In this document: one piece after another, positions 1-64,000 of the stretch
How the letters are laid out: the number at the start of each line of letters is the position of its first letter
Position numbering within the stretch: position 1 is the stretch's first letter
Assembly (NCBI GenBank): GCA_003518365.1
Contig: DOYU01000019.1
Coordinates: 40,224-104,223, forward strand
DNA length: 64,000 nucleotides
Source of the DNA: Candidatus Magasanikiibacteriota bacterium
Lineage (GTDB): Bacteria > Patescibacteriota > Patescibacteriia > Magasanikbacterales > UBA922
Direction: 5' to 3'
The notes under the pieces: generated by a model
Database searches by the model: none
The model's input: the letters and a program-made list of their open reading frames with translations, nothing else
What the model was told of the DNA's origin: nothing
Program-made: the position numbers and the translations under genes

Positions 1-199
1 TTATTTTTTATGTAGAACTTGGCAGTGTGATGGTACAAATCTTCGGTCGCTATCTCCTCGGGAGACGAATTTTCAAAATGGCACCACTCCATCATCATTT
101 TGAACTACGTGGATGGAGCGAAGAAAAAGTCGTTATGCGATTTTGGTTTATCCATATGGCGGTGGTGTTGCTGGGAATCTGGATAGCACTATTCTAGCG

Positions 200-260
200 A
201 TAAGCAGAGTAAGCAGAATAAGCAATAAGCTTACTCTGCTTACTCTGCCTATTCTGCTTA
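200..260. repeat. Palindromic array of GCAGARTAA / TTAYTCTGC nonamer units
   Basis: gcagagtaa gcagaataa gcaataa | gcttactct gcttactct gcctattct gcttac. Confidence 0.7.
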
Positions 261-267
261 CAAAGTT

Positions 268-1029
268 ATGAGCGACTATCTTGTTTGGGCTGAACAACGA
301 ATCACTGACTTCTCCGAAGCAAACATAACCGCAATGTATGATCGCGGTTTTGTTTGTGTGCGTCCTGAAAATGGATTGATGCAACAGACCAGAAGCATCC
401 GCATTGATCTGTCAAAATTTGAACTTTCGAGCGAAAACAAAAGAATTTTGCGAAAAACAGAAGACCTTGATCTTACAATACACACACTCCCCTATAAAAA
501 CTATACATGGGAAATAGGAAAAATGGGAAAAGATTTTTATGAACAAAAATTTGGTGATGGAACATTTTCTGCGAATAAAATAAAAGAATTGTTGACTGGA
601 AAGCGGGATGATTTTAATCGATTACTTTGTTATGTCATCCCGAACGAAGTGAGGGATCTTTCGGAGGAGACGTCTAGTGAATTAACACGAAACTCAAAAG
701 GTGTGAAGCTCTCGGCTTCGAAAGATCCTTCGACTTCGCTCCGCTCCGCTCAGGATGACAATGCCGTAGGCTACTGCATTGCCGTGGAAACACCCGAAAT
801 CCTACACTACAGCTACCCATTCTACATTCTGCATTCTACATACACCAATCTAGGAATGGGCATGATGCTTCGCGCGATTGCATATGCAAAAGAACAAAAC
901 AAAAAGTACATCTACCTCGGTTCGTTTCAACGTCCTGGAGATATATACAAATTGCAGTTTTCTGGCATGGTGTGGTTTGATGGAGAGGTGTGGAGAGATG
1001 ATTTGGAGGAATTGAAAAAATTAAACTAA
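268..1029 (+). CDS. Arginyl/leucyl-tRNA--protein transferase family protein (Bpt/ATE-like, GNAT fold)
   Basis: N-terminal YDRGF motif followed by SIRIDLSKFELSSENKRILRK, which resembles the ATE_N signature (R-I-D..F..S-K-S-Q-R-K-V-L-K-K). C-terminal part has GNAT-like YIYLGSF. A low-complexity in-frame insert sits at about 651-727. Confidence 0.5.
   Translation: MSDYLVWAEQRITDFSEANITAMYDRGFVCVRPENGLMQQTRSIRIDLSKFELSSENKRILRKTEDLDLTIHTLPYKNYTWEIGKMGKDFYEQKFGDGTFSANKIKELLTGKRDDFNRLLCYVIPNEVRDLSEETSSELTRNSKGVKLSASKDPSTSLRSAQDDNAVGYCIAVETPEILHYSYPFYILHSTYTNLGMGMMLRAIAYAKEQNKKYIYLGSFQRPGDIYKLQFSGMVWFDGEVWRDDLEELKKLN
651..727. repeat. 10-bp inverted repeat (ggatctttcg ... cgaaagatcc) bracketing a 57-nt in-frame low-complexity insert in the Bpt-like gene
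   Basis: Read directly. Encodes DLSEETSSELTRNSKGVKLSASKDP. Confidence 0.6.
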
Positions 1030-1038
1030 ACATGTTTT

Positions 1039-1665
1039 ATGACTAAATATAAGATAGAAACAGATTTTATTTTTCAAAAGACTAAGAAAAAACTTTTTTC
1101 AAAAAAGAACCATTTTATTACTATTAAAAATAATCTTAAACAGAATGAATCCTATACAATAGGTATCAGAATAAAAAATTCAGGAAACAACACTTTACCT
1201 CAGGCTACAATCAAAAATTTAAAGATCCGACATTTAAGCATTGATTTATCACATCAAGAATTTGAGGATTATGATATGTGCATTAATAACCTAATTCCTG
1301 GAAAAACCGAAATTATTTGGTATCCGATGAAATTTGTCACTCTCATGAATGGTTTAATTTGGCTTAACGCGAAAATTGAACCAAAAAACATTTCCGAAGA
1401 GCAAATAACTACTTTCCAAATTGATTCTATAGGACAAGCAAAAAAATATGAAAATAATGAAATAGGGAGTGAACTTTACGTTATCTCTGAAGTAGAAAAA
1501 AAACAAACAATAACTAATTCTTTACTTTTACTACTAACAATAGTTACAACGATTCAGGCCGTATTTGGTTTCAAAAAAGTAATTTCATGGTTTTTTAGCT
1601 TAATACTCTTTTCCCTCGAAAAATTTTTATTGGCAATTCAACTTATTGCTAACTTAATAAAATGA
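1039..1665 (+). CDS. Hypothetical Asn/Lys-rich protein with C-terminal transmembrane segment
   Basis: 208-aa ORF with very low GC (about 30%). The C-terminal hydrophobic stretch is LLLLLTIVTTIQAVFGF...LILFSL. Its stop overlaps the mpl start (ATGA). Confidence 0.4.
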   Translation: MTKYKIETDFIFQKTKKKLFSKKNHFITIKNNLKQNESYTIGIRIKNSGNNTLPQATIKNLKIRHLSIDLSHQEFEDYDMCINNLIPGKTEIIWYPMKFVTLMNGLIWLNAKIEPKNISEEQITTFQIDSIGQAKKYENNEIGSELYVISEVEKKQTITNSLLLLLTIVTTIQAVFGFKKVISWFFSLILFSLEKFLLAIQLIANLIK

Positions 1666-3035
1666 AACACATCCACTTCATCGGCATCTGCGGCGTCGCC
1701 ATGTCAGCACTCGCTATCGCCTATAACAAACGCGGTTATAAAGTAACTGGATCTGACAAAGGCTTTTATCCACCTGTTTCTACAAATTTGCAAGAAGCTG
1801 GTATTGAGTTTTACCCAGGTTGGCATGTGGAAAAGATGACTGCTAAGGGTGATCCAGATGTTGTGATTGTCGGAAATGTCGCAGGATCGGAAAATCCAGA
1901 ATGGCAATACGTGCAAGAACACCAGATAGAATACCTCTCATATCCAGAAGCCATTGCAAAAGATTTTGTCCAAAAAAATTCTATTGTCTGCGCAGGCACC
2001 TACGGAAAATCCACAAGTGCTTCTATTCTGTCGTGGGTCCTCCTCGAAGCTGGCTTTGACCCAAGCTATATGTTTGGTGGCATCAGTCTCAATGATATTC
2101 CAGCAGCAACAATTGGCGACAGCGACTACTCTGTCCTCGAAGGCGATGAATACAAAAGTGCAAGATGGGACAACGGCGCAAAATTCTTCCATTACTCCCC
2201 TACTCATCTGCTTTTGACTTCTGTTGTTTGGGACCATGCAGATGTGTATCCGACAGAAAAAAGTTATGAAAACGCGTTTGAAAAACTCGTGAAAGGACTT
2301 CCAGAAAATGGACGACTTGTGGTTTCAGAAAAAGTACCCGAACAAATTGCCAAATTGCCAAATTGCCAAATTGTTACTTATGGAAAGGGCGAAAACAATG
2401 ATTATCGCTACGACGATGTAAAAACGACAAAAGAAGGGACATCATTCACCATTTACAACAATTCAAACACCTACAACATTTCAACATCAAGTCTAGGAGA
2501 CTACATGGCCGACAACATGACAGGATGTTTTGTCATGGCTCACCAACTTGGGATGAAACCAGAAAACATCATCAAACATCTGTCAACATATAAAAATATC
2601 AAGCGCCGACTCGAAAAAAGATTTGATGGTGATATCACTGTCTTTGACGACATTGCACACTCCCCTACCAAAGCAGAAAAAGTATTGGAAAGTATCCGAA
2701 AGTTATATGATGGAAAAATCTTCGTCGTCTTCGAGCCAAACACCGGCAATAGAAAACCAGCATCACTGCCCGGATACGACAATGCCTTTGTCAGCGCAGA
2801 TGAAGTCATCATCCCTCGCCTCTCACGTGTGAAAGTAGATGAAGAAGATCCAGACAAACCAATCTACGGCAAAGAACTTGCAAACGCGATTGCAAAAACG
2901 CACAGCAACGTTCACTTCATGCCAAACGATGATGAACTCGTCGAGTATCTGCTACAAGAAACAAAAAAAGGCGATGTTGTCGCCTTTCTCGGAAGTCATG
3001 GATTTCGTGGGATGATTTCGCAGCTGGTAAGCTAA
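1662..3035 (+). CDS. mpl: UDP-N-acetylmuramate:L-alanyl-gamma-D-glutamyl-meso-diaminopimelate ligase (murein peptide ligase Mpl)
   Basis: Mur ligase family. N-terminus HIHFIGICGVAMSALAIAY...GYKVTGSDKGFYPPVSTNLQEAGIE matches the Mpl signature (GSDANVYPPMSTLLEKQGIE), and EGDEYKSARWDNGAKFFHY..DHADVY matches the Mpl EADEYD...FDHADIF block. MurC is not excluded. Contains the in-frame octamer repeat (AAATTGCC)x3.75 at about 2344-2373. Confidence 0.75.
   Translation: MKHIHFIGICGVAMSALAIAYNKRGYKVTGSDKGFYPPVSTNLQEAGIEFYPGWHVEKMTAKGDPDVVIVGNVAGSENPEWQYVQEHQIEYLSYPEAIAKDFVQKNSIVCAGTYGKSTSASILSWVLLEAGFDPSYMFGGISLNDIPAATIGDSDYSVLEGDEYKSARWDNGAKFFHYSPTHLLLTSVVWDHADVYPTEKSYENAFEKLVKGLPENGRLVVSEKVPEQIAKLPNCQIVTYGKGENNDYRYDDVKTTKEGTSFTIYNNSNTYNISTSSLGDYMADNMTGCFVMAHQLGMKPENIIKHLSTYKNIKRRLEKRFDGDITVFDDIAHSPTKAEKVLESIRKLYDGKIFVVFEPNTGNRKPASLPGYDNAFVSADEVIIPRLSRVKVDEEDPDKPIYGKELANAIAKTHSNVHFMPNDDELVEYLLQETKKGDVVAFLGSHGFRGMISQLVS
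2344..2373. repeat. Tandem octamer microsatellite (AAATTGCC)n inside the mpl CDS
   Basis: Read directly: aaattgcc aaattgcc aaattgcc aaattg, encoding QIAKLPNCQIV. A related array occurs in the GT4 gene at 21221-21252. Confidence 0.9.
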
Positions 3036-3084
3036 TAAGCAGTAAGCAGAATAAGCAAATAAGCGATAAGCAAACTTAGACCGT

Positions 3085-3195
3085 TCCTTCTCCTTGTAGG
3101 AGAAGGACAGGATGAGGTCTCAACCGTTCATAATTTAGATATGCTTTGCAAGTGCTGAGACCTCTCTCTGTCTCTCTCCTAACAGGAGAGAGAAC
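3085..3195. repeat. Nested polypyrimidine/polypurine palindromes in a convergent-gene terminator zone
   Basis: ttctccttgtaggagaagga; gaggtctca-N33-tgagacctc; tctctctcct-aaca-ggagagaga. Lies between the mpl 3' end and the 3' end of the LysW-like gene. Preceded at 3035-3075 by a TAAGCAG-unit array. Confidence 0.7.
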
Positions 3196-3212
3196 GTACT
3201 AACAAGCTCGTC

Positions 3213-3377
3213 CTATTTCCCCTCCTCTACAATTTCTGCTTCAAGATGCTCTTCCTCCATCTTCGTCACTTCTAGCGTAATGCCACACATCTGACATTCT
3301 ACGACATGTCCAACAGCAAGATCAGGATATGAAGAAAGGTCGACATCGTTTTTGCATTCAATACAGGTAAGCATCAT
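3213..3377 (-). CDS. LysW-like zinc-ribbon small protein (amino-group carrier protein-like), 54 aa, not in the ORF track
   Basis: Reverse-strand translation gives MMLTCIECKNDVDLSSYPDLAVGHVVECQMCGITLEVTKMEEEHLEAEIVEEGK. The CxxC-N17-CxxC pattern and the acidic tail resemble LysW (TCPECGAELRL..GELVVCEDCGAELEV...). The terminal EDWGE is absent. Confidence 0.4.
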   Translation of the reverse strand: MMLTCIECKNDVDLSSYPDLAVGHVVECQMCGITLEVTKMEEEHLEAEIVEEGK

Positions 3378-3400
3378 ACAATAGTTGCGTTAAGAGCTCA

Positions 3401-4363
3401 ATGAATGATAGGATAGCAGATGTTCAACGATTTGGCAACATAGCATATTTCCCCATGAAGACGCCACAGCAATCAAATCCAAACCTTGCAAAGGCACTCG
3501 GCACACCGAGCGTATTTTTGAAACGCGAAGACGAGCATCCATACGGATCACACAAAGGACGTTCTATCCCTCACATGATGAAAACGTATGTGAAGCGTGA
3601 TGGAATTCGTGATTTTGTCATTTCAAGCTCTGGCAATGCGGCACTTGCTGCCATCCGCATGGCAGTAAAGCATAATCAGAATAATCCTGAAAAACAAATT
3701 ACATTGCGAGTGTTTGTAGGAAATAATATCGATGAAAAAAAATTGCAAAAACTGCATTTTGAAATCAGTACTCAGACATCTGACATCAGTATTGAACAAG
3801 TTGAAAGACCAAAGCAAGAAGCATTCAAACTTGATAAAGAAGGAACCGCGAAATCGCTCCGACAATCCACCGATGACCTCGCACTTGAAGGATATCACGA
3901 ACTTGCGTATGAACTCATGAAAATTCCAGATCTCAAAGCAGTCTTCATTCCTACTTCTTCTGGAACCACAGCTCAAGCTCTTGCAGAAGTATTTGCAAAA
4001 GAACAACCGTTCACACAAGTTCATATCGTACAAACAACAGCGTGTCACCCACTTGCTGAAGCCCTGGGTGCCACGTCTCTCCCCCTTACCAAGGGGGAGA
4101 ACAAGAGGGGGTCTATCGCCGGAGCGATCGTCGACAACGTCGCTCTTCGCAAATCAGCAGTTGTTGAAAGTATTACAAAAACACATGGCAACGGATGGAT
4201 CGTGACAGACGAAGACATCACCTCCGCACAACAAATAACACAACAAACAACGGGCATTTCTATTTCACCAAATAGTGCACTCGCTGTTGCAGGATTGAAA
4301 AAGGCAATTGATACGGGAACAACGTTTGAAGGTGCTGTTGCATGTGTGATTACAGGTGCATAA
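3401..4363 (+). CDS. PLP-dependent enzyme, fold type II (threonine synthase / Trp-synthase beta superfamily), divergent
   Basis: Lysine-containing GSHKGRS motif and SSGNAALAAIRMAV Gly-rich region, with a C-terminal PLP-fold pattern. A 42-nt palindromic element is inserted in-frame at about 4076-4117. Confidence 0.55.
   Translation: MNDRIADVQRFGNIAYFPMKTPQQSNPNLAKALGTPSVFLKREDEHPYGSHKGRSIPHMMKTYVKRDGIRDFVISSSGNAALAAIRMAVKHNQNNPEKQITLRVFVGNNIDEKKLQKLHFEISTQTSDISIEQVERPKQEAFKLDKEGTAKSLRQSTDDLALEGYHELAYELMKIPDLKAVFIPTSSGTTAQALAEVFAKEQPFTQVHIVQTTACHPLAEALGATSLPLTKGENKRGSIAGAIVDNVALRKSAVVESITKTHGNGWIVTDEDITSAQQITQQTTGISISPNSALAVAGLKKAIDTGTTFEGAVACVITGA
4076..4117. repeat. In-frame palindromic element TCTCCCCCTTACCAAGGGGGAGA...AGAGGGGGTCT inside the PLP-enzyme CDS
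   Basis: Read directly. A near-identical element (tctccccctaccagggggag cta gagggggtct) occurs at 42322-42362 downstream of the GIY-YIG gene. Encodes SLPLTKGENKRGSI. Confidence 0.8.
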
Positions 4364-4402
4364 CTTACAATATACTTTGGGTGAGTCAAAAAGGAGGTTC
4401 AC

Positions 4403-4627
4403 GTGAATCAGGTACATACGTGCCCGAAACATCGTGGCACTCTGGTAACTCCGACAGATACAACATGTCACAATCATGCTGGATCACTTCAGCAACGATT
4501 CCATAACATGCACTGTCGTCACCTACATTGCCCATACGCGCTGAAAAGCGCGGAAAGGCACATAGACGTCCCCACGCACGAGCCAAGAAATTGGCTGGAG
4601 CGTGTGCTCAAATTTCTGAGCAGCTAA
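4403..4627 (+). CDS. Small Cys/His-rich hypothetical protein (possible metal-binding)
   Basis: Strong SD AAGGAGG 5 nt upstream of a GTG start. Protein is 74 aa with HTCPKH...CHNH...HCRHLHCPY. Followed by a T-run terminator at about 4677-4708. Moderately elevated GC. Confidence 0.35.
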   Translation: MNQVHTCPKHRGTLVTPTDTTCHNHAGSLQQRFHNMHCRHLHCPYALKSAERHIDVPTHEPRNWLERVLKFLSS

Positions 4628-4676
4628 ACAACGGGTTTCGTTCATCGAAGCCCTCACCCAAAGTATATGGTAAAAA

Positions 4677-4708
4677 ACGTTCGAGACATCTCGAGCGTTT
4701 TTTTTATT
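4677..4708 (+). terminator. Rho-independent terminator candidate
   Basis: Short hairpin tcgag-acat-ctcga followed by TTTTTTTT. Confidence 0.45.
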
Positions 4709-4747
4709 TCCTAGTTTCAGGTTCCCAGCTACCAGTCCCAAATTATT

Positions 4748-5896
4748 TCACCACCAAATCAATCCCCTCACTACAATCCAATAATAGACTTCCATCACAG
4801 GATTTCCAACATACAAGACCAATGGATGTTCTGTTTCTTTTTCTTGAAAAAATATTCCCCGAGCAACGTTATGCAAAAATTCCCTATCAGTAATTTTTCT
4901 TGTTTTCTGAATCTTCAATCGCTTGTTCCACCACAGTTGCCAATGTTCTTTTTTACACCAATACTGATACACCTTTTTCTTTTCACCAGCCCACCCACCT
5001 TTTATCGCAAAGAGCCAGAGACCGAGCTCCAGTAGGACAAGGATAGGAAGTAAAAGCAGTAATGTAGGAATGCGATAATATAACAAAAGCAATGCATACC
5101 TATTTCTCTCCATCCAAAAATATTTTGATATGCTTTTACTAAATTGATATTTGTGAAAAAATTCTGCATCCTTTATCAGCACAGTTCTGTACTGTTGCAT
5201 TTTTAATCGTAATGAATAGTCTGTATCTTCGTGATAGAGAAAATAATCTTCATCCCATAACCCGTATTCTTTTAGCAAATCCGTTCTGAGCATCGTACCA
5301 GCGCCACTAAGATATCCAACGTCAGCAACGGCAGGAACATCTACGGTTTCTTTTTTCCAGCGGTAGTAATTGCCATATCCAAAGCCGAGGTAATGAAACG
5401 CATTTCCAGCAGTATTTACCAAATCCGTCTCAGGATGGAGTAAAATCATTGGCTGGCTAGCACCAATTTTTTTATCAGCTTCCATTGCATCAACCATTTT
5501 TTCAATACAATTCTCTCCGAGGTATGCATCACCGTTGTGCAGGAACACATAGTCATATCCATTGTCTATCGCCCACTGCATACCCAGATTATTTCCACCA
5601 GAAAATCCCAAATTTTCTTTTTGTGGGAGGAATGTTGTATGAGGCAACTTGTCCGCGTGTTTTGCCAACGTTTCTTCAATGTACGGCACCGCAGATACAT
5701 GCTCTGGTCGATGCGTATTGTATACGAGCAAAAATTCAATAGCATTTTTTGGATATGTTTGCGAGACAACACCAGCAATAGCATCTTCGAGATACTGCTG
5801 AGGCTCCTGATCCCAGAGGAGATACATGATGACGACTTTATTCCGAGCAGAACGAAGCAGCGGCGAGGAATCTGTTGTATGCGTATCGTTCATCAT
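4748..5896 (-). CDS. Glycosyltransferase family 2 (rhamnosyltransferase-like) with C-terminal membrane segments
   Basis: GT2 fold motifs VVIMYLLWDQ...FLLVYNTH and DYVFLHNGDAY. C-terminal hydrophobic LLLLLPILVLLELGLWLF. Confidence 0.8.
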   Translation of the reverse strand: MMNDTHTTDSSPLLRSARNKVVIMYLLWDQEPQQYLEDAIAGVVSQTYPKNAIEFLLVYNTHRPEHVSAVPYIEETLAKHADKLPHTTFLPQKENLGFSGGNNLGMQWAIDNGYDYVFLHNGDAYLGENCIEKMVDAMEADKKIGASQPMILLHPETDLVNTAGNAFHYLGFGYGNYYRWKKETVDVPAVADVGYLSGAGTMLRTDLLKEYGLWDEDYFLYHEDTDYSLRLKMQQYRTVLIKDAEFFHKYQFSKSISKYFWMERNRYALLLLYYRIPTLLLLLPILVLLELGLWLFAIKGGWAGEKKKVYQYWCKKEHWQLWWNKRLKIQKTRKITDREFLHNVARGIFFQEKETEHPLVLYVGNPVMEVYYWIVVRGLIWW

Positions 5897-5948
5897 AGTT
5901 CGTATCTTCGTAAAATTTCGTAGTTCGTACTCTTGCGTACGTTCGAGG

Positions 5949-6914
5949 TTAATAATAAAATCTACTATTCCCTCGCCATTTCAAAAAATACTTGAGCCAA
6001 CTCTTGATATGCTGTCGTGCATATTTGTTTTTCAGTAAAGCATTCACAATACCAGGTACTTTTGCAGAAGCACGCTTATGCACATGAGAAAGTGAAATAT
6101 CGTGCACATAATATACTGGCCAATGTTCTTCCCACATGCGTCGACACCAATCTGAGTCTTCTGCATACATCCAAAAGCGTTCATCAAAGACACCCACAGC
6201 ATCAATCGCTTGTTTTCGTACAAACATAGCTGACCCCATAATCCAATCAACTGGCTGTGTCTTATCATGATCAAAATCTTTCATCAGAAAATTGTCTGCA
6301 ATTTTTTTTCCCTTTCCTTTATTTCCTAGAGACGTTCTGCTATACACAGGTTGCAAAAAAGTTGGAAATCGATAGCACGAGTATTGCAATGTCCCATCCG
6401 GATAAAAAATCTTTGGTCCCATGATTCCCACCTTTGGGTGTGATTCCATATATGAAAAACATTTCTGCAAAAACCCTTGACCAGCGGGAAACGTAGTATC
6501 TGGATTGAGGACAAAATAATAGGTTGCGTCTACTGCTCCTATAGCTTTATTGTGAGACTTTCCAAATCCTTCATTTTTTTCCTGACGAAGTACGGTGATA
6601 TTGGAAAATTTTTCCTTTACTATAGGCTCAATATCTTCTGCAGAATGATTGTCAACGATCACCACAGCGACATCAAGCCCACTGTCTTTTGAATCAGCAA
6701 AAAGGGACGTAAGACATCGTACGATGTCTTCAGCCTCGTTTGTATTTACCATTGTGATACAAATATCGTGCATAGTATGATTATTCCAATCTTTAGTGTC
6801 ATCCTGAACTTGATTCAGGATCTGTACCACTTCAGACGTCCTCAATATGAAAGATTCTGAATCAAGTTCAGAATGACAATTTTCTTTCAAAACCAACGTC
6901 TCAACCCTTTCCAA
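5949..6914 (-). CDS. Glycosyltransferase family 2
   Basis: VAVVIVDNHSAED...YYFVLNPDTTF and DSDWCRRMWE, which is GT2 DXD-type architecture. Confidence 0.8.
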   Translation of the reverse strand: MERVETLVLKENCHSELDSESFILRTSEVVQILNQVQDDTKDWNNHTMHDICITMVNTNEAEDIVRCLTSLFADSKDSGLDVAVVIVDNHSAEDIEPIVKEKFSNITVLRQEKNEGFGKSHNKAIGAVDATYYFVLNPDTTFPAGQGFLQKCFSYMESHPKVGIMGPKIFYPDGTLQYSCYRFPTFLQPVYSRTSLGNKGKGKKIADNFLMKDFDHDKTQPVDWIMGSAMFVRKQAIDAVGVFDERFWMYAEDSDWCRRMWEEHWPVYYVHDISLSHVHKRASAKVPGIVNALLKNKYARQHIKSWLKYFLKWRGNSRFYY

Positions 6915-8017
6915 TACATTTTTCTACTCTTTACAATAGCCTTTCTCGCTCGTCGTGTATATCCCACATGTTTCAATATTTCAAACCAACCAAGGAAAAT
7001 CGTGCGCGGATCAGTAAACAAAATAAATCCAAATTTCTTTGCTTCGTACCAAAAAATGAATGGAAGATCACGCAACACATTTTGCCAGTATTCATTTTTA
7101 TACAGTGTCCGCAAATGATTTTTATATGAATGAAATCTGATATACGGTGATTGTCGACGCTTATTTTTTATTGCGGCAACATCGGTATGTTTTTTTGGTG
7201 CCGCACCGGTACGATCATGATACGCTACACTTTTCAGCAAGACATATGAGGTAAAGCCAGCATTACGCATGCGATATGCCAAATCAAGATCCTCTTTATA
7301 CGAACCATACGTAGGATCAAAAATGGCATCCTCTGGCAAGAGCAATGTATCAATCATTTTTTTCCGAAACATCGCAAGCGCACCAGACACACCAAACACT
7401 TCAACATACGTCTTCTCATATAATCTCTGCACATCCGTACTTGCACTTGCCTCTTCCCAAGTGTATTGCGCGAGCCATTCTACGGCACGTCTATTTCTAA
7501 AGAGTCTCACCCCAATCGCATCGATATCTCTTGTGTATCCAGCCTTTGCAGCGACGTCTCTCTCTTGTTGTTTTTTTGCTGATGCGTCTACTTGTGCGAA
7601 ATCCCATCTCATGAGCCGTGGCGCAACAGACGCAACATCTTTTTGTTCATCAAGAAAAGACACCATATCCGCAAACACGGTTGGTTCGAGATACATGTCA
7701 GGATTGAGCATGAGAAAATACGCAGCATCGGATACTCGATAGGCTTTATTATGCGCTTTTGCAAATCCTTCATTTGTGTCACTATGCAGGATGCGATAAG
7801 ATCTTCCCATTTCTTTTGCAAATCCTTCTGCAACAGAGATGACATCTCCATCAGCAGCATTATCAACAATCAGCAGTTCCCAATCTTGAAACGTCTGCTT
7901 TTTCAGAGAATCAAATAAATATGGAAGATACTTTGCTTCTCCCTTACTATAGAGCGCGAGACTTACGGTGAGTTTATTCATAAGATGAATACTGATATTC
8001 AGATAATCCAGATCCAC
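6887..8017 (-). CDS. Glycosyltransferase family 2
   Basis: LALYSKGEAKYLPYLFDSLKKQTFQDWELLIVDNAADGD and YFLMLNPDMYLEP. The true start is probably an internal Met (MNKLTVSLALY). Confidence 0.8.
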   Translation of the reverse strand: MDLDYLNISIHLMNKLTVSLALYSKGEAKYLPYLFDSLKKQTFQDWELLIVDNAADGDVISVAEGFAKEMGRSYRILHSDTNEGFAKAHNKAYRVSDAAYFLMLNPDMYLEPTVFADMVSFLDEQKDVASVAPRLMRWDFAQVDASAKKQQERDVAAKAGYTRDIDAIGVRLFRNRRAVEWLAQYTWEEASASTDVQRLYEKTYVEVFGVSGALAMFRKKMIDTLLLPEDAIFDPTYGSYKEDLDLAYRMRNAGFTSYVLLKSVAYHDRTGAAPKKHTDVAAIKNKRRQSPYIRFHSYKNHLRTLYKNEYWQNVLRDLPFIFWYEAKKFGFILFTDPRTIFLGWFEILKHVGYTRRARKAIVKSRKMYWKGLRRWF

Positions 8018-8063
8018 GGATTGATATATCTGTAAATCTGGATTATCCGTATATCCGGATACG

Positions 8064-8909
8064 TTATACTTTACTATGTATCCACGTTAATACAATGCCT
8101 ACTGGTCGCGCAATTCTGAGCACAACAGCCTTCCAAGGGGCTTCCCACTTTGCAAAGTAGGCAATCATACTCTTGGTAAACCATTGTTGTTTTTGTACAC
8201 TGGGAAATCTTTTAAATGTCTGTCCGACGTAGTCCACGCAAGAAATAATCGGTGTATAGACTACACGAAATCCCATTTTTTTTACTTCTCGACAAATATC
8301 AACATCCTCAAACCAAATAAAATATCTTGGATCAAAGATCCACCCTAGTCTATCAGCAATGCTCTTTCGTAACAAGAGAAACGATCCTCGTACAGAATCA
8401 ACGTCTTGCTCCTTCTCAGGGTCAAACCCTTTGTACACATATCTATTCAACAATCCTGGAAATACATGAGAGAGCTTCAACACAATGGCAAGCTGATCAA
8501 GAAGTCCCGGAAATCTCCGCGGCAGTGCATCTTTTTGGATTGATCCGTCCTGTGCGACAAGCTTTGGACTTACGATACCAACGTCTTCATGCGATCGCAT
8601 CCAGTCTACAAGTACTTTCAAAGATCCAGGCTCAAGGCGCATGTCAGGATTGAGAAGCAAGATAAATTCCCCTGTTGCTTTTGCATGCCCAGCATTATTC
8701 GCGGCACCAAAGCCAATATTTTTTCCATTTTCTATCACAATTGCGTGTGGAAATTGTGTTCTTACTTTTTCAAGAGAACCATCTGTTGATCCATTATCTG
8801 AAATAATTTGTTCGTATGCAATGTTTACAGCAGCACGCTGAACAGACTCCATTTGTGGAAGCAATTTTTCTCCGTCATTTGTGTTTACTGTGATAATAGA
8901 TACATCCAT
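8064..8909 (-). CDS. Glycosyltransferase family 2
   Basis: MDVSIITVNTNDGEKLL...IISDNGSTDGS...FILLLNPDMRLEP. Start moved to the internal MDVSIITV, directly abutting the rmlD stop. Confidence 0.8.
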   Translation of the reverse strand: MDVSIITVNTNDGEKLLPQMESVQRAAVNIAYEQIISDNGSTDGSLEKVRTQFPHAIVIENGKNIGFGAANNAGHAKATGEFILLLNPDMRLEPGSLKVLVDWMRSHEDVGIVSPKLVAQDGSIQKDALPRRFPGLLDQLAIVLKLSHVFPGLLNRYVYKGFDPEKEQDVDSVRGSFLLLRKSIADRLGWIFDPRYFIWFEDVDICREVKKMGFRVVYTPIISCVDYVGQTFKRFPSVQKQQWFTKSMIAYFAKWEAPWKAVVLRIARPVGIVLTWIHSKV

Positions 8910-8911
8910 AC

Positions 8912-9772
8912 TTATATAGTATCGAGATATGCAAGCAATGCATCTTGCCAACGTCGCTGCACCGGTCCTTTTGTATTCAACAACATTGAATGCATTGGCG
9001 CTTTTGCAGGACGCGGAAACTGTGATGCAGGCACAGGGCTGACATCAATATCAATATTTTTTATGTCAAAAATTTCCTTTGCCCATCCATACCAACTACA
9101 TCCTCCACTATTCGCACCGTGATAGATGCCAAATGGGTATGATTCTTCCAAGACTTTCTTTGTAAACAATGCGACGTCTGGTGCATATGACGGCGAACTT
9201 ATTTGATCAGTTACAACATCAAGATGATCTTTTTCTGCGGCAAGGTGGATCATCGTATCCACAAAACTTCGCTTTGAGCCTTCCCCTACTCCGGCTTTCC
9301 CAAACAATCGAGAAATACGAATAATATATGCGTCAGCTTCCGCCTTCATTACTTCTGTCTCACCAAGCAATTTTGTCTCTGCATATCTACTGAGAGGATG
9401 AGGCGCAGCATCTTCTGCATATCCGTCAGCTTGTACACCGTCGAATACATAATCAGTAGAATAATGGACGAAAACACTTCCATGTTCTTTTGCATACAGT
9501 GCGAGTCGCCCAGGCGCAATACCATTTACTTCTGTTGCAAGATCATACACGGCAGCGTCTGTTTCTATAGTATCGACGGCGTTCACCGCCGCTGCGTTGA
9601 TCACCATATCTGGTTGTTCTTTTTCAAACAATGCATTGACTGCATGTTCATCTGTAATATCACAGTCATCTTTATCGATCTGAATCACCGTATACGTATC
9701 ATCACGCTCAAAAAGAGCAGCAACTGCCTGCCCCAGAGTCCCTTTTGCACCAAAAAGAAGAAGTCGTTTCAT
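8912..9772 (-). CDS. rfbD: dTDP-4-dehydrorhamnose reductase
   Basis: MKRLLLFGAKGTLGQAV...YSTDYVFDG...SRYAETKLLGE is the RmlD signature. Start set at MKRLLLFG (ATG at about 9770-9772). Confidence 0.8.
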   Translation of the reverse strand: MKRLLLFGAKGTLGQAVAALFERDDTYTVIQIDKDDCDITDEHAVNALFEKEQPDMVINAAAVNAVDTIETDAAVYDLATEVNGIAPGRLALYAKEHGSVFVHYSTDYVFDGVQADGYAEDAAPHPLSRYAETKLLGETEVMKAEADAYIIRISRLFGKAGVGEGSKRSFVDTMIHLAAEKDHLDVVTDQISSPSYAPDVALFTKKVLEESYPFGIYHGANSGGCSWYGWAKEIFDIKNIDIDVSPVPASQFPRPAKAPMHSMLLNTKGPVQRRWQDALLAYLDTI

Positions 9773-9845
9773 ATACCGATATCTTAGCAGAATTGAGAGA
9801 AAAATCAAGGTAAACGAAAGACGTACCACATCTTCCAATTACCTC

Positions 9846-9875
9846 CTCCGAACGTGACCGCGGTCACGTTCGGAG
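9846..9875. terminator. Perfect 30-bp palindrome ctccgaacgtgaccgcggtcacgttcggag (terminator and/or operator)
   Basis: Read directly. Lies between the NUDIX stop and the rmlD start on the minus strand. Confidence 0.5.
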
Positions 9876-9881
9876 CATCTC

Positions 9882-10352
9882 CTATAGCTTCTTTGGATCC
9901 CACGGACGAATCGCGTGTCCGCTATACAGACCGTCGTTGATGTAGACATCCACATGGACAAAATACCCATGAAGCACCCATGGCAGAAAGTGCTGATCGG
10001 CGGGGAGTGTGGGAATCGCGGGGATATCGTAAATCGAGAACCACTGCAATGCACCTTCTCGCCCGTTTGATGTGGGTATGCCGCTAAACTGCGTGACTCG
10101 ATACATGCGAACACGACGAGTCAGACATCCATCCACAAACACGGTAAGCAGCCCGACATCTTCCGTTTCAAGTGCAGTGAGCCCAGTCTCTTCAAAGAGC
10201 TCAGCTAGTGCGCATTCGAGGAACGTCTGTCCGTCCTTCAACTTTCCACCAGGTCCATTCCACTTTCTATAATGGGGTGCATACGGCTGCGCCCCTTGTA
10301 TCATCAGGACTTTCCCATCCCTGATCGGATACACGAGCACTGCGTCAATCAT
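9882..10352 (-). CDS. NUDIX hydrolase
   Basis: NUDIX box GGKLKDGQTFLECALAELFEETGL. GC about 52%, above background. Confidence 0.75.
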   Translation of the reverse strand: MIDAVLVYPIRDGKVLMIQGAQPYAPHYRKWNGPGGKLKDGQTFLECALAELFEETGLTALETEDVGLLTVFVDGCLTRRVRMYRVTQFSGIPTSNGREGALQWFSIYDIPAIPTLPADQHFLPWVLHGYFVHVDVYINDGLYSGHAIRPWDPKKL

Positions 10353-10510
10353 CGTGCACCTCCACTGTAGAAGCTATATCGTATCCTTATACAAAAACCT
10401 CCTTTTGTCAAACAAAAAAGCACCACATGTGATGCACTTTTGAAATGTGCCGGCGACTCTCTCGTGAGAAAGAGTCGCCAGCACGCACCTGAGGGTCTCC
10501 TTACCTGACC

Positions 10511-11236
10511 TCAGGCGTTGTCGATGTCCATGCCGAGTTCACCCTCCGCAAACAGGCGGAGACGCTCGATCTGGTTCGGGGCACTCCAGATGTCGAGGAG
10601 TCGCACCCAGTCTGTCAGCCGTGCCTTGGCTGCGTCGAGGTTCCCCTGGCTGACGAGCCAACGCATGTAGAACTCAACTCGGCCAGCGTGGTCCTTCGAC
10701 TGGGTCTCACGCATGAAGTCGAGGTACTGGCAGTATTCGCCCTCGTTGAAGGCGATCGCCCCCGACTCCATAAGTCCAACACCGATCTTCGTCCGCACGA
10801 CCCACCAAGCCGGCCCGCGGTAGTCCTCGAAGACGCCACTCAGAAGGTCGTACGCTTCCTCGTTCAGGGCATCTTGTCGCTCAGGATGGTTGCCATTGTG
10901 CTTCGCACACGCGGAAGCCGCATTGTGCAAAAGCAATGCTTTGACCTCGACAGGCCCAGTGAACGTTCCAGATGCATTCTCACAGCAGACACGAATAAAC
11001 AGATCGAATCGCTCAAGTGATTCCGGATTGACATTGACCCCGTTCTGAACCTGCCGCTTACTGGCGGCGATACGGTAGTAATTGACAACCAGCTGCGAGG
11101 CATTGTATACCCCTGTCACGACGGCATACGCGTACAGATTTTGGTCGAGCAGCGACCTATAGAGCGCAGCCCCGTCACCGACGGGGACCTGCCCTTCTAG
11201 CATGAGCACTCTCGCCAGTTGTGGAATCACTTTCAT
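10511..11236 (-). CDS. Hypothetical protein, GC-rich (about 58%)
   Basis: 241-aa ORF with high GC and GC3 bias, and no recognisable motif. Followed 3' by a GC-rich hairpin plus a second hairpin and TTTTTTGTTTGAC. Confidence 0.5.
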   Translation of the reverse strand: MKVIPQLARVLMLEGQVPVGDGAALYRSLLDQNLYAYAVVTGVYNASQLVVNYYRIAASKRQVQNGVNVNPESLERFDLFIRVCCENASGTFTGPVEVKALLLHNAASACAKHNGNHPERQDALNEEAYDLLSGVFEDYRGPAWWVVRTKIGVGLMESGAIAFNEGEYCQYLDFMRETQSKDHAGRVEFYMRWLVSQGNLDAAKARLTDWVRLLDIWSAPNQIERLRLFAEGELGMDIDNA

Positions 11237-11371
11237 CTTGGAACCTCACGGATCTTCTGCAACCACGACTTGCGGTGCATGAGAATAGAAGTAAGCATTG
11301 CTTCCACTCCCCTACACAACAAAAAACGCAGGATATCTGATCCTACGTTATTTTTTCTTTTTTGTCAATCT

Positions 11372-11795
11372 CTATGCTGCCAATCCATTTTCTCCCAAAA
11401 TCTTCCGATACGCCTCATAATCCTCCAGATAATCACTTCGGTCAGGATTATAATTTGTTGAAGACAGTGCAATAAGGAGCGCATCATCAGAAAAATCCTT
11501 AAATCCATGCCAGACGAGTGCTCCTGTGACAATCGCATCACCAGGACCGTTCAATATAACATCTTCTTTCCCATTTCCCTGGTCAATAATCGCAGTACAA
11601 CTCCCCTTTGCCATGATAAACATTTCATTCTCTTTATAATGACAATGCTGACCAGTTGCTTCTTTGCAATTCTGGATAAAATACACGCGCTTCACTTCCC
11701 AATCGATGTACTCTTTCAGTTCATTAAACGTATACGTCGCTTTTTCATTGACGAGTGTGTTGAGAGAAATTTTTCTAAAATCAAGTGTGTCCATA
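11372..11795 (-). CDS. FdtA/WxcM-like cupin (dTDP-4-keto-6-deoxyhexose 3,4-isomerase-like)
   Basis: Cupin core ..HCHYKENEMFIMAKGSCTAIIDQGNGKEDVILNGPGDAIVTGALVWHGF. Start moved to MDTLDF immediately after the rmlB stop. Confidence 0.55.
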
Positions 11796-11798
11796 TGC

Positions 11799-12929
11799 TT
11801 ACGCAACGTGAGGAAATGGTTTTGTATCACGAGCATGCGCATCCGGTGCTTCATCACCAAACACATCCTCTTCATGCTTTTCTTGTTTTTTTTGATACGT
11901 TGGCGTGTGATTAATTTTAAATGCATCTTCTTGCTTTTCCCACAAATTCTGTACCCAATCTTTATTGGTAAGATACCAATTGATCGTTTCCGAAAGTCCA
12001 ATTTCAAATTTGTCTCGGGTATAGGTTGGTTTCCACCCCAGTGCTTTGATTTTTGTTGCATCAATCGCATAACGCAGATCATTTCCCGGTCTATCTTCAA
12101 CAAAGACAAGCATATCGCTTGGTTTGTTCATGAGCTCGAGAATAAGTTTTGCAATATCAACATTATTTCGTTCATTGTCCACGCCTACATTGTAGACTTC
12201 GCCAGGTTCACCTTTATGCAGCATGAGATCCAAGGCATTACAGTGATCATTTACATGGATCCAGTCACGAACATTTTGTCCATTGCCATGAATCGTAATC
12301 GGTTTATTTTTGAGCAATCGAAATACAGAAATAGGAATAAGTTTTTCTGGATATTGGAATGGTCCATAATTATTTGAACAGTGCGTCACAACCACAGGGG
12401 TCTTATGTGTCGCATAGTATGCATGGCAGAGCATGTCTCCACCTGCCTTTGCTGCAGCATATGGCATATTCGGCTGGATCGGTGTGTCTTCTCTGAAAAG
12501 ACTATCACTATCAAGTTCAAGCGATCCATACACTTCGTCAGTAGATACGTTTACAAATTTTTCGAGGTGAAAATTTTTGACAAGGTTCAACAGCATCAAC
12601 ACACCAAACGTATTTGTCATCACAAACTCGCTACAGTCACCATGAATAGATCTATCCACGTGCGTCTCGGCTGCAAAATTGATAACGTGGGTGATGCCAT
12701 ATTGCTGCACAACATCAGTGAGCTTTACGTAGTCAGTAATATCGCCTTTGATAAAGGTGTAGCGTGAAGAATACTGAAGATTGTTTTCAATATCTCGAAG
12801 ATTATCGAGATTCCCAGCATACGTCAGCTTATCATAGTTGACCACTTCGTAATGAGGATAGGTCTCGAGGATATGGTGGATAAAATTGGATCCGATAAAC
12901 CCGGCTCCCCCACAAACAAGAATTTTCAT
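11799..12929 (-). CDS. rfbB: dTDP-glucose 4,6-dehydratase
   Basis: MKILVCGGAGFIGSNF...YxxxK (PYAAAKAGGDML)...GPFQYPEKLIP is the canonical RmlB. Confidence 0.9.
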   Translation of the reverse strand: MKILVCGGAGFIGSNFIHHILETYPHYEVVNYDKLTYAGNLDNLRDIENNLQYSSRYTFIKGDITDYVKLTDVVQQYGITHVINFAAETHVDRSIHGDCSEFVMTNTFGVLMLLNLVKNFHLEKFVNVSTDEVYGSLELDSDSLFREDTPIQPNMPYAAAKAGGDMLCHAYYATHKTPVVVTHCSNNYGPFQYPEKLIPISVFRLLKNKPITIHGNGQNVRDWIHVNDHCNALDLMLHKGEPGEVYNVGVDNERNNVDIAKLILELMNKPSDMLVFVEDRPGNDLRYAIDATKIKALGWKPTYTRDKFEIGLSETINWYLTNKDWVQNLWEKQEDAFKINHTPTYQKKQEKHEEDVFGDEAPDAHARDTKPFPHVA

Positions 12930-13005
12930 ACAAAATAATAGTCTCTAAAAGAATATAGCCATAATAGCATACGAAGGAGGCTTCATCAATACCTCGATGC
13001 AATGG

Positions 13006-13392
13006 TCATGAGAACACGTCAAAGGGTACATCATCACTCCTATCATGAAGAGGTTCATCTGAAAAAGATACCAAAACACTCTCGGTATCGAGTCTATTTT
13101 TTATAGCAAAGGCAACATAGGGCGGAACATGCACAATGCCACTGTCAGGTTCAAGATGAAACATCTTTTCTTTTCCACTACTCGGCTGGATAAATTTTGC
13201 ATCGAGTTCCCCTACTTGTGCAAAAAAGACCATATTGGTCTTTGTAAAATACAGATTTCCTATAATTGCCTTTGGGAAGATGATCATCCGTGTGATATAA
13301 ACGCCGCCAACACGAACCGATTCGAGGACACGAGTCTTCTTTGTATCATCTTTGTGAAAATGATACGTGGTGACAAATGGTTCGTCTCGCAT
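13006..13392 (-). CDS. Cupin-fold protein, WxcM/FdtA-like sugar isomerase-like
   Basis: 128 aa with a cupin-like core VHVPPYVAFAIKN...LVSFSDEPLHDRSDDV. Sits in the rhamnose-gene neighbourhood. Confidence 0.45.
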   Translation of the reverse strand: MRDEPFVTTYHFHKDDTKKTRVLESVRVGGVYITRMIIFPKAIIGNLYFTKTNMVFFAQVGELDAKFIQPSSGKEKMFHLEPDSGIVHVPPYVAFAIKNRLDTESVLVSFSDEPLHDRSDDVPFDVFS

Positions 13393-13401
13393 ATCAGAAA
13401 G

Positions 13402-13989
13402 TTATGAACTATTCTCGTGCGTATCGAAAAAGCGGTGTCGGACGAGTGACCATGCTGCCATGGTGTACCCATCAGAAATATCGCCACGCTTGATCATATC
13501 TTCAAATTCATCAGGGCGCCGATATAGGACATCAATCTCTTCCGTGTCATCTAATTGCTGTTCTTTCTGCTCAGTCACCTGTGCCAAAAATACATGAGCA
13601 GTCGTTTTGAGATATCCATTACTCGGATTGAATTCTCCAACCTTTACCCATTCTTCTGCTTCCCATCCTGTTTCTTCAAGCAATTCCCTTTGCGCTGATT
13701 CCAATGCAGTACTTCCTGCTTGTATCTTCCCTGATGGTAATTCAATACTTTGCTTATCTGATAAATATCGATGTTGCAATACAAGAACAATTCTTCCGTC
13801 TGGCATCACCGGTACAATACAAGACGACCCACGTGTTTCTAAATAATAATAATTTCCTTCTTCGCCATTGGGTTTTTCGTAAGTATCATGTTTGTACTGT
13901 GTCCATGGATTTTCATGAATTACTTCTTCACTTATTTTTTTAAGGTGTTTTGGCATATTACACAAACAACTTCGCAACATCATCAACAT
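13402..13989 (-). CDS. NUDIX hydrolase (ADP-ribose pyrophosphatase-like)
   Basis: NUDIX box SGKIQAGSTALESAQRELLEETGW. The likely start is an internal MPKHLKK. Confidence 0.7.
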   Translation of the reverse strand: MLMMLRSCLCNMPKHLKKISEEVIHENPWTQYKHDTYEKPNGEEGNYYYLETRGSSCIVPVMPDGRIVLVLQHRYLSDKQSIELPSGKIQAGSTALESAQRELLEETGWEAEEWVKVGEFNPSNGYLKTTAHVFLAQVTEQKEQQLDDTEEIDVLYRRPDEFEDMIKRGDISDGYTMAAWSLVRHRFFDTHENSS

Positions 13990-14362
13990 TCATCGCACCA
14001 GGGTTGTGTATGATGCCATGCATATTTGTCCCACCATCACCTTCCCAGCGTGGCAAAATATGAATATGAAGATGGGGTACGTCTTGTCCACCAGCATCCC
14101 CATGATTCCATCCAATATTGTAGCCATCAGGCTGCAACACATGTTCTATTCGCTCTGCCGTTTTTTTTACAGAAGGAAGCAGATCCTTTGCGATTTCTTC
14201 ATTCAGATCAAAAATTGTTTCAGCATGTACTTTGGGAATCACAATGGTATGTCCTTTTGTTCGTGGATGGATATCCAAAAAAGCCAGTACATGATTGTCC
14301 TCATATACGGTATAGTTTGGAATTTCTTTGGCAACGATCTTGCAAAAAATACAATCTTTCAT
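13958..14362 (-). CDS. HIT family (histidine triad) nucleotide hydrolase
   Basis: CIFCKI...GHTIVIPKVH...HLHIHILPR is the classic HIT motif. Confidence 0.85.
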   Translation of the reverse strand: MKDCIFCKIVAKEIPNYTVYEDNHVLAFLDIHPRTKGHTIVIPKVHAETIFDLNEEIAKDLLPSVKKTAERIEHVLQPDGYNIGWNHGDAGGQDVPHLHIHILPRWEGDGGTNMHGIIHNPGAMNVDDVAKLFV

Positions 14363-14403
14363 AATATATACTGATATATGATGCTATACCCATGTAGCAT
14401 AAC

Positions 14404-16719
14404 CTACAATGCAGCCGAATTCAAGGGCAATACCCGTGCATGCCACACAAAAAAACCAGGAGAGACAACAGGCAATACATCAAGCAAAATGGAAATTTCT
14501 TCTTTCAAATCTTCTGAAACAATATCAGGCAATACCACAAAACACTGGCTCCTTTCGGTTAAGGTAAACATTGATGTCACCGTATCATTCGTTGCGTCAC
14601 CGTTCAAAAATGTCTCGTACAGTGCCACACGTTCATGCTGACCAAACTGCGAGTCAAGAGAGAAGTTGCCACCCACAATATCACCAGCAGTCACTGCCTC
14701 AAGCGGCAAGAGTACCCACGTGTCGGCAAGAACACACAGGTCATCTGAAAAACCACGCAATTCACTCGCAAGGAATGTTGCAACCGCATATTCATCTGTA
14801 CTCGTACTGCGCATATCTGGTCCAGAAGCATAGGTACTGGTACTCGCCCATGCGACAATGAAAATACACACCCCAGCAAGGATTCTCCTTAGTATCAATG
14901 AACGATACCGAATGAGAGAAAAAAGCAATACCATACCAAGTGCAACAAATAGCAATGTGAATGTTGCAATATATGGATCCAGACGACGAATCAATGTCCT
15001 GTCTCCTGCTAATACAAACCAACCAATCTTATATGCACCAAGAAGTGATACAAGAAGCCAAGCAGACAAAAGAGACACAAACGATTTTTTCTCACGGACA
15101 AATACCATGACTGCGTAGAGCACTATCCCCCACATGCCAATCATGAATGGCATAAGCCACCATCGCCAGAGAGTAAAAATTGATGATACAAATGCATAGA
15201 CGGGCGTATGATTAAACATGAGATTCCCGCTGAGCATATCATGTGGACGGATGCTACTGGCATAATACCAACCACTGAATTGCCCAAGTATCGTCTTCGT
15301 ACTTTCAAAAAGAGATATGCCCGATGGGAACACGCTCGTATGTGCTGCCAATTCTATGATTGGAAATGCACAGGCCCCAAGCAGAGTCACCCAGAAAACC
15401 CACACCCACTGCCATACACCTTTTTTTATATGTAATCCAATCTGCGAGAATACCCACGCACCGAGAACAACAAACAGGAATAGTAAAAATGAAAGTGCGT
15501 ATCCAAAAAGCAACAACACACTCAAAAGAATCAGCAATAATTTTTGTGACGAATGCGGACGCGCGAGATATTGCAACAAAAGCATGAACGTAAAAAGGAA
15601 CGTCAACACGCCAAAACTCACAGGAAGAGATAAGGCACCAAGTGCCTGTAGTGGAAACGCAAGAAATGAAAGCCACGCAACGCATAATCCACCTCGCCAT
15701 GAGTTCAGCACCAACCGACCTATACGAAACAATAGCAACGGAAATACGAACGACCAAATGAGTGGCAACATCCATATGTGAATAGTCTTAAACGAAATAC
15801 CAGTCAATTGATGTGTGATAATACCAAGAGACCAAAATTGACCATATGAATACTTTTGCGGGATGAGAAACGCTTCAGGGATATCAACACCAGCTACCTC
15901 TCTCCAACGAGCCTCAGTACCAAACAATACCGGTGGAACAATCTCGCCAGCAGCAAGCTGTTCTTCAACACCCATATGCCGCCACACATCACCACCCCAG
16001 GGTAACCTATGGGAAAGCGGTATGTACAGATGTAATAAAAGACTATGGAATAAGATGAGCATCAGCACGTGTTTGGTCCCCATGCGAGAAAAAATCAACA
16101 CACCGAGTATGGCAGTCAATACAAACACGAGAGGCAATATCGAGAGAGAAAGTGTTTGCCATGGTGAAAAAAAGACACCCGTACCATCTGCCTTAAAAAA
16201 AAGAACAACCGTAATACCCCATATACCCAGGTATACCCATGTGAACCAGGATATCTTTGGAAACACGGGTATTGATTCTTTTATACTTTTTCCTTGCAGA
16301 GGATGCCCGTGAGGCCGCTGCAAAAACCACATCTTCAAGAGATAACTCAACAAAAATGCTCCCAAAAGAGTACTTGCTGTCAACAGTGGTGTCGTCGTAT
16401 ACAATGCCAACACAATAGACTCCAACGCAGATACAAAAAATATCGCGGCAAATACAGATAAGAACCAAGAAACAAATCCTCGTTCAAAACGAAAGACATG
16501 ATGCAATATATGTTGCCAAAGGTACGTTAACACACCAAGATAGAGTATTCCAAGCATCGACCCCACAAATGGCATCTGCCAAAACATGAGCTGCATAAAG
16601 AGCAACCAGGAGAGAAACAATCCAAGTAGAAACGTACCTATATGTGATTTCCAATGCATCATACTGTCAAACACCATGTGTAAACAAACTAAGGATAGCA
16701 AAACCAATAGCGAGCCCAA
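14404..16719 (-). CDS. Large polytopic membrane protein (about 14 TM plus C-terminal soluble domain), putative GT-C-type glycosyltransferase/polymerase
   Basis: 771 aa. Dense hydrophobic helices fill the first about 560 aa, followed by a hydrophilic C-terminal domain of about 200 aa. Paralogous architecture to 17341..19431. Confidence 0.55.
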   Translation of the reverse strand: MGSLLVLLSLVCLHMVFDSMMHWKSHIGTFLLGLFLSWLLFMQLMFWQMPFVGSMLGILYLGVLTYLWQHILHHVFRFERGFVSWFLSVFAAIFFVSALESIVLALYTTTPLLTASTLLGAFLLSYLLKMWFLQRPHGHPLQGKSIKESIPVFPKISWFTWVYLGIWGITVVLFFKADGTGVFFSPWQTLSLSILPLVFVLTAILGVLIFSRMGTKHVLMLILFHSLLLHLYIPLSHRLPWGGDVWRHMGVEEQLAAGEIVPPVLFGTEARWREVAGVDIPEAFLIPQKYSYGQFWSLGIITHQLTGISFKTIHIWMLPLIWSFVFPLLLFRIGRLVLNSWRGGLCVAWLSFLAFPLQALGALSLPVSFGVLTFLFTFMLLLQYLARPHSSQKLLLILLSVLLLFGYALSFLLFLFVVLGAWVFSQIGLHIKKGVWQWVWVFWVTLLGACAFPIIELAAHTSVFPSGISLFESTKTILGQFSGWYYASSIRPHDMLSGNLMFNHTPVYAFVSSIFTLWRWWLMPFMIGMWGIVLYAVMVFVREKKSFVSLLSAWLLVSLLGAYKIGWFVLAGDRTLIRRLDPYIATFTLLFVALGMVLLFSLIRYRSLILRRILAGVCIFIVAWASTSTYASGPDMRSTSTDEYAVATFLASELRGFSDDLCVLADTWVLLPLEAVTAGDIVGGNFSLDSQFGQHERVALYETFLNGDATNDTVTSMFTLTERSQCFVVLPDIVSEDLKEEISILLDVLPVVSPGFFVWHARVLPLNSAAL

Positions 16720-17320
16720 ATATTCCAGCAGCGATTGTCATAAGAAATGGAAAATCAAGCAATAATGCGAACATGGTGAGTGATACCGCGATTACCTGAA
16801 AAATCATTTTAATTTTCCCCCACAAATTTGCCATGCGCACTGTTTTGAATTTTACTTTGAGAATCACAGCTGAAAGAATAAACAAAATTTCAAATCCTAA
16901 AATAACAATGCCCAGCCATATATTAAAATTTTGAAAGACCAACAAAATAATAGCAGAACCAACCAACAATTTATCTGCAAGAGGATCTGCAAGAATGCCA
17001 AAATTGGTAATTTTATTTTGTGTACGCGCAAGCGAGCCATCGAGTGCATCAGTAAAGGCAGCAAACAAAAAGAGAAACACCCCCCATGTATATGCATGGG
17101 TCGCAAGTAACCAAAATACAAATGGTGTGAGTACCATGCGAGTAACCGTAAGAATGTTTGGCGTAATAGATTTTGGGAGCCAACGCAAAATTGTCCATGC
17201 CAAAAAACGATCATGAGGATGAATATGGTGAGCCTCCTGATATACAAAAAGTGCAGGCTCTGTTGCTTTTGCTTTGTTGATGACTTTTCTCATACCACGT
17301 ATACTATCAGATATCTTCAA
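16667..17320 (-). CDS. CDP-alcohol phosphatidyltransferase (PgsA-like)
   Basis: DALDGSLAR...G...ADPLADK matches D-x2-DG-x2-AR...G-x3-D-x3-D. Multiple TM helices. Confidence 0.75.
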   Translation of the reverse strand: MKISDSIRGMRKVINKAKATEPALFVYQEAHHIHPHDRFLAWTILRWLPKSITPNILTVTRMVLTPFVFWLLATHAYTWGVFLFLFAAFTDALDGSLARTQNKITNFGILADPLADKLLVGSAIILLVFQNFNIWLGIVILGFEILFILSAVILKVKFKTVRMANLWGKIKMIFQVIAVSLTMFALLLDFPFLMTIAAGIFGLAIGFAILSLFTHGV

Positions 17321-17340
17321 AAAGGAAAAAATATAATTAC

Positions 17341-19431
17341 ATGCATCATCGACTCCCTCCCCTGCTTGTCCTCTCTATTGTACTCCTCCAAGGCGTGTTT
17401 CTCCACTCTCCTCTTGTTGGTGTCAGCGCTCTTTGTATCTACGTCTTCCTCTTTCTCTCTTGGTCAAAGCGTTGTCTGGGCACGCGCATCTATGGTGCGA
17501 TCGTCCTTCTGACCTATCTCATTCTCGCCAATGCACTCGTCTATTATTTCTACGGCACCACGAATATGACGAGTTTCTTGATCCTGGCAGGATCATTTGC
17601 GTTTTTCTGGATTCCCCAAAGCACACGGCTTGGAGAAACAGTCGTTGCCTTTTGGCAAAAATGGAAAACATACAAAGCAAACCTGCTCCATCCATTCCGA
17701 GATACAAAGATTGTCCTGCTTACTGTCACAGTTGCCTTTCTCGACACCACACTCCTCGGTCTTCTTTGGTCAAGGCGAACGATCGAACTCATGCCATCAC
17801 CATGGCAAGCAGTGACTGTCTGGTTTTTTATCATCTTTACTATTTCTACAATACTTCTCATCTATGCCGTAGCAAAGCATCGCTCTACAGGTATCGCACT
17901 CGCCCTGGTATCATTACATCTTTTTACCATCTATACGATTGCCCCGCTCCTCTATCCACTTGGATTTGGATTTGATGCATTTATACACAGGGCAACGGAA
18001 CAATGGATTTTTGAATATGGCTCCATTTCCCCAAAGCAACCGTACTATATCGGACAATACAGCTTTGTCGTCTTCCTTGCCAAACTCACTTATCTGCCAC
18101 TCTTTTGGATTGATGTCTTGCTCGTACCTGTTCTGGCAGCCACAGTATTGCCAACAGTTGTGACAACAAGCCTCAGACGTATCTGGCCGGCAATGCAAGC
18201 ATCATGGCATATTCTTTTGACACTTGGCATTGCCCTGATACCATTTTTGTCACTCCACCTTACCACGCCTCATAATCTGGTCGTGCTTCTTTCCCTTCTC
18301 ACAATATTCACCACACTCGCCTATCAAACAGATAAAAAACAGTGGTATATTCCACTTCTTCTGACACTGACAGCACTCATCACTCATCCACTGTTAGGAG
18401 CACCTCTGTTTGTATTTTTTACCACAGCGGTCCTTGTGAAAAAAGCAACATCATCCGTAGCAAAAATACTATGGATCTTCCTCAGTGGGATAGGACAACT
18501 GTTCTTACTGCCAATCATGTTTACACTCAATAATCTTCGTACAGGGCATGGTCTGCCGACGCTTGACAATCCATTTACCGCACTCCCCCACTTTCTTGAA
18601 TTATTTGCCAGACCGTATTGGTACTTACAACACGCGCCTTTGCCATGGGAAATAATCTATGCGTGGGAACGAATGATTATTCCACTTACGATTCTTTTTT
18701 CCATACTTGGTTTTCTCCTATACAAAAGGAAAAAACTGGATCTGTATCTCTATCCGGCAACGGCACTTGCGGTATTTTTGAGTGCATGGCTCTTGAGAAC
18801 ATGGATAACATTCCCAGATGTTGTGGTGTATGAACAAGGCGACTACCCACTGCGACTTGTGAAAGCGAGTATGCTCTTTCTTTTACCATGGCTTCTCTAC
18901 GGCATCTATCTTTTCTTTGCTAGTATAAAAAAACCAGTTTTGAAAAAACTTCTCTTCTTCGGTGTTGCGTGTGCACTGACAATCTCCTTTTACTTTTCCT
19001 ATCCACAGAGAAATATCAAAGCACGGTTTCCAGGATTCAACGTCACACAGGCAGATTTTGATGCAGTAGAATGGATTCATAACAATGAACAAAGCAATTA
19101 CATCGTCCTTGCAAATCAACTTGTTTCTGCTGCCGCACTAACGAAATATAGCTTTGCCAAAAGTTATCAGACATCGCTCGGAGAACTCTTCTACTATTCT
19201 GTCCCAACAGGCGGACCGCTCTATCAACAATACGGCAAGATGCTTTATGAAGGACAACAACGTGAATTCATGGAAGCGGCGATGGATCTAGTCAATGTAG
19301 ATACAAGTTATTTTGTGGTAAACAGCTATTGGGCGAATGCTGACGAAATCATCGACGGTGCAAAAAAAACTGCCGATAACTGGCAGAGCATTGATGATGG
19401 CGCTGTATGGATTTTTACATATCGAAAATAA
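17341..19431 (+). CDS. Large polytopic membrane protein, paralog of 14404..16719, putative GT-C-type glycosyltransferase
   Basis: 696 aa. Hydrophobic helices fill the first about 500 aa, then a soluble C-terminal domain. Divergently transcribed from the pgsA-like gene. Confidence 0.55.
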   Translation: MHHRLPPLLVLSIVLLQGVFLHSPLVGVSALCIYVFLFLSWSKRCLGTRIYGAIVLLTYLILANALVYYFYGTTNMTSFLILAGSFAFFWIPQSTRLGETVVAFWQKWKTYKANLLHPFRDTKIVLLTVTVAFLDTTLLGLLWSRRTIELMPSPWQAVTVWFFIIFTISTILLIYAVAKHRSTGIALALVSLHLFTIYTIAPLLYPLGFGFDAFIHRATEQWIFEYGSISPKQPYYIGQYSFVVFLAKLTYLPLFWIDVLLVPVLAATVLPTVVTTSLRRIWPAMQASWHILLTLGIALIPFLSLHLTTPHNLVVLLSLLTIFTTLAYQTDKKQWYIPLLLTLTALITHPLLGAPLFVFFTTAVLVKKATSSVAKILWIFLSGIGQLFLLPIMFTLNNLRTGHGLPTLDNPFTALPHFLELFARPYWYLQHAPLPWEIIYAWERMIIPLTILFSILGFLLYKRKKLDLYLYPATALAVFLSAWLLRTWITFPDVVVYEQGDYPLRLVKASMLFLLPWLLYGIYLFFASIKKPVLKKLLFFGVACALTISFYFSYPQRNIKARFPGFNVTQADFDAVEWIHNNEQSNYIVLANQLVSAAALTKYSFAKSYQTSLGELFYYSVPTGGPLYQQYGKMLYEGQQREFMEAAMDLVNVDTSYFVVNSYWANADEIIDGAKKTADNWQSIDDGAVWIFTYRK

Positions 19432-19445
19432 ACAAGGCACTCATA

Positions 19446-19482
19446 TAAAAAACATCCTATACACATATATGGATGTTTTTTA
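19446..19482 (+). terminator. Rho-independent terminator
   Basis: catcctatacacatatatggatg hairpin followed by TTTTTT. Confidence 0.6.
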
Positions 19483-19612
19483 TGCCTCAATTATGTGTAT
19501 ATCGCTACACAGAACAATTGGAAGGAGATACGCAGAGCGATACCTCCCCCTCCCACTCCCCACCACATCATCAGTACAGACGAAAAAGGCAAAGAGAAAA
19601 AGAACGAAATCA

Positions 19613-20104
19613 TCACACCAGTATCTTCGAAGCAGATCCGTTACGGATAGCTCGAATGACAACTGATTGCATGGCTTTTGGTGTTACAACGACACACCGA
19701 ATAGTCCGCTTGACCACCGATCCGGTAGGACCGAACGTATCTTCACCAACGACGACATAGCTTCCACCCTGGATCAGGGTATGCGCCGACGCATGATAGA
19801 TACAGGAAACCTTGTCAACATGGGAATACGGACCGCTCGCACTGATAGTATCATCCCCAGAGGGAGACAGACGCGTTGCATCCGTCACATACCAATGCGT
19901 ACAGTGTGCTCCATCTCGATGTGCACAGTTGCCTGCCGGTGGGACAAGAACGGAAATGTCATCGGTACACCGATAGACAATGAAGAAAGATGTAGATTTG
20001 ACACCCGCTTCCAACAAAGCAATCCGAATCAGATACGGGACAGCGCAACGAGCACGTGAAGTCCAACGCTCAAAATTCACCATGGTTCTCCCTAAAGCCA
20101 TCAT
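19613..20104 (-). CDS. Hypothetical protein (moderately GC-rich)
   Basis: ORF with elevated GC relative to its flanks. A competing + strand ORF exists, so this is uncertain. Confidence 0.3.
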   Translation of the reverse strand: MMALGRTMVNFERWTSRARCAVPYLIRIALLEAGVKSTSFFIVYRCTDDISVLVPPAGNCAHRDGAHCTHWYVTDATRLSPSGDDTISASGPYSHVDKVSCIYHASAHTLIQGGSYVVVGEDTFGPTGSVVKRTIRCVVVTPKAMQSVVIRAIRNGSASKILV

Positions 20105-20197
20105 AAAAGAGAATGCATTTCTCTCTTATCACGGCGTTAGGAATCAGACGGATACTACCTAAAAAAACATGCTTTAGCAAGCATGTTCTATGTAGTG

Positions 20198-21406
20198 TTA
20201 TGTATTTGTATACAGTGCAAGCAATGTAGGCACGTATTCTTGTGACGCCATTGCTTCCAAAAAGGTACCGGTGTGCTCCCCCATCTCTGCAACTTCCGCA
20301 GCGTGTCCAAGACACCATGCTAATTTTTCTTGCAAATGTTTTTCATCACCGGCTCTAAACGTCATTCCCTGTTTTCCTTCTTCAATAAGCTCTGCAATGC
20401 CTTCAATATGACTCGCCAAGACCGGCACCCCAAACGCAAAACTTTCAAAAATAACGGTTGGGGAATTTTCATAACAGAGCGACGGCACAATGACCATATC
20501 AGCTTCAGCAAACACTCGAGGAAGTTCATCTCTACTCACCCTTCCGTGAATGACAATTCTATTATCTTTTTCTGCTACCTTTTTTACCTCGTCCAACTTC
20601 GATCCATCACCCACAATATGGAGTTCACATTCTTTATCCGTTTGAAAATTTAAAAAAGTATTCAAGAGAAATAATACACCTTTATGCTCCTCCACTTGTC
20701 CTATGTAATAAAACGTGAACGTATGGTGAGTGTTACGTGCTACATGTTTCGTGTTACGTGATCCAAAGGTCATCGGATTTCTCAGCTGCACAAATTCTGA
20801 GTGAGAAAAAAACTTCCACCGTCGATAAAATTCCAATAAAAAATTGGAAGGCGAAATAACCACATCAGGAGAACCCATAAGACGACGCATCATTGCTGCA
20901 TACACTCGTGTTGGCAGTCCATTATAGCGAAAGGAATGTTCTTTTTGTTTCAAAATAATGCCACTGGGCTCTACAAGCTGAACATCATGAACAGTGTGCA
21001 CATGACGAATACCCAGTGAACGAATCACATGCGGGATCAAAAATCCTAATCCCATCAAATTGTGTGTATGTACCACATCAGGACGTTCTTTTTCGAGTAC
21101 ATCTCGAACAAATCGCGCAGAGCCACGGTGAAACATATCGACGACATGCCACAAGAAACGCATGAAGAATGAATGTGTATGACTATCCGTGTAGAAAAAG
21201 AAATTCTTTGGTTCATATTCCCAAATTGCCAAATTGCCAAATTTCCCAATTGCCTTCGATTTTCCAAGCGTAATCAAAAGCACCTCATGCCCAGCATCAA
21301 GCAGACCTGCCACAGTCTTCTCTACTACCTGCTCTGCCCCACCACGAGCGAGCGGTGGATATAAATTGTTTATGATACAGATTTTCATGGATGTACTACT
21401 ATTCAT
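20198..21406 (-). CDS. Glycosyltransferase family 4 (GT-B, RfaG-like)
   Basis: N-terminal MKICIINNLYPPLARGGAEQVV. C-terminal EGFGLPVLEA-like FAFGVPVLASHIEGIAELIEEGKQG. Contains the in-frame octamer repeat at 21221-21252. The likely start is MKICII at about 21384. Confidence 0.85.
   Translation of the reverse strand: MNSSTSMKICIINNLYPPLARGGAEQVVEKTVAGLLDAGHEVLLITLGKSKAIGKFGNLAIWEYEPKNFFFYTDSHTHSFFMRFLWHVVDMFHRGSARFVRDVLEKERPDVVHTHNLMGLGFLIPHVIRSLGIRHVHTVHDVQLVEPSGIILKQKEHSFRYNGLPTRVYAAMMRRLMGSPDVVISPSNFLLEFYRRWKFFSHSEFVQLRNPMTFGSRNTKHVARNTHHTFTFYYIGQVEEHKGVLFLLNTFLNFQTDKECELHIVGDGSKLDEVKKVAEKDNRIVIHGRVSRDELPRVFAEADMVIVPSLCYENSPTVIFESFAFGVPVLASHIEGIAELIEEGKQGMTFRAGDEKHLQEKLAWCLGHAAEVAEMGEHTGTFLEAMASQEYVPTLLALYTNT
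21221..21252. repeat. Tandem octamer array CAAATTGC x2 plus two degenerate copies inside the GT4 CDS
   Basis: Read directly: caaattgc caaattgc caaatttc ccaattgc, encoding (minus strand) KAIGKFGNLAIWEY. Same unit as in mpl. Confidence 0.9.
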
Positions 21407-21604
21407 TGCTTGACAGTATAGTGAAAGATCTGAAATGCTGCAATTATTCTTATTGTTCTATTGTTATATTGCTTTATTGTTGCCCTACTTAGCAAGACAA
21501 AAATGTAACGCAATTAATTATATAAAAAAACACCATAGCAGGTGTAAGGAACGCCCGCGCCATCGAAGATCGATGGCGCGGACATCCGTGCCAGAAACGG
21601 ATCG

Positions 21605-22102
21605 TTAACGATAGAACCGCCCGTCGAGCATGGTGCGTTCGAGCGTGCCCAGGCGAGCCTCCCAGTCCCGCCAGCCCAAGACCTTCGTCGCCGCGACAAG
21701 ACGGACAACCAACGCTATCACCTTCGGGTAGATCTCGGCAACAGCATCGCCAAGGTACCGATGATGCAGGTATGTATTGATGTCGCTCCAGCTGACCAAC
21801 AGTCCCGAAGGAAAACTGGGATGCACTCCATCCCAGTGGCCGAGATGCCAGTACTCCCAGCCTTCAGCATGCCTTTCAGTCGGCCTCACGAGGTACTCTT
21901 CGTAGTGCTGGAGGACCCGTGTATACCACATCACCCAGGCCTCTGTGACAGTGCTCTGAAGCATAGGCACGCCCACCAAGACTCTCAAAGCCTCGCGAAT
22001 TCTACAAAACTCATCGGAAGTCCAGACACGATCCGTGTCAGCCAAAGTGACGGCGACATAGGCAGCGGCCTCCGAGAAATTTGTAAACATCGTCACGTCC
22101 AT
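21605..22102 (-). CDS. Hypothetical protein, GC-rich (about 58%)
   Basis: 165-aa ORF with high GC. Followed 3' by the GC hairpin cccgcgccatcga-aga-tcgatggcgcgg plus a second hairpin and T7. Confidence 0.5.
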   Translation of the reverse strand: MDVTMFTNFSEAAAYVAVTLADTDRVWTSDEFCRIREALRVLVGVPMLQSTVTEAWVMWYTRVLQHYEEYLVRPTERHAEGWEYWHLGHWDGVHPSFPSGLLVSWSDINTYLHHRYLGDAVAEIYPKVIALVVRLVAATKVLGWRDWEARLGTLERTMLDGRFYR

Positions 22103-22323
22103 GAAGTTCCTCGCAGTCTCAGGCTAAGGTCCGTCCAAAGCATGATATCTAAACCTAGCCCGAATATGTGTATTTGTCAATATAATCCTACCTAGAAAAA
22201 TATCGTTCTTTTTACTTTTTCAGTATATGATACTAAAATAATTTTTTTCATACACAGCCTCCCCACACCCCTTCCCCAACCCAGCTTGCCCGAAGCTGAT
22301 TTATCCGTTAGGATAGAGGTCCT

Positions 22324-23742
22324 ATGTTAGACGAACTCGCCCGCATACCTCCGCATAATATAGAAGCAGAACGATCCCTCTTGGGCTCTATTTTGATAGA
22401 TAAGGAAGCCATGGTGAAGATTGCAGATCAAATTGATGTTGAAGATTTTTATAAAAAAACCCATGAACAGATTTTTGACAGCATGCGTGAATTGTATGCA
22501 AAAAATGAACCGGTTGATGTATTGACACTCGGAAATAAGTTGGAAGAAAAAAAATTGATTGAAAGCATTGGTGGACGAAGCTATCTTGTCGGATTGTCGA
22601 ACGCTGTCCCAACGGCATCCCACATCACCCAATACGCAAAAATTATAAAGAAAAAAGCTACGCTCAGAAAGCTGCTCACAGCGGCAGAACACATCAATAA
22701 GCTGGGCTACAAAGAAGATGTGGATGATGTAGAACAAGTGCTCGACGATGCCATGCAGCATCTCTACGGCATCACCCAAAAACATCTCAAACAAAATTTT
22801 GTTCCCATCAATACCATTCTCCACAATGCCTTTGAACGCATGGACGAACTCCACAAAGATCGTGGCAAACTTCGTGGTGTACCATCAGGCTTTACCAAGC
22901 TTGATGAACTCATGGCAGGATTCCAAAAATCAGATCTTGTCATTCTCGCTGCCCGCCCGTCTGTTGGGAAAACATCTCTTGCACTTGATTTTGCAAGAAA
23001 TGCCGCTATCAGAGGAAAAGCAAAAGTAGGGATTTTTTCACTCGAAATGAGTAAAGAACAACTGGTTGATCGTTTGCTGTGTGCTGAAGCTGGCGTGGAC
23101 TTATGGAAAATGAGAACCGGCAACTTGTCAGATCGCCCAGATAGCAATGACTTCCCCAAAATCGGGCATGCTATGGGCTTACTGTCTGACGCGAAAATAT
23201 TTATCGATGACAATGCCGGACAAAATGTCCTACAAATTCGGACGAAAGCAAGACGATTGCAAGCAGAACATGGGCTCGATCTCATCATTATCGACTACTT
23301 GCAGCTCATGAATACGACCGGCAGTAGAAACAATGACAATCGTGTCCAAGAAGTGGCCGAGATGAGTCGTGGGCTCAAACTGCTCGCTCGTGAACTCAAT
23401 GTTCCCGTCCTCTGTCTCTCCCAGCTGTCTCGTGCCGTAGAACAAACAAAACCGGCCATTCCAAAGTTGTCACACCTTCGTGATTCTGGTAGTATTGAAC
23501 AAGATGCTGACATTGTGATGTTTATCTATCGCAAATCGTCAGACAGAAACTACCAACTCGAAGAAATTCCACCAGACGAACGAAATATCGGAGAAATTCA
23601 CGTTGCCAAACATCGAAATGGTCCAACCGGCGTTGTCAAAGTCTTCTTTGACGCAGCGCGAGCCAGCTACCGCAATCTGGATACGCAGTTTGAAGCCAGT
23701 GCACCACAATATCCCCCACAACAAAAACCACCATCATTTTAG
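22324..23742 (+). CDS. dnaB: Replicative DNA helicase DnaB
   Basis: N-terminal PPHNIEAERSLLGSIL. Walker A GARPSVGKTSLAL. RecA-like C-terminal domain. No intein. Confidence 0.9.
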   Translation: MLDELARIPPHNIEAERSLLGSILIDKEAMVKIADQIDVEDFYKKTHEQIFDSMRELYAKNEPVDVLTLGNKLEEKKLIESIGGRSYLVGLSNAVPTASHITQYAKIIKKKATLRKLLTAAEHINKLGYKEDVDDVEQVLDDAMQHLYGITQKHLKQNFVPINTILHNAFERMDELHKDRGKLRGVPSGFTKLDELMAGFQKSDLVILAARPSVGKTSLALDFARNAAIRGKAKVGIFSLEMSKEQLVDRLLCAEAGVDLWKMRTGNLSDRPDSNDFPKIGHAMGLLSDAKIFIDDNAGQNVLQIRTKARRLQAEHGLDLIIIDYLQLMNTTGSRNNDNRVQEVAEMSRGLKLLARELNVPVLCLSQLSRAVEQTKPAIPKLSHLRDSGSIEQDADIVMFIYRKSSDRNYQLEEIPPDERNIGEIHVAKHRNGPTGVVKVFFDAARASYRNLDTQFEASAPQYPPQQKPPSF

Positions 23743-23813
23743 TAACAGGCTTGTAATGACGAGAAAGCCTTCTCAGCCTTCCTTGCCTCCCAAGCCTTCT
23801 AAGCCTTATTTCT

Positions 23814-24110
23814 ATGCTCAACAAACTCAAGCAATTCAAAGATATCCGAGAACAAGCAAAGACCCTCCAAAACACACTCTCTCAAGAAAGCGTCACCGTG
23901 AAAGAAGGTGGGGTCTCACTTGTCATGGATGGAAATCTTTCTGTAAAATCTCTTGATATTGAAGAAGACATGCTCTCACCAAATAAAAAGGAAAAACTCC
24001 AAAAAGACATCATGAAAGCCTACGAAGAAGCCATGAAAAAAATGCAACGCATCATGGCAATGAAAATGAAAGAAATGGGTGGATTGCCAAATATTCCAGG
24101 ACTCAGTTAA
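23814..24110 (+). CDS. ybaB: Nucleoid-associated protein YbaB/EbfC
   Basis: About 98 aa, MLNKLKQFKDIREQAKTLQNTL...VTVKEGGVSLVMDGNLSVKSLDIEE is the YbaB family pattern. Lies upstream of recR as in the conserved dnaX-ybaB-recR synteny. Confidence 0.8.
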   Translation: MLNKLKQFKDIREQAKTLQNTLSQESVTVKEGGVSLVMDGNLSVKSLDIEEDMLSPNKKEKLQKDIMKAYEEAMKKMQRIMAMKMKEMGGLPNIPGLS

Positions 24111-24176
24111 TTCAGAGTTCTCAGTTCAAGGTTCAAAGGAAATTAATACATGCATGTTTTGTAATTTGTTTTTTTC

Positions 24177-24797
24177 TTGTATCTTGTACCTTACAACATG
24201 TACTCAAAATCAATAGAACAACTCATCAAAGCATTTAGTAAACTTCCGAGCGTGGGCCCGCGAACCGCTGAGCGGTTCGTTTTTCATTTGTTGAAATCTG
24301 GAAAAAAAGATGCTGCAGAAATTACAAATGCACTGAAGGGACTCATTGAAAATATCAAAAGTTGCGAGATCTGTTGGGATTTTTCAGATACGTCGCCGTG
24401 CAAGATATGCGCTGACACAAAACGAGATGCATCAGCGCTGTGTATAGTGACAGAATCACAAGAATTGCAGCAAATAGAAAAAACAGGTGCATTCACTGGC
24501 AGATACCATGTGCTTCGTGGTGTAATAAAGCCAGGCAATCCAGACAGTGTGAAATATTTGAAAGTTGCTGAATTGCTAAAACGAGTGAAAATAGATGACG
24601 TGAAAGAAATCATTCTGGCACTCAACCCCGATCTTCCCGGTGAAACAACCATGCTCTATTTACAAAATGTAATGAAAAAAGAATCTCCAGATATCAAGGT
24701 CACTCGTCTTGCGCGAGGATTGCCAATGGGAAGTGACCTGCAATATGCTGATGAGATCACACTCGGAAGTGCACTGAAAAACAGAACACAAACATAA
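24177..24797 (+). CDS. recR: Recombination protein RecR
   Basis: LPSVGPRTAERFVFHLL (HhH), the C4 zinc finger CEICWDFSDTSPCKIC, and a Toprim region. Confidence 0.9.
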   Translation: MYLVPYNMYSKSIEQLIKAFSKLPSVGPRTAERFVFHLLKSGKKDAAEITNALKGLIENIKSCEICWDFSDTSPCKICADTKRDASALCIVTESQELQQIEKTGAFTGRYHVLRGVIKPGNPDSVKYLKVAELLKRVKIDDVKEIILALNPDLPGETTMLYLQNVMKKESPDIKVTRLARGLPMGSDLQYADEITLGSALKNRTQT

Positions 24798-24822
24798 AAC
24801 TGCCACGAATGGCAGTTTTTTA
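24798..24822 (+). terminator. Rho-independent terminator of recR
   Basis: ctgccacgaatggcag hairpin followed by TTTTTT. Confidence 0.7.
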
Positions 24823-24829
24823 AGATGAA

Positions 24830-25140
24830 GGGGTAGCTACGGTGACCCCTTGTACTAGTAACGAGAATTAACGCGTTCCACCCGCCAACATGGCGCCTTC
24901 CTGAGCCTTTCGGCCCATGTGCATGTGGGTACCCACGTTCCTTGTCGTGATGTAACGAAGAGGCATTCCACTGGATTTGGGTTTCCCCTTGCTCAGCGGG
25001 AGCAGGTCTCATCGTATTGTCACGACTATGCGTCCTAGACGCTCGATACCTACCCCAGTTTAAGGGGTTGCTCGCGAACGGGCACAGCACAAAAGGCTGT
25101 CGGTGAGGGTGTGTATGCAAAGGTCACCGTAGCTCACAGA
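24830..25140. ncRNA. Structured GC-rich non-coding RNA candidate (class unresolved; SRP RNA / RNase P RNA / tmRNA not confirmed)
   Basis: About 300 nt with GC well above background, no credible ORF, and lying between the 3' ends of convergent recR and rplU. A 13-bp long-range helix joins the termini (agctacggtgacc at 24838 pairs with ggtcaccgtagct at 25112), plus internal GNRA-closed hairpins such as gggccgaaaggctc. The canonical RNase P P4 motif was not found. Confidence 0.35.
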
Positions 25141-25205
25141 CATACTATCACACTTCTTCACAAATAAAAGACTACCCTTTGTGGATAGTCTTTTTGCGGT
25201 GTGAG

Positions 25206-25520
25206 TTATGCAATTTTGTCGATAGTGACAGTCGTAAATGGTTGTCGGTGTCCGTTTGTTCGTTTGTAACGAACTTTTGGTTTATATTTGACAACACGAA
25301 TCTTCTTATCACGTCCTTGATCCTTTACCGTAGCGGTGACAGTCTTTCCCGCGAGAAATGGTGTCCCAATCTCTACGTCTTGTCCGTCTGCCTTCGCGGT
25401 CATGAGGATCTGATCAAATGTAACGGTAGCATCTACCTCAGCGTCAAGCTTTTCCACTTTGATGGTCTGGCCTTCTTCGACGAGGTATTGCTTGCCACCT
25501 GTGAAAACTACTGCAAACAT
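25206..25520 (-). CDS. rplU: 50S ribosomal protein L21
   Basis: MFAVVFTGGKQYLVEEGQTIKVEKL...RVVKYKPKVRYKRTNGHRQPFT is the canonical L21. Confidence 0.9.
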   Translation of the reverse strand: MFAVVFTGGKQYLVEEGQTIKVEKLDAEVDATVTFDQILMTAKADGQDVEIGTPFLAGKTVTATVKDQGRDKKIRVVKYKPKVRYKRTNGHRQPFTTVTIDKIA

Positions 25521-25608
25521 ACGTTTTTGTAAAATTATAAGTGTCTCGTCGTACCAGGACTAAGACGACCAATACTATACCTCATGAAGCAACATATGTC
25601 AAGTGAGG

Positions 25609-26079
25609 TTATGGGAGCGTGAGAAAATCCCCAATCTGTAATCCATGCTCCATAGCCCAGCCAGCAGAGAGCTCCAAAACCATGGTAGCTTCTGCACGTG
25701 GTCGATAGAAGGTAAGATCGTATTCATCTACGCCAGGCTCTAGAGGCACGGCTGGTGCGATATCAACAACCTTCCCGTCTGAAAGCCAAATAATATCTAT
25801 AGGAAACAGCATGTCACGCATGACAATACCATGACGTTCAGAAAAATCAAATATGAACAACATACCATCTTTTCCACCAAGATCTTCTCGCCCACCAAGC
25901 CCCACATACATATCATTAATAGTGTCCGCGACATACACATCTAAATGCTGATCATTGAGCACAATGATTCTTGTACCAGGCAATCGCGTATTCCAATACA
26001 ATAAAAAAAGAAAACACAAAAAAAAGGCAGCAAGAACAAACATTGATTTTTTTCCAAACGCTAGGTGTGTTTTTTCCAT
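25609..26079 (-). CDS. DUF192 (COG1430) family protein with N-terminal TM/signal
   Basis: LFPIDIIWLSDGKVVDI...MVLELSAGW resembles the DUF192 conserved core. Confidence 0.6.
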   Translation of the reverse strand: MEKTHLAFGKKSMFVLAAFFLCFLFLLYWNTRLPGTRIIVLNDQHLDVYVADTINDMYVGLGGREDLGGKDGMLFIFDFSERHGIVMRDMLFPIDIIWLSDGKVVDIAPAVPLEPGVDEYDLTFYRPRAEATMVLELSAGWAMEHGLQIGDFLTLP

Positions 26080-27101
26080 AGGTGTTTCTTTTTATCATCA
26101 CTCTGGAGCCAAATAGCCATAAGCAGCATAAGGACAAACAAAAATGCAAATGCGATCACTTTTTGGCTGCTTTGTAAGAACAATGTCGTCACTCCAAAAG
26201 AAAAAGAAATAGCATACAATAACAGCACTGCTTGCTTTTGTGTCATTCCTGAATGAAGCAGTTTGAAATGCAAATGCTCACTGTCGCCAACATAAATAGG
26301 TTTCTTTTTTATCCATCGTGTGAGAATGACACGAATCACATCAAGCAACGGGATACCCATTACCAGAAGCGTAGTCATAATTTTCCCGCCTGAAATAATA
26401 CCAAGCACACCGAGCATAAATCCAGTAAACAGACTGCCCCCTTCTCCGAGAAATATCTTTGCAGGATGCCAATTCCAAAGTAAGAATCCAAGACACGCGC
26501 CGGCAAACATAATTGCCAAAGTAGCAACTTCTGGTTGAAACCATTGTTCTTGGCGAGACAAAAAGAAAATCATGAATGCCCCAATAGAGACCATACCACT
26601 CACAAGTCCATCAAGACCATCAAGAAATTTTGTAGTAAACATCAGGCCAAACAGCCAAAGAAACACTAATGCACCAGACGTGATGCTCGTAAGCACAAAC
26701 GTCCCACCAAGTGGATTTGTAATTTCGTGTGGTCCAATACCGACAAAGGCAACCATACCGGCAGCAAGAAGAGGAAAGAGAATTTGCTTTCTTGCTTTCA
26801 AATTTTTTGCATCATCCCACAGACCACCGATCATCAATATGCCACCCGCGATACAAATCAAGACAAGGGTACGCAGTGGCACACTGTTCCCAATATCTCC
26901 GAGAAAAAAAGAAGCAAACGCAACGGAAAAAAATGATATAAAAATAGCCAGCCCGCCGCCGAGTGGAATCTTTTTTTTGTGAATTTTTCTTGCTTGCTCT
27001 TTTGGGCTATCAACTATCTTATAGTGCCGCATGATCGCTCGGACCAGCGCCGTTGCCACAAAAGAAAGAAAAAGCGTGATGAAAAAATATACCAGTATCA
27101 T
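26061..27101 (-). CDS. Glycosyltransferase family 4 phospho-sugar transferase (MraY/WecA/TagO family)
   Basis: Polytopic. Conserved DD in GLWDDAKNL and DGLDGLVSG, plus a C-terminal HxxH-like region, as in polyprenyl-phosphate N-acetylhexosamine-1-P transferases. Confidence 0.8.
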   Translation of the reverse strand: MILVYFFITLFLSFVATALVRAIMRHYKIVDSPKEQARKIHKKKIPLGGGLAIFISFFSVAFASFFLGDIGNSVPLRTLVLICIAGGILMIGGLWDDAKNLKARKQILFPLLAAGMVAFVGIGPHEITNPLGGTFVLTSITSGALVFLWLFGLMFTTKFLDGLDGLVSGMVSIGAFMIFFLSRQEQWFQPEVATLAIMFAGACLGFLLWNWHPAKIFLGEGGSLFTGFMLGVLGIISGGKIMTTLLVMGIPLLDVIRVILTRWIKKKPIYVGDSEHLHFKLLHSGMTQKQAVLLLYAISFSFGVTTLFLQSSQKVIAFAFLFVLMLLMAIWLQSDDKKKHLWKKHT

Positions 27102-27113
27102 ATATAAATTGAC

Positions 27114-29843
27114 TTACGCAGATTCCACGCGAATCATTGCACCTTCTCCGAGAATAAGCCTATCTCGACGATGTAATGTGTTTGACAAAATCAACTCAGC
27201 GAGCTGATTTTCCACCTTGTCCTGGATCGCACGCCGCATCGGACGCGCCCCAAACTCAGGATCATATCCAATTTCAGCAAGGGCCTCAAGCGCTGCTTCT
27301 TCGACGATAAATGACATTCCCTTTGCTTCAATATCTTTTTTTACTCGCCCGAGCATAAGCCCTGCAATCTGTTTTGTCTCGTCACGAGTCAATGATCGAA
27401 ACAGGACAATACCATCAAATCGATTGAGAAATTCTGGACGGTAATACTGCTTGAGCTCGCCATGAATCAATGTTTGACGGATATCTTCGAGAGGTACCCC
27501 TGCAACGATTTGTTGCTGGACAAAGGCCGTACCGGCATTAGAGGTTGCGATGATAATAGTATTGGTAAAATCAATCACACGTCCGACACTATCAGTCAGA
27601 CGTCCATCATCAAATACTTGCAAAAATAAATTCAATACATCAGGATCTGCTTTTTCCATTTCATCAAGAAGCAAAAGAGAAAAAGGATTTTGGCGAACAG
27701 CTTCGGTAAGAATACCTGTCCCCTGTTGTCCTGGCTGCCCGATAAGACGATAGATACCACTTTTGTCTTGATATTCACTCATGTCAATACGTATCATCCT
27801 ATCTTCCCCACCAAAATAGGTACGCGCAATCGTCTTTGCGAGCTCTGTTTTTCCGACACCAGTAGGGCCAAGGAAAAGAAAATTAGCAATCGGCCGTTTT
27901 TGAGACCGTACTTCAGCGCGTGCGCGACGAAGTGCATTGGCAACAAGCGACACAGCTTCGTCTTGTCCGATCACCTGCTTGTGCATGTCTTCTTCGAGCT
28001 TCATAAGTTTTGTCGATTCATCATCAGTAATGCTTGTCGTAGGAATCCCTGTTTTTTGCGCAACTATAGATGCCACGTCTTCTCCTGCGACTAACGTATT
28101 GATGCCCTTCGTCGTATGCACAAAACTTGCGCTTTCAGTCATGATAGCAAGTGCACTTTCAGGAAGATTTTGATCATGTAAAAATTTCTTGGACAACACC
28201 ACCGCCTGCTCCAGTGCATCGTAGCTAAAAAATACCTGCTGCTTGTATTCCACCATCCCTACTTTTGACTCCAAGACTTGAATTGCTTGGTCTGTCGACA
28301 TCTCATCCACATCAACACGAGCAAGCACCTGACCAAGCGCAGAATTGACGATGAATTGATTGTATCCTGTAACGGTCGTCGTTGAGAGGGTGAGGAATTG
28401 TCCTGCACCAAGAAATTCTGCTAACGTTTCACTGACATCAAGTCCCTGGACTGCTCCTTGCCCCCCAGAGCCAACAAGGTCATCAATACCATCTATCAAA
28501 AAAATAATATTTCCTGCGCGGGCGACTTCATTCATGATATTGATGAGTCGTTCTTGCGCTCCGGTGAGCGTTGTTCCTGCAAGGAGCGCAGACGTAGACA
28601 GCTGCACAAGCCGTTTATCACGGATACGAGCAGGGACGTTTTCTTCTACCATGCGGGCAGCAATACCTGCAATAATACTCATTTTGCCAACACCTCGGTC
28701 TCCCACCAGGACAACACTTTGTCGCCCGCCCTCGATAATACGAAAAATTTCATCAATTTCTTTTTCTCTGGCAACACAGGCCTCGAGCCTCCCAAACTTA
28801 GCAGCCAGTGTCAGATCCTGGCTAAAGCTATTGAGAAATGGTGTTGCCACAGCGGTCATGGCTTTATCAAGGCCATATTTGCTACGACGAGAAGCTGCTT
28901 TTTGAAATGCACGGTGTTGTTTTTGTAGTCGTTCTCGAATACGCAACCATTCGATAACATTACGCAGCTTACTTTCATCAACATGAAGATCATACAACAA
29001 TTCTTGAATAGCAACAGACTGTCTGACAAGCGCCGAGAGTAACTCTGTCACATGGAGATACTCCTGCTTTGCCTCATAGGCATATTCATATGCCTGAAAT
29101 ATGATTTGCTGAACATCATCGGAAAGTGGCACGGCCTGTGCTTTCCTGTGTGCATTTTTTTGAAAATTGCCTGCAATCTTTGCCTGAATTTTTTTTGGTG
29201 GCAACCCGAGCCGGACAAAAACACTCGCGACACTATCCGATCCGAGCAGTGCATAAAATACATGCCAAGCACTCACTGATTCTGCTCCATATCGATGCGC
29301 GAGCAAGACAGCGTTTTCTATCACACGCAAAGCATCGGGTGTTGCAACGCGAGCAATATCTTTTCGTTTTTTTCTTTTATACGTAGCGAGTGCTTGCTCC
29401 CAGCTATCCGCGGTACCAACCATGCCTTCTTTGTTTTGGAGCACGGTGTCATCATACTGTTCTACAACATGTATTTCTTTTTTTCGGGCAATATTGCGAT
29501 ACAAAAGAAAACACCAGGATGTCAATGAAAACCACACCAGGAGTGTAAGCAATGCAGGACTCCCCCACCAAAATTCAAAGGTCAAAAGATCAGCCATCCG
29601 CTCTTGATCATATATCTCCCATACAAAAAAACTCATGAGACCTACGCCAAAAAAAACACTGCCAAGTAATTCAAACCGCTCCAGCCAAATACGAACGCGA
29701 CGGAAAGCAATATCACCACGCGTGAGCGACATGCCCCAAAAAAGCAGTGTATTACGCAAAACGACACCTACGCTCATACGACGATGTGTATCTTGACCAC
29801 GATATGGCAGCAATGGCAATGGTGTCTGTGATTGAAATTCCAT
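27114..29843 (-). CDS. ClpC/ClpA-like double-AAA+ chaperone ATPase with an unusual N-terminal membrane-anchored extension
   Basis: Two AAA+ modules. Walker A motifs are GDRGVGKMS and GPTGVGKTELAKT. Has Clp_N repeats. The first about 130 aa carry two hydrophobic helices (LGSVFFGVGLMSFFVW; LLTLLVWFSLTSWCFLL) before the Clp_N domain. Confidence 0.85.
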   Translation of the reverse strand: MEFQSQTPLPLLPYRGQDTHRRMSVGVVLRNTLLFWGMSLTRGDIAFRRVRIWLERFELLGSVFFGVGLMSFFVWEIYDQERMADLLTFEFWWGSPALLTLLVWFSLTSWCFLLYRNIARKKEIHVVEQYDDTVLQNKEGMVGTADSWEQALATYKRKKRKDIARVATPDALRVIENAVLLAHRYGAESVSAWHVFYALLGSDSVASVFVRLGLPPKKIQAKIAGNFQKNAHRKAQAVPLSDDVQQIIFQAYEYAYEAKQEYLHVTELLSALVRQSVAIQELLYDLHVDESKLRNVIEWLRIRERLQKQHRAFQKAASRRSKYGLDKAMTAVATPFLNSFSQDLTLAAKFGRLEACVAREKEIDEIFRIIEGGRQSVVLVGDRGVGKMSIIAGIAARMVEENVPARIRDKRLVQLSTSALLAGTTLTGAQERLINIMNEVARAGNIIFLIDGIDDLVGSGGQGAVQGLDVSETLAEFLGAGQFLTLSTTTVTGYNQFIVNSALGQVLARVDVDEMSTDQAIQVLESKVGMVEYKQQVFFSYDALEQAVVLSKKFLHDQNLPESALAIMTESASFVHTTKGINTLVAGEDVASIVAQKTGIPTTSITDDESTKLMKLEEDMHKQVIGQDEAVSLVANALRRARAEVRSQKRPIANFLFLGPTGVGKTELAKTIARTYFGGEDRMIRIDMSEYQDKSGIYRLIGQPGQQGTGILTEAVRQNPFSLLLLDEMEKADPDVLNLFLQVFDDGRLTDSVGRVIDFTNTIIIATSNAGTAFVQQQIVAGVPLEDIRQTLIHGELKQYYRPEFLNRFDGIVLFRSLTRDETKQIAGLMLGRVKKDIEAKGMSFIVEEAALEALAEIGYDPEFGARPMRRAIQDKVENQLAELILSNTLHRRDRLILGEGAMIRVESA

Positions 29844-29849
29844 ACAATG

Positions 29850-30287
29850 TTATTGCGTCAAAAATACGTGCACGATCATAAAGACGATCCCAATCGGGAG
29901 AACAAGCCACAGAACGAGCAATACGACAAGCATACTTAGAGAAAAAACCAATGCAAAAAATCTCCCAATAATATTGACAACACGCATAAAAAAACTCATC
30001 AACCTTCCCTGGATATCTGTCTGCCCGTACATGGGGGTAAACACATGACGAACCCATAATCCAGGCGCTAGCGTGGCATTGGCATCCTGCAAAAGATGAT
30101 ACAACCCAATAACAACACGTCGAAGGCCTCCGCTATACCACCACAGTGGAAAATAGAGAATATCCAAAAGGAATTGAAATATGATACGCTGAAAAACAAG
30201 AAAAAACATAAAACAAATAATGTAATGAAAGTATACCAGAAATACAAAAAAACTCCCATTCGGGAGTTCAATACATGTGCACTGCAC
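29850..30287 (-). CDS. Hypothetical small membrane protein
   Basis: Hydrophobic ORF between the clpC-like gene and ftsL. Coding status uncertain. Confidence 0.3.
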   Translation of the reverse strand: MQCTCIELPNGSFFVFLVYFHYIICFMFFLVFQRIIFQFLLDILYFPLWWYSGGLRRVVIGLYHLLQDANATLAPGLWVRHVFTPMYGQTDIQGRLMSFFMRVVNIIGRFFALVFSLSMLVVLLVLWLVLPIGIVFMIVHVFLTQ

Positions 30288-30289
30288 TA

Positions 30290-30637
30290 TTAATTTGCTC
30301 GTGCCACGGCCGTACCAACAGGTATCAGATACTGCATATCTGAGGCAGCAACAAGATCTGTACTCTCAAGACGTGCTTCGAGTGAATGCATCGATCGATA
30401 TGAAGCAATCTGCACATCAAGCCGTTGGTTTTCTCGCTCAAGCTCTTGAATTTCTACTTCTAAGTCACTAATGACAAAGCCTTGCGTTGAAACGGTATTG
30501 ACTTTGAAGAGATACAGTACACCAAAGAGTACAATGGCACCCAAGAGCATGGTACGAAATGTCGTGCTCACAAGCCACCGTTGCACAGCGAGTTTTTTTT
30601 CTCTAAGAGTTGGTTTTTTCTTCATGTAGGCGTTCAT
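30290..30637 (-). CDS. ftsL: Cell division protein FtsL-like (septum formation initiator)
   Basis: Single TM followed by a coiled coil (EVEIQELERENQRLDVQIASYRS). Lies immediately downstream of rsmH as in the dcw cluster. Confidence 0.55.
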   Translation of the reverse strand: MNAYMKKKPTLREKKLAVQRWLVSTTFRTMLLGAIVLFGVLYLFKVNTVSTQGFVISDLEVEIQELERENQRLDVQIASYRSMHSLEARLESTDLVAASDMQYLIPVGTAVARAN

Positions 30638-30646
30638 AGTGACAGG

Positions 30647-31564
30647 CTATGTAATTTTTTCTACGACACGTAATTTAGCAGATCGTGCGCGCGTATTTTC
30701 TTTTGCTTCACTTTCTGAAGCGACAATGGGCTTTTTTGTAATAATCTGAATCGTTTTGTTCTGTTCTGATTTAAAATAATGCTTCACAATTCTATCTTCA
30801 CCTGAATGAAATGTTATAACGGCCAGTCGTCCACCTTTTTCCAACACATCTATTGCTTGCGGCAACGCTCGTTCTATCACACCAAATTCATCGTTGACTG
30901 CAATTCTGAGTGCTTGGAATACCTTGGTCGCAGGGTGTAATCCCCCAACCCACGGGACTTCCTTGTCCGTCTTCAACTTCTTTCGGTAGACGTCTAGGAC
31001 AATATTGACCAGATCACTTGTGTTGTTGATACTTTGTTCATATGCTTTTATAGCGTGTGCTATTTCTTTTGATAATCGTTCTTCTCCGTATGTTCGAAAG
31101 ATATGTTCGAGTTTTTCTTCTGTATTATCCTGAAGCAACTCTGCCGCAGTCTTCATCTCACTATTCGGTGTATAGCGCATATCGAGTGGTTCATCTGGAT
31201 TCTGGAAACTAAATCCTCGCTTTCGCTCTTCAAACTGAGGACTTGACCATCCGAGATCCATGAGAATACCGTTCACCGGTGAAAACTTTTCATCGGCCAC
31301 AATCTTCGCAAGATGCTCAAAATTTTCTCTCACAAAGATCATTCGATTCGCATCATCGTACAAAAACTGTTTTGCCCGTGCCAGTGATTCTGGATCTGCG
31401 TCAATCCCGAGCACCAGACCGTTTGGAGCGGTATGCTTCAGCATCTTCGCCGTATGTCCCCCATCGCCAAGTGTGCAATCGATGACGTTGCTACCTGGTT
31501 TCAGTTGTAATGCATCGATCGTTTCATTGAGCAAGACTGGAATGTGTTTCATATCAATAAACAA
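30647..31564 (-). CDS. rsmH: 16S rRNA (cytosine1402-N4)-methyltransferase RsmH (MraW)
   Basis: HIPVLLNE...DCTLGDGGHT...GIDADP...LMDLGWSSPQ is the canonical RsmH. Confidence 0.9.
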   Translation of the reverse strand: MFIDMKHIPVLLNETIDALQLKPGSNVIDCTLGDGGHTAKMLKHTAPNGLVLGIDADPESLARAKQFLYDDANRMIFVRENFEHLAKIVADEKFSPVNGILMDLGWSSPQFEERKRGFSFQNPDEPLDMRYTPNSEMKTAAELLQDNTEEKLEHIFRTYGEERLSKEIAHAIKAYEQSINNTSDLVNIVLDVYRKKLKTDKEVPWVGGLHPATKVFQALRIAVNDEFGVIERALPQAIDVLEKGGRLAVITFHSGEDRIVKHYFKSEQNKTIQIITKKPIVASESEAKENTRARSAKLRVVEKIT

Positions 31565-31628
31565 TTAACGATTAACAACTAACTTTTTTTCTATTTTTGT
31601 TAATAGTTAGTAGTTAATTGTTTATTGT

Positions 31629-32059
31629 TCACACGCCTAGTTCAGACATTTGCTCAGCAATCTTGTTACTTTCTTTTTCCGACTGTTGTGTATATGTCTC
31701 CCACGCTGTCTTATCCCAGAGTTCGAGGCGGTTGTATAGACCAGCCACTACTGTTTCTTTTGAAAGACTTGCGTATGTTCTCAGATATTCCGGCAGAATG
31801 ATTCGACCCTGCTTATCAACAGAGACATCCATCGCACCGGCGAGCATGAGACGTGCGAATGCACGTGCGTTTGCTTGGGAGAACGGGAGATTTGCGAGCT
31901 TGTCTGCGAGTTTCTTCCACTCATCTTTTGTGTAGAGAAACAAACAGTTGTCGAGCCCGCGCGTCACAACAGCCCCTTTTGAAAGAGCAGTACGAAATTT
32001 CTTTGGGACAGCGAGCCGTCCCTTTTCGTCTAGATTGTGAGAATACTCACCGATAAACA
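31629..32059 (-). CDS. mraZ: Transcriptional regulator MraZ
   Basis: Internal start MFIGEYSHNLDEKGRLAVPKKFR, and the second repeat DKQGRIILPEYLR, give the duplicated MraZ/SpoVT-AbrB DxxxR motifs. Confidence 0.85.
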
Positions 32060-32164
32060 TACGTGGAAAGGAAAGTGGAGAATGATATATAGACAAGCAC
32101 GTTATATATCGCTCAGAGAAACCCATTATCCTGTAATCAGGAAAGATCTCTTCATGACTACCGA

Positions 32165-32290
32165 GGCAATCATGGAGTTCCCCACTTTTCCCCACGTATT
32201 ACCATTTTAACCCACTTCTCTTCCCCATGCAACCACTGTTATCCACTTTTGGTGGATAAGTATTCTAAAAAATGTTATCCACAACAAAAA
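32165..32290 (-). promoter_or_regulatory. Putative MraZ operator: five GTGG(G) direct repeats phased at 10/20 bp upstream of mraZ
   Basis: On the gene strand: aaaaGTGGataa, caGTGGttgc, gaaGTGGgtta, acGTGGggaa, aaaGTGGggaa, with spacings 10, 21, 20 and 10 nt. MraZ proteins are known to bind phased GTGG-type repeats. On the + strand these read as TTATCCAC, which looks like DnaA boxes. Confidence 0.5.
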
Positions 32291-32351
32291 TTGACGTTTA
32301 TTCTTTAAAAAGATAGTATTTTTTTATCGTTCTTCAACTGGTGGAGGTTTC

Positions 32352-32828
32352 ATGATGCGACATTGGTTCGAACTTGCGATGCTCGCGGTGTTGATGGCGC
32401 TCGGCTGGACGCCCTCGGCATTCGCCGAGCTCCCGACGCCGACGACCAACGACGACGCGACGACGGCGACCATCAACGCCAGCATCGGCATGGAGGTCGA
32501 CGAGACCGTCACCAAGGTTCACAGCCTCGGCCTCGCCGAGCTGCTCGTGTCGGCTGCGCCGCCGCACTTCTTGGACAACGCCGTCCTCACCGACCGCATC
32601 ACCGTCGCGGTCGTGAAGGACTTCAACATCGGCCACGGCGCAGGAGGCCTGGGCTTCGCGGGCGACATGCCCAACGACGCCATCTCCCAGCTGCTCGACC
32701 CCGGTAACGCCAGGCTCAAGGAGGTGATTGACCGTATGGTCGGTCAGGAACCGAGCGTGGCCCCGACGTCGGCGACCCACGACACCGCCCCCACCAAGGA
32801 GGAGGGTATGGGGCAAACGCCCCACTAA
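32352..32828 (+). CDS. Secreted hypothetical protein of foreign (high-GC) composition
   Basis: GC about 68%, with nearly all codon third positions G/C. SD ggtggagg upstream. Signal peptide MMRHWFELAMLAVLMALGWTPSAFA. The Pro/Thr/Ala/Asp-rich mature region resembles actinobacterial secreted proteins. Confidence 0.6.
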   Translation: MMRHWFELAMLAVLMALGWTPSAFAELPTPTTNDDATTATINASIGMEVDETVTKVHSLGLAELLVSAAPPHFLDNAVLTDRITVAVVKDFNIGHGAGGLGFAGDMPNDAISQLLDPGNARLKEVIDRMVGQEPSVAPTSATHDTAPTKEEGMGQTPH

Positions 32829-32955
32829 CGGGCGTCGGCTCATCGAGCCAACGCCCTGGCGCTAACCCGCCCAGGAGGGGGGCGACGAAACGGCAGGACC
32901 ACGTGTCCTCGCTGAATCGTCGCCCCCTTCGTCTCAATTCAATAAGAAAACAAAA

Positions 32956-32988
32956 ACCGCCCGAAGGCGATTTTTTATTTGTTCAAAT
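32956..32988 (+). terminator. Rho-independent terminator candidate
   Basis: ccgcccgaaggcg hairpin followed by ATTTTTTATTT. Confidence 0.45.
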
Positions 32989-33013
32989 TCGTTTGATTCG
33001 TCTGATTCGTGTT

Positions 33014-34360
33014 CTATTTCAACTTCCTCGTCTGCCGCTGATACGTAATCGCGAAACGATGCGCTTCATCTCGCACACGGACAAGCAGATCCTGATGCTT
33101 ATTCACCCATTTTATAAAATTTCGATCCTTCGTACCAAAGATAAACTCATTTTTCTTTCGCTCGGGCCCTTTTGCAATGCCAACCAATGGAATCTCGATA
33201 CCACATGTACGCAATACCTGCATGGCACGATTGACCTGCGGCTTTCCTCCATCAATGAGGAAAACATCAGGCAACGTCCAAACGTCTTTTTGGGGTTGTT
33301 TCGTATTATTCGTAATTCGTACATTCGGGTCATTCGTAATTGGAATGTTTGAATGGCGTAATCTCCTCACCAACACTTCCTCCAAACAATCCACATCACT
33401 CTGCCCAACCACTGATTTGATTTTAAATTTGCGATACTGACTCTTTACCGGACCATCCCTATCAAATACTACCATCGATCCTACCTTCCCAGACGAACCG
33501 AGATTAGAAATATCATATCCTTCGATACGTTTCACGCCAGCAGATTGTTCATCTTGAACAAACGATTTATTTATCAACGCAATATCATGAATCCGCTCAA
33601 GTGATGCAATCTGATTTCGGAGACGCGCTGCTTCTTCAAATGCTTGATTTTTCGACGCATCCTGCATGCGTTTTTTCAATGTTGTGATCAATCGCTTTTT
33701 TCCACCCTTCAAAAATTGCACGAGCGGCTGAATCACTTTCTGTCTATACTCCGCTGGACTAATTTCTCCCGTGCACACACCAAGACACAATCCCATCTGT
33801 CTGTACAAACACGGCTTAGCTGTTTGCTGAATCTGCTGTCTCTGCTGATTTTGCTTTTTCCGCTTTTGACAATCTGAAAGATAAAATAGTTTTCTGAGCA
33901 ATTTCATCGTCGCTTTTGTATTCAATCCTGGATATGGACCAAAAACATACGCATATTCTCCCAATTTCGATTTTCCAATTTCTAATTTCTTTTGCGCATA
34001 CTCATGCTGCCGCAACGTGGTAACAATAGGAAATTCATCTTTTGTAATGACAATGTAATTCCAACTCTTATCATCTCTCCCAAGGACATTATACTTCGGT
34101 TGTTTTTCCTTTATAGAATTTGCTTCGAGAATAATCGCTTCGAGCACGGAGTCTGTTATTTTCCATTTGATATCCACGACCTCGTAAATCATCTGTTCAA
34201 TAGGTCGCATAGTTCGCTGCCCGCGAAAATAGCTGCTCACACGACTTTTCAGCGACGTCGCCTTACCGACATATATCAATTCTTTTTTTGTATTAAAAAA
34301 AAGATAGATGCCTGGTGCGTCTGGAAGATTTTTGAGTTGGAGATCGAGATGTAAAGCCAT
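33014..34360 (-). CDS. uvrC: Excinuclease ABC subunit C (UvrC), short form lacking the C-terminal HhH
   Basis: N-terminal GIY-YIG (PGIYLFFNTKKELIYVGKATSLKSRV), a UvrBC-interaction region, and an RNase H-like endonuclease domain. Only 448 aa, against about 600 typical. Confidence 0.85.
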   Translation of the reverse strand: MALHLDLQLKNLPDAPGIYLFFNTKKELIYVGKATSLKSRVSSYFRGQRTMRPIEQMIYEVVDIKWKITDSVLEAIILEANSIKEKQPKYNVLGRDDKSWNYIVITKDEFPIVTTLRQHEYAQKKLEIGKSKLGEYAYVFGPYPGLNTKATMKLLRKLFYLSDCQKRKKQNQQRQQIQQTAKPCLYRQMGLCLGVCTGEISPAEYRQKVIQPLVQFLKGGKKRLITTLKKRMQDASKNQAFEEAARLRNQIASLERIHDIALINKSFVQDEQSAGVKRIEGYDISNLGSSGKVGSMVVFDRDGPVKSQYRKFKIKSVVGQSDVDCLEEVLVRRLRHSNIPITNDPNVRITNNTKQPQKDVWTLPDVFLIDGGKPQVNRAMQVLRTCGIEIPLVGIAKGPERKKNEFIFGTKDRNFIKWVNKHQDLLVRVRDEAHRFAITYQRQTRKLK

Positions 34361-35919
34361 TATGTTACAGCATCTAATTTCTTTTTCGCCGCAGCCTGCA
34401 AATCAGCAAGCTCAGACAATCTTGCTAAATATTGTTCTCCACCAAAAAAATCAAATGTTCTTTGTATCTTTTGGATTGTTTCTCGAACTTCAGCAGCAGA
34501 AGAAATCTTATAGGGTTCTCCCTTATATTGGAATTCTTTTCTCTGAGCAGGGAGCCTCGCTATCATTGTCATAATCATAGTATCAAGAGGAGAATCAAGA
34601 TACGATGAAATATTTGGAGGATCATTATCCAGAGGATACTTCATTTTTTCCATGAGACTTTTACTTGTATCCTGATGAATATGTTGAAATGCCGTACGAC
34701 CAGTCCTCATTTCATACATCATCATCCCCAATGCATACATATCGCGATCACCACTTTCAGGAACACCGGCAAATGCTTCAGGTGCCATATATTCAAATGT
34801 CCCAGAAATCAATCCCTCATCTCTTCTTGGATCTATGATTTGCTGAGTTTGACGGACAGACTGATCAGTTTCCTCATGATCAGAAGATGTTAAGAGAATC
34901 TCTTTTTCTACTTTTTGAACATGTTTACCAGGACGCTTTTGTTTTTTTGTTGGTGGCAAAGCACCTTCGGATACAGCAAGCATTCTCGCCGCAATACCAA
35001 AATCACACACATACATATTTCCAGCACTATCAACCATCACATTAGCGGGTTTCAAATCCCTATGCACTACTCCAGCTTTATGTGCCACATCAAGAGCTTC
35101 TGCAATTTGTTCAGCAACACTCAGTATATACCCAGGAGAATGTGCACGTGTTGATTCTTCTCTCTTTTCGACAAGTTTTTTAAACAAATCAGTATCTTCT
35201 GGCAATTTTTGTGATACTTGAGATTCCCAATACCTGGCATGCCGCTGTGTGTCTAACAATTCAACCATTTCTTTTCCTCTGACAAATTCTGTCACAATGG
35301 CAACTGCTTGCAAATCCGTTCCTTGAAACTTTACTTCAATAGCTCCCTCACCTACTACATGTACGATATGATTTCCCAAAGAAGTTTCATTATTTTTCTC
35401 ACCTTTTTGAGAGGTTTGTACAGCTTTTGACAACCTTCTCAAGGTGTCAATTTCATGCCAAAGATCAAACATTTGCTTTAACTGTTCCAATTCAAGATCT
35501 TTTTTTCTCCCACGACCCATCTTTTCTTCATACTCTCGTCTACGATCCCCCAATTCTGCTATTTTTTCAGGAAGCAATGTTTTAATCGCAACTTCATACT
35601 GTTTTCCTGAGGGGTCTATTGCAATTGCACGAAAAACAACACCTTGTGACCCTTGGCCTATAGGCTTTGGATCGAATTCATATGTCCATCCATTATCCGT
35701 CACAACTTCTGGTATAGAAATGGTTTCTTTCACATGTTCAGTAGCTTGTGCTTTTTGCCATTTTTCAAAATCACGTTCTGAAAAACCGTCATCATCAAAA
35801 GAACTAGCATCAGGAGATTGCTGAATAGTATCAGGTCCAAAAGAAATAAGATCTGGTGGAATACTTTCCCCAATAGACTCAAAACTTGGTCCACCAAGAA
35901 CTTGTCGAGACATATTCAA
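34360..35919 (-). CDS. Hanks-type Ser/Thr protein kinase (cytoplasmic, no TM/PASTA)
   Basis: VAIKTL (VAIK), HRDLKPANVMV, DFGIA, and GTFEYMAPE (APE) motifs. Its stop overlaps the uvrC start. Confidence 0.85.
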   Translation of the reverse strand: MNMSRQVLGGPSFESIGESIPPDLISFGPDTIQQSPDASSFDDDGFSERDFEKWQKAQATEHVKETISIPEVVTDNGWTYEFDPKPIGQGSQGVVFRAIAIDPSGKQYEVAIKTLLPEKIAELGDRRREYEEKMGRGRKKDLELEQLKQMFDLWHEIDTLRRLSKAVQTSQKGEKNNETSLGNHIVHVVGEGAIEVKFQGTDLQAVAIVTEFVRGKEMVELLDTQRHARYWESQVSQKLPEDTDLFKKLVEKREESTRAHSPGYILSVAEQIAEALDVAHKAGVVHRDLKPANVMVDSAGNMYVCDFGIAARMLAVSEGALPPTKKQKRPGKHVQKVEKEILLTSSDHEETDQSVRQTQQIIDPRRDEGLISGTFEYMAPEAFAGVPESGDRDMYALGMMMYEMRTGRTAFQHIHQDTSKSLMEKMKYPLDNDPPNISSYLDSPLDTMIMTMIARLPAQRKEFQYKGEPYKISSAAEVRETIQKIQRTFDFFGGEQYLARLSELADLQAAAKKKLDAVT

Positions 35920-36073
35920 TATGAAATAAAATTATTTACATTCTCCACAGGTAAAAAGATATATATACGCTACCAAAAAATAGCAAGCAACGCAAGCAAG
36001 CAAAAGAAGACAAATGCTACATACAATGCTATAGTCAAGAGAGAAAGATATATATTCACTAACGAAATAGCCT

Positions 36074-36592
36074 ATGAAATCACCATATCTCGTCCCGGTT
36101 CTTGTATTGTCTTCGCTTCTCTTGAGTGGCTGTGTCTACAATACTAGTAAACCGACAACACCGGCAGTATCTCCGAGTGAACAACAACCTACAACACAAG
36201 ACAAAGTAAATGACAAAGATACGATACTGTTTCTCGACAATCGAGGCCTCACAAGTGTACCGTCAGACATCTTTGATAACACGGCTATCGAAGTACTCGA
36301 TCTCTCGCACAACGATCTTACAGGTTCTCTTCCAGGAGAGATTCGTCATCTCACAAACCTCAAAACACTGGATATGAGTTACAACAATATGACAGGTATC
36401 CCGGCAGAAATCGGACAACTTCAAGAATTGGAAACGCTCAACCTCTCACACAATCAATTTACCGGTCTTCCCTACGAACTTGGCAATCTCACGCATCTAC
36501 AAACGCTCGACATCTCTGGGAATAATTATTCCACAGCAGATCTCGAAATTATAAAAAAACAACTTCCTTCGTCAGTCACGATTATAAAATAA
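36074..36592 (+). CDS. Leucine-rich-repeat lipoprotein
   Basis: Lipobox LLLSGC, then five LxxLxLSxNxLTGxLP-type LRRs (LDLSHNDLTGSLP, LDMSYNNMTGIP, LNLSHNQFTGLP, LDISGNNY). Confidence 0.8.
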   Translation: MKSPYLVPVLVLSSLLLSGCVYNTSKPTTPAVSPSEQQPTTQDKVNDKDTILFLDNRGLTSVPSDIFDNTAIEVLDLSHNDLTGSLPGEIRHLTNLKTLDMSYNNMTGIPAEIGQLQELETLNLSHNQFTGLPYELGNLTHLQTLDISGNNYSTADLEIIKKQLPSSVTIIK

Positions 36593-36603
36593 TGCGTGGA
36601 AAT

Positions 36604-37860
36604 TTACCGTACAAAAAAATCTAGGAAAATATACCACGAATAAATTACCAGTTTTGGAATATATTTAATTTTTAATACCGAACGAGACAAACTTTTTCGT
36701 TTGTCTTTGTTGTCACAAAATTGATCGAGAAAATGCGCTCGCTCTTCATTGATAATGTTGTACATCGCACGAAATGTTCTATCTCGTTTCATCCGATCCC
36801 AAATCCAGCGATATCGTTGTTGTCGCGTGTAGTAATCAATCAGCCATCGATGTTCATTTATTTTTTGGCGGAGTGTTTTTCCAAGATCACATCGCTCTCC
36901 ATCCAGATATCGCTCAATAAGTTTTGCAGCTTCTTTCCCAGATATCACAGACCCTTTTATTCCGTCAGCTGCAAATGCACCACAATATCCCGCAGCATCA
37001 CCGATCAAAAGCGTATTTTCAAACGATGTTTTTTTCAACACACCACCAATTGGAATAAAACTCCCAAATCGATACTCGGGTTTTTCCACTCCGGCAGGAA
37101 GAGAAACAATTTTCTTCTCTATCAATGTTTGCATAAATTGAGCGAGCAGTTTTTTTGCATCACCACGATCTTTTTTCAATTTTGCAAGACCGATACGAAA
37201 CCCAGGCTTGCCTTCAATCACTGTCGGTGAAAGCCATCCACCATAGCCAAGAGAAAATTCACCAAACCAAAAATGATAAATCGTCTCGGCAGGCATTGGT
37301 CCGAGCAACACATCGCCAACCCACACTTCTTCATATCCAAAAAGAAATGCATCAGTAGTATTGAGTTTTGGGATCGAGGCCGCTACTGATGAGTGCCCGC
37401 CATCCGCACCAACAAGAAATTTGGTAGAAACTGTTTTCACTTCTCCCCCACCTTTGAGCGTTATGGTACTGACGCCGTCCTGCGTCTTGACGCTGTAATA
37501 CGCCATGCCTGTCCACACCGTAACATTGTCTGGAAGTGTTTTTGCAAGAGCTTGTACCAATCCTTTTGTATCTGTCTGATAAATCCATGGTGCATCTGTT
37601 TTTGAGATAAAAAAATCATCATAGTTTGGCGAGACCACACAGATGGCAGAAATAGCATTCGTAATATATGTATCTATGTCAAAAAAAGACGCAAATTCTT
37701 CACGCGTGTGAGAGGTAATGAGTCCGGTAGACTCAACACTTGCCCCCGCCGCAGGCTTCGCATCGACGACCAACACCTTGTATGTTTTTGGCAAATGATG
37801 AGCCAGGGCAAGTCCAGAAAAACTTGCACCTATAATGACGACGTCAAACGTATCTTTCAT
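36604..37860 (-). CDS. FAD-dependent oxidoreductase, geranylgeranyl reductase family
   Basis: GxGxxG (VVIIGASFSGLALA), GDAAG, and a C-terminal extension. Confidence 0.75.
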   Translation of the reverse strand: MKDTFDVVIIGASFSGLALAHHLPKTYKVLVVDAKPAAGASVESTGLITSHTREEFASFFDIDTYITNAISAICVVSPNYDDFFISKTDAPWIYQTDTKGLVQALAKTLPDNVTVWTGMAYYSVKTQDGVSTITLKGGGEVKTVSTKFLVGADGGHSSVAASIPKLNTTDAFLFGYEEVWVGDVLLGPMPAETIYHFWFGEFSLGYGGWLSPTVIEGKPGFRIGLAKLKKDRGDAKKLLAQFMQTLIEKKIVSLPAGVEKPEYRFGSFIPIGGVLKKTSFENTLLIGDAAGYCGAFAADGIKGSVISGKEAAKLIERYLDGERCDLGKTLRQKINEHRWLIDYYTRQQRYRWIWDRMKRDRTFRAMYNIINEERAHFLDQFCDNKDKRKSLSRSVLKIKYIPKLVIYSWYIFLDFFVR

Positions 37861-37861
37861 A

Positions 37862-40525
37862 TTATGGAAGGTATTTTTTTAGATATGACCCAGTATGACT
37901 CTGCGTACTCTTGCGTGCCACTTCCTCTGGCGTTCCGACAGCCACGAGCGTACCACCTTTATCCCCGCCTTCTGGACCAAGATCAATGATCCAGTCAGCA
38001 CATTTGATCAAGTCCAAATTGTGTTCGATAATCATGACGGTATTTCCTTGCGACACAAGTCGTTGAATTACCTCAATCAATTTTTTTACATCCTCATAAT
38101 GAAGCCCTGTGGTAGGCTCATCGAGGAGATACAATGTTTTTGTGGTATTCCTCTTTGCAAGTTCGCGAGAAAGCTTGATACGTTGTGCTTCTCCTCCGGA
38201 AAGCGTGGTCGCAGACTGCCCGAGGGTGAGATAATCAAGTCCTACTTCATTCAATACTTTTAGCTTATCGTGAATCGGTGGAATATCCTGAAAAAATTCT
38301 TCGGCATCTTCTATGGTCATCTCGAGGATATCTGCAATACTTTTGCCAGCATAATGAACTTGCAATGTCTCTGCATTAAACCGTTTGCCTTTGCACACAT
38401 CACATAAAATCTCAACACTCGGCAAAAAGTGCATCTCAATATTCAGCACACCTTTTCCTTCACAGTTTTCACAACGTCCTCCTGGACGATTGAAACTAAA
38501 TCGCCCTTTCTTATACCCACGAATGCGCGCTTCTGGCGTCATGGTAAACAAGTCCCGAATCGCATCGTATGCTTTCGTATATGTTGCAGGATTACTTCGT
38601 GGTGTGCGACCAATAGGATTCTGATCGATCTGAATAATCTTATCAATGTATTCTATTCCTTTGATCGTCTTATGCGCACCGATGCGCTTCTCGACATGGT
38701 GCAGCTTATTTGCAACAGAACGATAGATAATGTCATGCATGAGTGTCGACTTGCCAGATCCTGATACACCAGTCAGACAGACCATCCTGCGAAGTGGGAC
38801 TTCGACTGTCAAATTTTTCAGGTTGTTTTCAGTGGCTCCGGTGATCTTCAACTTTGGCGTCGAGCTATCAACTTTTCGTCGTTTGGTTGGGACATCTATT
38901 TTTTTCTCTCCACGAAGATACTGACCCGTAAGTGATTTCTCAGCACTTCCGTATGTTTTCACGTTCGAAAATTCAGTTTGTTTTGCATGTGATATCTTGG
39001 ATTTTTTTGTTTCAAGCAACGCTTCCCGTGTTCCCGAATAGACAACATGTCCTCCATGCTTTCCCGCACCAGGACCAATGTCCACCACCCAATCACTCAC
39101 AAGAATTGTTTCTTCATCATGTTCTACAATAATAATGGTATTGCCAATATCACACAGATTTCTGAGCGTCGATACAAGCAAATCATTGTCACGCTGATGA
39201 AGCCCAATCGTTGGTTCATCCAGCACATACAATGCACCGACGAGCTGCTGGCCTACCTGAGATGCCAGACGGATACGCTGCGCTTCTCCTCCGGAGAGCG
39301 TCCCAGCAGTTCGATTGAGTGTCAGATAATGAAGTCCGACATTAAACAAAAATTGTAGTCGATTGGTAATTTCATTCAATGCGGCACTTGCAATATCGAG
39401 ATCGCGTGCATTGAGCGCATCAAACAGTCCTTCAAAAAAAAGTTTTCCTTCTTCTATCGTCAACCCCGTTACCTCCCAAATATTTTTATTATCAATTTTT
39501 ACCGCAAGTGCATTTTCATTGAGACGTTTTCCTTCACACACAGGACAGAGTTCTTCGCTAAACAATTCTCGTGTTCCAAGACCGGTACACGCAGCACAGT
39601 ATCCGTATGGGCTATTGAAACTAAACATGCGAGGTTCTATTTCTGGAAAACTATACCCATCGTTTGGACACGAATATTCTGTAGAAAAAACTTGTTCTTC
39701 GTCATCAGGATAAATCACCGTACATAGACCATTTGACAGATCAACTGCTGTTTCGATTGCTTCACCAAGACGCTGTCCATCTTCTTTCTTTTTTTCGGGA
39801 TCGAAATCAACAGTTGGAATGGTATCAACAACAATTTCAATCGTATGCTTATTATTTTTTGATAACTTAATCTGTTCACGCAGTGACTTCATCTTTCCGT
39901 CCACCCGGACTTCTAGAAATCCACTGTTATACATATCATAGAGCATCTGATAATACTCCCCTTTTCTACCACGAACCACAGGAGACAAAATTTTCAATTC
40001 TTTTGAGGTATTTTTTTTCTTTTGGTGCGTTGTCACAATACGTTCCGTAATTTCATCCGTCGTCATCTTTTCAATCTTGGTATCACATACAGGACAATGT
40101 GGCTTTCCGACACGTGCATACAACACACGCAAGTAATCGTATATTTCAGTAATCGTCGCAACGGTCGAACGTGGATTGGCACTATGCGCCTTTTGGTCTA
40201 TAGAAATAGCAGGAGAAAGTCCCAAAATTTCGTCGACATCAGGTTTTGTCATGTTGCCAAGGAATTGGCGAGCATAGGCAGACAAACTCTCGATATACCG
40301 ACGTTGTCCTTCGGCAAAAATCGTATCAAACGCAAGCGAAGACTTCCCTGATCCAGAGAGTCCTGTAAATACAATCATTTTATTTCGTGGCAACTCGAGA
40401 GAAATGTTTTTCAAATTGTGTTCTCTCGCTCCGCGAATCACTATTTTGTCTTGCATATATAGAAAGCTTGGAAGGCTTGGAATGCTTGGAAGGCCTAGAA
40501 ATTCCAAGACTTCTAGGCCTTCCAA
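37862..40525 (-). CDS. uvrA: Excinuclease ABC subunit A (UvrA)
   Basis: Two ABC ATPase modules ([12 protein letters not shown]; [11 protein letters not shown]), zinc-finger cysteines, and LSGGEAQR signature motifs. The probable start is MQDKIVIRG near 40456. Confidence 0.9.
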
Positions 40526-40545
40526 GCATTCTTAGATTTATAGCC
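40455..40545. repeat. 21-bp perfect inverted repeat (gaatgcttggaaggcctagaa-N10-ttctaggccttccaagcattc) flanked by tandem GCTTGGAA units, in the uvrA promoter region
   Basis: Read directly. A member of the AAGGCTTGG/CCAAGCCTT repeat family, also at 23757-23810 and 61905-61975. Confidence 0.75.
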
Positions 40546-40854
40546 AAAAAAACCCTTCTTTGGGCTTCTTATAGTGGGTATAGGAAAGAACTTGGCATAG
40601 TATAGCCTGACTTCGTAAAAAGTCAATTATGCACAGTCTATCTTAGCAAACCCTTGCAAATAATACAAAAATGGTCTACTCTTTTAACGTTCTGTGGAAA
40701 CAGAACCTGCGTCACGCTCGGCGATCCTTCAGCGCGAATGAACAGGAATATACATATTGTATAGCTTGCTCTTTCGCTCGGAAGGTCGGTCCGAGCACGT
40801 CCGGAAAGTCCGGACATTGTAGAGTGAAAATCCGTCACAAGAAGGAAGTACGCC

Positions 40855-40983
40855 ATGCGTTGCATTTGGAACTGGATGAAGGCTCACCCGGGCGCCACGG
40901 CGCTCGTCGCCTACAGCTACCTGATGTCCCTCGCCCTCGGGGTGGACTACCTCATCGAGGGCGTCCACCACTTCACCTCCTGA
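40855..40983 (+). CDS. Micro-ORF (42 aa) with extreme GC3, preceded by a structured GC-rich leader
   Basis: MRCIWNWMKAHPGATALVAYSYLMSLALGVDYLIEGVHHFTS, with about 95% G/C at third positions. SD-like aaggaag upstream. Leader hairpin ctcggaaggtcggtccgag. Followed by the GC hairpin ccccgccgac...gtcggcgggg. Confidence 0.35.
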   Translation: MRCIWNWMKAHPGATALVAYSYLMSLALGVDYLIEGVHHFTS

Positions 40984-41085
40984 CGCAGACCTCGTCCAAC
41001 GCCCCGCCGACACCACGTCGGCGGGGCTACGGACGAGATGAAAAAAAACTATTGAAACGCCATTTGGGCGATTTTTTTATTGAAA

Positions 41086-41165
41086 AAGTTCTATGGGAAA
41101 CAAAAACAACTCATTGATTTGAGTTGCTTTTGACTGGTCCCGATGGTTCCTCCAGGACCAATCGG
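41086..41165 (-). repeat. Conserved 3' module copy A (hairpin caactca-N-tgagttg, TTTTTGTTT, GGACCAGTCAAAAGC, GC hairpin)
   Basis: aaacaaaaacaactcattgatttgagttgcttttgactggtcccgatgg...ccaatcggg. It is in the same relative position (just 3' of a minus-strand ORF) as copies B, C and D. Confidence 0.7.
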
Positions 41166-41214
41166 GAAAAAAAGAACAAACAACGTAAAGTTGCAGAGGA
41201 CGACGCTAGGTCAG

Positions 41215-41437
41215 CTACTCGGACTGGTACTTCGCCAACGTTTCCTCAATGCCGAGAATGCCCGTGGTGCGAATCACATCAAGAGTAAGCCCTTGCGCCA
41301 CAACTTTTTTCAGCACAACAGGAATGGCCAACTCGTTGGTCAGGTCATCGAAGATTCGATCCGCTACCATGGTATACGGACCAGCAGTATCGGCGATCTG
41401 CGCCAATGCAGCACGCAGCCGGGTCAGGTCTATCATG
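41215..41437 (-). CDS. Cassette-like small hypothetical protein A (about 74 aa)
   Basis: Start set at MSTFNMIDL with GGAGG 9 nt upstream. Moderately elevated GC. Followed by module A. Confidence 0.4.
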
Positions 41438-41555
41438 TTGAATGTACTCATGTAGACAAACCTCCATGTCGTGTCCATACTTAGAGTATCAAATTTTTTC
41501 ACTCCTGTCCCGTTGATTTCAACCTTCCCTTATGCCCCTACATGTCAAACTTCTA

Positions 41556-41645
41556 TAACAAAAACAACCCATGATTGAGTTGTTTTTGTTTTCTCCCGAT
41601 GGCTCTACCAGCGCCATCGGGAAACATATCGAGACGCGAACGTCT
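41556..41645 (-). repeat. Conserved 3' module copy B
   Basis: aacaaaaacaac-ccatgattga-gttgtttttgtt is a 12-bp stem bidirectional terminator, plus the GC hairpin cccgatggc-tctaccagc-gccatcggg. Confidence 0.7.
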
Positions 41646-41650
41646 CAGGT

Positions 41651-41941
41651 TTACTTTTTTTGTGCCATCTGTTCGCGCATATCCTCAATACAGACCCTGA
41701 GGACAACGATCGTTCCGGCTTCGAACCAGAGCAGCCCGAGGAATAAGTCAATGCACCCAGTCACCTCGGTGCTAAGGCACAATTTGCCGAAGGCCCCACT
41801 ATCTTGGTGCACAACAGCCACGTACACGTGCAAGCATGCGACAGAGTAAGCGACCAACCGAATACCGATTCTGGATATCAACTTGGCGAACTCGATCCTC
41901 TCGTATGCAGCGCAGAGCTGCGTGAACTGTACCTCGTTCAT
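41651..41941 (-). CDS. Cassette-like small hypothetical protein B, C-terminal TM anchor
   Basis: 96 aa with GGAGGGAG SD. Hydrophobic IDLFLGLLWFEAGTIVVL near the C-terminus. Elevated GC. Confidence 0.45.
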   Translation of the reverse strand: MNEVQFTQLCAAYERIEFAKLISRIGIRLVAYSVACLHVYVAVVHQDSGAFGKLCLSTEVTGCIDLFLGLLWFEAGTIVVLRVCIEDMREQMAQKK

Positions 41942-42089
41942 ATCTCCCTCCGTGAGATGCTATTTTTGCCCCTACGGAGACACGTCCGCAAATAAGGCTT
42001 ACCACAAACATCTTCCTACGTCAATATAATATGCTATACTCTCTACACCTATTTTTGAATTAGAAATTAGTAATTTTGAATTATTTCAA

Positions 42090-42347
42090 ATGTACACTCT
42101 CTACATTCTCCGCTGCAAAGACAATTCACTTTACACAGGGATAGCAAAAGATCTCGAGAAACGTCTCGAGATGCATCGCGCTGGGACAGGATCAAAGTAC
42201 GTTCGCGCAAAATCTCCTTTTGCTGTAGTGTATACAGAGAAATGCAAAGATAGATCAAGTGCAACGAAGAGAGAAATGGCAATTAAAAAAATGTCGAAAG
42301 AAAAAAAAGAAACATTGGTTATTTCTCCCCCTACCAGGGGGAGCTAG
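42090..42347 (+). CDS. GIY-YIG nuclease domain protein (UPF0213/YhbQ-like)
   Basis: LYILRCKDNSLYTGIAKDLEKRLEMHRAG...YVRAKSPFAVVYTEKCKDRSSATKREMAIKKMSKEKK is the canonical small GIY-YIG. The C-terminal tail runs into a palindromic element. Confidence 0.85.
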   Translation: MYTLYILRCKDNSLYTGIAKDLEKRLEMHRAGTGSKYVRAKSPFAVVYTEKCKDRSSATKREMAIKKMSKEKKETLVISPPTRGS

Positions 42348-42420
42348 AGGGGGTCTGCTGACAAAAACAACGTTCATAATACTAACGACCCCTCCCAACC
42401 TCCCCTTATAGGGGAGGAGA
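42320..42420. repeat. Two polypyrimidine/polypurine palindromic elements between GIY-YIG and recQ
   Basis: tctccccctaccagggggag cta gagggggtct (homologous to 4076-4117) and cctccccttataggggagg. Confidence 0.8.
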
Positions 42421-42431
42421 TCCTTACTTCC

Positions 42432-44588
42432 ATGACCATCGACCACGCAAGACAATCCCTCAAACATACCTTCGGCTTCGACTCCTTCCGCCCAATGCAA
42501 GAGGAGATTGTTCAGGCTGTCATAGAAAAAAAAGACGTCCTTGTTCTGATGCCCACGGGCGGTGGCAAATCTCTTTGTTATCAATTGCCAGCAACTGTTC
42601 AAGAGGGACTCACCGTCGTCGTCTCCCCTCTTATCGCACTGATGAAAGATCAAGTGGAAGGACTCGTAGAAAATGGTATCAAAGCAGCGTATCTCAATAG
42701 TTCTCTTGAACTCGATGAACATCAAGATATTCTCGCACAGCTCGAACGAGGTGAGATAGACATTCTCTATGTTTCTCCAGAAAAACTGGTCACACAAAGT
42801 TTTCAATATTCGCTAAAAAAATGGAATGTCCAACTTTTTGCCATCGACGAAGCACATTGTATTTCACAATGGGGACACGATTTTCGTCCAGAATATACCA
42901 AACTCCGCGCACTCAAAAATATATTTCCTGATGTTCCTATTATTGCTCTGACAGCAACAGCAGACAAAACAACGAGAAAGGATATTCTGGCGCAATTGCA
43001 ATTGAAAGATCCAAAAATATTTATTTCTTCTTTTGACAGACCAAATCTAGAACTCAACGTATTGCCTGCACACAAACGCATCGAACGCATCATTACCTTT
43101 GTCAAAAAAAGAAAACACGAATCTGGAATTATTTATTGTCTGAGTAGAAATCAAACAGAAAAAGTTGCGAATGCACTGATCCAAGAAGGCATCAATGCAG
43201 GCTACTATCACGCAGGCATGATCTCTCACGAGCGCGCAAAAGCACAGGAAGACTTTATTCACGGAAGAACAAATGTCGTTGTTGCCACGATTGCTTTTGG
43301 TATGGGAATCGATAAAAGCAATGTCCGCTATGTCATTCACCACAACTTGCCAAAAAATCTCGAGGGCTATTATCAAGAAATAGGACGCGCAGGACGAGAT
43401 GGATTGCCAAGTGAAACACTCCTCTTCTACTCGCTCGCAGATGTTGTCTTGCTAAAAAAGTTTGCAACAGAATCTGGACAACCCGCACTCCAACTTGCGA
43501 AATTGGATCGTATGAAACAATTTGCCGATGCATTGATTTGTCGACGACGTATTTTGCTTTCCTATTTTGGAGAAGAAGTAAAAAGTGATTGCAAAAACTG
43601 CGATGTCTGTGAAAATCCTCCAGAACTAGTTGACGGTACAGAGATCGCACAGATCGCACTGTCGGGAATTGCGAGAACAAACCAAGATGTGGCGATCGGT
43701 ATGCTCATAGATATTTTGCGTGGGTCTGGCAAACAGGAAGTATTGAACCAAGGCTACCATACCATAAAAACCTATGGCGCAGGCAGTCATATTTCTCCAG
43801 AAGACTGGCAACAATACCTCTTGCAAATGCTCAATCTCGGTCTTGTTGACGTTGCATACGACCAACACCATGCATTGAAAATTACTACGGCAGGCGCGCG
43901 AGTATTAAAAGGTGAAGACACCGTACAGTTTGTTTCCCTGGCGTATATCGAAGAACGCGCCATCACTGCAAGTAGTAAAGAAAGCAAAACAAATTCTCGA
44001 AGAAAAGAAGCCGAAGAAGTATTGTTTGACATGCTCCGCGATCTCCGTTTTTCTCTCGCAAAAAAAGCAAACATTCCTCCGTATCATGTGTTCACCGATA
44101 AGACGCTCGACGAGATGGCACGTGACATGCCAACAAATGAAGAAAAAATGAAAAAAGTTTCTGGTATTGGTGATAAAAAATTTGCCAGCTATGGCAAACT
44201 CTTTATCGATGAAATTACAAAATTTATTCAAGAAAAAGATAAAGCCGGTGAAAAAATCCAAGGCACAACGCAAGACATCACCTATGCGTATTATCGCCAA
44301 GGTATGCCGGTCGGGATCATTGCAAAAGAACGCGATCTCAAATCGGTCACGATCTACGGGCATCTCGCAGATCTGTATGAAAAAGGATATGATATCAATA
44401 TCCACGATTTCATTGATAAACGGGATCTAAAAAAAATCTGTGAGAATCTCAAAGAAAAAGGCGTCCCACAAAAATTGAAATCGTTGTATGAACGGTTTGA
44501 TGGAACGTTTGATTATGACAAGCTCCGCCTTGCTGTTGCGTATTATCGGAAAGAAAATAGGAAGCAAGGGGTTATTGAGTATAGGTAA
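42432..44588 (+). CDS. recQ: ATP-dependent DNA helicase RecQ with a C-terminal extension
   Basis: FRPMQEEIV, GGGKSLCYQLPA, DEAH (DEAHCISQWGHDFRPEY), RQC zinc cysteines (CKNCDVC) and an HRDC-like region. An extra roughly 110 aa lie C-terminal of the HRDC. Confidence 0.9.
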   Translation: MTIDHARQSLKHTFGFDSFRPMQEEIVQAVIEKKDVLVLMPTGGGKSLCYQLPATVQEGLTVVVSPLIALMKDQVEGLVENGIKAAYLNSSLELDEHQDILAQLERGEIDILYVSPEKLVTQSFQYSLKKWNVQLFAIDEAHCISQWGHDFRPEYTKLRALKNIFPDVPIIALTATADKTTRKDILAQLQLKDPKIFISSFDRPNLELNVLPAHKRIERIITFVKKRKHESGIIYCLSRNQTEKVANALIQEGINAGYYHAGMISHERAKAQEDFIHGRTNVVVATIAFGMGIDKSNVRYVIHHNLPKNLEGYYQEIGRAGRDGLPSETLLFYSLADVVLLKKFATESGQPALQLAKLDRMKQFADALICRRRILLSYFGEEVKSDCKNCDVCENPPELVDGTEIAQIALSGIARTNQDVAIGMLIDILRGSGKQEVLNQGYHTIKTYGAGSHISPEDWQQYLLQMLNLGLVDVAYDQHHALKITTAGARVLKGEDTVQFVSLAYIEERAITASSKESKTNSRRKEAEEVLFDMLRDLRFSLAKKANIPPYHVFTDKTLDEMARDMPTNEEKMKKVSGIGDKKFASYGKLFIDEITKFIQEKDKAGEKIQGTTQDITYAYYRQGMPVGIIAKERDLKSVTIYGHLADLYEKGYDINIHDFIDKRDLKKICENLKEKGVPQKLKSLYERFDGTFDYDKLRLAVAYYRKENRKQGVIEYR

Positions 44589-44591
44589 AAC

Positions 44592-45227
44592 ATGTACTTG
44601 GTTAAAGACTTCAAAAAAATACTTAAAGATCTTGAACCCTTTGTGACTCGCGCAGATAAGAAAGGTAGACTTTGGTTACATAATGGAAATAATGAAAAAA
44701 GAAAAATGGATGCTATCAAAGTAAAAGATGGAACTTTATTTAAACTTAGACCTCGAGAAGCGTGGGCGAATTGGCTCATATGTGTCGTCTTACAACATAT
44801 AACGGGTGATGAAATAACTTTTTCTGATAGTGAACACGGAGATGGTTATATCTGGAATAAAACAAAAGGCGAAGTCATTATTACTGAACATGTCGCAGCG
44901 ATGGATTTCCCAAACACCACTATCCCAACAGGAGAAGAACGTGTTATTTGGGCGATTGAAAAAAAAATCAAAAAAGGGAAAGAATATGCACAAGGTAAAC
45001 ACTTGGTAGTTTTCATGGATGGTGCTGGGAAATGGTATCCAACTAAAGTAGGGAGACAAACTTCAGGAAAACATAATTTTGAAAGTATATTTTGCGTAGG
45101 GTTAATTACTGGAGATGAAAGCGGATACAAGTATGGACTAACACAGTTCTTTCCGTCACATTCACCTTGTTGGGAAATCCAGATAAATTCTGATTTTACG
45201 GATTGGACAATTACACAAATTCAATAG
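44592..45227 (+). CDS. Hypothetical protein, probably co-transcribed with recQ
   Basis: 211 aa. The start is 4 nt after the recQ stop. No recognisable motif, though D/E/K spacing could suggest a PD-(D/E)xK fold (speculative). Confidence 0.5.
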   Translation: MYLVKDFKKILKDLEPFVTRADKKGRLWLHNGNNEKRKMDAIKVKDGTLFKLRPREAWANWLICVVLQHITGDEITFSDSEHGDGYIWNKTKGEVIITEHVAAMDFPNTTIPTGEERVIWAIEKKIKKGKEYAQGKHLVVFMDGAGKWYPTKVGRQTSGKHNFESIFCVGLITGDESGYKYGLTQFFPSHSPCWEIQINSDFTDWTITQIQ

Positions 45228-45344
45228 ATATACTAATGCGAGTTAAACAGTTAGCATTAGAATCCCAAAAGAACCTCTTATTAGCTGGCTCCATAGTCCC
45301 GAAGGGCTGTGGAGCCAGCCAAGAGGAAAACGATTTTCCAAACA

Positions 45345-45445
45345 ACATTAGTAAAAACAAAAACAACCCTTTCTAAGAGTTGCTTTTGACTGGTCCGACG
45401 CGCTCGTTCTTCTGATCGACCACGAAGGGCCAGTCAGCGCATGAG
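45345..45445 (-). repeat. Conserved 3' module copy C
   Basis: attagtaaaaacaaaaacaaccctttctaagagttgcttttgactggtcc, plus the GC-rich IR cgacgcgctcg...cgagcgcgtcg. Confidence 0.7.
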
Positions 45446-45479
45446 CGCGTCGAAGTGGGAGCCCGTACAGGATGTCGGA

Positions 45480-45893
45480 TTACTTGCCGATCAGGAGGAT
45501 CAGCAGCATGATGAGGATCCCCATGCTCTGGAAAACGTTCACGACGATGGACACATCCCTCTGTCGCGTACGTCGCGTACTCAGATCCTCGGCCTGCTCG
45601 ATCGCGAGACCATCCTGGGTGCGGAGCGTACTCTCGATGCAGTCCACATAGTGGTCAATGAGGATGTCTCCAGGAAGCACACGTTTCGCGACAATGCTTT
45701 CGCTGGGTCGAAAATGTACGGCCTCGCAATAATCCACAACACCGGTTTCGCCGCTGATATGATAGGACTTTATCGTAATCTTGCGCCAACCAAAGTATGG
45801 CACCCACACGTAGCAGATGCTACGAAATTCATCGCGCACTCGAGGCCACTCCGTCTGGAACGTGAGACCAACGAAATTGAACTTCATGAGTCC
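45480..45893 (-). CDS. Cassette-like small hypothetical protein C, C-terminal TM anchor
   Basis: Start set at MKFNFVGL with a GAGGGGA SD. C-terminal MGILIMLLILLIGK. GC about 55%. A competing + strand ORF (45441..45983) is judged to be a shadow. Confidence 0.45.
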   Translation of the reverse strand, partial: GLMKFNFVGLTFQTEWPRVRDEFRSICYVWVPYFGWRKITIKSYHISGETGVVDYCEAVHFRPSESIVAKRVLPGDILIDHYVDCIESTLRTQDGLAIEQAEDLSTRRTRQRDVSIVVNVFQSMGILIMLLILLIGK

Positions 45894-45977
45894 CCTCTTC
45901 ACAGGGTGGGTAAGGCTCCCTGTTTGCGCATAGCTAAGCAAAAAATGTACCTTTTGTCAATAGTATACACTCAAAAA

Positions 45978-46072
45978 AATTAGTAAAAACAAAAACAGCC
46001 TTTTCACAAAGCTGCTTTTGCATTGTCCCCGACGATCGGTGCGACAATACGCACGACGTCGGGGTAGTCCCC
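45978..46072 (-). repeat. Conserved 3' module copy D
   Basis: attagtaaaaacaaaaacagccttttcacaaagctgcttttgcattgtcc, plus the GC hairpin ccccgacg...cgtcgggg. Confidence 0.7.
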
Positions 46073-46459
46073 CTAGTTGTTGACAAGAACTGCGATCACC
46101 CCACCCAGGATGAGCGCGGTGATCGCCAGCACGATCACCAGCCATGTCTTGCTATCGCCATGGGCACGTCCTTGGCCAGCATGAGCCTCGGACACGGCAT
46201 CCAGGCTGATCGACGTCACGGTATTGAGGATCGTGGGGTCCTCGACCTTGACGACGGGATGACCGATCAGTGCTCCAAGCGGAACCTGCCAGTCGCTCAC
46301 CCGTCCATGAACTTGGACGTTGACCTGCTGATGAACATGGTTCATCCTGACGGTCAGGGACACCATGTGACCGGTCGCTTCTTGCACGTAACATGCTCCG
46401 CCACGAGCCTCGAGCTCCTCAATGGGCAGCTCGTACGGAATATCATCACAATAAAAAAG
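46073..46459 (-). CDS. Cassette-like small hypothetical protein D, C-terminal TM anchor
   Basis: Start set at MLFYCDD with a GGGAGGAG SD. C-terminal WLVIVLAITALILGGVIAVLV. GC about 58%. Confidence 0.45.
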   Translation of the reverse strand, partial: LFYCDDIPYELPIEELEARGGACYVQEATGHMVSLTVRMNHVHQQVNVQVHGRVSDWQVPLGALIGHPVVKVEDPTILNTVTSISLDAVSEAHAGQGRAHGDSKTWLVIVLAITALILGGVIAVLVNN

Positions 46460-46603
46460 CATGACTCGTCTCTCCTCCCATGGTTGTCTGGATGCATAGA
46501 TAATCATAAAAATATATTTTTGTAAAGGATAATTATTCGTTCGCATACAAATGCAGATTCTGTTACCATACAACTATACCACTGAACCCATAACAACATT
46601 TTT

Positions 46604-47062
46604 ATGCTCAAACAAAACTCCCCCGCCCCACCATTCTCCCTCCCGGACCAAAACGGAAAAATGCAAAGCCTAACAGACTACTCAGGCAAAAAAGTGCTGC
46701 TCTACTTTTATCCAAAAGATGATACACCCGGCTGTACGACCGAAGCGTGCAACTTTCGTGATAGACTGAACGAACTAAAAGACCACGGCGTGCAAGTCCT
46801 CGGTGTGAGTAAGGATACTATCGCATCACACAAAAAATTCTCAGAAAAGTTTGATCTCAACTTTCCCCTTCTCTCTGATGAAAATGGAACACTCGTGAAA
46901 GCCTACGGCGTCTGGAAAGAAAAAAGTATGTACGGGAAAACATACATGGGCATTTCTCGTGAATCATTTCTCATTGATGAAGAAGGCAACCTTGTGAAAC
47001 ATTATGAAAAAGTAAAGCCAGAAGAACATGTCGAGGAAGTATTGCGGGATGTCGAAGCATAG
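46604..47062 (+). CDS. bcp: Thiol peroxidase Bcp (peroxiredoxin)
   Basis: FYPKDDTPGCTTEACNFRD is the Bcp/PrxQ active-site motif. Confidence 0.85.
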   Translation: MLKQNSPAPPFSLPDQNGKMQSLTDYSGKKVLLYFYPKDDTPGCTTEACNFRDRLNELKDHGVQVLGVSKDTIASHKKFSEKFDLNFPLLSDENGTLVKAYGVWKEKSMYGKTYMGISRESFLIDEEGNLVKHYEKVKPEEHVEEVLRDVEA

Positions 47063-47150
47063 TGTGATTGACAAACCAGCTAAAAACAGCTATACTCCGG
47101 CCTACGCTAAAGCTTCGGCCGACAAGCGTTGCCTTTTTTAATATCGCACT

Positions 47151-48605
47151 ATGGCACAACAAGAATCCGTCATTCTCAGATTTGACGCCGTCAAATTTCA
47201 CTACGATGAAATCAAACCCATTCTCAATGGCGTCAGTTTTTCTATACGAAAAAATAGCAAAATCACCATCATGGGCCCAAACGGCGCAGGAAAATCTACC
47301 ATTTTCAAACTCATCACTGGAGACATTCAGCCAGTCGAAGGCAGAGTCCTTATCACTGATAATGCGTCTATTGGCATTGCGAAGCAAATCATGGCTGACG
47401 AATATAAAGAACTGACTGTCCGAGAATACTTTGCAACAGCGTTCACAGAAAAAAAACATAACCTCGATAAACTCATCACCGACGTCCTCGATGTCGTGAA
47501 CTATCACATTCCTCTCGACAAACAAATCAAAGACACATCAGGTGGTCAGCAAGCTCGCCTTCTCTTGGCACACGCATTGATCCAACAACCCGACATTCTC
47601 CTCCTCGACGAACCAACGAACAATCTCGATGATGACGGTATCGGTCACCTGACATCCTTCCTCATCATGTATGAAAAAACCGTTGTGGTTATTTCTCATG
47701 ACACGTACTTTTTGAATTCATTTACCGATGGTGTCTTGCATCTCAATGAATACACAAAAGAAGTAAAACAATATCAAGGAAACTATCTCGATGTACTCGA
47801 AGACATCAACGCACAGATAGAACGAGAAGAACGAAAAAATGCACAACTCCAAAGAAATATTCAAGATCGAAAAGATAAAATAAACTTCTTTTCAAACAAA
47901 GGAGGAAAGATGAGAAAACTTGCGGCAAAAATGCGCGAAGAAGTTGCAGAAGATGAAGCAAACATGGTAGACGTGATGCAAGAAGACAAAACCATCACAC
48001 GGTTTGACATCCCAGCACAAGAATACAAAGAAGAAATCTTGGGCATGAATCATATTTCTATTTTGAAAAACCATGAAGTGGTAGAGAAAGAAGTCAATAT
48101 TCACATGCGGCGCGGCGACAGACTCTTTATCAAAGGACCAAATGGTATTGGAAAAAGCACGCTGCTGAAGCGCATTGCAGAAGAACAAACAGATGGCATC
48201 ACGATTGGTGCAGGTGTGCGTGTTGCGTATTATAAGCAGGATTTTTCCGGACTTGATTTTAATAAAACTGCCTTTCACTCTCTCAAAGAAATGATGGGCG
48301 TGCCAGATGATGAAGTTATTTACCGCGTTGCCGCACGATTTTTATTGAGTTCAAAAGTTCTGCAAAATTTGGTTGGTGCATTATCCGAAGGACAAAAAGG
48401 ATTGCTCGTCTATGCACGTTTTGTCTTGCAAGAGCCAGGCCTCTTGATCCTCGACGAGCCGACGAACCACATCAACTTCCGACATCTTCCCGTCATAGCA
48501 GAAGCAATCAATCAGTACGAAGGCGCGATGATTCTCGTTTCTCACGTTCCAGAATTTGTCGAACAAATTACTATCAAAAACGAACTCGATCTGGGTCGCA
48601 TCTAA
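47151..48605 (+). CDS. ABC-F family ATPase (tandem ABC domains, no TMD)
   Basis: Two Walker A motifs (GPNGAGKST; GPNGIGKST), two LSGGQ-like signatures, and an inter-domain linker. Confidence 0.85.
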   Translation: MAQQESVILRFDAVKFHYDEIKPILNGVSFSIRKNSKITIMGPNGAGKSTIFKLITGDIQPVEGRVLITDNASIGIAKQIMADEYKELTVREYFATAFTEKKHNLDKLITDVLDVVNYHIPLDKQIKDTSGGQQARLLLAHALIQQPDILLLDEPTNNLDDDGIGHLTSFLIMYEKTVVVISHDTYFLNSFTDGVLHLNEYTKEVKQYQGNYLDVLEDINAQIEREERKNAQLQRNIQDRKDKINFFSNKGGKMRKLAAKMREEVAEDEANMVDVMQEDKTITRFDIPAQEYKEEILGMNHISILKNHEVVEKEVNIHMRRGDRLFIKGPNGIGKSTLLKRIAEEQTDGITIGAGVRVAYYKQDFSGLDFNKTAFHSLKEMMGVPDDEVIYRVAARFLLSSKVLQNLVGALSEGQKGLLVYARFVLQEPGLLILDEPTNHINFRHLPVIAEAINQYEGAMILVSHVPEFVEQITIKNELDLGRI

Positions 48606-48615
48606 TTCAATTTAT

Positions 48616-49056
48616 ATGTCAAAAGTTGAAAAAGGACACAAAGTCACCGTACACTATACAGGATCTCTCGACGACGGCACCATATTCGATTCATCAAAGA
48701 ATCGTGAACCACTTGAATTCATTGTTGGTGGTGGCATGGTGATTGAAGGATTTGATGAGATGGTCATCGGTATGAGCGTGGGAGACACGAAAAAAGAAAC
48801 ACTCCCCTCTCACAAAGCATACGGCGACCGTCGTAATGAACTTGTCGGCGACGTCCCAAAAAACAATATTCCAGAAAACATTCGTGACAACGTCGCAAAA
48901 GGTGACAAACTTCAAATTCCACAACCAAACGGTATTGCGATTGTCACGGTGATCAATGTCACAGACGATGCCATCACCATCGACGCAAATCCAGAACTTG
49001 CAGGAAAAGATCTTACATTTGAGATAGAACTGGTAGAAATTAAAGAAGTCGAATAA
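48616..49056 (+). CDS. FKBP-type peptidyl-prolyl cis-trans isomerase (SlyD-like)
   Basis: VTVHYTGSLDDGTIFDSS...GGGMVIEGFDEMVIGMSVGD, plus an insert-in-flap-like region. Confidence 0.8.
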   Translation: MSKVEKGHKVTVHYTGSLDDGTIFDSSKNREPLEFIVGGGMVIEGFDEMVIGMSVGDTKKETLPSHKAYGDRRNELVGDVPKNNIPENIRDNVAKGDKLQIPQPNGIAIVTVINVTDDAITIDANPELAGKDLTFEIELVEIKEVE

Positions 49057-49087
49057 ACACAAAATCAGTGCGATAAAAAAAGAGAAG

Positions 49088-49135
49088 CCCCGTAGCGAAA
49101 AGTACGCTACGGGGCTTTGTTGTCGTTGTGACCTC
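49088..49135. terminator. Bidirectional rho-independent terminator between convergent FKBP gene and uvrB
   Basis: gccccgtagcg-aaaagta-cgctacggggc flanked by A-run and T-run. Confidence 0.7.
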
Positions 49136-49194
49136 GAAAAGTTGTCCCGCAGAGACGGAATCCCGCTTTGCGGGAGGAGATGGGTTGCGTTGCA

Positions 49195-51255
49195 TTATGA
49201 TTTCTTTTTTTTCTCACGCTTTCCTTCCACTTTTTTCCGTGCTTCTAGTTCACGTATTTCATCTCTCAAAATAGCCGCCACTTCAAACTCAAGATTCTGC
49301 GCCGCTTCTTTCATGTTCTTTTGTTTATCTTTGATAATTTCTTCAATCGTCCTGCCATCTCCTAGCATATCAAGACGTGCAATTTCTTTTATACGTCGAT
49401 TTCTTGCTTTTTTTGCTGTCTGACTTGTAGAGGCAGAAAGTCCAAATTCTTCCAAAATATTTCGGATACTTTTTTCAATTGTTTTTGGTGTGATGCCATG
49501 TTTCTTATTATACGCAAGTTGTTTTTCTCGACGACGATCGGTCTCTTCTATCGCGCGTTCGATAGAGCCGGTCATGTGATCGGCATAAAGAATGACTTGC
49601 CCATTGACATTGCGAGCCGCACGACCAATGGTCTGAATAAGACTTGTTTCACTGCGAAGAAATCCTTCTTTATCGGCATCAAGAATTGCGACGAGTGAGA
49701 CTTCCGGAATATCCAGCCCTTCTCGAAGCAAGTTCACACCAACAATCACATCGACCTCTCCTTTACGAAGGGCGGTAATAATTTCAATGCGTTCAATAGT
49801 CAAAATATCACTATGCAGATATTTTACTTTTATGCCACGCTCTTGCAGATATTCTGTCAGATCCTCTGCCATGCGTTTTGTAAGCGTCGTCACGAGCGTT
49901 CGTTCTTTTTGCGTTATTCTCTCTTGAATTCGCTCTATGACATCATCTACCTGAGAAGGGTTTTCATCTGTTTCCGTCACAGGACGAATAATCACCTCAG
50001 GGTCAATGAGTCCAGTAGGACGCACAATTTGCTCCGCGATATTTGTACTTATCTCTTTTTCATACTCACTTGGTGTTGCAGATACATACACCACATCTTC
50101 AATACGTGCATCAAATTCTTCAAAACGCAGGGGTCGATTGTCTCGAGCACTCGGCAATCTGAATCCATTGTCTACGAGTGAATCCTTTCGCGCACGATCA
50201 CCATTGTACATCGCACGAATTTGCGGGACGCTCACGTGAGATTCATCGATAATGGTAAGAAATGAACGAGATCCATATTTAAAATAATCAAGCAATGTAA
50301 ATGGTGGTTCACCTTCATCACGTCCTTCAAAATGTCGAGAATAATTTTCAATACCATTGCAATAGCCGACCTGTTTGATGAGTTCAAGATCGTGTGCAAC
50401 ACGACGTTTCAATCGTTCATACTCAAGAACTTTTTCTTGTTTTTTGAACAATCCCAATTGTTCATGTAATTCTGATTCAATACGCCCAATGGCTCGTTCT
50501 CTTGATTCAGTACTCATGACATAGTGCTTTGCAGGAAAGAGCCACAGATCTTCTTGCTCTCGGCGAATTTTTCTCGTAACAGGATCAATCTGTTCAATGC
50601 GCGTAATCTCCTCACCCACCTCAAGTCTATAAATCATTTCTTCATTCACGGGCATCATCTCAAATACTTGTCCACGCATACGAAACGAACCTCGCACAAT
50701 ATCTGCATTTGTTCTTTCAAATTGCATTTCAACAAGTTGTTGCATCACAGCACGTCTATCCAAACGTTGTCCTACTTCGAGATGCAACACAATTTTTTCA
50801 TATTCTGTCGGGGAACCCAAACCATAAATGGCTGATACCGATGCGACGATAATGACATCTTCGCGAGTCAACAGCGCTTGCGTACAGGCATGACGAAGTC
50901 GATCAATTTCTTCGTTGATCTGTGCCTCTTTTTCTATATACGTATCACTTGATGCAATATATGCTTCTGGCTGATAATAATCATAATAACTGACAAAATA
51001 CTCAACGGCATTGTCTGGAAAAAATTCGCGAAATTCATTACACAGCTGAGCGGCAAGTGTTTTATTATGAGCAATAACAAGTGTCGGTTTTTGCACCTCT
51101 TGAATCACGTTTGCAATGGTAAAGGTCTTTCCAGAACCAGTCACACCAAGCAATGTCTGTCGTTTGTCTCCTTTTTTGATACCAGAAACAAGCGACTGTA
51201 TAGCCGTTGGTTGATCGCCTGCGGGTTTATATTGTGAATGTAATTTGAATTTCAT
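49195..51255 (-). CDS. uvrB: Excinuclease ABC subunit B (UvrB)
   Basis: [19 protein letters not shown], a beta-hairpin region, helicase motifs, and a C-terminal UvrB/UvrC interaction coiled coil. Confidence 0.9.
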
Positions 51256-51347
51256 AAATTAGCCTGCCCGGCGCAGCTCAAACAAAGTATTGAGCGGAGA
51301 CGGGATCGCCTGCTGGTTTGTACTCTGAGTGCAATTTGAATTCCATA
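51256..51347 (-). repeat. Degenerate tandem duplicate of the uvrB start region forming a 22-codon uORF (MEFKLHSEYKPAGDPVSAQYFV)
   Basis: gatcgcctgctggtttgtactctgagtgcaatttgaattccat (51305-51347) against the true start segment gatcgcctgcgggtttatattgtgaatgtaatttgaatttcat (51213-51255), at about 35/43 identity. The uORF ends TGA 24 nt upstream of the uvrB ATG and is out of frame with uvrB. Confidence 0.7.
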
Positions 51348-51422
51348 GATAATCAACCTAGCACATCACACCTTGTTTTTCAATACAAAACGCTACAAGC
51401 TAGCACCTAAAACCTAATCTTC

Positions 51423-52775
51423 CTACTCCACCTCAACCTTTTCCCCAAACTCAGGGACAATCGTTTTCACACCATAGCGATCACGTGTTTTGTGCGCGAG
51501 TTCTGTAGCAGCATGATCATCACCATGGACAAAACAAACTTTTTGGGGCGCAGTCCCGCTACTGCCAATCCAGTCAAGCATCTTGTCTTGATCTCCATGT
51601 GCAGACAAGGCACCAATGGCTTTGATCGTACAATGCACAGGAATATGTTCATTAAAAATACGCACATTTTCTGCGCCTTCGTACAATCTCCGACCCAGCG
51701 TCCCTTCTGCCTGGTACCCGACAATGATCAGCGTAGATTTTGGATCAGAGAGATACCTCATCGCGTGATGCATGATACGCCCACCATTCATCATCCCCGA
51801 GCCTGCAATAATCATCTTTGGCGATGGGACAGTGTTGATGGCTTTTGATTCTTCGACGGTACGAGTAATCGTGAGTTGTTTAAACTTAAAAAAATCATTG
51901 CCTTGCATGTGTTTTTCTTTTGCATCTTTGTCGTAATAGTCTGTATACGTGGTATACGTTGGCATGGCATCGATAGCAAGTGGACTGTCAAGAAAAATAG
52001 GAAATTGCGGAAGCGTCTTATCTTCTTCTGCCATTTCATCAAGCATATACAAAATTTCTTGCGTTCGTTCGAGCGAAAAGGCAGGCATCATGATCGTACC
52101 GCCTCGGCGCACGCCTTCTTTGACGAGCTCAAGTAAGATGTCTTTCCGCATGCGTTCATCCTCATGGAGTCGATCACCATACGTCGATTCACAGATGAGA
52201 AAATCAACGGGCGACAAGGCTTCTGAATCTTGTAAAATAGGCACGTTTTCATTTCCCATGTCTCCAGAAAACGCAATTGTTTTACCGCCCGAGGTGAGCT
52301 CAATAAATGATGATCCAAAAATATGTCCTGCATCTTTGAGCACGATCGTTGCACTGCCGATGGAAAATGGCGTGCGATATGATTGTGCATGACATTGGGA
52401 CATCGCCCTTGTGACATCTTCTTCTGTATACAAAACAGGATCCCCTGTTTTTTTATTATTATACTTCATGATGTGATACGCATCTTTCCAAATAAGTTCA
52501 GCAAGCTCAAGTGTTCCATGAGTACCATAGATCGGTCCGCGGAATCCATCACGCACCAATTTTGGGATGCGTCCGGTATGATCGAGGTGTGCGTGACTCA
52601 CGACGACAGCATCAAGGCTCGCAGGATCAAATCCAAAATCTTCATGATTTTTTTGCTCATTAAATTGTCCGCCTTGAAACATTCCGCAATCAAAAAGGAT
52701 CTTCTCTGCCCCCGTGTCGACAAGATGACAGGAGCCAGTGACTTCATGTGCCGCTCCAAAAAAGGTAACATTCAT
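51423..52775 (-). CDS. MBL-fold beta-CASP ribonuclease (RNase J / CPSF-like)
   Basis: HAHLDHTG (HxHxDH), followed by beta-CASP motifs. Confidence 0.8.
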   Translation of the reverse strand: MNVTFFGAAHEVTGSCHLVDTGAEKILFDCGMFQGGQFNEQKNHEDFGFDPASLDAVVVSHAHLDHTGRIPKLVRDGFRGPIYGTHGTLELAELIWKDAYHIMKYNNKKTGDPVLYTEEDVTRAMSQCHAQSYRTPFSIGSATIVLKDAGHIFGSSFIELTSGGKTIAFSGDMGNENVPILQDSEALSPVDFLICESTYGDRLHEDERMRKDILLELVKEGVRRGGTIMMPAFSLERTQEILYMLDEMAEEDKTLPQFPIFLDSPLAIDAMPTYTTYTDYYDKDAKEKHMQGNDFFKFKQLTITRTVEESKAINTVPSPKMIIAGSGMMNGGRIMHHAMRYLSDPKSTLIIVGYQAEGTLGRRLYEGAENVRIFNEHIPVHCTIKAIGALSAHGDQDKMLDWIGSSGTAPQKVCFVHGDDHAATELAHKTRDRYGVKTIVPEFGEKVEVE

Positions 52776-52857
52776 AAAAAATATATAAAAACAAATGAGA
52801 TATATAGTCTATCATACCTGACCTTCACTCATATGTACAAATAGGTACTTTTCTGCT

Positions 52858-53550
52858 ATGATACGTACATTCCAATACTACGTTATGCATCGAAACACAG
52901 ATGATATCCAAATTCAAGGTCCACCAATAGATGAGATACAAAAACGGTCATCTTGTCTCAAGCGAAGCTGCGGAACGCTTTTAGGTATAATTATTGTATT
53001 GCTCCTTATATTAAGCTTTCTCATCCATACCATTGTCCGCCCTCGCATTAAACATCTTGCTATCCTGCCAACAGATATCCCAAAGGAAATACCTATCTAC
53101 GATGCACAGAATCTTGATGTTATTTCCTATATCGACGGAGGACAACGCGCACAAGCGATTGAACTCCTTGCGTTTGTGCCAAAGGCCATCCTGTCCCCCC
53201 TTATTCTGGCCATAGAAAATGCAGACGAAGCTGCAGGAGCAGAAACAGAATCGCTCTGGGAATCATTCATTCGTATTCTCGGTACGCCAGTAGCAGATCA
53301 CAGAAATATCCTCTCAGTCGAATGGACAGAGCTTCAAGCCGCACCATCGTTTATCCATTCCTATTACCGCACAGCACTCACACAGGCAGGATATACCGAA
53401 ACAGACGAACATACCGCGGACAGCACTCGATTTGAAAATGAGCGCGAAGGAACGACAGTTACCGTAGATATACAGGACAATGGCAATGCTCAGGATGGAA
53501 CAGATTATGCTATACTACGAGTCTATTATACGTTTTCACCAAAAAAATAA
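52858..53550 (+). CDS. Hypothetical membrane-anchored protein
   Basis: Single N-terminal TM (LLGIIIVLLLILSFLIH), no recognisable domain. Confidence 0.4.
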   Translation: MIRTFQYYVMHRNTDDIQIQGPPIDEIQKRSSCLKRSCGTLLGIIIVLLLILSFLIHTIVRPRIKHLAILPTDIPKEIPIYDAQNLDVISYIDGGQRAQAIELLAFVPKAILSPLILAIENADEAAGAETESLWESFIRILGTPVADHRNILSVEWTELQAAPSFIHSYYRTALTQAGYTETDEHTADSTRFENEREGTTVTVDIQDNGNAQDGTDYAILRVYYTFSPKK

Positions 53551-53562
53551 TCGTTTTGTGCT

Positions 53563-54483
53563 ATGGCAATAAAAGTCATCACACAGCAGAATCTCACATG
53601 GATAAACATCGATCGCATTGATGAAGAAGCATTGACGTATTTGAAAAAAAATCACAACTTCCATCATCTCGATATTGAAGACATCCAAAGTGAAAGTCAG
53701 ACACCAAAGGTAGATGCGTATAAAAACTACTTGTTTGTTGTCCTTCAAGTTCCACATTGGCAAGGAAATACAAAAACAATTGTCCCGCTGGAGGTTGACT
53801 GTTTTATCGGAGAAAACTACTTGATTACGGTTCAGAATACAAAAGTAAAAGAAATGAAAAATTTCTTTTATAAATGTATGAAAAACAGACAAACAAAACG
53901 AGAATGGATGAGTGGGACGTCTGGATTTTTGTTTTATCATGTGCTGGAAGCACTGTTTCACAATTCCAGAAGCACACTGAATAATATTGGTAAACAAATT
54001 TCAAAAATGGAAACCAATGTATTTTCTGGAGAGAGAAATCCACATATCGTTCAAGAACTCGCCGTCCACAGACGAAACGTTCTGAGCTTTCGACGCATTA
54101 TCGACCCACAACGCTATGTCATCGCCAACTTGTCGCACACGAGAAAACCATTCTTGAACGATGATTTAAATGTATATTTTGATAACGTTGTCGACTACCT
54201 CAACAAAATTTGGGTGATCCTCGATACGTATCGTGACACCGTTGACGGGCTGCACGTGACCGTGGAGTCGTTGATTACGCAGCGGACGAATAAAGTAGTA
54301 GGCACACTCACGGCTATTTCCGTAGGCTTGTTGCCACTGACACTGCTCTCAGGTATTTATGGCATGAATATCGACAATCTCCCATTTGCACACAATCCAC
54401 TCCTTGTGTGGGGCATGTTTGCCATATTGGCAATCGTGATATTGTTGGCACTCTTCACTATGAGAAGAAATAAATGGCTATGA
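53563..54483 (+). CDS. corA: CorA-family magnesium/cobalt transporter
   Basis: Two C-terminal TM helices with YGMN (IYGMNIDNLPF). Confidence 0.8.
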   Translation: MAIKVITQQNLTWINIDRIDEEALTYLKKNHNFHHLDIEDIQSESQTPKVDAYKNYLFVVLQVPHWQGNTKTIVPLEVDCFIGENYLITVQNTKVKEMKNFFYKCMKNRQTKREWMSGTSGFLFYHVLEALFHNSRSTLNNIGKQISKMETNVFSGERNPHIVQELAVHRRNVLSFRRIIDPQRYVIANLSHTRKPFLNDDLNVYFDNVVDYLNKIWVILDTYRDTVDGLHVTVESLITQRTNKVVGTLTAISVGLLPLTLLSGIYGMNIDNLPFAHNPLLVWGMFAILAIVILLALFTMRRNKWL

Positions 54484-54600
54484 GTGCGAACTAACGAAAT
54501 GATACGAACATACAAAATCCATGCCCTATGCAAAATGAATATTAAAAAGTGTCGTTCGTAATTTCGTATCATTTCGTCAGTTCGTACTCAATGTATGATG
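54484..54600. repeat. About 30-bp imperfect inverted repeat built from TTCGTA/TACGAA units, between corA and murJ
   Basis: gagtgcgaactaacgaaatgatacgaa ... N45 ... ttcgtatcatttcgtcagttcgtactc. Confidence 0.7.
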
Positions 54601-56208
54601 AAACGTCTCTTCACCAACACCCAATCCTCCATCACCGGCGCTGCCATCATCCTCGGGGCTGCGTCTTTTTTGAGTCGTATCATGGGTATTATTCGTGATC
54701 GTATTTTTGCGCATCAATTTGGGGCGGGTGATGTGCTGGATGCGTACTATGCAGCATTCCGTGTTCCTGATCTTGTCTACAATCTTCTGGTTGTAGGAGC
54801 ACTGTCCGCGGGATTTATCCCCATCTTTCTTGAACTCAAACAAAAAAATAAGGCCGAAGCCTGGCATGTCACAAATAGCGTGCTCCATATTATTGCCATT
54901 GGATCGATGTTCGTATGCGCGGTTCTTTTTCTCTTCGCGCCAAGTATCATTCACGCCATTGTGCCAGGATTTGATGCAGAAAAACAAGCATTGACCGTCA
55001 TGCTCTCACGCATCATGTTTATCAGTCCGATCATCCTCGGGATCAGTAGTCTGGTGAGTGGTGTGTTGCAATCATACAAATCATTCCTCATCTATAGCAT
55101 CACCCCTATCATGTACAATCTTGGTATTATTATCGGTGCCGTCCTTTTTGTACCGATCTATGGGGTAGAAGGACTTGCCTATGGCGTCTTGCTTGGGGCC
55201 ATATTGCATTTGTGTATACAGTTGCCTACCTTGTTCCGCCTTGGTTTTCGCTATCGCCCTGTGATGGATGTAACCAATATCTCTGTGAGACGGATTGGAA
55301 AAATGATGATTCCACGAACCATGAGTCTCGCCACAGCGCAAATAAATTTGATTGTTATGACCGTTCTTGCCTCAACGCTTGGCGTGGGAAGTATTGCGAT
55401 TTTTAATTTTGCAAACAATTTGCAATATTTCGCTGTGGGCATTATTGGTATTTCCTTTGCTGTTGCCGCGTTTCCTGCGTTGTCAGAATTGATTGCAAAA
55501 GGAAAACAATCAGACATGATAGAACAACTCATCAGGACGACCAGACAAATTTTATTCTTCATTCTTCCGATGAGTATTCTTTTCCTTGTACTTCGCGCGC
55601 AGATTGTGAGAACCGTGTTGGGCAGTGGAGCATTTGATTGGGATGATACCATTGCAACAGCCGATACACTTGCCTTTTTTTCTTTTTCTCTCTTTGCACA
55701 AGCGCTCATTCCCCTCTTGGCACGAGGCTTTTATGCACTCAAAGACACCTGGACGCCGTTTCTCATTGGACTTTCAAGTGCGCTTGTCAACATTCTCGCA
55801 GCACTCTATTTGAAAGATATCTATGGCATTCAAGGATTGGCATTTGCGTTTAGTATCGCTGCAATCTTTCAAATAGTACTTATGTGGTTTTCTCTCAGGC
55901 ATAAAGTTGGTCCTATGGGTGAAAAGTCCTTGTTACGTTTTCTTGGCAAAATTTCGTTTGCAACACTCTGTATGGCGATCATTGCGCAGTATTTGAAAGA
56001 ACCACTTTCGTATCTCGTAGATATGACACGTCTCTGGGGAATTTTTCTTCAAGGGCTGGGTGCTGGGACGGTTGGCATCTTCATGTATATCCTACTTTGT
56101 TGGCTGCTCGGGGTAGAAGAAGTGGACATCATAAAAAAGAGTTTCAAAAAACGCTCACTCAAACTTGCCACAGTGGAAGCGTCTATCAATGAACCGGATG
56201 AGGTGTAA
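54595..56208 (+). CDS. murJ: Lipid II flippase MurJ (MviN)
   Basis: 14-TM MOP-superfamily pattern. N-terminal ITGAAIILGAASFLSRIMGIIRDRIFAHQFGAGDVLDAYYAAFRVPD. Confidence 0.85.
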   Translation: MMKRLFTNTQSSITGAAIILGAASFLSRIMGIIRDRIFAHQFGAGDVLDAYYAAFRVPDLVYNLLVVGALSAGFIPIFLELKQKNKAEAWHVTNSVLHIIAIGSMFVCAVLFLFAPSIIHAIVPGFDAEKQALTVMLSRIMFISPIILGISSLVSGVLQSYKSFLIYSITPIMYNLGIIIGAVLFVPIYGVEGLAYGVLLGAILHLCIQLPTLFRLGFRYRPVMDVTNISVRRIGKMMIPRTMSLATAQINLIVMTVLASTLGVGSIAIFNFANNLQYFAVGIIGISFAVAAFPALSELIAKGKQSDMIEQLIRTTRQILFFILPMSILFLVLRAQIVRTVLGSGAFDWDDTIATADTLAFFSFSLFAQALIPLLARGFYALKDTWTPFLIGLSSALVNILAALYLKDIYGIQGLAFAFSIAAIFQIVLMWFSLRHKVGPMGEKSLLRFLGKISFATLCMAIIAQYLKEPLSYLVDMTRLWGIFLQGLGAGTVGIFMYILLCWLLGVEEVDIIKKSFKKRSLKLATVEASINEPDEV

Positions 56209-56249
56209 TTTCATGTATCACAAATCATATAACATAAAACAAAAAGCCA

Positions 56250-56306
56250 CGAACAATCGTTCGTGGCTTTTTGAATCTGGCCGACGTACGTGGTACGTCG
56301 GCCTTC
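56250..56306. terminator. Bidirectional terminator hairpins between convergent murJ and the pentapeptide-repeat gene
   Basis: aaaaagccacgaacaatcgttcgtggcttttt, plus the GC hairpin ggccgacgtacgtggtacgtcggcc. Confidence 0.65.
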
Positions 56307-56341
56307 ATGTCCTTCTCGCCGCACGGCGTGCGCTGCGAGCC

Positions 56342-57022
56342 CTAATGTTCCTTGATACATTTCTCGCGGTAATGCTCGGCCGCGAGATAGATCGCCGGGT
56401 TGAGCCCGGTCACGTCAGCGAGTCCCTTCACCGTGGCCCACATGGAGATAGGCTGAGTGAACTTCGCACCAGTGCAGTCTGAACCAGTGAAGTTTGCTCC
56501 GGTAAAATCCGCACCGCTAAAGTCCGCCTCGATGAAGATTGCACCAGTAAAGTCCGTATTAATCAGGCGTGTCTGGGTGAGCTTCGCCTCAGTAAAGTCC
56601 GCCTCGGTAAACTTTGCCTTTGTGAGCTCTGCCCTGGTAAGAATAGCTCTGGTAAGATCGGAACCTCTGAATTCAGCTGCACTCAGATTCGCCCAAGAGA
56701 GATCTGCACTCTCAAAACACCCCCCAGTGATCTTCACTCTGGTAAAGTCTGATTGACTGAGATTTGCTTCAAAAAACCACACTCCAGAAAGCTTCGCTCC
56801 AGTGAAATATGCACCACAGAAATTCGCTCCTTTGAAGTTTGCCCTTCGAAGGTCAGCACCCAGGAGTTTCGCCCTGCTCAGGTTCGCCCCACAAAGATAC
56901 TTATTATTGAAGTCCGCCCCACGGAGGTCTATCCAATAAGCATCAGCCCCCTGACGTAACGTGTTACTCTCACTTACCTTCTCTGCCTCGAGGAGAGTAC
57001 GATAACTACGCTTCTTTGACAC
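56342..57022 (-). CDS. Pentapeptide repeat protein
   Basis: Continuous A(D/N)LxxAxFxG quintets over about 200 aa. Confidence 0.85.
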   Translation of the reverse strand: MSKKRSYRTLLEAEKVSESNTLRQGADAYWIDLRGADFNNKYLCGANLSRAKLLGADLRRANFKGANFCGAYFTGAKLSGVWFFEANLSQSDFTRVKITGGCFESADLSWANLSAAEFRGSDLTRAILTRAELTKAKFTEADFTEAKLTQTRLINTDFTGAIFIEADFSGADFTGANFTGSDCTGAKFTQPISMWATVKGLADVTGLNPAIYLAAEHYREKCIKEH

Positions 57023-57162
57023 GGTTTTTCCCTCCCGTATTATTTTTTCTTCTCTCTAGCACGACGCACTGGAGAGCTAAAAACCATAACACATTTTCCT
57101 CCTTTTATCAATAGCAACCTGACAAGAAACATTTTTATCAAAAAAAAACTGTTTTCAACCCT

Positions 57163-57190
57163 TGCAAAAAGACAAAAAATAGCCTAATAT
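57163..57190 (+). promoter_or_regulatory. Sigma70-type promoter candidate for lepA (TTGCAA-N17-TAATAT)
   Basis: Read directly. The -10 ends about 9 nt before the lepA ATG, which implies a leaderless or near-leaderless transcript. Confidence 0.45.
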
Positions 57191-57199
57191 AAGCACATT

Positions 57200-58993
57200 A
57201 TGGAAACCAAAAACATCCGCAATTTCTGCATTATCGCCCACATCGACCATGGTAAATCTACCCTTGCGGATCGATTTCTTGAAGTTACCGGCACGATCGA
57301 TAAACGCAACATGAAAAACCAGCTGCTTGATACCATGGATATCGAACAAGAACGTGGTATTACTATCAAACTCCAGCCAGTCCGCATGCTATATCAGGAC
57401 CATATTCTGAATCTCATTGATACACCAGGCCATGTTGATTTCTCATACGAAGTCTCCCGTTCTCTTGCTGCAGTCGAGGGAGCCATTCTCCTCGTCGATG
57501 CCAGTCAAGGTGTGCAAGCTCAGACGATTGCAAACCTGTATCTTGCGATTGAACAAAACCTCACGATTATCCCTGTCATGAATAAGATTGATTTGCCAAA
57601 TGCAAATCCAGAAAAAGTCGCAGAAGAAATTATTCATCTCATCGGCTGCAAGCGCGAAGATATCTTAAGCTGTTCAGGAAAAACTGGAGAAGGCGTGCCA
57701 GAAGTCCTCGCAGCAGTCATTGCCCAAATCCCAGCACCAGTCGATACAAAGGCAGCTCCGGCACGGGCTCTTATTTTTGATTCTTTTTTTGATGATTATC
57801 GCGGCGTGATTGCATCAGTGAGAATGCAAGATGGTGAACTGAAAAAAGGTGACAAGATCGTATTCATGGGAAGCGGCATCCATGGCGAGGTGCTCGACAC
57901 CGGCCACTATGCCCCACAGATGGTCTCTGACAAGATGCTTGAAAACGGGCATACAGGATACGTTGTGAGTGGACTCAAAGAAATCGGGAATGTCCGAGTC
58001 GGTGATACGATTACACTCGAAAAAACACCAGCAACATCACAACTGCCTGGATATAAAGAAGTCAAACCCATGGTTTTTGCAGGCGTCTTTCCAAACGAAG
58101 GAGACGCATATAGTGAAATGCGAGATGCCATGGACAAATTAAAATTAAACGACTCTGCCCTTTTCTTTGAACCAGAACATTCCCAAGCACTTGGCTTTGG
58201 TTTTCGCTGCGGTTTCCTCGGCATGTTGCATCTTGAAATTTTTCAAGAACGACTTCGCCGTGAATTTGATATTGATATTATTGCGACCGTACCAAGTGTT
58301 GCCTACCATATTTTTAAAACCAATGGAGAAGAAATCACGATAAAAAGTCCACAAGATCTCCCAGACGTCCAACAAATAGAGCATATCGAAGAGCCCTGGA
58401 TGGATGTGGATATTATTGTGCCAGAAAATTTTATTGGCAACATCATGAGTCTTGTTGCTGAACGCAAAGGTATCTATGCAAACACAGAATATCTCAGCGC
58501 CGGTTCATCACAGCGAGCCATGCTGCACTATCAGATGCCACTGGCGTCGCTTATCACAGATTTTTATGATAAGCTAAAAAGTGTCTCAAGTGGATACGCG
58601 TCTATGAATTATGAGTTCAAAGATTATCGAAAATCTGATGTTGTCAAAATGGATATTTTAATTGCAGAAGAAGCTGTAGAAGCACTCTCTCTCCTCGTTT
58701 GGAGAGACGAAGCACACAATATCGGGAAAAAAATCGTAAACTCACTCAAAGACACACTCCCGCGACAGCAATTTGTCATCAAAATTCAAGCAACGATTGG
58801 AGGAAAAGTCATTGCAGGAGAAAAAATTTCAGCTCTCAGAAAAGATGTGACCGCAAAGTTGTACGGTGGAGATGTCACACGAAAACGAAAACTGCTTGAA
58901 AAACAAAAGAAAGGAAAAAAGAAAATGATGGCTATGGGAAAAGGAAAAGTGGACATTCCAACAGAAGCATATCTCGCCGTATTAAAACGGTAA
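57200..58993 (+). CDS. lepA: Elongation factor 4 (LepA)
   Basis: NFCIIAHIDHGKSTLADR, DTPGHVDF, NKIDL, and the LepA C-terminal domain. Confidence 0.95.
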   Translation: METKNIRNFCIIAHIDHGKSTLADRFLEVTGTIDKRNMKNQLLDTMDIEQERGITIKLQPVRMLYQDHILNLIDTPGHVDFSYEVSRSLAAVEGAILLVDASQGVQAQTIANLYLAIEQNLTIIPVMNKIDLPNANPEKVAEEIIHLIGCKREDILSCSGKTGEGVPEVLAAVIAQIPAPVDTKAAPARALIFDSFFDDYRGVIASVRMQDGELKKGDKIVFMGSGIHGEVLDTGHYAPQMVSDKMLENGHTGYVVSGLKEIGNVRVGDTITLEKTPATSQLPGYKEVKPMVFAGVFPNEGDAYSEMRDAMDKLKLNDSALFFEPEHSQALGFGFRCGFLGMLHLEIFQERLRREFDIDIIATVPSVAYHIFKTNGEEITIKSPQDLPDVQQIEHIEEPWMDVDIIVPENFIGNIMSLVAERKGIYANTEYLSAGSSQRAMLHYQMPLASLITDFYDKLKSVSSGYASMNYEFKDYRKSDVVKMDILIAEEAVEALSLLVWRDEAHNIGKKIVNSLKDTLPRQQFVIKIQATIGGKVIAGEKISALRKDVTAKLYGGDVTRKRKLLEKQKKGKKKMMAMGKGKVDIPTEAYLAVLKR

Positions 58994-59014
58994 CGTTCAT
59001 CTAACCCCACATCT

Positions 59015-59506
59015 ATGTATATAAAACTGTTTGTTACAGGAGGCACCTTTGATAAAGAATACAATGAACTCACAGGAGAACTTGTCTTCCACGACACACA
59101 CATTCAAGAAATGCTCCTCAGAGGTCGTGCCAAACTTGACGTGAATGTGCGCACGCTCATGATGATTGACAGTCTGTTTATGACACGAGAAGACAGACAT
59201 ATTATTCTCGATCATTGTCAAAAAACAGAAGCAGAGAAAATCGTTATCACGCATGGTACTGACACCATGGTAGAGACAGCAAAACTCCTTGCCTCCGAAA
59301 TTCATGACAAAACAATCGTCCTCACCGGCGCGATGATCCCTTACACATTTGGCAGCTCAGATGGACAGTTTAATCTTGGCAGTGCACTCGCCTTTGCACA
59401 AACCCTCGAACCAGGCGTGTATATCGCTATGAACGGGCGCTACTTCCAATGGTCAAATGTACAAAAAAATAAACAAACCGGCATATTTGAAGAGCTCACT
59501 TCGTAA
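59015..59506 (+). CDS. Asparaginase/glutaminase N-terminal-domain-only protein
   Basis: TGGTF threonine motif and VITHGTDTM. Only 163 aa, against about 330 for full asparaginases. Confidence 0.6.
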   Translation: MYIKLFVTGGTFDKEYNELTGELVFHDTHIQEMLLRGRAKLDVNVRTLMMIDSLFMTREDRHIILDHCQKTEAEKIVITHGTDTMVETAKLLASEIHDKTIVLTGAMIPYTFGSSDGQFNLGSALAFAQTLEPGVYIAMNGRYFQWSNVQKNKQTGIFEELTS

Positions 59507-59620
59507 CATCCCCTCTATGCAACACAAACACATGAAAATTTCATGGCTCATCATCTCTGCAATCGCGATCTTGAGTATGATCTTCTTTAGCATCCTCCCT
59601 GCATTCTATAGCTAACACGC

Positions 59621-60013
59621 ATGCCAACATTTCGAAAGTCACATAGTGAATTTCACCCTCATCACATCTACCAGCTCGAAGTGATCTTTCTTTTTTTCAT
59701 TGGATTTTGTTTGTTCTTTGCGTACTTTTTGATCATGGAGTACTACCAATTGGATATGGCTACTGCCCAATGGTATTTTGTGGCACCATGGACAGCGATC
59801 TATACACTCTGGTGCCTCACACTCAGAACAAATATACCAAAGGATGAACAAATTACTGCTCTCAAACGGCCAATCATTCACTGGATGCTTTTGGGTATCA
59901 TGCTTCTTGCCTACCAACTAGAACCCATTAACCTGGAACGATTGTATAGCTTTGACATCACTTTTTTTGTCTTTACCATATTTCTGGCAGATTCATATTG
60001 GGACTTCATATAA
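59621..60013 (+). CDS. Hypothetical small membrane protein
   Basis: Three or four hydrophobic helices, no motif. Confidence 0.35.
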   Translation: MPTFRKSHSEFHPHHIYQLEVIFLFFIGFCLFFAYFLIMEYYQLDMATAQWYFVAPWTAIYTLWCLTLRTNIPKDEQITALKRPIIHWMLLGIMLLAYQLEPINLERLYSFDITFFVFTIFLADSYWDFI

Positions 60014-60125
60014 TCCGAATATGACGAATCTTTATCCGAATCTACAAATATCCGAATACCTACAAATCTTCTTTGAAAGATATTCGTAATATTAGGATAT
60101 TTGTAGATTCGGATTATTATATTTG
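60005..60125. repeat. Inverted repeat built from ATCCGAAT units upstream of recJ
   Basis: atccgaatctacaaatatc ... gatatttgtagattcggat. Confidence 0.7.
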
Positions 60126-60129
60126 TACT

Positions 60130-61920
60130 ATGGAAAAACAATGGTCGATCTTAGACCTTCCCCCACAATCATTTTTGGACGAACATCCTGAACTGCCACC
60201 CATCGTCGCAAATTTGTTGTATCATCGTAATATCAAAGAACAACAAGATATTGATATTTTTCTTGGTCCAGACTATAGCCGTGATGTGCATGATCCATAT
60301 TTATTTCAAGATATGGAAAAGGCAGTCGCACGCATCAACCAAGCAATTGAACAAAATGAACGAGTTACAGTACACGGGGATTATGATGCAGACGGGGTAT
60401 CTGGCGCTACTATTTTGACGACCATGTTTCGCTCACTTGGATATGAAAACACAGATATCTATATTCCCCATCGTGAAACAGAAGGATATGGATTGAATCT
60501 CAATACCGTCAAACTGCTCCATGAACAAGGAACGACACTCATCATCACCTGCGACTGTGGTATTAGCAATACACCAGAAGTAGCCCTCGCCAATGAACTC
60601 GGGATAGATGTGATTATTACCGACCACCACTCTATTCCAGCAGTACTGCCAGCAGCAATTGCAATTATCCATCCAAAAATAGAAGGGGAACCCTATCCAG
60701 ACAAAACACTTGCAGGAGGTGCTGTTGCATTCAAAGTCCTCCAAGCAATGTTCAAAAAACATGCTGAAGCACATGAGACATTGCCAAATGGAGAACTCCA
60801 TGCCTCTGCAGAAAAATGGCTCCTCGACATGGTCGCGATTGCGACCGTGGCAGACATGGTTCCCCTCCTCGGTGAATCTCGCACTCTCACAAAATATGGT
60901 CTGATCGTAATGAACAAAGCAAAACGTATAGGCCTCAGAAAGCTTCTCCTTGAAGCAGGCATTATGCATGCAGACGGATCGATGAAATATCCTATTACCG
61001 AAGAAACCATTGGATTTCGTATTGCTCCATGGATCAATGCTGCAGGCCGTATTGACCATGCAAATGTAGCATACAATCTTTTTACAACCACAAGTCCGAC
61101 AGAAGCCGTCGATCTTGCGTACAAACTCAATCAAAATAATATCGAACGTCAAGCCATGACAGAAATGTATGTGGCAGAAGCAACAAGACAAGTCGAACAA
61201 GAACAAAAAGAGGCACCGGTTCTCTTTGTCTATCATGAAAGCTGGAATCCTGGTGTCGTAGGGCTTGTTGCCAGCAGAATAAAAAATACCTATGACAAAC
61301 CAGTCATCGCCATGACAAGCAATGAATCTGGCATTATGGGATCAGGACGAAGTGTGGAAGGATTCAATATGATCGAGGCTATCCAATCTATGCCAGAATT
61401 TTTTGATAAATTTGGTGGACATCCTATGGCATGTGGCTTTACCCTAGCATCTCCAGAAAAACGAGCAGAATTCCAACAGGCACTTTCAAATATATTTGTA
61501 GAAAAAACAGCAGGCATGGATTTGTCACCAAAACTTATGATTGAGGCAGACATTGATCTCGATACGATCAATTGGAATTTGTACGAACTGCTTGAAAAAT
61601 TTTCTCCCTTTGGCCAAGCAAATCCAAAACCACGGTATCTTGCAAAAGATGTTACCATTTTTTCTCTTCAGTCTATTGGCAAGTCGCAAGGACATCTCAA
61701 AATGGTCCTCCAACATCATACGAAAAAAATGCACAAAGCCATTGGCTGGGGACTGGCAGATGCCACTCGTGGTGATGGCAATGACTGGAGTAAGGTATTG
61801 AAGGCTGGAGACCATGTTGATATAGTATGTGAGATTGGATTGAATGAATGGAATGGCAATCGAGAATTGCAGTTAACTATTACAGATATTCGGAAGGCTG
61901 AGAAAGCTGAGCAGGCTTAG
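60130..61920 (+). CDS. recJ: Single-stranded-DNA-specific exonuclease RecJ
   Basis: DHH motifs (HGDYDADGVSG; ITCDCG; ITDHH) and a DHHA1 C-terminal domain. Start set at MEKQWSILDL. Confidence 0.85.
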   Translation: MEKQWSILDLPPQSFLDEHPELPPIVANLLYHRNIKEQQDIDIFLGPDYSRDVHDPYLFQDMEKAVARINQAIEQNERVTVHGDYDADGVSGATILTTMFRSLGYENTDIYIPHRETEGYGLNLNTVKLLHEQGTTLIITCDCGISNTPEVALANELGIDVIITDHHSIPAVLPAAIAIIHPKIEGEPYPDKTLAGGAVAFKVLQAMFKKHAEAHETLPNGELHASAEKWLLDMVAIATVADMVPLLGESRTLTKYGLIVMNKAKRIGLRKLLLEAGIMHADGSMKYPITEETIGFRIAPWINAAGRIDHANVAYNLFTTTSPTEAVDLAYKLNQNNIERQAMTEMYVAEATRQVEQEQKEAPVLFVYHESWNPGVVGLVASRIKNTYDKPVIAMTSNESGIMGSGRSVEGFNMIEAIQSMPEFFDKFGGHPMACGFTLASPEKRAEFQQALSNIFVEKTAGMDLSPKLMIEADIDLDTINWNLYELLEKFSPFGQANPKPRYLAKDVTIFSLQSIGKSQGHLKMVLQHHTKKMHKAIGWGLADATRGDGNDWSKVLKAGDHVDIVCEIGLNEWNGNRELQLTITDIRKAEKAEQA

Positions 61921-61975
61921 AAGGCTTGTAAGGCTTTTTACATTATTCTAAGCATTCCAAGCCTTCTAAGCTTTT
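61905..61975. repeat. Inverted repeat gcttagaaggcttg-N30-caagccttctaagc (AAGGCTTG family)
   Basis: Read directly. Related to the repeats at 40455-40545 and 23757-23810. Confidence 0.75.
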
Positions 61976-61979
61976 CATT

Positions 61980-62381
61980 ATGAAATTATACCTACACACA
62001 GACGGAGGCTCTCGGAACAACCCAGGACCTTCGGCATCAGGCATTGTCATAAAAGATGATACAGGAAAGATTGTCGCATCCTACGGCGAATATCTTGGTA
62101 TTCAAACCAATAATTTTGCAGAATATTCTGCAGTGATTTCAGCACTTACAAAAGCAAAAGATCTTGGCGCAACAGAAATCGTGATCATTGCCGACAGTAA
62201 GCTCGTTGTCGAACAACTGAACAGACGATGGAAAGTAAAACATCCAAACATTCAACCTTTATTTCTCAAATGCTGGAATCTGATGCAACAGTTTAAAAAA
62301 GTCACCATCAAACATACCCTTCGCGCGGGAAATAAAGAAGCCGATGCAGAGGTGAATAAAGTGCTCGATGCACGCATGTAA
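61980..62381 (+). CDS. rnhA: Ribonuclease HI
   Basis: TDGGSRNNPGPSA...NNFAEYSAVISAL...DSKLVV gives the RNase H catalytic DEDD arrangement. Confidence 0.85.
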   Translation: MKLYLHTDGGSRNNPGPSASGIVIKDDTGKIVASYGEYLGIQTNNFAEYSAVISALTKAKDLGATEIVIIADSKLVVEQLNRRWKVKHPNIQPLFLKCWNLMQQFKKVTIKHTLRAGNKEADAEVNKVLDARM

Positions 62382-62823
62382 TATGTCAGCAACTCCAAAA
62401 GTAGGAACATCTCACAATGGAAAAGATATGCACTATTCAGTTGGAGCAATGATTAAGCGTGGCGACACATATCTATTGATAGAACGGAATACGCCTCCAT
62501 TTGGCTTTGCTGGTCCAGCAGGGCATATTGATGAAGGAGAACTGTCAGAAGATGCCGTCCGACGTGAAGTGCAAGAAGAGACAGGCTTTCAACTAACAAA
62601 TGTCACTTTACTTACAGCAGACGAAGAACTTGATTGGAACTGGTGTAGACGTGGCATAGAAGTTCATTCTTGGTATCTGTATGAAGGAAGTATTGAGGGA
62701 GATGTAGACGAGACAAATGTTCGAGAAGTAAAATCAATTGGGTGGTATACCAAAGAACAGATAAAAACACTCACACTCGAACCTGTATGGAAATATTGGT
62801 TTAAAAAATACAATATTATATGA
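62368..62823 (+). CDS. NUDIX hydrolase
   Basis: NUDIX box GHIDEGELSEDAVRREVQEETGF. Confidence 0.75.
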   Translation: MHACNMSATPKVGTSHNGKDMHYSVGAMIKRGDTYLLIERNTPPFGFAGPAGHIDEGELSEDAVRREVQEETGFQLTNVTLLTADEELDWNWCRRGIEVHSWYLYEGSIEGDVDETNVREVKSIGWYTKEQIKTLTLEPVWKYWFKKYNII

Positions 62824-63236
62824 AAATAGCACTCTGCCACAGCATGCAATATGCTGAAAAAGCAAAAGAAGTACAACAATGGTTTCAAGCTCGTGGGCAT
62901 GAAGCATTTCCTTCGTCATTTAATGAATTGTTTATAGGCCTCAGTGATGAAGAAAAAGAAACACTAAAACTAAAACAAAAATTTGAACTAGATGCTATTC
63001 GAGAGCATTGGGGTAATATAGAAAAATCAGACAAGGTCTTGATTCTCAATTACGACAAACACGGCATTCCAAATTATATTGGAGGCAATAGTTTTCTTGA
63101 AATGGGATTTGCATATATTCTCAAAAAACCGTTGTACCTTCTCAATCCGATTCCAGACATGCCCTATTATAAAACGGAAATTCAAGCAATGAAACCGATT
63201 GTGCTGAATGGAGATTTTGAAAAGATATTAGAATAA
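62820..63236 (+). CDS. Hypothetical protein, possibly nucleoside 2-deoxyribosyltransferase-like Rossmann fold
   Basis: MKIALC...VLILNYDKHG...GGNSFLEMGFAYILKKPLYLL gives a weak resemblance only. Confidence 0.4.
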   Translation: MKIALCHSMQYAEKAKEVQQWFQARGHEAFPSSFNELFIGLSDEEKETLKLKQKFELDAIREHWGNIEKSDKVLILNYDKHGIPNYIGGNSFLEMGFAYILKKPLYLLNPIPDMPYYKTEIQAMKPIVLNGDFEKILE

Positions 63237-63293
63237 TTGACGATCTTCAGAAAAGCTCATATACTATCATTTCTAACTATTAAGGAGAGGTAT

Positions 63294-63494
63294 ATGGGTA
63301 CCATCACCCGTTGCGACCTTTGCAACAAAAAAAGAGGTAGTAAAGATGATTGGTCATCGATTACTCTCAACACCTCAAACAAAGATTTGGCTGAAAAAAT
63401 AGGCTCATATGGATATCAGGTTTGGGATCTTTGTCCAGCATGTAGTGCAAAGGTTATACCAGCCACATTGAAAGTACTAAAAAAGAAAAAATAA
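63294..63494 (+). CDS. Small zinc-ribbon protein
   Basis: AAGGAGAGG SD, then MGTITRCDLCNKKRG...DLCPACSAK (CxxC...CxxC). Followed by a terminator. Confidence 0.45.
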   Translation: MGTITRCDLCNKKRGSKDDWSSITLNTSNKDLAEKIGSYGYQVWDLCPACSAKVIPATLKVLKKKK

Positions 63495-63502
63495 GCACTT
63501 CT

Positions 63503-63535
63503 AAAAAACCGCCTTATAGCGGTTTTTTTATTTAA
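63503..63535 (+). terminator. Rho-independent terminator
   Basis: aaccgccttatagcggtt followed by TTTTTTTATTT. Confidence 0.7.
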
Positions 63536-63948
63536 TAAAGTTTTTTGAACTTAGTGAGTTTAAAGTTAACATTATTTCCATCTTTGTCTTTTCCTGAAAA
63601 AAACCTTAATCTTCTGTTTTGAGGGTCAACAAATTTCAACATGTTAAAAGCTGAGTATATTATAAATGTATATATGAGTACATTTGCAACAATAGGTGTC
63701 CAGTCAATCAATTGGGGCTGATTTATCAATTTATCTAGATTGTCTCCTTCCACAATTTTATTAATCACTTTATAGCGAAAAATGTAAAAGAAAGTATACC
63801 CTAGTATCGTTTCGTAAATAAAAGCTTTTCTGTAAAGTGCCACAATTAACACTCCAATCAACACAAGTATTTTTATAAGTTGGAATGCTATCAATGTTGT
63901 TGACTGGTGATAATAAAAAAAGATTGCTAAATTCAATATATTAGCCAA
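63532..63948 (-). CDS. Hypothetical membrane protein
   Basis: Several hydrophobic helices, AT-rich, no motif. Confidence 0.35.
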   Translation of the reverse strand: MANILNLAIFFYYHQSTTLIAFQLIKILVLIGVLIVALYRKAFIYETILGYTFFYIFRYKVINKIVEGDNLDKLINQPQLIDWTPIVANVLIYTFIIYSAFNMLKFVDPQNRRLRFFSGKDKDGNNVNFKLTKFKKLY

Positions 63949-64000
63949 AACAAAATAAATAAGTATAGCGTCTAATATGACATTAATAACTTTGTATTTC

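Follow-up and report, generated by a model that had tools for sequence, protein, structure and literature searches.

The window, by which we mean the whole stretch of 64,000 nucleotides analysed here, carries short palindromic elements inside a gene for a PLP-dependent enzyme, at the end of a GIY-YIG gene, upstream of recQ and between two convergent genes. The relevant features are the following:

3036..3212, no strand: intergenic region with doublet R1, between convergent Mur-ligase (1662-3035, +) and LysW-like (3213-3377, -) genes
3085..3118, plus strand: doublet R1 unit 1, TCCTTCTCCT-TGT-AGGAGAAGGA-C-AGGATGAGGT
3160..3193, minus strand: doublet R1 unit 2, inverted, TCTCTCTCCT-GTT-AGGAGAGAGA-C-AGAGAGAGGT
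3401..4363, plus strand: gene for a fold-type II PLP-dependent enzyme (PF00291, Pfam E = 1.1e-34), host of the coding unit
4076..4114, plus strand: single putative class II intrastrand-triplex unit inside the PLP-enzyme gene
4078-4087, plus strand: coding unit, pyrimidine arm, TCTCCCCCTT
4088-4090, plus strand: coding unit, loop, ACC
4091-4100, plus strand: coding unit, purine arm, AAGGGGGAGA
4101-4103, plus strand: coding unit, second loop, ACA
4104-4112, plus strand: coding unit, mirror (reverse-Hoogsteen) arm, AGAGGGGGT
4113-4114, plus strand: coding unit, terminal CT
42090..42347, plus strand: GIY-YIG gene (PF01541 over residues 1-73 of 85), a neighbour and not a partner of the element
42324..42356, plus strand: doublet R2 unit 1, at the end of the GIY-YIG ORF
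42325-42332, plus strand: R2 unit 1, pyrimidine arm, CTCCCCCT, then loop ACC
42336-42343, plus strand: R2 unit 1, purine arm, AGGGGGAG
42344-42346, plus strand: R2 unit 1, second loop, CTA
42347-42354, plus strand: R2 unit 1, mirror arm, GAGGGGGT, then CT
42357..42387, no strand: doublet R2 spacer, beginning GCTGACAAAAACAACGTTCATAATACTAACG
42388..42417, minus strand: doublet R2 unit 2, inverted, reading CCTCCCCT-ATA-AGGGGAGG-TTG-GGAGGGGT on the minus strand

The coding element (TCTCTCCCCCTTACCAAGGGGGAGAACAAGAGGGGGTCT, 39 nt at 4076-4114) was identified by direct reading within ORF 3401..4363(+), where it is free of stop codons and translated in frame as ...A-T-S-L-P-L-T-K-G-E-N-K-R-G-S-I-A..., encoding residues 226-238 of the PLP protein (SLPLTKGENKRGS). 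A sequence-only reading of this DNA had proposed a palindromic repeat in frame in a coding gene, which is borne out. The 14 residues that it took to be added are, however, to be revised: the element spans 13 codons, and relative to the closest homologues without it the protein gains a net six residues (SLPLTK), the next 4-5 residues being substituted.

A near-copy of this element, TCTCCCCCTACCAGGGGGAGCTAGAGGGGGTCT, is indeed present near the GIY-YIG gene, at 42324-42356 rather than at 42322-42362 as first placed. The pattern TCTCCCCC-N4-10-GGGGGAG matches three times, at two loci, against 0.00 expected from 100 shuffles, and a general triplex-unit finder returned six units in the window, five of them G/C-rich (mean 0.2 and maximum 3 in 100 dinucleotide shuffles). 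In all five G/C-rich units, a pyrimidine arm is followed by a purine arm and then by a mirror arm, with arms of 8-10 nt, a first loop of 3 nt, a second loop of 1-3 nt and a 3' end TC(T); the units are arranged as two inverted doublets (R1 and R2) and one singleton. The four units outside the PLP gene are intergenic or at a gene end, R2 unit 2 (42388-42417) lying 14 nt upstream of the recQ start codon. The related hairpins noticed earlier (3085-3107, 3171-3193 and 42399-42417) are as described, with perfect stems of 8-10 bp. When folded as DNA with Watson-Crick pairs only, the window units form a hairpin followed by a free 3' purine tail.

The R2 spacer and the R1 region have in common CGTTCATAAT and TACTAAC, and the spacer that matches 3036..3212 is 9 nt long in the relative L001. 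The regions 3080-3200, which as a whole can fold into one long hairpin (z = -5.9), and 42318-42425 were considered as single structured RNAs with a long-range stem; this description was rejected in favor of two inverted units and a spacer in each. A scan for tRNA and tmRNA found none.

Comparison with homologues defines the coding element as an insertion. The PLP protein model resembles threonine synthase and threonine deaminase (TM about 0.76, Foldseek against the PDB), and homologues occur in Candidatus Magasanikbacteria and other Patescibacteria. Alignment, as the earlier reading had suggested, identified the segment as inserted: the closest orthologues (P0003-P0008) are without the element, which is absent from homologues at 78-81% identity. 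Most homologues are 293-296 aa long versus 320 aa here, and the modal length of the loop is 14 residues (50 of 112 homologues) versus 20 here. At the DNA level, the window reads GCCAC, GTCTCTCCCCCTTACCAA and GGGGAGAACAAGAGGGGGTCT, versus GCCAC, a gap and AGGAGAAGATACAGATAGCTCT in L001. In line with the proposal that structure prediction should place the insert, it maps to a disordered, low-confidence coil in the AlphaFold2 model (mean pLDDT 87.9; residues 222-250 coil, pLDDT < 50 at 230-235). For the enzyme, the insert is most likely neutral baggage.

The unit does not resemble a clean insertion, as about 22 nt were exchanged for 40 nt. The block 4037-4250 is 92-100% identical between lineages while the rest of the PLP genes is about 80% identical, and therefore the unit may have come by homologous recombination and not by transposition. 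The 39 nt are 100% conserved between lineages that are 86% identical in protein, for which purifying selection on the element was considered; that idea was dropped because the identity profile shows a 200-nt recombination patch.

The same PLP-enzyme loop also holds triplex units, distinct from this one, in at least four other lineages. The P0036 unit is CCCCTCCTT-GCG-AAGGAGGGG-TTG-GGGGAGGTT, and the P0083 unit, CCCTCTCCC-N10-GGGAGAGGG-TCA-GGGTGAGGG-GTC, agrees with the E. coli consensus described below in arms, second loop and GTC end but has a first loop of 10 nt rather than 3-6. The P0087 unit has a 21-nt hairpin nested in its second loop. For P0093, the finder returned a CTCCCCCT/AGGGGGAG hairpin; its third arm, GTGGGGGT, follows a longer nested linker and was read by eye because the finder's linker limit missed that arm.

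The third purine segment of the element mirrors its purine arm, and the element is therefore placed with the BoxC/PIT/TM repeats and not with the RPEs of Rickettsia. Repeats of the BoxC/PIT/TM kind have been on record for some 30 years, with Bachellier et al. (1990s) and Hoyne and Maher (2000) as further sources. BoxC, PIT and TM_ECO are one and the same class II purine-motif "intrastrand triplex motif" (Holder et al., 2015, NAR 43:10126; PMC4666352), published as 5'-CCCTCNCCC N3-6 GGGNGAGGG N3 GGGNGAGGG[GTC]-3' with TTA or CCG as the second loop. In E. coli, the copies are said to be intergenic without exception and occur as singletons and inverted doublets, with 5 doublets among 23 copies; isolated single strands of the motif form a stable triplex by CD and NMR, and in-vivo DMS footprinting in E. 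coli did not detect the triplex (PMC4666352). The sole effect reported for these repeats is local genomic instability, and the authors of the 2015 survey state explicitly that no origin, mechanism of spread or function is agreed (PMC4666352).

Judged by their letters, the window elements have the architecture of this class II purine-motif intrastrand triplex motif. They agree with it in the order pyrimidine, purine and reverse-Hoogsteen arm, in arms of about 9 nt, in the (G)TC end, in a first loop of 3-6 nt and a 3-nt second loop of the TTA or CCG types, and in obeying the triplet rules, since the third arms conform at 8/8, 8/8, 10/10, 10/10 and 9/10 positions; in R1 unit 1, where the third arm likewise mirrors the purine arm, T stands opposite A at two positions. 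They are also multi-copy, occur as singletons and inverted doublets, show no visible association with a mobility gene and, as a class, are abundant in cyanobacteria. Unlike the E. coli repeats, the window units have arms TCTCCCCCT, CTCCCCCT, CCTCCCCT, TCCTTCTCCT and TCTCTCTCCT and not the consensus CCCTCNCCC...GGGNGAGGG...GGGNGAGGG; with CTCCCCC-type arms in place of CCCTCNCCC, membership is therefore that of a structural class and not of the E. coli sequence family. The P0083 unit and some other loci nevertheless have arms, a second loop and a GTC end that agree with the consensus. Further differences are that the host is a CPR bacterium, that insertions are nested in the second loop in several lineages, and that one copy is translated within a protein-coding gene, the unit at 4076-4114 and 37 units elsewhere in long ORFs being exceptions to an intergenic location. 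We are thus dealing with a known kind of element that shows a new behaviour. A literature search of incomplete coverage, which is not proof of absence, found no work on coding or in-frame copies of the triplex motif and no follow-ups of ITxF/TM_ECO, and a location in frame in a protein loop of a CPR bacterium has not been reported for this repeat in the searchable literature.

Covariation between the third segment and the hairpin follows the triplex rules: G goes with G, and A with A or T. Among 227 unique units from other genomes, none containing the core used in our search, 30% have a third arm that mirrors the purine arm perfectly (A facing A or T); in 500 permutations, perfect mirrors averaged 4.6% and reached at most 9.1%. 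The base facing a purine-arm G is G in 644 of 667 cases, and that facing a purine-arm A is T (128), A (86), G (9) or C (10), so that 214 of 233 such positions face T or A. Second loops of 3 nt occur in 75 of 109 units, and the second-loop types in the set are TTA (38), TTG (11), CTA (10), CGGG (9), CCA (8) and CCG (5). This symmetry of the sequence suggests that a triplex would form. H-DNA, for its part, requires a homopurine mirror repeat, and the purine arm, second loop and mirror arm of the coding unit (AGGGGGAGA-ACA-AGAGGGGGT) make a perfect one; unlike in H-DNA, the extra upstream pyrimidine arm would let one strand make the whole triplex without a supercoiled duplex.

As anticipated, further copies exist, both in the window and in many other genomes. 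More than 120 contigs share one 24-base core, which often lies within genuine genes; they come from about 10 phyla, among them Bacteroidota, Patescibacteria, Cyanobacteria, Planctomycetota, Poribacteria, Binatia, Ignavibacteria, Proteobacteria and Chloroflexi. C-rich 9-mers offer little sequence space, however, and identity across phyla need not mean common descent. The 37 units that lie at least 150 nt inside long ORFs comprise 19 in sense and 18 in antisense orientation, and the Pfam families matched by 35 of these ORFs include AcrB, CysRS, ArgRS, SecA, LigA, TsaD, LptD, NRPS and DEAD-box helicase. An inverted partner lies near 42 of 134 units elsewhere, tail-to-tail for 21 and head-to-head for 21.

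Taken together, these findings make it likely, in our judgement, that the element is a short (33-39 nt) intrastrand-triplex-motif repeat, non-coding in kind, whose copy in the PLP gene is translated in a variable loop. On a single-stranded carrier strand, the pyrimidine and purine arms would pair as a Watson-Crick hairpin, and the third purine segment would then enter the major groove of that hairpin, antiparallel to the purine arm, making the reverse-Hoogsteen G·G:C, A·A:T and T·A:T triplets of a class II purine-motif triplex. We infer that the triplex forms transiently in vivo, in replication or repair. The PLP copy, or a recombination patch of roughly 200 nt with it, would have landed in a variable, disordered loop, and selection would retain only frame-preserving insertions at places like this one. 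Such permissive in-frame insertions would be retained because pyrimidine/purine runs are nearly stop-free and encode a flexible Ser/Pro/Gly-rich peptide. The sequence shows no sign of a transposase, an inverted terminal repeat or a target duplication.

A wider reading, possible but rather doubtful, holds that intrastrand-triplex units are pan-bacterial, protein-free, structure-driven selfish DNA that would colonise intergenic DNA and, in frame, essential genes, the same permissive purine-rich loops being hit repeatedly. A universal replication or repair activity, and not a dedicated transposase, would spread the units, and the PLP loop would have been colonised independently at least five times. 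If this were true, peptides such as SPPxxGGxxGG and TPSNSPLxxGE would commonly give rise to loop insertions in bacterial proteins and have gone unrecognised in that role. Irrespective of that reading, the present units offer handles beyond the intergenic E. coli copies, as they lie in frame, occur in many phyla including the genome-reduced CPR and hit the same loop repeatedly. Filled and empty orthologous coding sites can be compared, so that insertion boundaries, target preference and age are precisely readable, and the coding context acts as a frame filter with a measurable signature. In practice, the Ser/Pro/Gly-rich loop insertions that these units create in enzymes, tRNA synthetases, SecA and other proteins could pass for lineage-specific features or assembly errors.

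An unlikely alternative is a REP/REPIN-like element whose mobility would come in trans from a hairpin-recognising, single-copy RAYT-type (HUH/Y1) transposase, with the mirror arm as part of the protein recognition site. REPs and REPINs are hairpin units of 20-40 nt, single or in inverted doublets, mostly extragenic and with many copies per genome; the size of 33-39 nt, the hairpin, and the singletons and inverted doublets with short spacers fit this layout. The same is true for the lack of target-site duplication, which is expected of single-strand HUH transposition: in 131 units, flanking direct repeats (k = 2-6) did not exceed expectation, and no flank was conserved beyond positions -1 (T 60%) and +1 (T 51%). 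REPs, however, are species- or clade-specific, co-evolve with a RAYT gene and have no mirror-repeat third arm, and are not known to spread across phyla, whereas the 24-base core does so here. Moreover, no model of protein recognition predicts that third-arm substitutions should keep to the triplex rules, with A or T facing A, as they do here. In the study by Holder et al., mobility genes were not found in the vicinity of the E. coli copies (PMC4666352).

A role at the RNA level, as a terminator, a stabiliser of mRNA 3' ends or a small RNA, with the coding copy accidental, seems to us quite improbable. Four of the five window units are at gene ends (after GIY-YIG and between the convergent genes), the doublets fold as RNA at -53.9 kcal/mol (z = -5.9) and -42.5 kcal/mol (z = -3.2), and in the unit at 42388-42417 there is a GGAGG 11-14 nt ahead of the recQ ATG, all of which would suit such a role. 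Against it, a terminator scan reported no window unit, and none scores as an intrinsic terminator because the hairpins have no T-run after them; with the Rfam gathering score, no match was obtained anywhere in the window, and a search of 42250-42480 at E <= 10 gave only chance-level matches of the microRNA type. Coding copies elsewhere show no orientation bias, RNA does not form purine-motif triplexes, and neither promoter nor terminator activity was seen for PIT elements in E. coli, as cited in PMC4666352.

An identity as an RPE-like MITE, or as a passenger carried by the adjacent GIY-YIG homing endonuclease, is largely refuted and retains only a very slight probability. RPEs are selfish palindromic DNA found in frame in conserved protein genes and tolerated at the protein surface (Ogata et al., 2000), and the coding copy shares this in-frame insertion, with another copy abutting the GIY-YIG gene. 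The RPE-like anatomy proposed earlier nevertheless does not hold: RPEs are long palindromes of about 100-150 bp, confined to one lineage and set apart by description as having no homopurine mirror arm, while the elements here are 37-39 nt long (39 nt for the coding copy) and their third purine segment mirrors the purine arm. The MITE combination of terminal inverted repeats, distinct from the hairpin, and target-site duplication is absent. The element provides the last 8 residues of the GIY-YIG ORF (ISPPTRGS) and its TAG stop (42345-42347, in the second loop), so that the claim of a C-terminal tail stands; that of a terminator finds no support. In L137, a 90%-identical relative, the GIY-YIG stop codon precedes the unit, and the tail arose because this stop is missing in the window; the element did not insert into the GIY-YIG ORF. 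A tblastn search with the window GIY-YIG protein found a relative at 0 of 120 element-bearing loci, and the close GIY-YIG relatives L139, L140 and L147 are without any unit, which indicates that the link, left open in the sequence-only reading, is coincidental.

An ancestral loop, palindromic by chance or through local in situ evolution, is refuted: the PLP loop is intrinsically variable and purine-rich (GGAGAAGATACAGATAGC in L001) and 11 of 21 downstream bases match ancestral-type sequence, but orthologues are without the element, a near-identical 33-nt copy lies 38 kb away (chance expectation 0.00), and other lineages have different triplex units in this very loop.

The element inside the PLP-enzyme gene, TCTCTCCCCCTTACCAAGGGGGAGAACAAGAGGGGGTCT, can be read directly from the window at 4076-4114 and is translated in frame, with no interruption, as SLPLTKGENKRGS. 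A second copy, TCTCCCCCTACCAGGGGGAGCTAGAGGGGGTCT, occupies 42324-42356, and further perfect pyrimidine/purine hairpins lie at 3085-3107, 3171-3193 and 42399-42417; the core pattern has 0.00 expected occurrences in shuffled sequence. Sequence, ORF and shuffles thus confirm the palindromic element, second copy and related hairpins that the sequence-only reading had reported. On the 3' side of every hairpin, a short linker leads to a purine segment that mirrors the purine arm and does not complement it. The triplex units of the window are:

4078-4112, + strand, unit in the PLP gene, TCTCCCCCTT-ACC-AAGGGGGAGA-ACA-AGAGGGGGT
42325-42354, + strand, unit at the GIY-YIG end, CTCCCCCT-ACC-AGGGGGAG-CTA-GAGGGGGT
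3085-3118, + strand, unit, TCCTTCTCCT-TGT-AGGAGAAGGA-C-AGGATGAGGT
3160-3193, - strand, unit, TCTCTCTCCT-GTT-AGGAGAGAGA-C-AGAGAGAGGT
42388-42417, - strand, unit, CCTCCCCT-ATA-AGGGGAGG-TTG-GGAGGGGT

Counts in the window come from a purpose-written finder with dinucleotide shuffles as control. Apart from one A/T-rich match, of the kind expected by chance (shuffles of the window, mean 0.2 units), it returned these five G/C-rich units and no others. Between the window units, A positions shift in parallel in the purine and mirror arms, and the imperfect mirror positions are A to T changes. Both intergenic sites hold an inverted pair of units with a 30-40 nt spacer in between and, as a consequence, 3080-3200 also folds as a single long hairpin. 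With Watson-Crick-only DNA folding, each unit forms a hairpin whose third arm is left unpaired.

Antiparallel purine-motif triple helices are built from G*G:C, A*A:T and T*A:T triplets. Scanning one genome per GTDB species with the pattern TCTCCCCC-N4-9-GGGGGAG-N1-6-GAGGGGGTC gave matches in at least 120 contigs, the groups among the matches listed being Bacteroidota, many Patescibacteria, Cyanobacteria, Planctomycetota, Poribacteria, Binatia, Ignavibacteria, Proteobacteria, Chloroflexi and Clostridia. The matched loci are also rich in other pyrimidine/purine hairpins with different arms, and 227 unique hairpins without the searched core, from the listed loci, formed an independent set for testing the mirror arm. 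In 30% of the 227 the segment downstream mirrors the purine arm perfectly (A facing A or T allowed), against a mean of 4.6% and a maximum of 9.1% when arms and downstream segments were randomly re-paired (500 permutations). Within this set the third arm carries G at 644 of the 667 positions facing G, and T (128), A (86), G (9) or C (10) at those facing A. Of 109 units, 75 have a 3-nt linker, TC(T) usually follows, and the second loops of units from other genomes comprise TTA (38), TTG (11), CTA (10), CGGG (9), CCA (8) and CCG (5). The architecture is triplex-compatible, and its arms covary.

Such an architecture is already described in the literature. Across 5246 prokaryotic genomes and plasmids, 'intrastrand triplex motifs' were surveyed by Holder et al. 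(2015; PMC4666352), with a characterisation of the motif 5'-CCCTCNCCC N3-6 GGGNGAGGG N3 GGGNGAGGG[GTC]-3', which had first been seen in the 1990s (BoxC) and was found again in 2000 (PIT elements; Hoyne and Maher). The published motif is of class II (pyrimidine arm, purine arm, reverse-Hoogsteen arm), with arms of 9 nt and a 3-nt second loop of TTA or CCG type; in E. coli MG1655 it is present 23 times, 'always located intergenically', with five inverted doublets (PMC4666352). In vitro, CD and NMR show a stable triplex for its single strand, but DMS footprinting in vivo detected none; the motif lacks promoter or terminator activity and nearby transposases (PMC4666352). The same work finds the sequence of the flanks to be more variable between strains, reports abundance in Enterobacteria and Cyanobacteria, and gives the origin as unknown (PMC4666352). 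The window units resemble this motif in order, arm length, loop lengths and terminal TC, and units from other genomes include both E. coli second-loop types; their arm sequences, however, are unlike the E. coli consensus, and we therefore file them under the structural class and not under the TM_ECO sequence family. They are genuine and of a known kind, new in behaviour and in host range, and the earlier analogy with RPEs survives as a functional likeness only. In cells, the single strand would fold into the triplex transiently, at replication or repair. Neither a target-site duplication nor a conserved flank of the units was found.

The PLP element is hosted by the only long ORF there (3401..4363, +), a PLP-dependent enzyme (PF00291, E = 1.1e-34) whose model resembles threonine synthases and threonine deaminases, and whose nearest homologues belong to Candidatus Magasanikbacteria and other Patescibacteria. 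The same insert is present in homologues at 98% and 86% identity and absent from those at 78-81% (P0003-P0005, P0007) and from the great majority of homologues, which bears out the proposed in-frame insertion: relative to the orthologues that lack it, the element is an insertion. At the DNA level the window reads GCCAC|GTCTCTCCCCCTTACCAA|GGGGAGAACAAGAGGGGGTCT against GCCAC|AGGAGAAGATACAGATAGCTCT in the related locus L001, a net gain of 18 nt (SLPLTK), with the next 21 nt replaced or strongly diverged. The loop has 14 residues in 50 of 112 measurable homologues and 13-15 in 73; in the window it has 20. In an AlphaFold2 model, good overall (mean pLDDT 87.9), residues 222-250 form a coil flanked by two helices, and pLDDT falls below 50 at 230-235. 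The disordered loop tolerates the unit.

The unit did not necessarily arrive by clean insertion. The window and the related locus L004 share about 80% identity across the PLP gene and 92-100% over 4037-4250, and L006 is identical to the window up to about 4190 and diverges after; the PLP gene is therefore mosaic, with the unit travelling in a patch of about 200 nt moved by recombination. The window and its 98%-identical relative also have different 3' ends of the gene, and together with the block identity this places recombination breakpoints close to the unit. Given such a patch, perfect conservation is no argument for selection on the element, a reading that we dropped.

In other lineages, homologues of the enzyme carry different units at the same loop:

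P0036, CCCCTCCTT-GCG-AAGGAGGGG-TTG-GGGGAGGTT
P0083, CCCTCTCCC-N10-GGGAGAGGG-TCA-GGGTGAGGG-GTC; agrees with the E. coli consensus in arms, second loop and GTC end, but has a longer first loop
P0087, CCCCTCCTT-TAG-AAGGAGGGG-[21-nt nested hairpin]-GGGGTGGTC
P0093, CTCCCCCT/AGGGGGAG hairpin, with third arm GTGGGGGT past a longer nested insert, assigned by eye from the sequence and beyond the finder's linker limit

Units have therefore colonised this loop on at least five occasions. The units are both recurrent and widespread; repeated colonisation may reflect targeting, or tolerance alone. Ancestral sequence at this position is rich in purines. Small repeats of other families are read in frame as protein or sit nested within triplex-unit loops (L128:211-1212, P0076; L127:2725-3702, P0087; L136:368-1312, P0093; and 3' of GIY-YIG in L141-L143), giving peptides such as EPALSLSKG and FDSARDRL-like ones, and tails such as SVIARNA (...gcaatgacgaagcaatcc...). 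This nesting suggests that unit loops are themselves insertion targets.

Among the fetched loci, 37 of 134 units lie inside long ORFs, at least 150 nt from both ends, 19 in sense (peptides such as SPPxxGGxRGGL) and 18 in antisense (TPSNSPLxxGE). That neither orientation prevails speaks for a DNA-level and not an RNA-level property. Pfam assignments for 35 unit-bearing ORFs include AcrB, CysRS, ArgRS, an IleRS-type synthetase, SecA, LigA, TsaD, LptD, NRPS modules, a DEAD-box helicase, an MFS transporter, an integrase and glycosyltransferases. At about 28%, the proportion of units inside genes falls far short of the coding density typical of bacteria, which would fit a purging of most coding insertions.

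The suggested association with the GIY-YIG gene fails: no relative of it is encoded among the 120 element-bearing loci listed, and among its metagenomic relatives L139, L140 and L147 have no unit. In L137, whose GIY-YIG gene is 90% identical, a TAG stop directly precedes a unit of another variant (TTCCCCTCCTTACCAAGGAG...); between GIY-YIG and recQ, L138 carries a degenerate doublet with a nested hairpin, and L141-L143 have different small repeats at that place. The upstream stop is missing in the window, so the GIY-YIG ORF continues into the unit, whose second loop provides the terminal TAG. A link of the elements to termination of transcription does not hold. Several repeat families use the spacer as a landing site, with GIY-YIG as a bystander. 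Towards recQ, the purine arm of the inverted unit (42388-42431 region) contributes GGGGAGGAG, which lies 11-14 nt before the recQ ATG (42432), so that recQ's only Shine-Dalgarno-like sequence lies in a hairpin arm.

Exactly at the place of the window's other doublet (3036-3212), between the Mur-ligase and LysW genes, relatives carry a bAvd / 23S-rRNA-IVP four-helix-bundle gene (PF05635/PF22296):

L004:1490-1861, bAvd / 23S-rRNA-IVP gene, flanked by inverted TAAGCA-type repeats
L005:888-1259, bAvd / 23S-rRNA-IVP gene
L134:1-179, bAvd / 23S-rRNA-IVP gene

It may be a small mobile gene in the same spacer. A degenerate tandem run, TAAGCAGTAAGCAGAATAAGCAAATAAGCGATAAGCAAAC, starts at the Mur-ligase stop codon (3032-3075), and related TAAGCA runs lie at the same end of the Mur-ligase gene in L001 and L004. 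An 8-nt tandem repeat, about three copies of CAAATTGC, is found at each of two distant sites, 2335-2381, within the Mur-ligase ORF, and 21206-21260, and an intergenic repeat of about 56 nt (AAAAACAAAAACAAC...TTGCTTTTGACTGGTCC) is present three times in the window (41085-41140, 45341-45396, 45973-46028).

Follow-up and report, generated by a model that had tools for sequence, protein, structure and literature searches.

Self-contained GC-rich gene units with related 3′ hairpin modules in two variable intergenic slots of a Candidatus Magasanikbacteria chromosome

The window analysed here is a 64-kb stretch of chromosome from Candidatus Magasanikbacteria (CPR), a tiny groundwater bacterium, and the neighbouring genes at the locus are all housekeeping genes. 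Two intergenic slots carry small GC-rich units: slot 1, from uvrA to a GIY-YIG gene, holds units E, A and B, and slot 2, from recQ and a 211-aa gene to bcp, holds units C and D (Table 1). This arrangement was seen in at least 22 independent contigs. A preliminary description of the DNA had listed A, B, C and D as mutually unrelated minus-strand ORFs, and all-against-all BLASTP indeed detected no similarity among them; it had overlooked a fifth unit, E, on the plus strand, as well as several further places in the window at which the same unit anatomy recurs. Its coordinates hold for B, whereas the starts of the other three move, to 41451 rather than 41437 for A (MSTFNMIDL, the likeliest start, with GGAGG 9 nt upstream), to 45887 rather than 45893 for C and to 46462 rather than 46459 for D. 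The two pairs that it described do bracket the GIY-YIG, recQ and 211-aa genes, but this looks incidental: what is present is a pair of variable intergenic slots, and variability extends to the 211-aa gene.

Table 1 Features of the two slots (window coordinates)
Feature	Position	Strand	Description
E promoter and leader	40654–40854	+	TTGCAA 40654–59, −10-like box ~40675–82, ~170-nt structured 5′ leader
ORF E	40855–40983	+	42 aa, small hydrophobic peptide, GC 0.63, GC3 0.91
E 3′ end	40991–41080	+	GC-rich hairpin 40991–41037, then A-tract/U-tract terminator ~41055–41079
A module	41085–41168	−	AT hairpin with A and U tracts 41099–41132; GC hairpin 41141–41168
ORF A	41215–41451	−	78 aa, soluble, GC 0.52, GC3 0.62
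B module	41543–41646	−	AT hairpin 41557–41590; GC hairpin 41597–41623; z −7.0
ORF B	41651–41941	−	96 aa, two hydrophobic segments, GC 0.52, GC3 0.68
B 5′ UTR and promoter	41942–42030	−	contains GGAGGGAG; −35 box ATTGACG 42019–42025
C module	45342–45453	−	AT hairpin 45355–45388; GC hairpin 45397–45453
ORF C	45480–45887	−	135 aa, TM helix 111–135, GC 0.53, GC3 0.67
C promoter	45925–45961	−	TTGACA 45955–45960, 18-nt spacer, TAGCTA; consensus match only
D module	45974–46065	−	AT hairpin 45987–46020; GC hairpin 46028–46065; z −6.1
ORF D	46073–46462	−	129 aa, TM helix 104–129, GC 0.57, GC3 0.66
Divergent D/bcp promoter region	46463–46603		minus strand: TTTACA, 18-nt spacer, TATCTA

The elevated GC content reported earlier is confirmed: A to D have a GC of 0.52–0.57 and a GC3 of 0.62–0.68, compared with 0.36–0.45 and 0.27–0.46 in the neighbours, and with E included the units reach a GC3 of 0.62–0.91 against roughly 0.35–0.42 in native genes. 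Codon preferences are globally inverted relative to native genes (for example, AAG at 0.76 versus 0.25), and the GC-rich stretch extends from approximately the transcription start to the first hairpin. Each such island has long ORFs on both strands, and gene callers sometimes took the opposite one (a 180-aa ORF lies opposite C); the order GC3 > GC1 > GC2 in A to D supports the minus-strand frames. D is protein-coding: most of its differences from the orthologue in the related species L011 are synonymous, and two indels of 3 nt keep the frame (dS 0.275, dN/dS 0.43). E is 80% identical to its orthologue in a second species, L017 (dS 0.36, dN/dS 0.25). These dN/dS values are raised relative to the 0.04–0.12 of core genes, and the dS of both ORFs is 3–4 times below that of adjacent core genes, a deficit for which selection at synonymous positions, and not recent exchange, may be responsible.

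Tail anchors had been proposed for B, C and D. C and D each have a lone C-terminal hydrophobic helix and are probably tail-anchored membrane proteins; B has two hydrophobic segments (residues 25–45 and 62–85) plus a charged tail and is therefore not tail-anchored. B and E are putative small membrane proteins, and A has no hydrophobic segments. Essentially no homologues of A, D and F exist among 5.8 billion protein clusters: the sole relative of A in that set is ORF X of a third species, L018 (26% identity), and D has one further cluster, P0039 (78% identical), which occupies the same slot adjoining bcp in L011. B forms a single-member cluster. The preliminary description had suggested that the tail-anchored small proteins could be toxins, immunity proteins or host-interaction factors; searches of A to D against Pfam, PHROG and PADLOC gave no match, and AlphaFold2 models were poor, that of C being confident for the C-terminal helix only. 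The A/X family and that of G, another GC-rich unit of like anatomy in the window, are nevertheless recognizable at the protein level, at 26–47% identity.

Each unit comes with a consensus promoter, a Shine–Dalgarno site and a double-hairpin terminator, the promoter and terminator being predicted to be active. The E leader contains a long predicted hairpin and is conserved in L017 and L018, in the latter better than the ORF itself; three sequences do not suffice to assess covariation. The B promoter lies back to back with that of the GIY-YIG gene, and the D/bcp promoter region is 90–92% identical to that of L011, compared with ~80–83% inside bcp.

Each 3′ region folds into a pair of hairpins in tandem (z-scores −4.1 to −7.0). 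The E 3′ end (−46 kcal/mol, z −6.9) holds inverted repeat I8, the GC hairpin of the A module is CCCGATTGG...CCATCGGG, and the B module has an additional small hairpin at 41631–41646, directly past the stop codon. Per 110 nt, the 3′ flanks of GC-rich ORFs fold far more stably than those of native genes (−47.7 versus −27.3 kcal/mol, p = 1e-4). A covariance model of 12 modules, whose stems vary in a compensatory way (CAAC/GTTG to CAGC/GCTG), scored A to D at 67.7, 56.9, 66.3 and 63.8 bits, and the best score outside these four copies in the 64 kb was 24 bits; the module pattern had no matches in shuffled sequence. The A and C modules share an identical GAGTTGCTTTTGACTGGTCC, and the segment ATTAGTAAAAACAAAAACA is 19/19 identical between C and D, as had been stated. 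The exact consensus proposed earlier fits A and C, with B and D as variants; A and B have their GC hairpin in common. They also share 10 nt of flank past the hairpin, which fits tandem duplication. The reading of the modules as bidirectional terminators is reasonable for the AT hairpin, and those of C and D were flagged as terminator-like in a terminator scan, but the hairpin type is generic: its pattern recurs in more than 119 unrelated metagenome contigs, where it is an ordinary terminator. Because it is found in so many unrelated organisms, part of the similarity among modules is convergence.

We compared the locus in the three related species (L017, L018 and L011; ~83% nucleotide identity), contigs of the same species being identical. 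In L017, uvrA–E adjoins the GIY-YIG gene directly and A to D are all missing; L011 retains D alone, in the same slot, and lacks C. ORF B is missing from L017 and L018. L018 instead has a lone ORF, the A relative X, between the B promoter and a B-type module. X is unrelated to B, and the GC hairpin 3′ of it is 28/28 identical to that of B. B and X have orthologous promoters, and the orthology covers the beginning of the 5′ UTR, homology ending at the X Shine–Dalgarno site. The breakpoints of the replacement are in the 5′ UTR and immediately ahead of the GC hairpin. E is syntenic in three species, with the N-terminal two-thirds replaced in L018 and a C-terminal HHFT motif and the stop retained. 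D is a mosaic relative to L011, 90–96% identical over the promoter and N-terminal two-thirds and 70–77% over the C terminus and module, where the L011 stem is kept through compensatory changes despite a ~70-nt loop insertion. In the CPR genome L176, G occupies the corresponding slot within a collinear block of 11 genes; the flanking proteins there are only 57–79% identical to those of the window and G is still GC-rich, so simple recent transfer is not an explanation. Such units, as the synteny of D and G indicates, can be highly stable, and losses could account for most of the differences between species.

Modules of the same subtype also follow unrelated ORFs elsewhere. A C-type module (104 nt, 85% identical) follows an unrelated ORF adjoining tRNA-His in L108, and a D-type module (51 nt, 90% identical) lies 3′ of an unrelated ORF in L160. 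A survey of other loci gave 11 distinct covariance-model matches of at least 49 bits. Ten of the 11 lie 3′ of sequence that is GC-richer than its contig (0.47–0.62, most 0.51–0.62), in a single orientation and typically just downstream of a GC hairpin; the exception, L103, is 3′ of sequence at GC 0.34. Tandem cassettes are flanked by direct repeats of the 3′ arm, and in L108, where two cassettes adjoin tRNA-His, a 63-nt repeat extends 5–6 nt into the 3′ end of the tRNA.

The explanation that we favour, at about an even chance of being right, is that these are accessory expression cassettes comparable to morons, in which the common terminator module also serves as homology for recombination. 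In this reading the two slots hold five self-contained monocistronic units, each running from an AT-rich sigma-70-type promoter and Shine–Dalgarno site through a small lineage-restricted ORF of foreign-looking, GC-rich codon usage to a GC-rich stem–loop without a U tract and then an A-tract/stem/U-tract hairpin, a putative bidirectional intrinsic terminator. Units are gained, lost, duplicated or replaced between close species while the flanks stay unchanged. The first role of the module would be to terminate and insulate each unit, and it probably also shields the 3′ end of the mRNA. From the module subtypes behind unrelated ORFs and the direct repeats in tandem arrays, we infer that the module also provides recombination homology, at which general recombination, without a dedicated recombinase, probably duplicates, exchanges or deletes cassettes.

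Unlikely, but with several observations behind it, is an account in which nothing is mobile: resident orphan genes descend vertically, evolve fast and are sometimes lost, their modules being alike through local tandem duplication and through convergence, terminator design being constrained. The synteny of D in L011, of E in three species and of G across deep divergence fits this account, as do the positional homology of A and X (26% identity), the dN/dS of 0.25–0.43 against 0.04–0.12 in core genes, the generic AT hairpin design and the flank common to the A and B modules. It has more difficulty with B and X, unrelated proteins whose orthologous flanks share a hairpin identical at 28/28 positions, with C-type and D-type modules behind unrelated ORFs at other loci and with the low dS of D and E, and it leaves the GC-rich codon usage without a reason. 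That the GC-rich stretches are instead structured non-coding RNAs or chance ORFs favoured by the low stop-codon density of GC-rich DNA is scarcely credible. GC-rich islands in AT-rich genomes are frequently structured RNAs, and the long ORFs on both strands, the scarcity of homologues and the poor structural models speak for this reading; however, three-base periodicity is strong (GC3 up to 0.91), D changes as a coding sequence does, the A/X and G families are seen at the protein level, Shine–Dalgarno sites are well placed, signal peptides or TM helices are credible, and neither the GC-rich stretches nor the E leader has an Rfam match.

The preliminary description had taken conserved flanking modules and atypical composition as the hallmark of mobile cassettes, integron-like or MITE-associated. 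Its cassette-like part stands, in the accessory turnover, the shared module subtypes and the atypical composition. Neither of the specific readings is supported. For the integron, Pfam annotation of called genes across the 64-kb window gave no integrase, other tyrosine or serine recombinase, or transposase among those examined, RYYYAAC/GTTRRRY cores are missing from the four 3′ flanks (the description had itself recorded the lack of an integrase and of attC cores), and each unit has its own promoter; for the MITE, there are no terminal inverted repeats past the 13-bp terminator stem and no consistent target-site duplication. A looser version, quite improbable in our view, is a site-specific cassette system like an integron or CALIN, the module playing the part of attC and the recombinase being unlinked or of a novel type. 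Unrelated orphan ORFs each trailed by a related imperfect palindrome, tandem arrays in one orientation with direct repeats of the 3′ arm, one module type with differing ORFs at differing loci and the L108 repeat reaching into tRNA-His would all suit it, and CALINs without an integrase nearby are common (PMC4889954). Against it stand, besides the missing recombinase and cores, the lack of any R″/R′ pair at attC spacing in the region, arms of only ~13 bp without L boxes, the separate promoters, B/X breakpoints that avoid a fixed AT-hairpin core, and the absence of integrons from very small genomes (PMC4889954). The module could also be a mobile palindromic repeat (REP/REPIN or MITE) that spreads itself to gene 3′ ends irrespective of the ORFs, which we hold to be very improbable. 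The lineage does have a REP/RAYT system, because L017 encodes a Y1 transposase between inverted GGCTCCATAGTCCCGNAGGGCTGTGGAGCC repeats; one copy of this repeat lies at 45287–45316, beside the C module, and module copies are dispersed in related contigs. But the RAYT-linked REP differs in sequence from the module, the window contains no RAYT, the 11 matches except L103 keep one orientation 3′ of GC-richer sequence rather than being scattered through intergenic DNA, and neither a conserved GTAG head nor the MITE hallmarks just named are present.

The units were compared with known systems. For unit E alone, a hydrophobic peptide of fewer than 60 aa that is less conserved than its UTRs, with a long, structured and well-conserved 5′ UTR, recalls type I toxin–antitoxin loci, although neither an antisense RNA nor an overlapping partner was identified at E. 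Like integron arrays and CALINs (PMC4889954), the locus has unrelated, mostly orphan ORFs in the same orientation, each followed by a related imperfect palindrome, and within a lineage the palindromes are more similar than the ORFs; it differs in having no integrase, R″/R′ cores or L boxes, in its short A/U-tract terminator stems, in the promoter of each unit, in arrays of two units only and in replacement breakpoints off any fixed core. With REP/REPIN and RAYT systems, one of which the lineage has, it has in common dispersed extragenic palindromes that lie at the 3′ ends of genes and are capable of acting as terminators, but the module is unrelated in sequence to that REP, no RAYT lies in the window, and the module is tied to GC-rich ORFs in one orientation (L103 excepted).

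ORFans are typically AT-rich relative to their host. Replacement flexible genomic islets and ORFans resemble the units in being short, fast-evolving, lineage-restricted genes in variable slots between conserved core genes; the units here are, by contrast, strongly GC-rich from approximately the transcription start to the first hairpin.

The favoured reading takes its model from the phage moron of Hendrix and Juhala. Morons are recognized by having a promoter and a terminator of their own and an atypical GC content, by lying between genes that adjoin each other in relatives, and by hotspots whose inserts differ (PMC2920897). Like morons, the units each consist of one ORF equipped with a promoter and a factor-independent terminator of its own, differ in composition from their neighbours, are inserted between genes adjacent in relatives, occupy hotspots with differing inserts and are mostly of unknown function. 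Morons are defined in phage genomes, whereas no phage or prophage signal was found at this locus; the units are GC-richer than their host, where morons are often AT-richer; and they share a homologous 3′ module, with the G family syntenic across deep divergence. The locus combines cassette-like turnover with a constant terminator module, yet is not an integron, in the housekeeping chromosome of a CPR bacterium.

The preliminary description placed four small ORFs (A–D) on the minus strand, and all are present, with small corrections to their starts. A fifth unit, the plus-strand ORF E, had been missed. As was claimed, A–D are unrelated to one another (no similarity in an all-against-all BLASTP search), and their GC content (0.52–0.57; GC3 0.62–0.68) stands well above that of the neighbouring genes (0.36–0.45; GC3 0.27–0.46); with E included, the range is 0.52–0.63. 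GC content at the three codon positions speaks for the minus-strand frames of A–D and against the long antisense ORFs. A 70-aa rather than 96-aa call and a 180-aa ORF opposite C were attributed to gene-caller choices and not to real differences. By consensus match, each unit has a putative TTGACA-like −35 box, a −10 box and a Shine–Dalgarno site.

Coordinates and main properties of the GC-rich ORFs in the window and of the homologues of G in other contigs
Feature	Contig	Position	Strand	Properties
A	window	41215-41451	minus	78 aa
B	window	41651-41941	minus	96 aa
C	window	45480-45887	minus	135 aa
D	window	46073-46462	minus	129 aa
E	window	40855-40983	plus	42 aa, GC3 0.91; own leader, GC hairpin, terminator
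F	window	32352-32828	plus	GC3 0.89
G	window	10511-11236	minus	GC-rich ORF
H	window	9882-10352	minus	NUDIX domain
I	window	21605-22102	minus	GC-rich ORF
K	window	56342-57022	minus	pentapeptide repeats
G homologue	L176	5649-6374		32-47% identical
G homologue	L175	2973-3908		32-47% identical
G homologue	L177	5001-5759		32-47% identical
G homologue	L178	90-824		32-47% identical

That the GC-rich stretches might be non-coding is contradicted by their codon periodicity and by their pattern of substitution. D and its orthologue in the related species L011 differ mainly at synonymous positions and, within the first 80 codons, by two 3-nt indels that keep the frame. For this pair dS is 0.275 and dN/dS 0.43, and for E (compared with the related species L017) the values are 0.36 and 0.25, as against 0.66–1.4 and 0.04–0.12 for the flanking core genes. 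The ORFs are genuine coding genes under relaxed or diversifying constraint, and the low dS of D and E could be due to more recent exchange between species or to constraint at synonymous sites. Identity along D is mosaic: 90–96% over the promoter and the N-terminal two thirds, 70–77% over the C-terminus and the 3′ module, and about 80–83% to L011 within bcp. Compared with synonymous-codon shuffles, mRNA structure has a mean z of −1.67 in the GC-rich ORFs and −0.99 in native genes, a difference that does not decide for or against selected structure.

Tail anchors had been proposed for B, C and D. We counted as tail-anchored a protein with a single transmembrane helix at its extreme C-terminus and no N-terminal signal sequence, which is the predicted topology of C and D (one hydrophobic helix each, residues 111–135 of 135 and 104–129 of 129); B drops out because it has two hydrophobic segments, and A has no hydrophobic helix. 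The helix of C is confident in its AlphaFold2 model, which has a pLDDT of 50 (47 for D). Searches of Pfam, PHROGs and PADLOC gave nothing significant for A–E, F or G, and a marginal PHROG match for I (unknown function, E 0.005) was disregarded. E is preceded by a leader of about 170 nt (window 40683–40854; L017 5505–5665; 3190–3337 in L018, another related species) that has no Rfam match and is predicted to form a long hairpin. Conservation is higher in this leader than in the peptide, which in L018 has its N-terminal two thirds replaced. Type I toxins pair a small hydrophobic peptide with a controlling antisense RNA encoded in cis or in trans; E combines a small hydrophobic peptide with a structured, conserved leader, and may be a small membrane peptide that resembles a type I toxin or is otherwise regulated by RNA.

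Each of A–D is followed by a GC-rich hairpin that lacks a U tract and then by a stem lying between an A tract and a U tract (the AT hairpin), with fold z-scores of −4.1 to −7.0. The 19-nt identity reported between the C and D modules was recovered (19 shared bases, ATTAGTAAAAACAAAAACA); the modules of A and C agree over 20 bases (GAGTTGCTTTTGACTGGTCC), and A and B have the GC hairpin in common. A possible third copy of the C/D repeat at 46592–46618, 70% identical and overlapping the bcp start codon, was judged to be a chance match. With a covariance model of 12 modules, across which the stem is preserved by compensatory changes (CAAC/GTTG to CAGC/GCTG), the four window copies score 57–68 bits; the next-best matches in the window, at 24 and 19.5 bits, lie 3′ of the GC-rich ORFs K and G. 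An intrinsic terminator has a stem-loop followed directly by a U tract, and an additional upstream A tract makes it bidirectional. The AT hairpins of all four modules have this form, in agreement with the earlier account of the modules as bidirectional intrinsic terminators, and would be predicted to act in both directions.

The AT hairpin is generic in design. More than 119 metagenome contigs contain its pattern, for the most part in perfectly palindromic terminators of unrelated organisms, and terminators of this style, with other stem sequences, also follow native genes of the window. Five pattern matches on viral contigs, none with an adjoining GC hairpin or GC-rich flanks, were likewise taken for generic terminators. 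Over the 110 nt 3′ of the GC-rich ORFs, mean folding energy is −47.7 kcal/mol, compared with −27.3 kcal/mol for the 3′ flanks of native genes that have an intergenic gap (p = 1e-4). No Rfam family was found over the whole window at the gathering threshold or over 40550–41250 at the E-value threshold, and the window contains no tRNAs.

The surroundings are those of an ordinary chromosome of a groundwater lineage of the candidate phyla radiation (CPR), Candidatus Magasanikbacteria. Neighbours include uvrA, recQ, bcp, uvrB and an ABC-F protein gene, and the other annotated genes of the window are either housekeeping (Mur ligase, glycosyltransferases, DnaB, RecR, ClpB, MraW/MraZ, UvrC, UvrA, RecQ, UvrB, MurJ, LepA, RecJ and RNase H, for example) or without a Pfam match. 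The same arrangement recurs in at least 22 independent contigs and is therefore not an assembly artefact; those of the same species (L001–L010) are about 100% identical to the window and so say nothing about polymorphism. Just upstream of the likely uvrA start, a long imperfect palindrome of GAAGGCTTG-type 9-nt repeats occupies 40460–40542, with perfect 21-nt arms at 40480–40500 and 40511–40531; in L017 the same repeat peptide falls in a long ORF extending upstream of uvrA. In the spacer between the GIY-YIG gene and recQ (42320–42431), runs rich in C and in G (CCCCCTACCAGGGGGAG..., CCCCTCCCAACCTCCCCTTATAGGGGAGGAG) pair as a hairpin; two relatives instead have an additional gene of low GC here, with 212 aa (AAA_33 kinase-like) in L017 and 123 aa in L018. 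The closest relatives of recQ itself (42432–44588) outside Magasanikbacteria are mostly from Bacteroidota (46–51% identity among species-representative genomes), which hints at a possible old lateral origin.

A RecQ scan of species-representative genomes recovered three related Magasanikbacteria (L017, L018 and L011/L022), with about 83% nucleotide identity to the window in conserved genes. The comparison across relatives that the preliminary description had suggested proved informative: what the slots hold in place of A–D differs between the three species. Between E and the GIY-YIG gene, the slot contains A and B in the window and a single ORF, X, in L018, and is empty in L017, where the terminator of E abuts the GIY-YIG promoter and A and B are absent. 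X (86 aa) stands alone between a B-orthologous promoter and a module whose GC hairpin is identical to that of B at 28 of 28 positions, and it shares 26% identity with A and is not related to B; homology between L018 and the window breaks off within the 5′ UTR and picks up again immediately ahead of the GC hairpin. A 9-nt direct repeat, GTAGGGGCA in minus-strand sense, brackets only B (41531–41545 and 41975–41992), from the 5′ UTR to just past the module; it could be microhomology, a target-duplication scar or chance.

The second slot, between recQ and bcp, is equally variable. In L017 it lacks the 211-aa gene, C and D and holds a 206-aa gene, a Y1 transposase between inverted REPs, YecM and a RelE-type pair; in L011/L022 a D orthologue with the same module (78% identical, 60% GC) adjoins bcp, and four other genes replace C and the 211-aa gene. 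These differences identify A–D as accessory genes in two variable slots, with flanks that outlast the ORFs between them. The REP-like palindrome GGCTCCATAGTCCCGNAGGGCTGTGGAGCC occurs in L017 at 9851–9893, 10459–10505 and 9162–9200, inverted and flanking the Y1 (IS200-like/RAYT) transposase of its recQ–bcp slot, and once in the window, at 45287–45316, between the 211-aa gene and the C module.

The proposed search for further module copies in metagenomes also bore fruit. Among the pattern matches listed, which are mostly generic terminators, an informative subset repeats the full anatomy of AT hairpin, GC hairpin, GC-rich ORF (GC3 0.67–0.85) and TTGACA promoter, and the ORFs of this subset have no Pfam domains. 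A C-type module (104 nt, 85% identical) lies 3′ of an unrelated 110-aa ORF in contig L108, and a D-type module (51 nt, 90% identical) lies 3′ of an unrelated ORF in L160. In L108 a second cassette stands in tandem with the first, and on either side of the two (at 235–308 and 922–996) lies a direct repeat of 63 nt with 97% identity between copies. This repeat comprises an AT hairpin and a second hairpin and runs 5–6 nt into the 3′ end of tRNA-His (992–1064, minus), resembling an att-site duplication. A search of these loci with the covariance model is partly circular, because they had been fetched by the hairpin pattern; in it, 10 of 11 distinct matches of at least 49 bits are 3′ of sequence GC-richer than its contig (0.47–0.62); the exception, in L103, follows sequence of 0.34 GC. 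Weaker matches include ordinary terminators after tRNA genes.

Shared modules behind unrelated genes had suggested integron-like or MITE-associated cassettes, and we weighed these readings together with a REP origin. Integrons are defined by an integrase, attC cores and mostly promoterless cassettes (PMC4889954), the cassettes being expressed from Pc. The integrase would be an IntI-type tyrosine recombinase within a few kb or at least in the genome, and the attC cores would be R″ (RYYYAAC) and R′ (GTTRRRY), 57–141 bp apart. The earlier remark that both are missing from the locus is borne out: Pfam annotation revealed no integrase, transposase or other recombinase among the called genes examined across the 64-kb window, the 3′ flanks of A–D contain no core on either strand, and the region 40690–46600 has no R″/R′ pair at 45–140 nt spacing. 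The units also appear to have consensus promoters of their own. On all three counts the integron (or CALIN) reading fails in the window.

A MITE would have terminal inverted repeats, a target-site duplication and copies placed independently of gene type. The sole inverted repeat here is the 13-bp terminator stem, and, L103 aside, the strong matches all follow GC-richer sequence; the MITE-associated reading is not supported either. In a REP element served by a RAYT, copies of the palindrome would also flank a Y1 transposase gene. Within the window no Y1_Tnp domain was detected, the RAYT of this lineage uses a palindrome other than the module, and the module keeps to a single position and orientation, leaving the REP/MITE reading weak. 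What stands of the claim of mobile gene cassettes is the cassette-like behaviour, in that slots swap contents and units share a module; the mechanisms offered for it are not supported.

A–E are not alone in the window. At least five further GC-rich ORFs (F, G, H, I and K; GC3 0.54–0.89) are present, and about one sixth of the window's genes are GC-rich units. A −35-like hexamer, TTGACR, precedes F, G, H and I, and all five are followed by strong 3′ structure; for F, G and I this resolves into a GC hairpin and then a terminator with A and U tracts whose sequence is unrelated. Relative to native genes, the GC-rich ORFs reverse their codon preference for practically every amino acid (AAG 0.76 versus 0.25; GAG 0.68 versus 0.21; A-ending codons 0.11 versus 0.29). 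Pfam domains were detected in H and K, and most units belong to no known family. Two outliers in the opposite direction, 1039–1665 (plus; no Pfam match) and 63532–63948 (minus), have unusually low GC (0.27–0.28).

Where this composition comes from was approached through homology. Relatives of A (beyond X), D and F are essentially absent from 5.8 billion protein clusters, the searches returning only one cluster for D, X for A and F alone, so no GC-rich donor lineage can be named. No significant PHROG match and no IMG/VR relatives of C or F were found, and literature searches on horizontal transfer, or on genes of high GC, in Magasanikbacteria or CPR turned up nothing relevant. G has a family of 27 representatives. 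Its homologue in contig L176 (38.5% identical; GC 0.58, GC3 0.74) occupies the same slot as in the window, with which L176 is collinear over 11 genes at 57–79% protein identity, amid neighbours of GC3 0.22–0.30 and with its own predicted promoter and double-hairpin terminator. L175 and L177 show the same GC contrast; overall, G homologues in CPR-like contigs have GC of 0.58–0.65 within genomes of GC3 0.22–0.43. Because G is syntenic and GC-rich over such deep divergence, simple recent transfer awaiting decay does not fit this gene class. Contig L178 is GC-rich throughout, with AT-rich promoters and terminators of the same style; it would fit a GC-rich CPR donor lineage and proves nothing.

The GC-rich stretch of a unit spans the transcription start to the first hairpin, which prompted the idea that each unit is a retro-copied donor mRNA. 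We set this aside: the B/X breakpoints are not at transcript ends, and AT-rich promoters flank GC-rich genes in the GC-rich L178 too. The remaining candidates are selection on mRNA or synonymous sites, GC-biased conversion driven by recombination in cassettes prone to it, and repeated seeding from some unsampled GC-rich gene pool.

The module would first of all be a terminator and insulator. Because it is found behind unrelated ORFs, and because direct repeats bound tandem cassettes, it may also provide the homology for duplication, exchange and loss of cassettes. Exchange at the shared double hairpin, if true, would amount to a cassette system without integron-type machinery, giving a minimal genome a flexible gene set without a dedicated recombinase. 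We think it improbable, on present grounds, that CPR chromosomes possess a separate class of orphan cassettes, transcript-bounded, fast-evolving and persistently GC-rich, whose codon usage is actively maintained by one of these candidate processes and whose exchange takes place at the module.

The genomes of CPR bacteria, which live attached to other cells, are tiny, and their accessory genes are mostly of unknown function. Several unit proteins are predicted to be membrane-anchored or secreted; the units vary between close species, and several of them, A, D and F among these, have next to no counterparts elsewhere in sequence space, a profile expected of host-interaction or conflict genes. 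Foreign composition usually decays; GC-rich usage kept in the same slot over deep divergence runs counter to this rule. The interest of the units lies mainly here: genes restricted to one lineage stay GC-rich within a minimal genome, which offers a concrete test case for synonymous-site selection or biased gene conversion in bacteria. A GC-rich island plus double hairpin may serve as a search key for the class in CPR genomes.

The closest known parallel is with phage morons, which have their own promoter and terminator and atypical composition, are inserted between genes that are adjacent in relatives, and occupy hotspots that hold different inserts (PMC2920897). The units differ in lying in a CPR chromosome among housekeeping neighbours, with no sign of a phage or prophage. 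Like morons, they are inserted where genes are adjacent in a relative (L017), appear from their sequence to have their own promoter and factor-independent terminator, and deviate from their neighbours in composition, with inverted codon usage. The best-supported reading is that A–E are autonomous accessory expression units that match phage morons in anatomy and behaviour.
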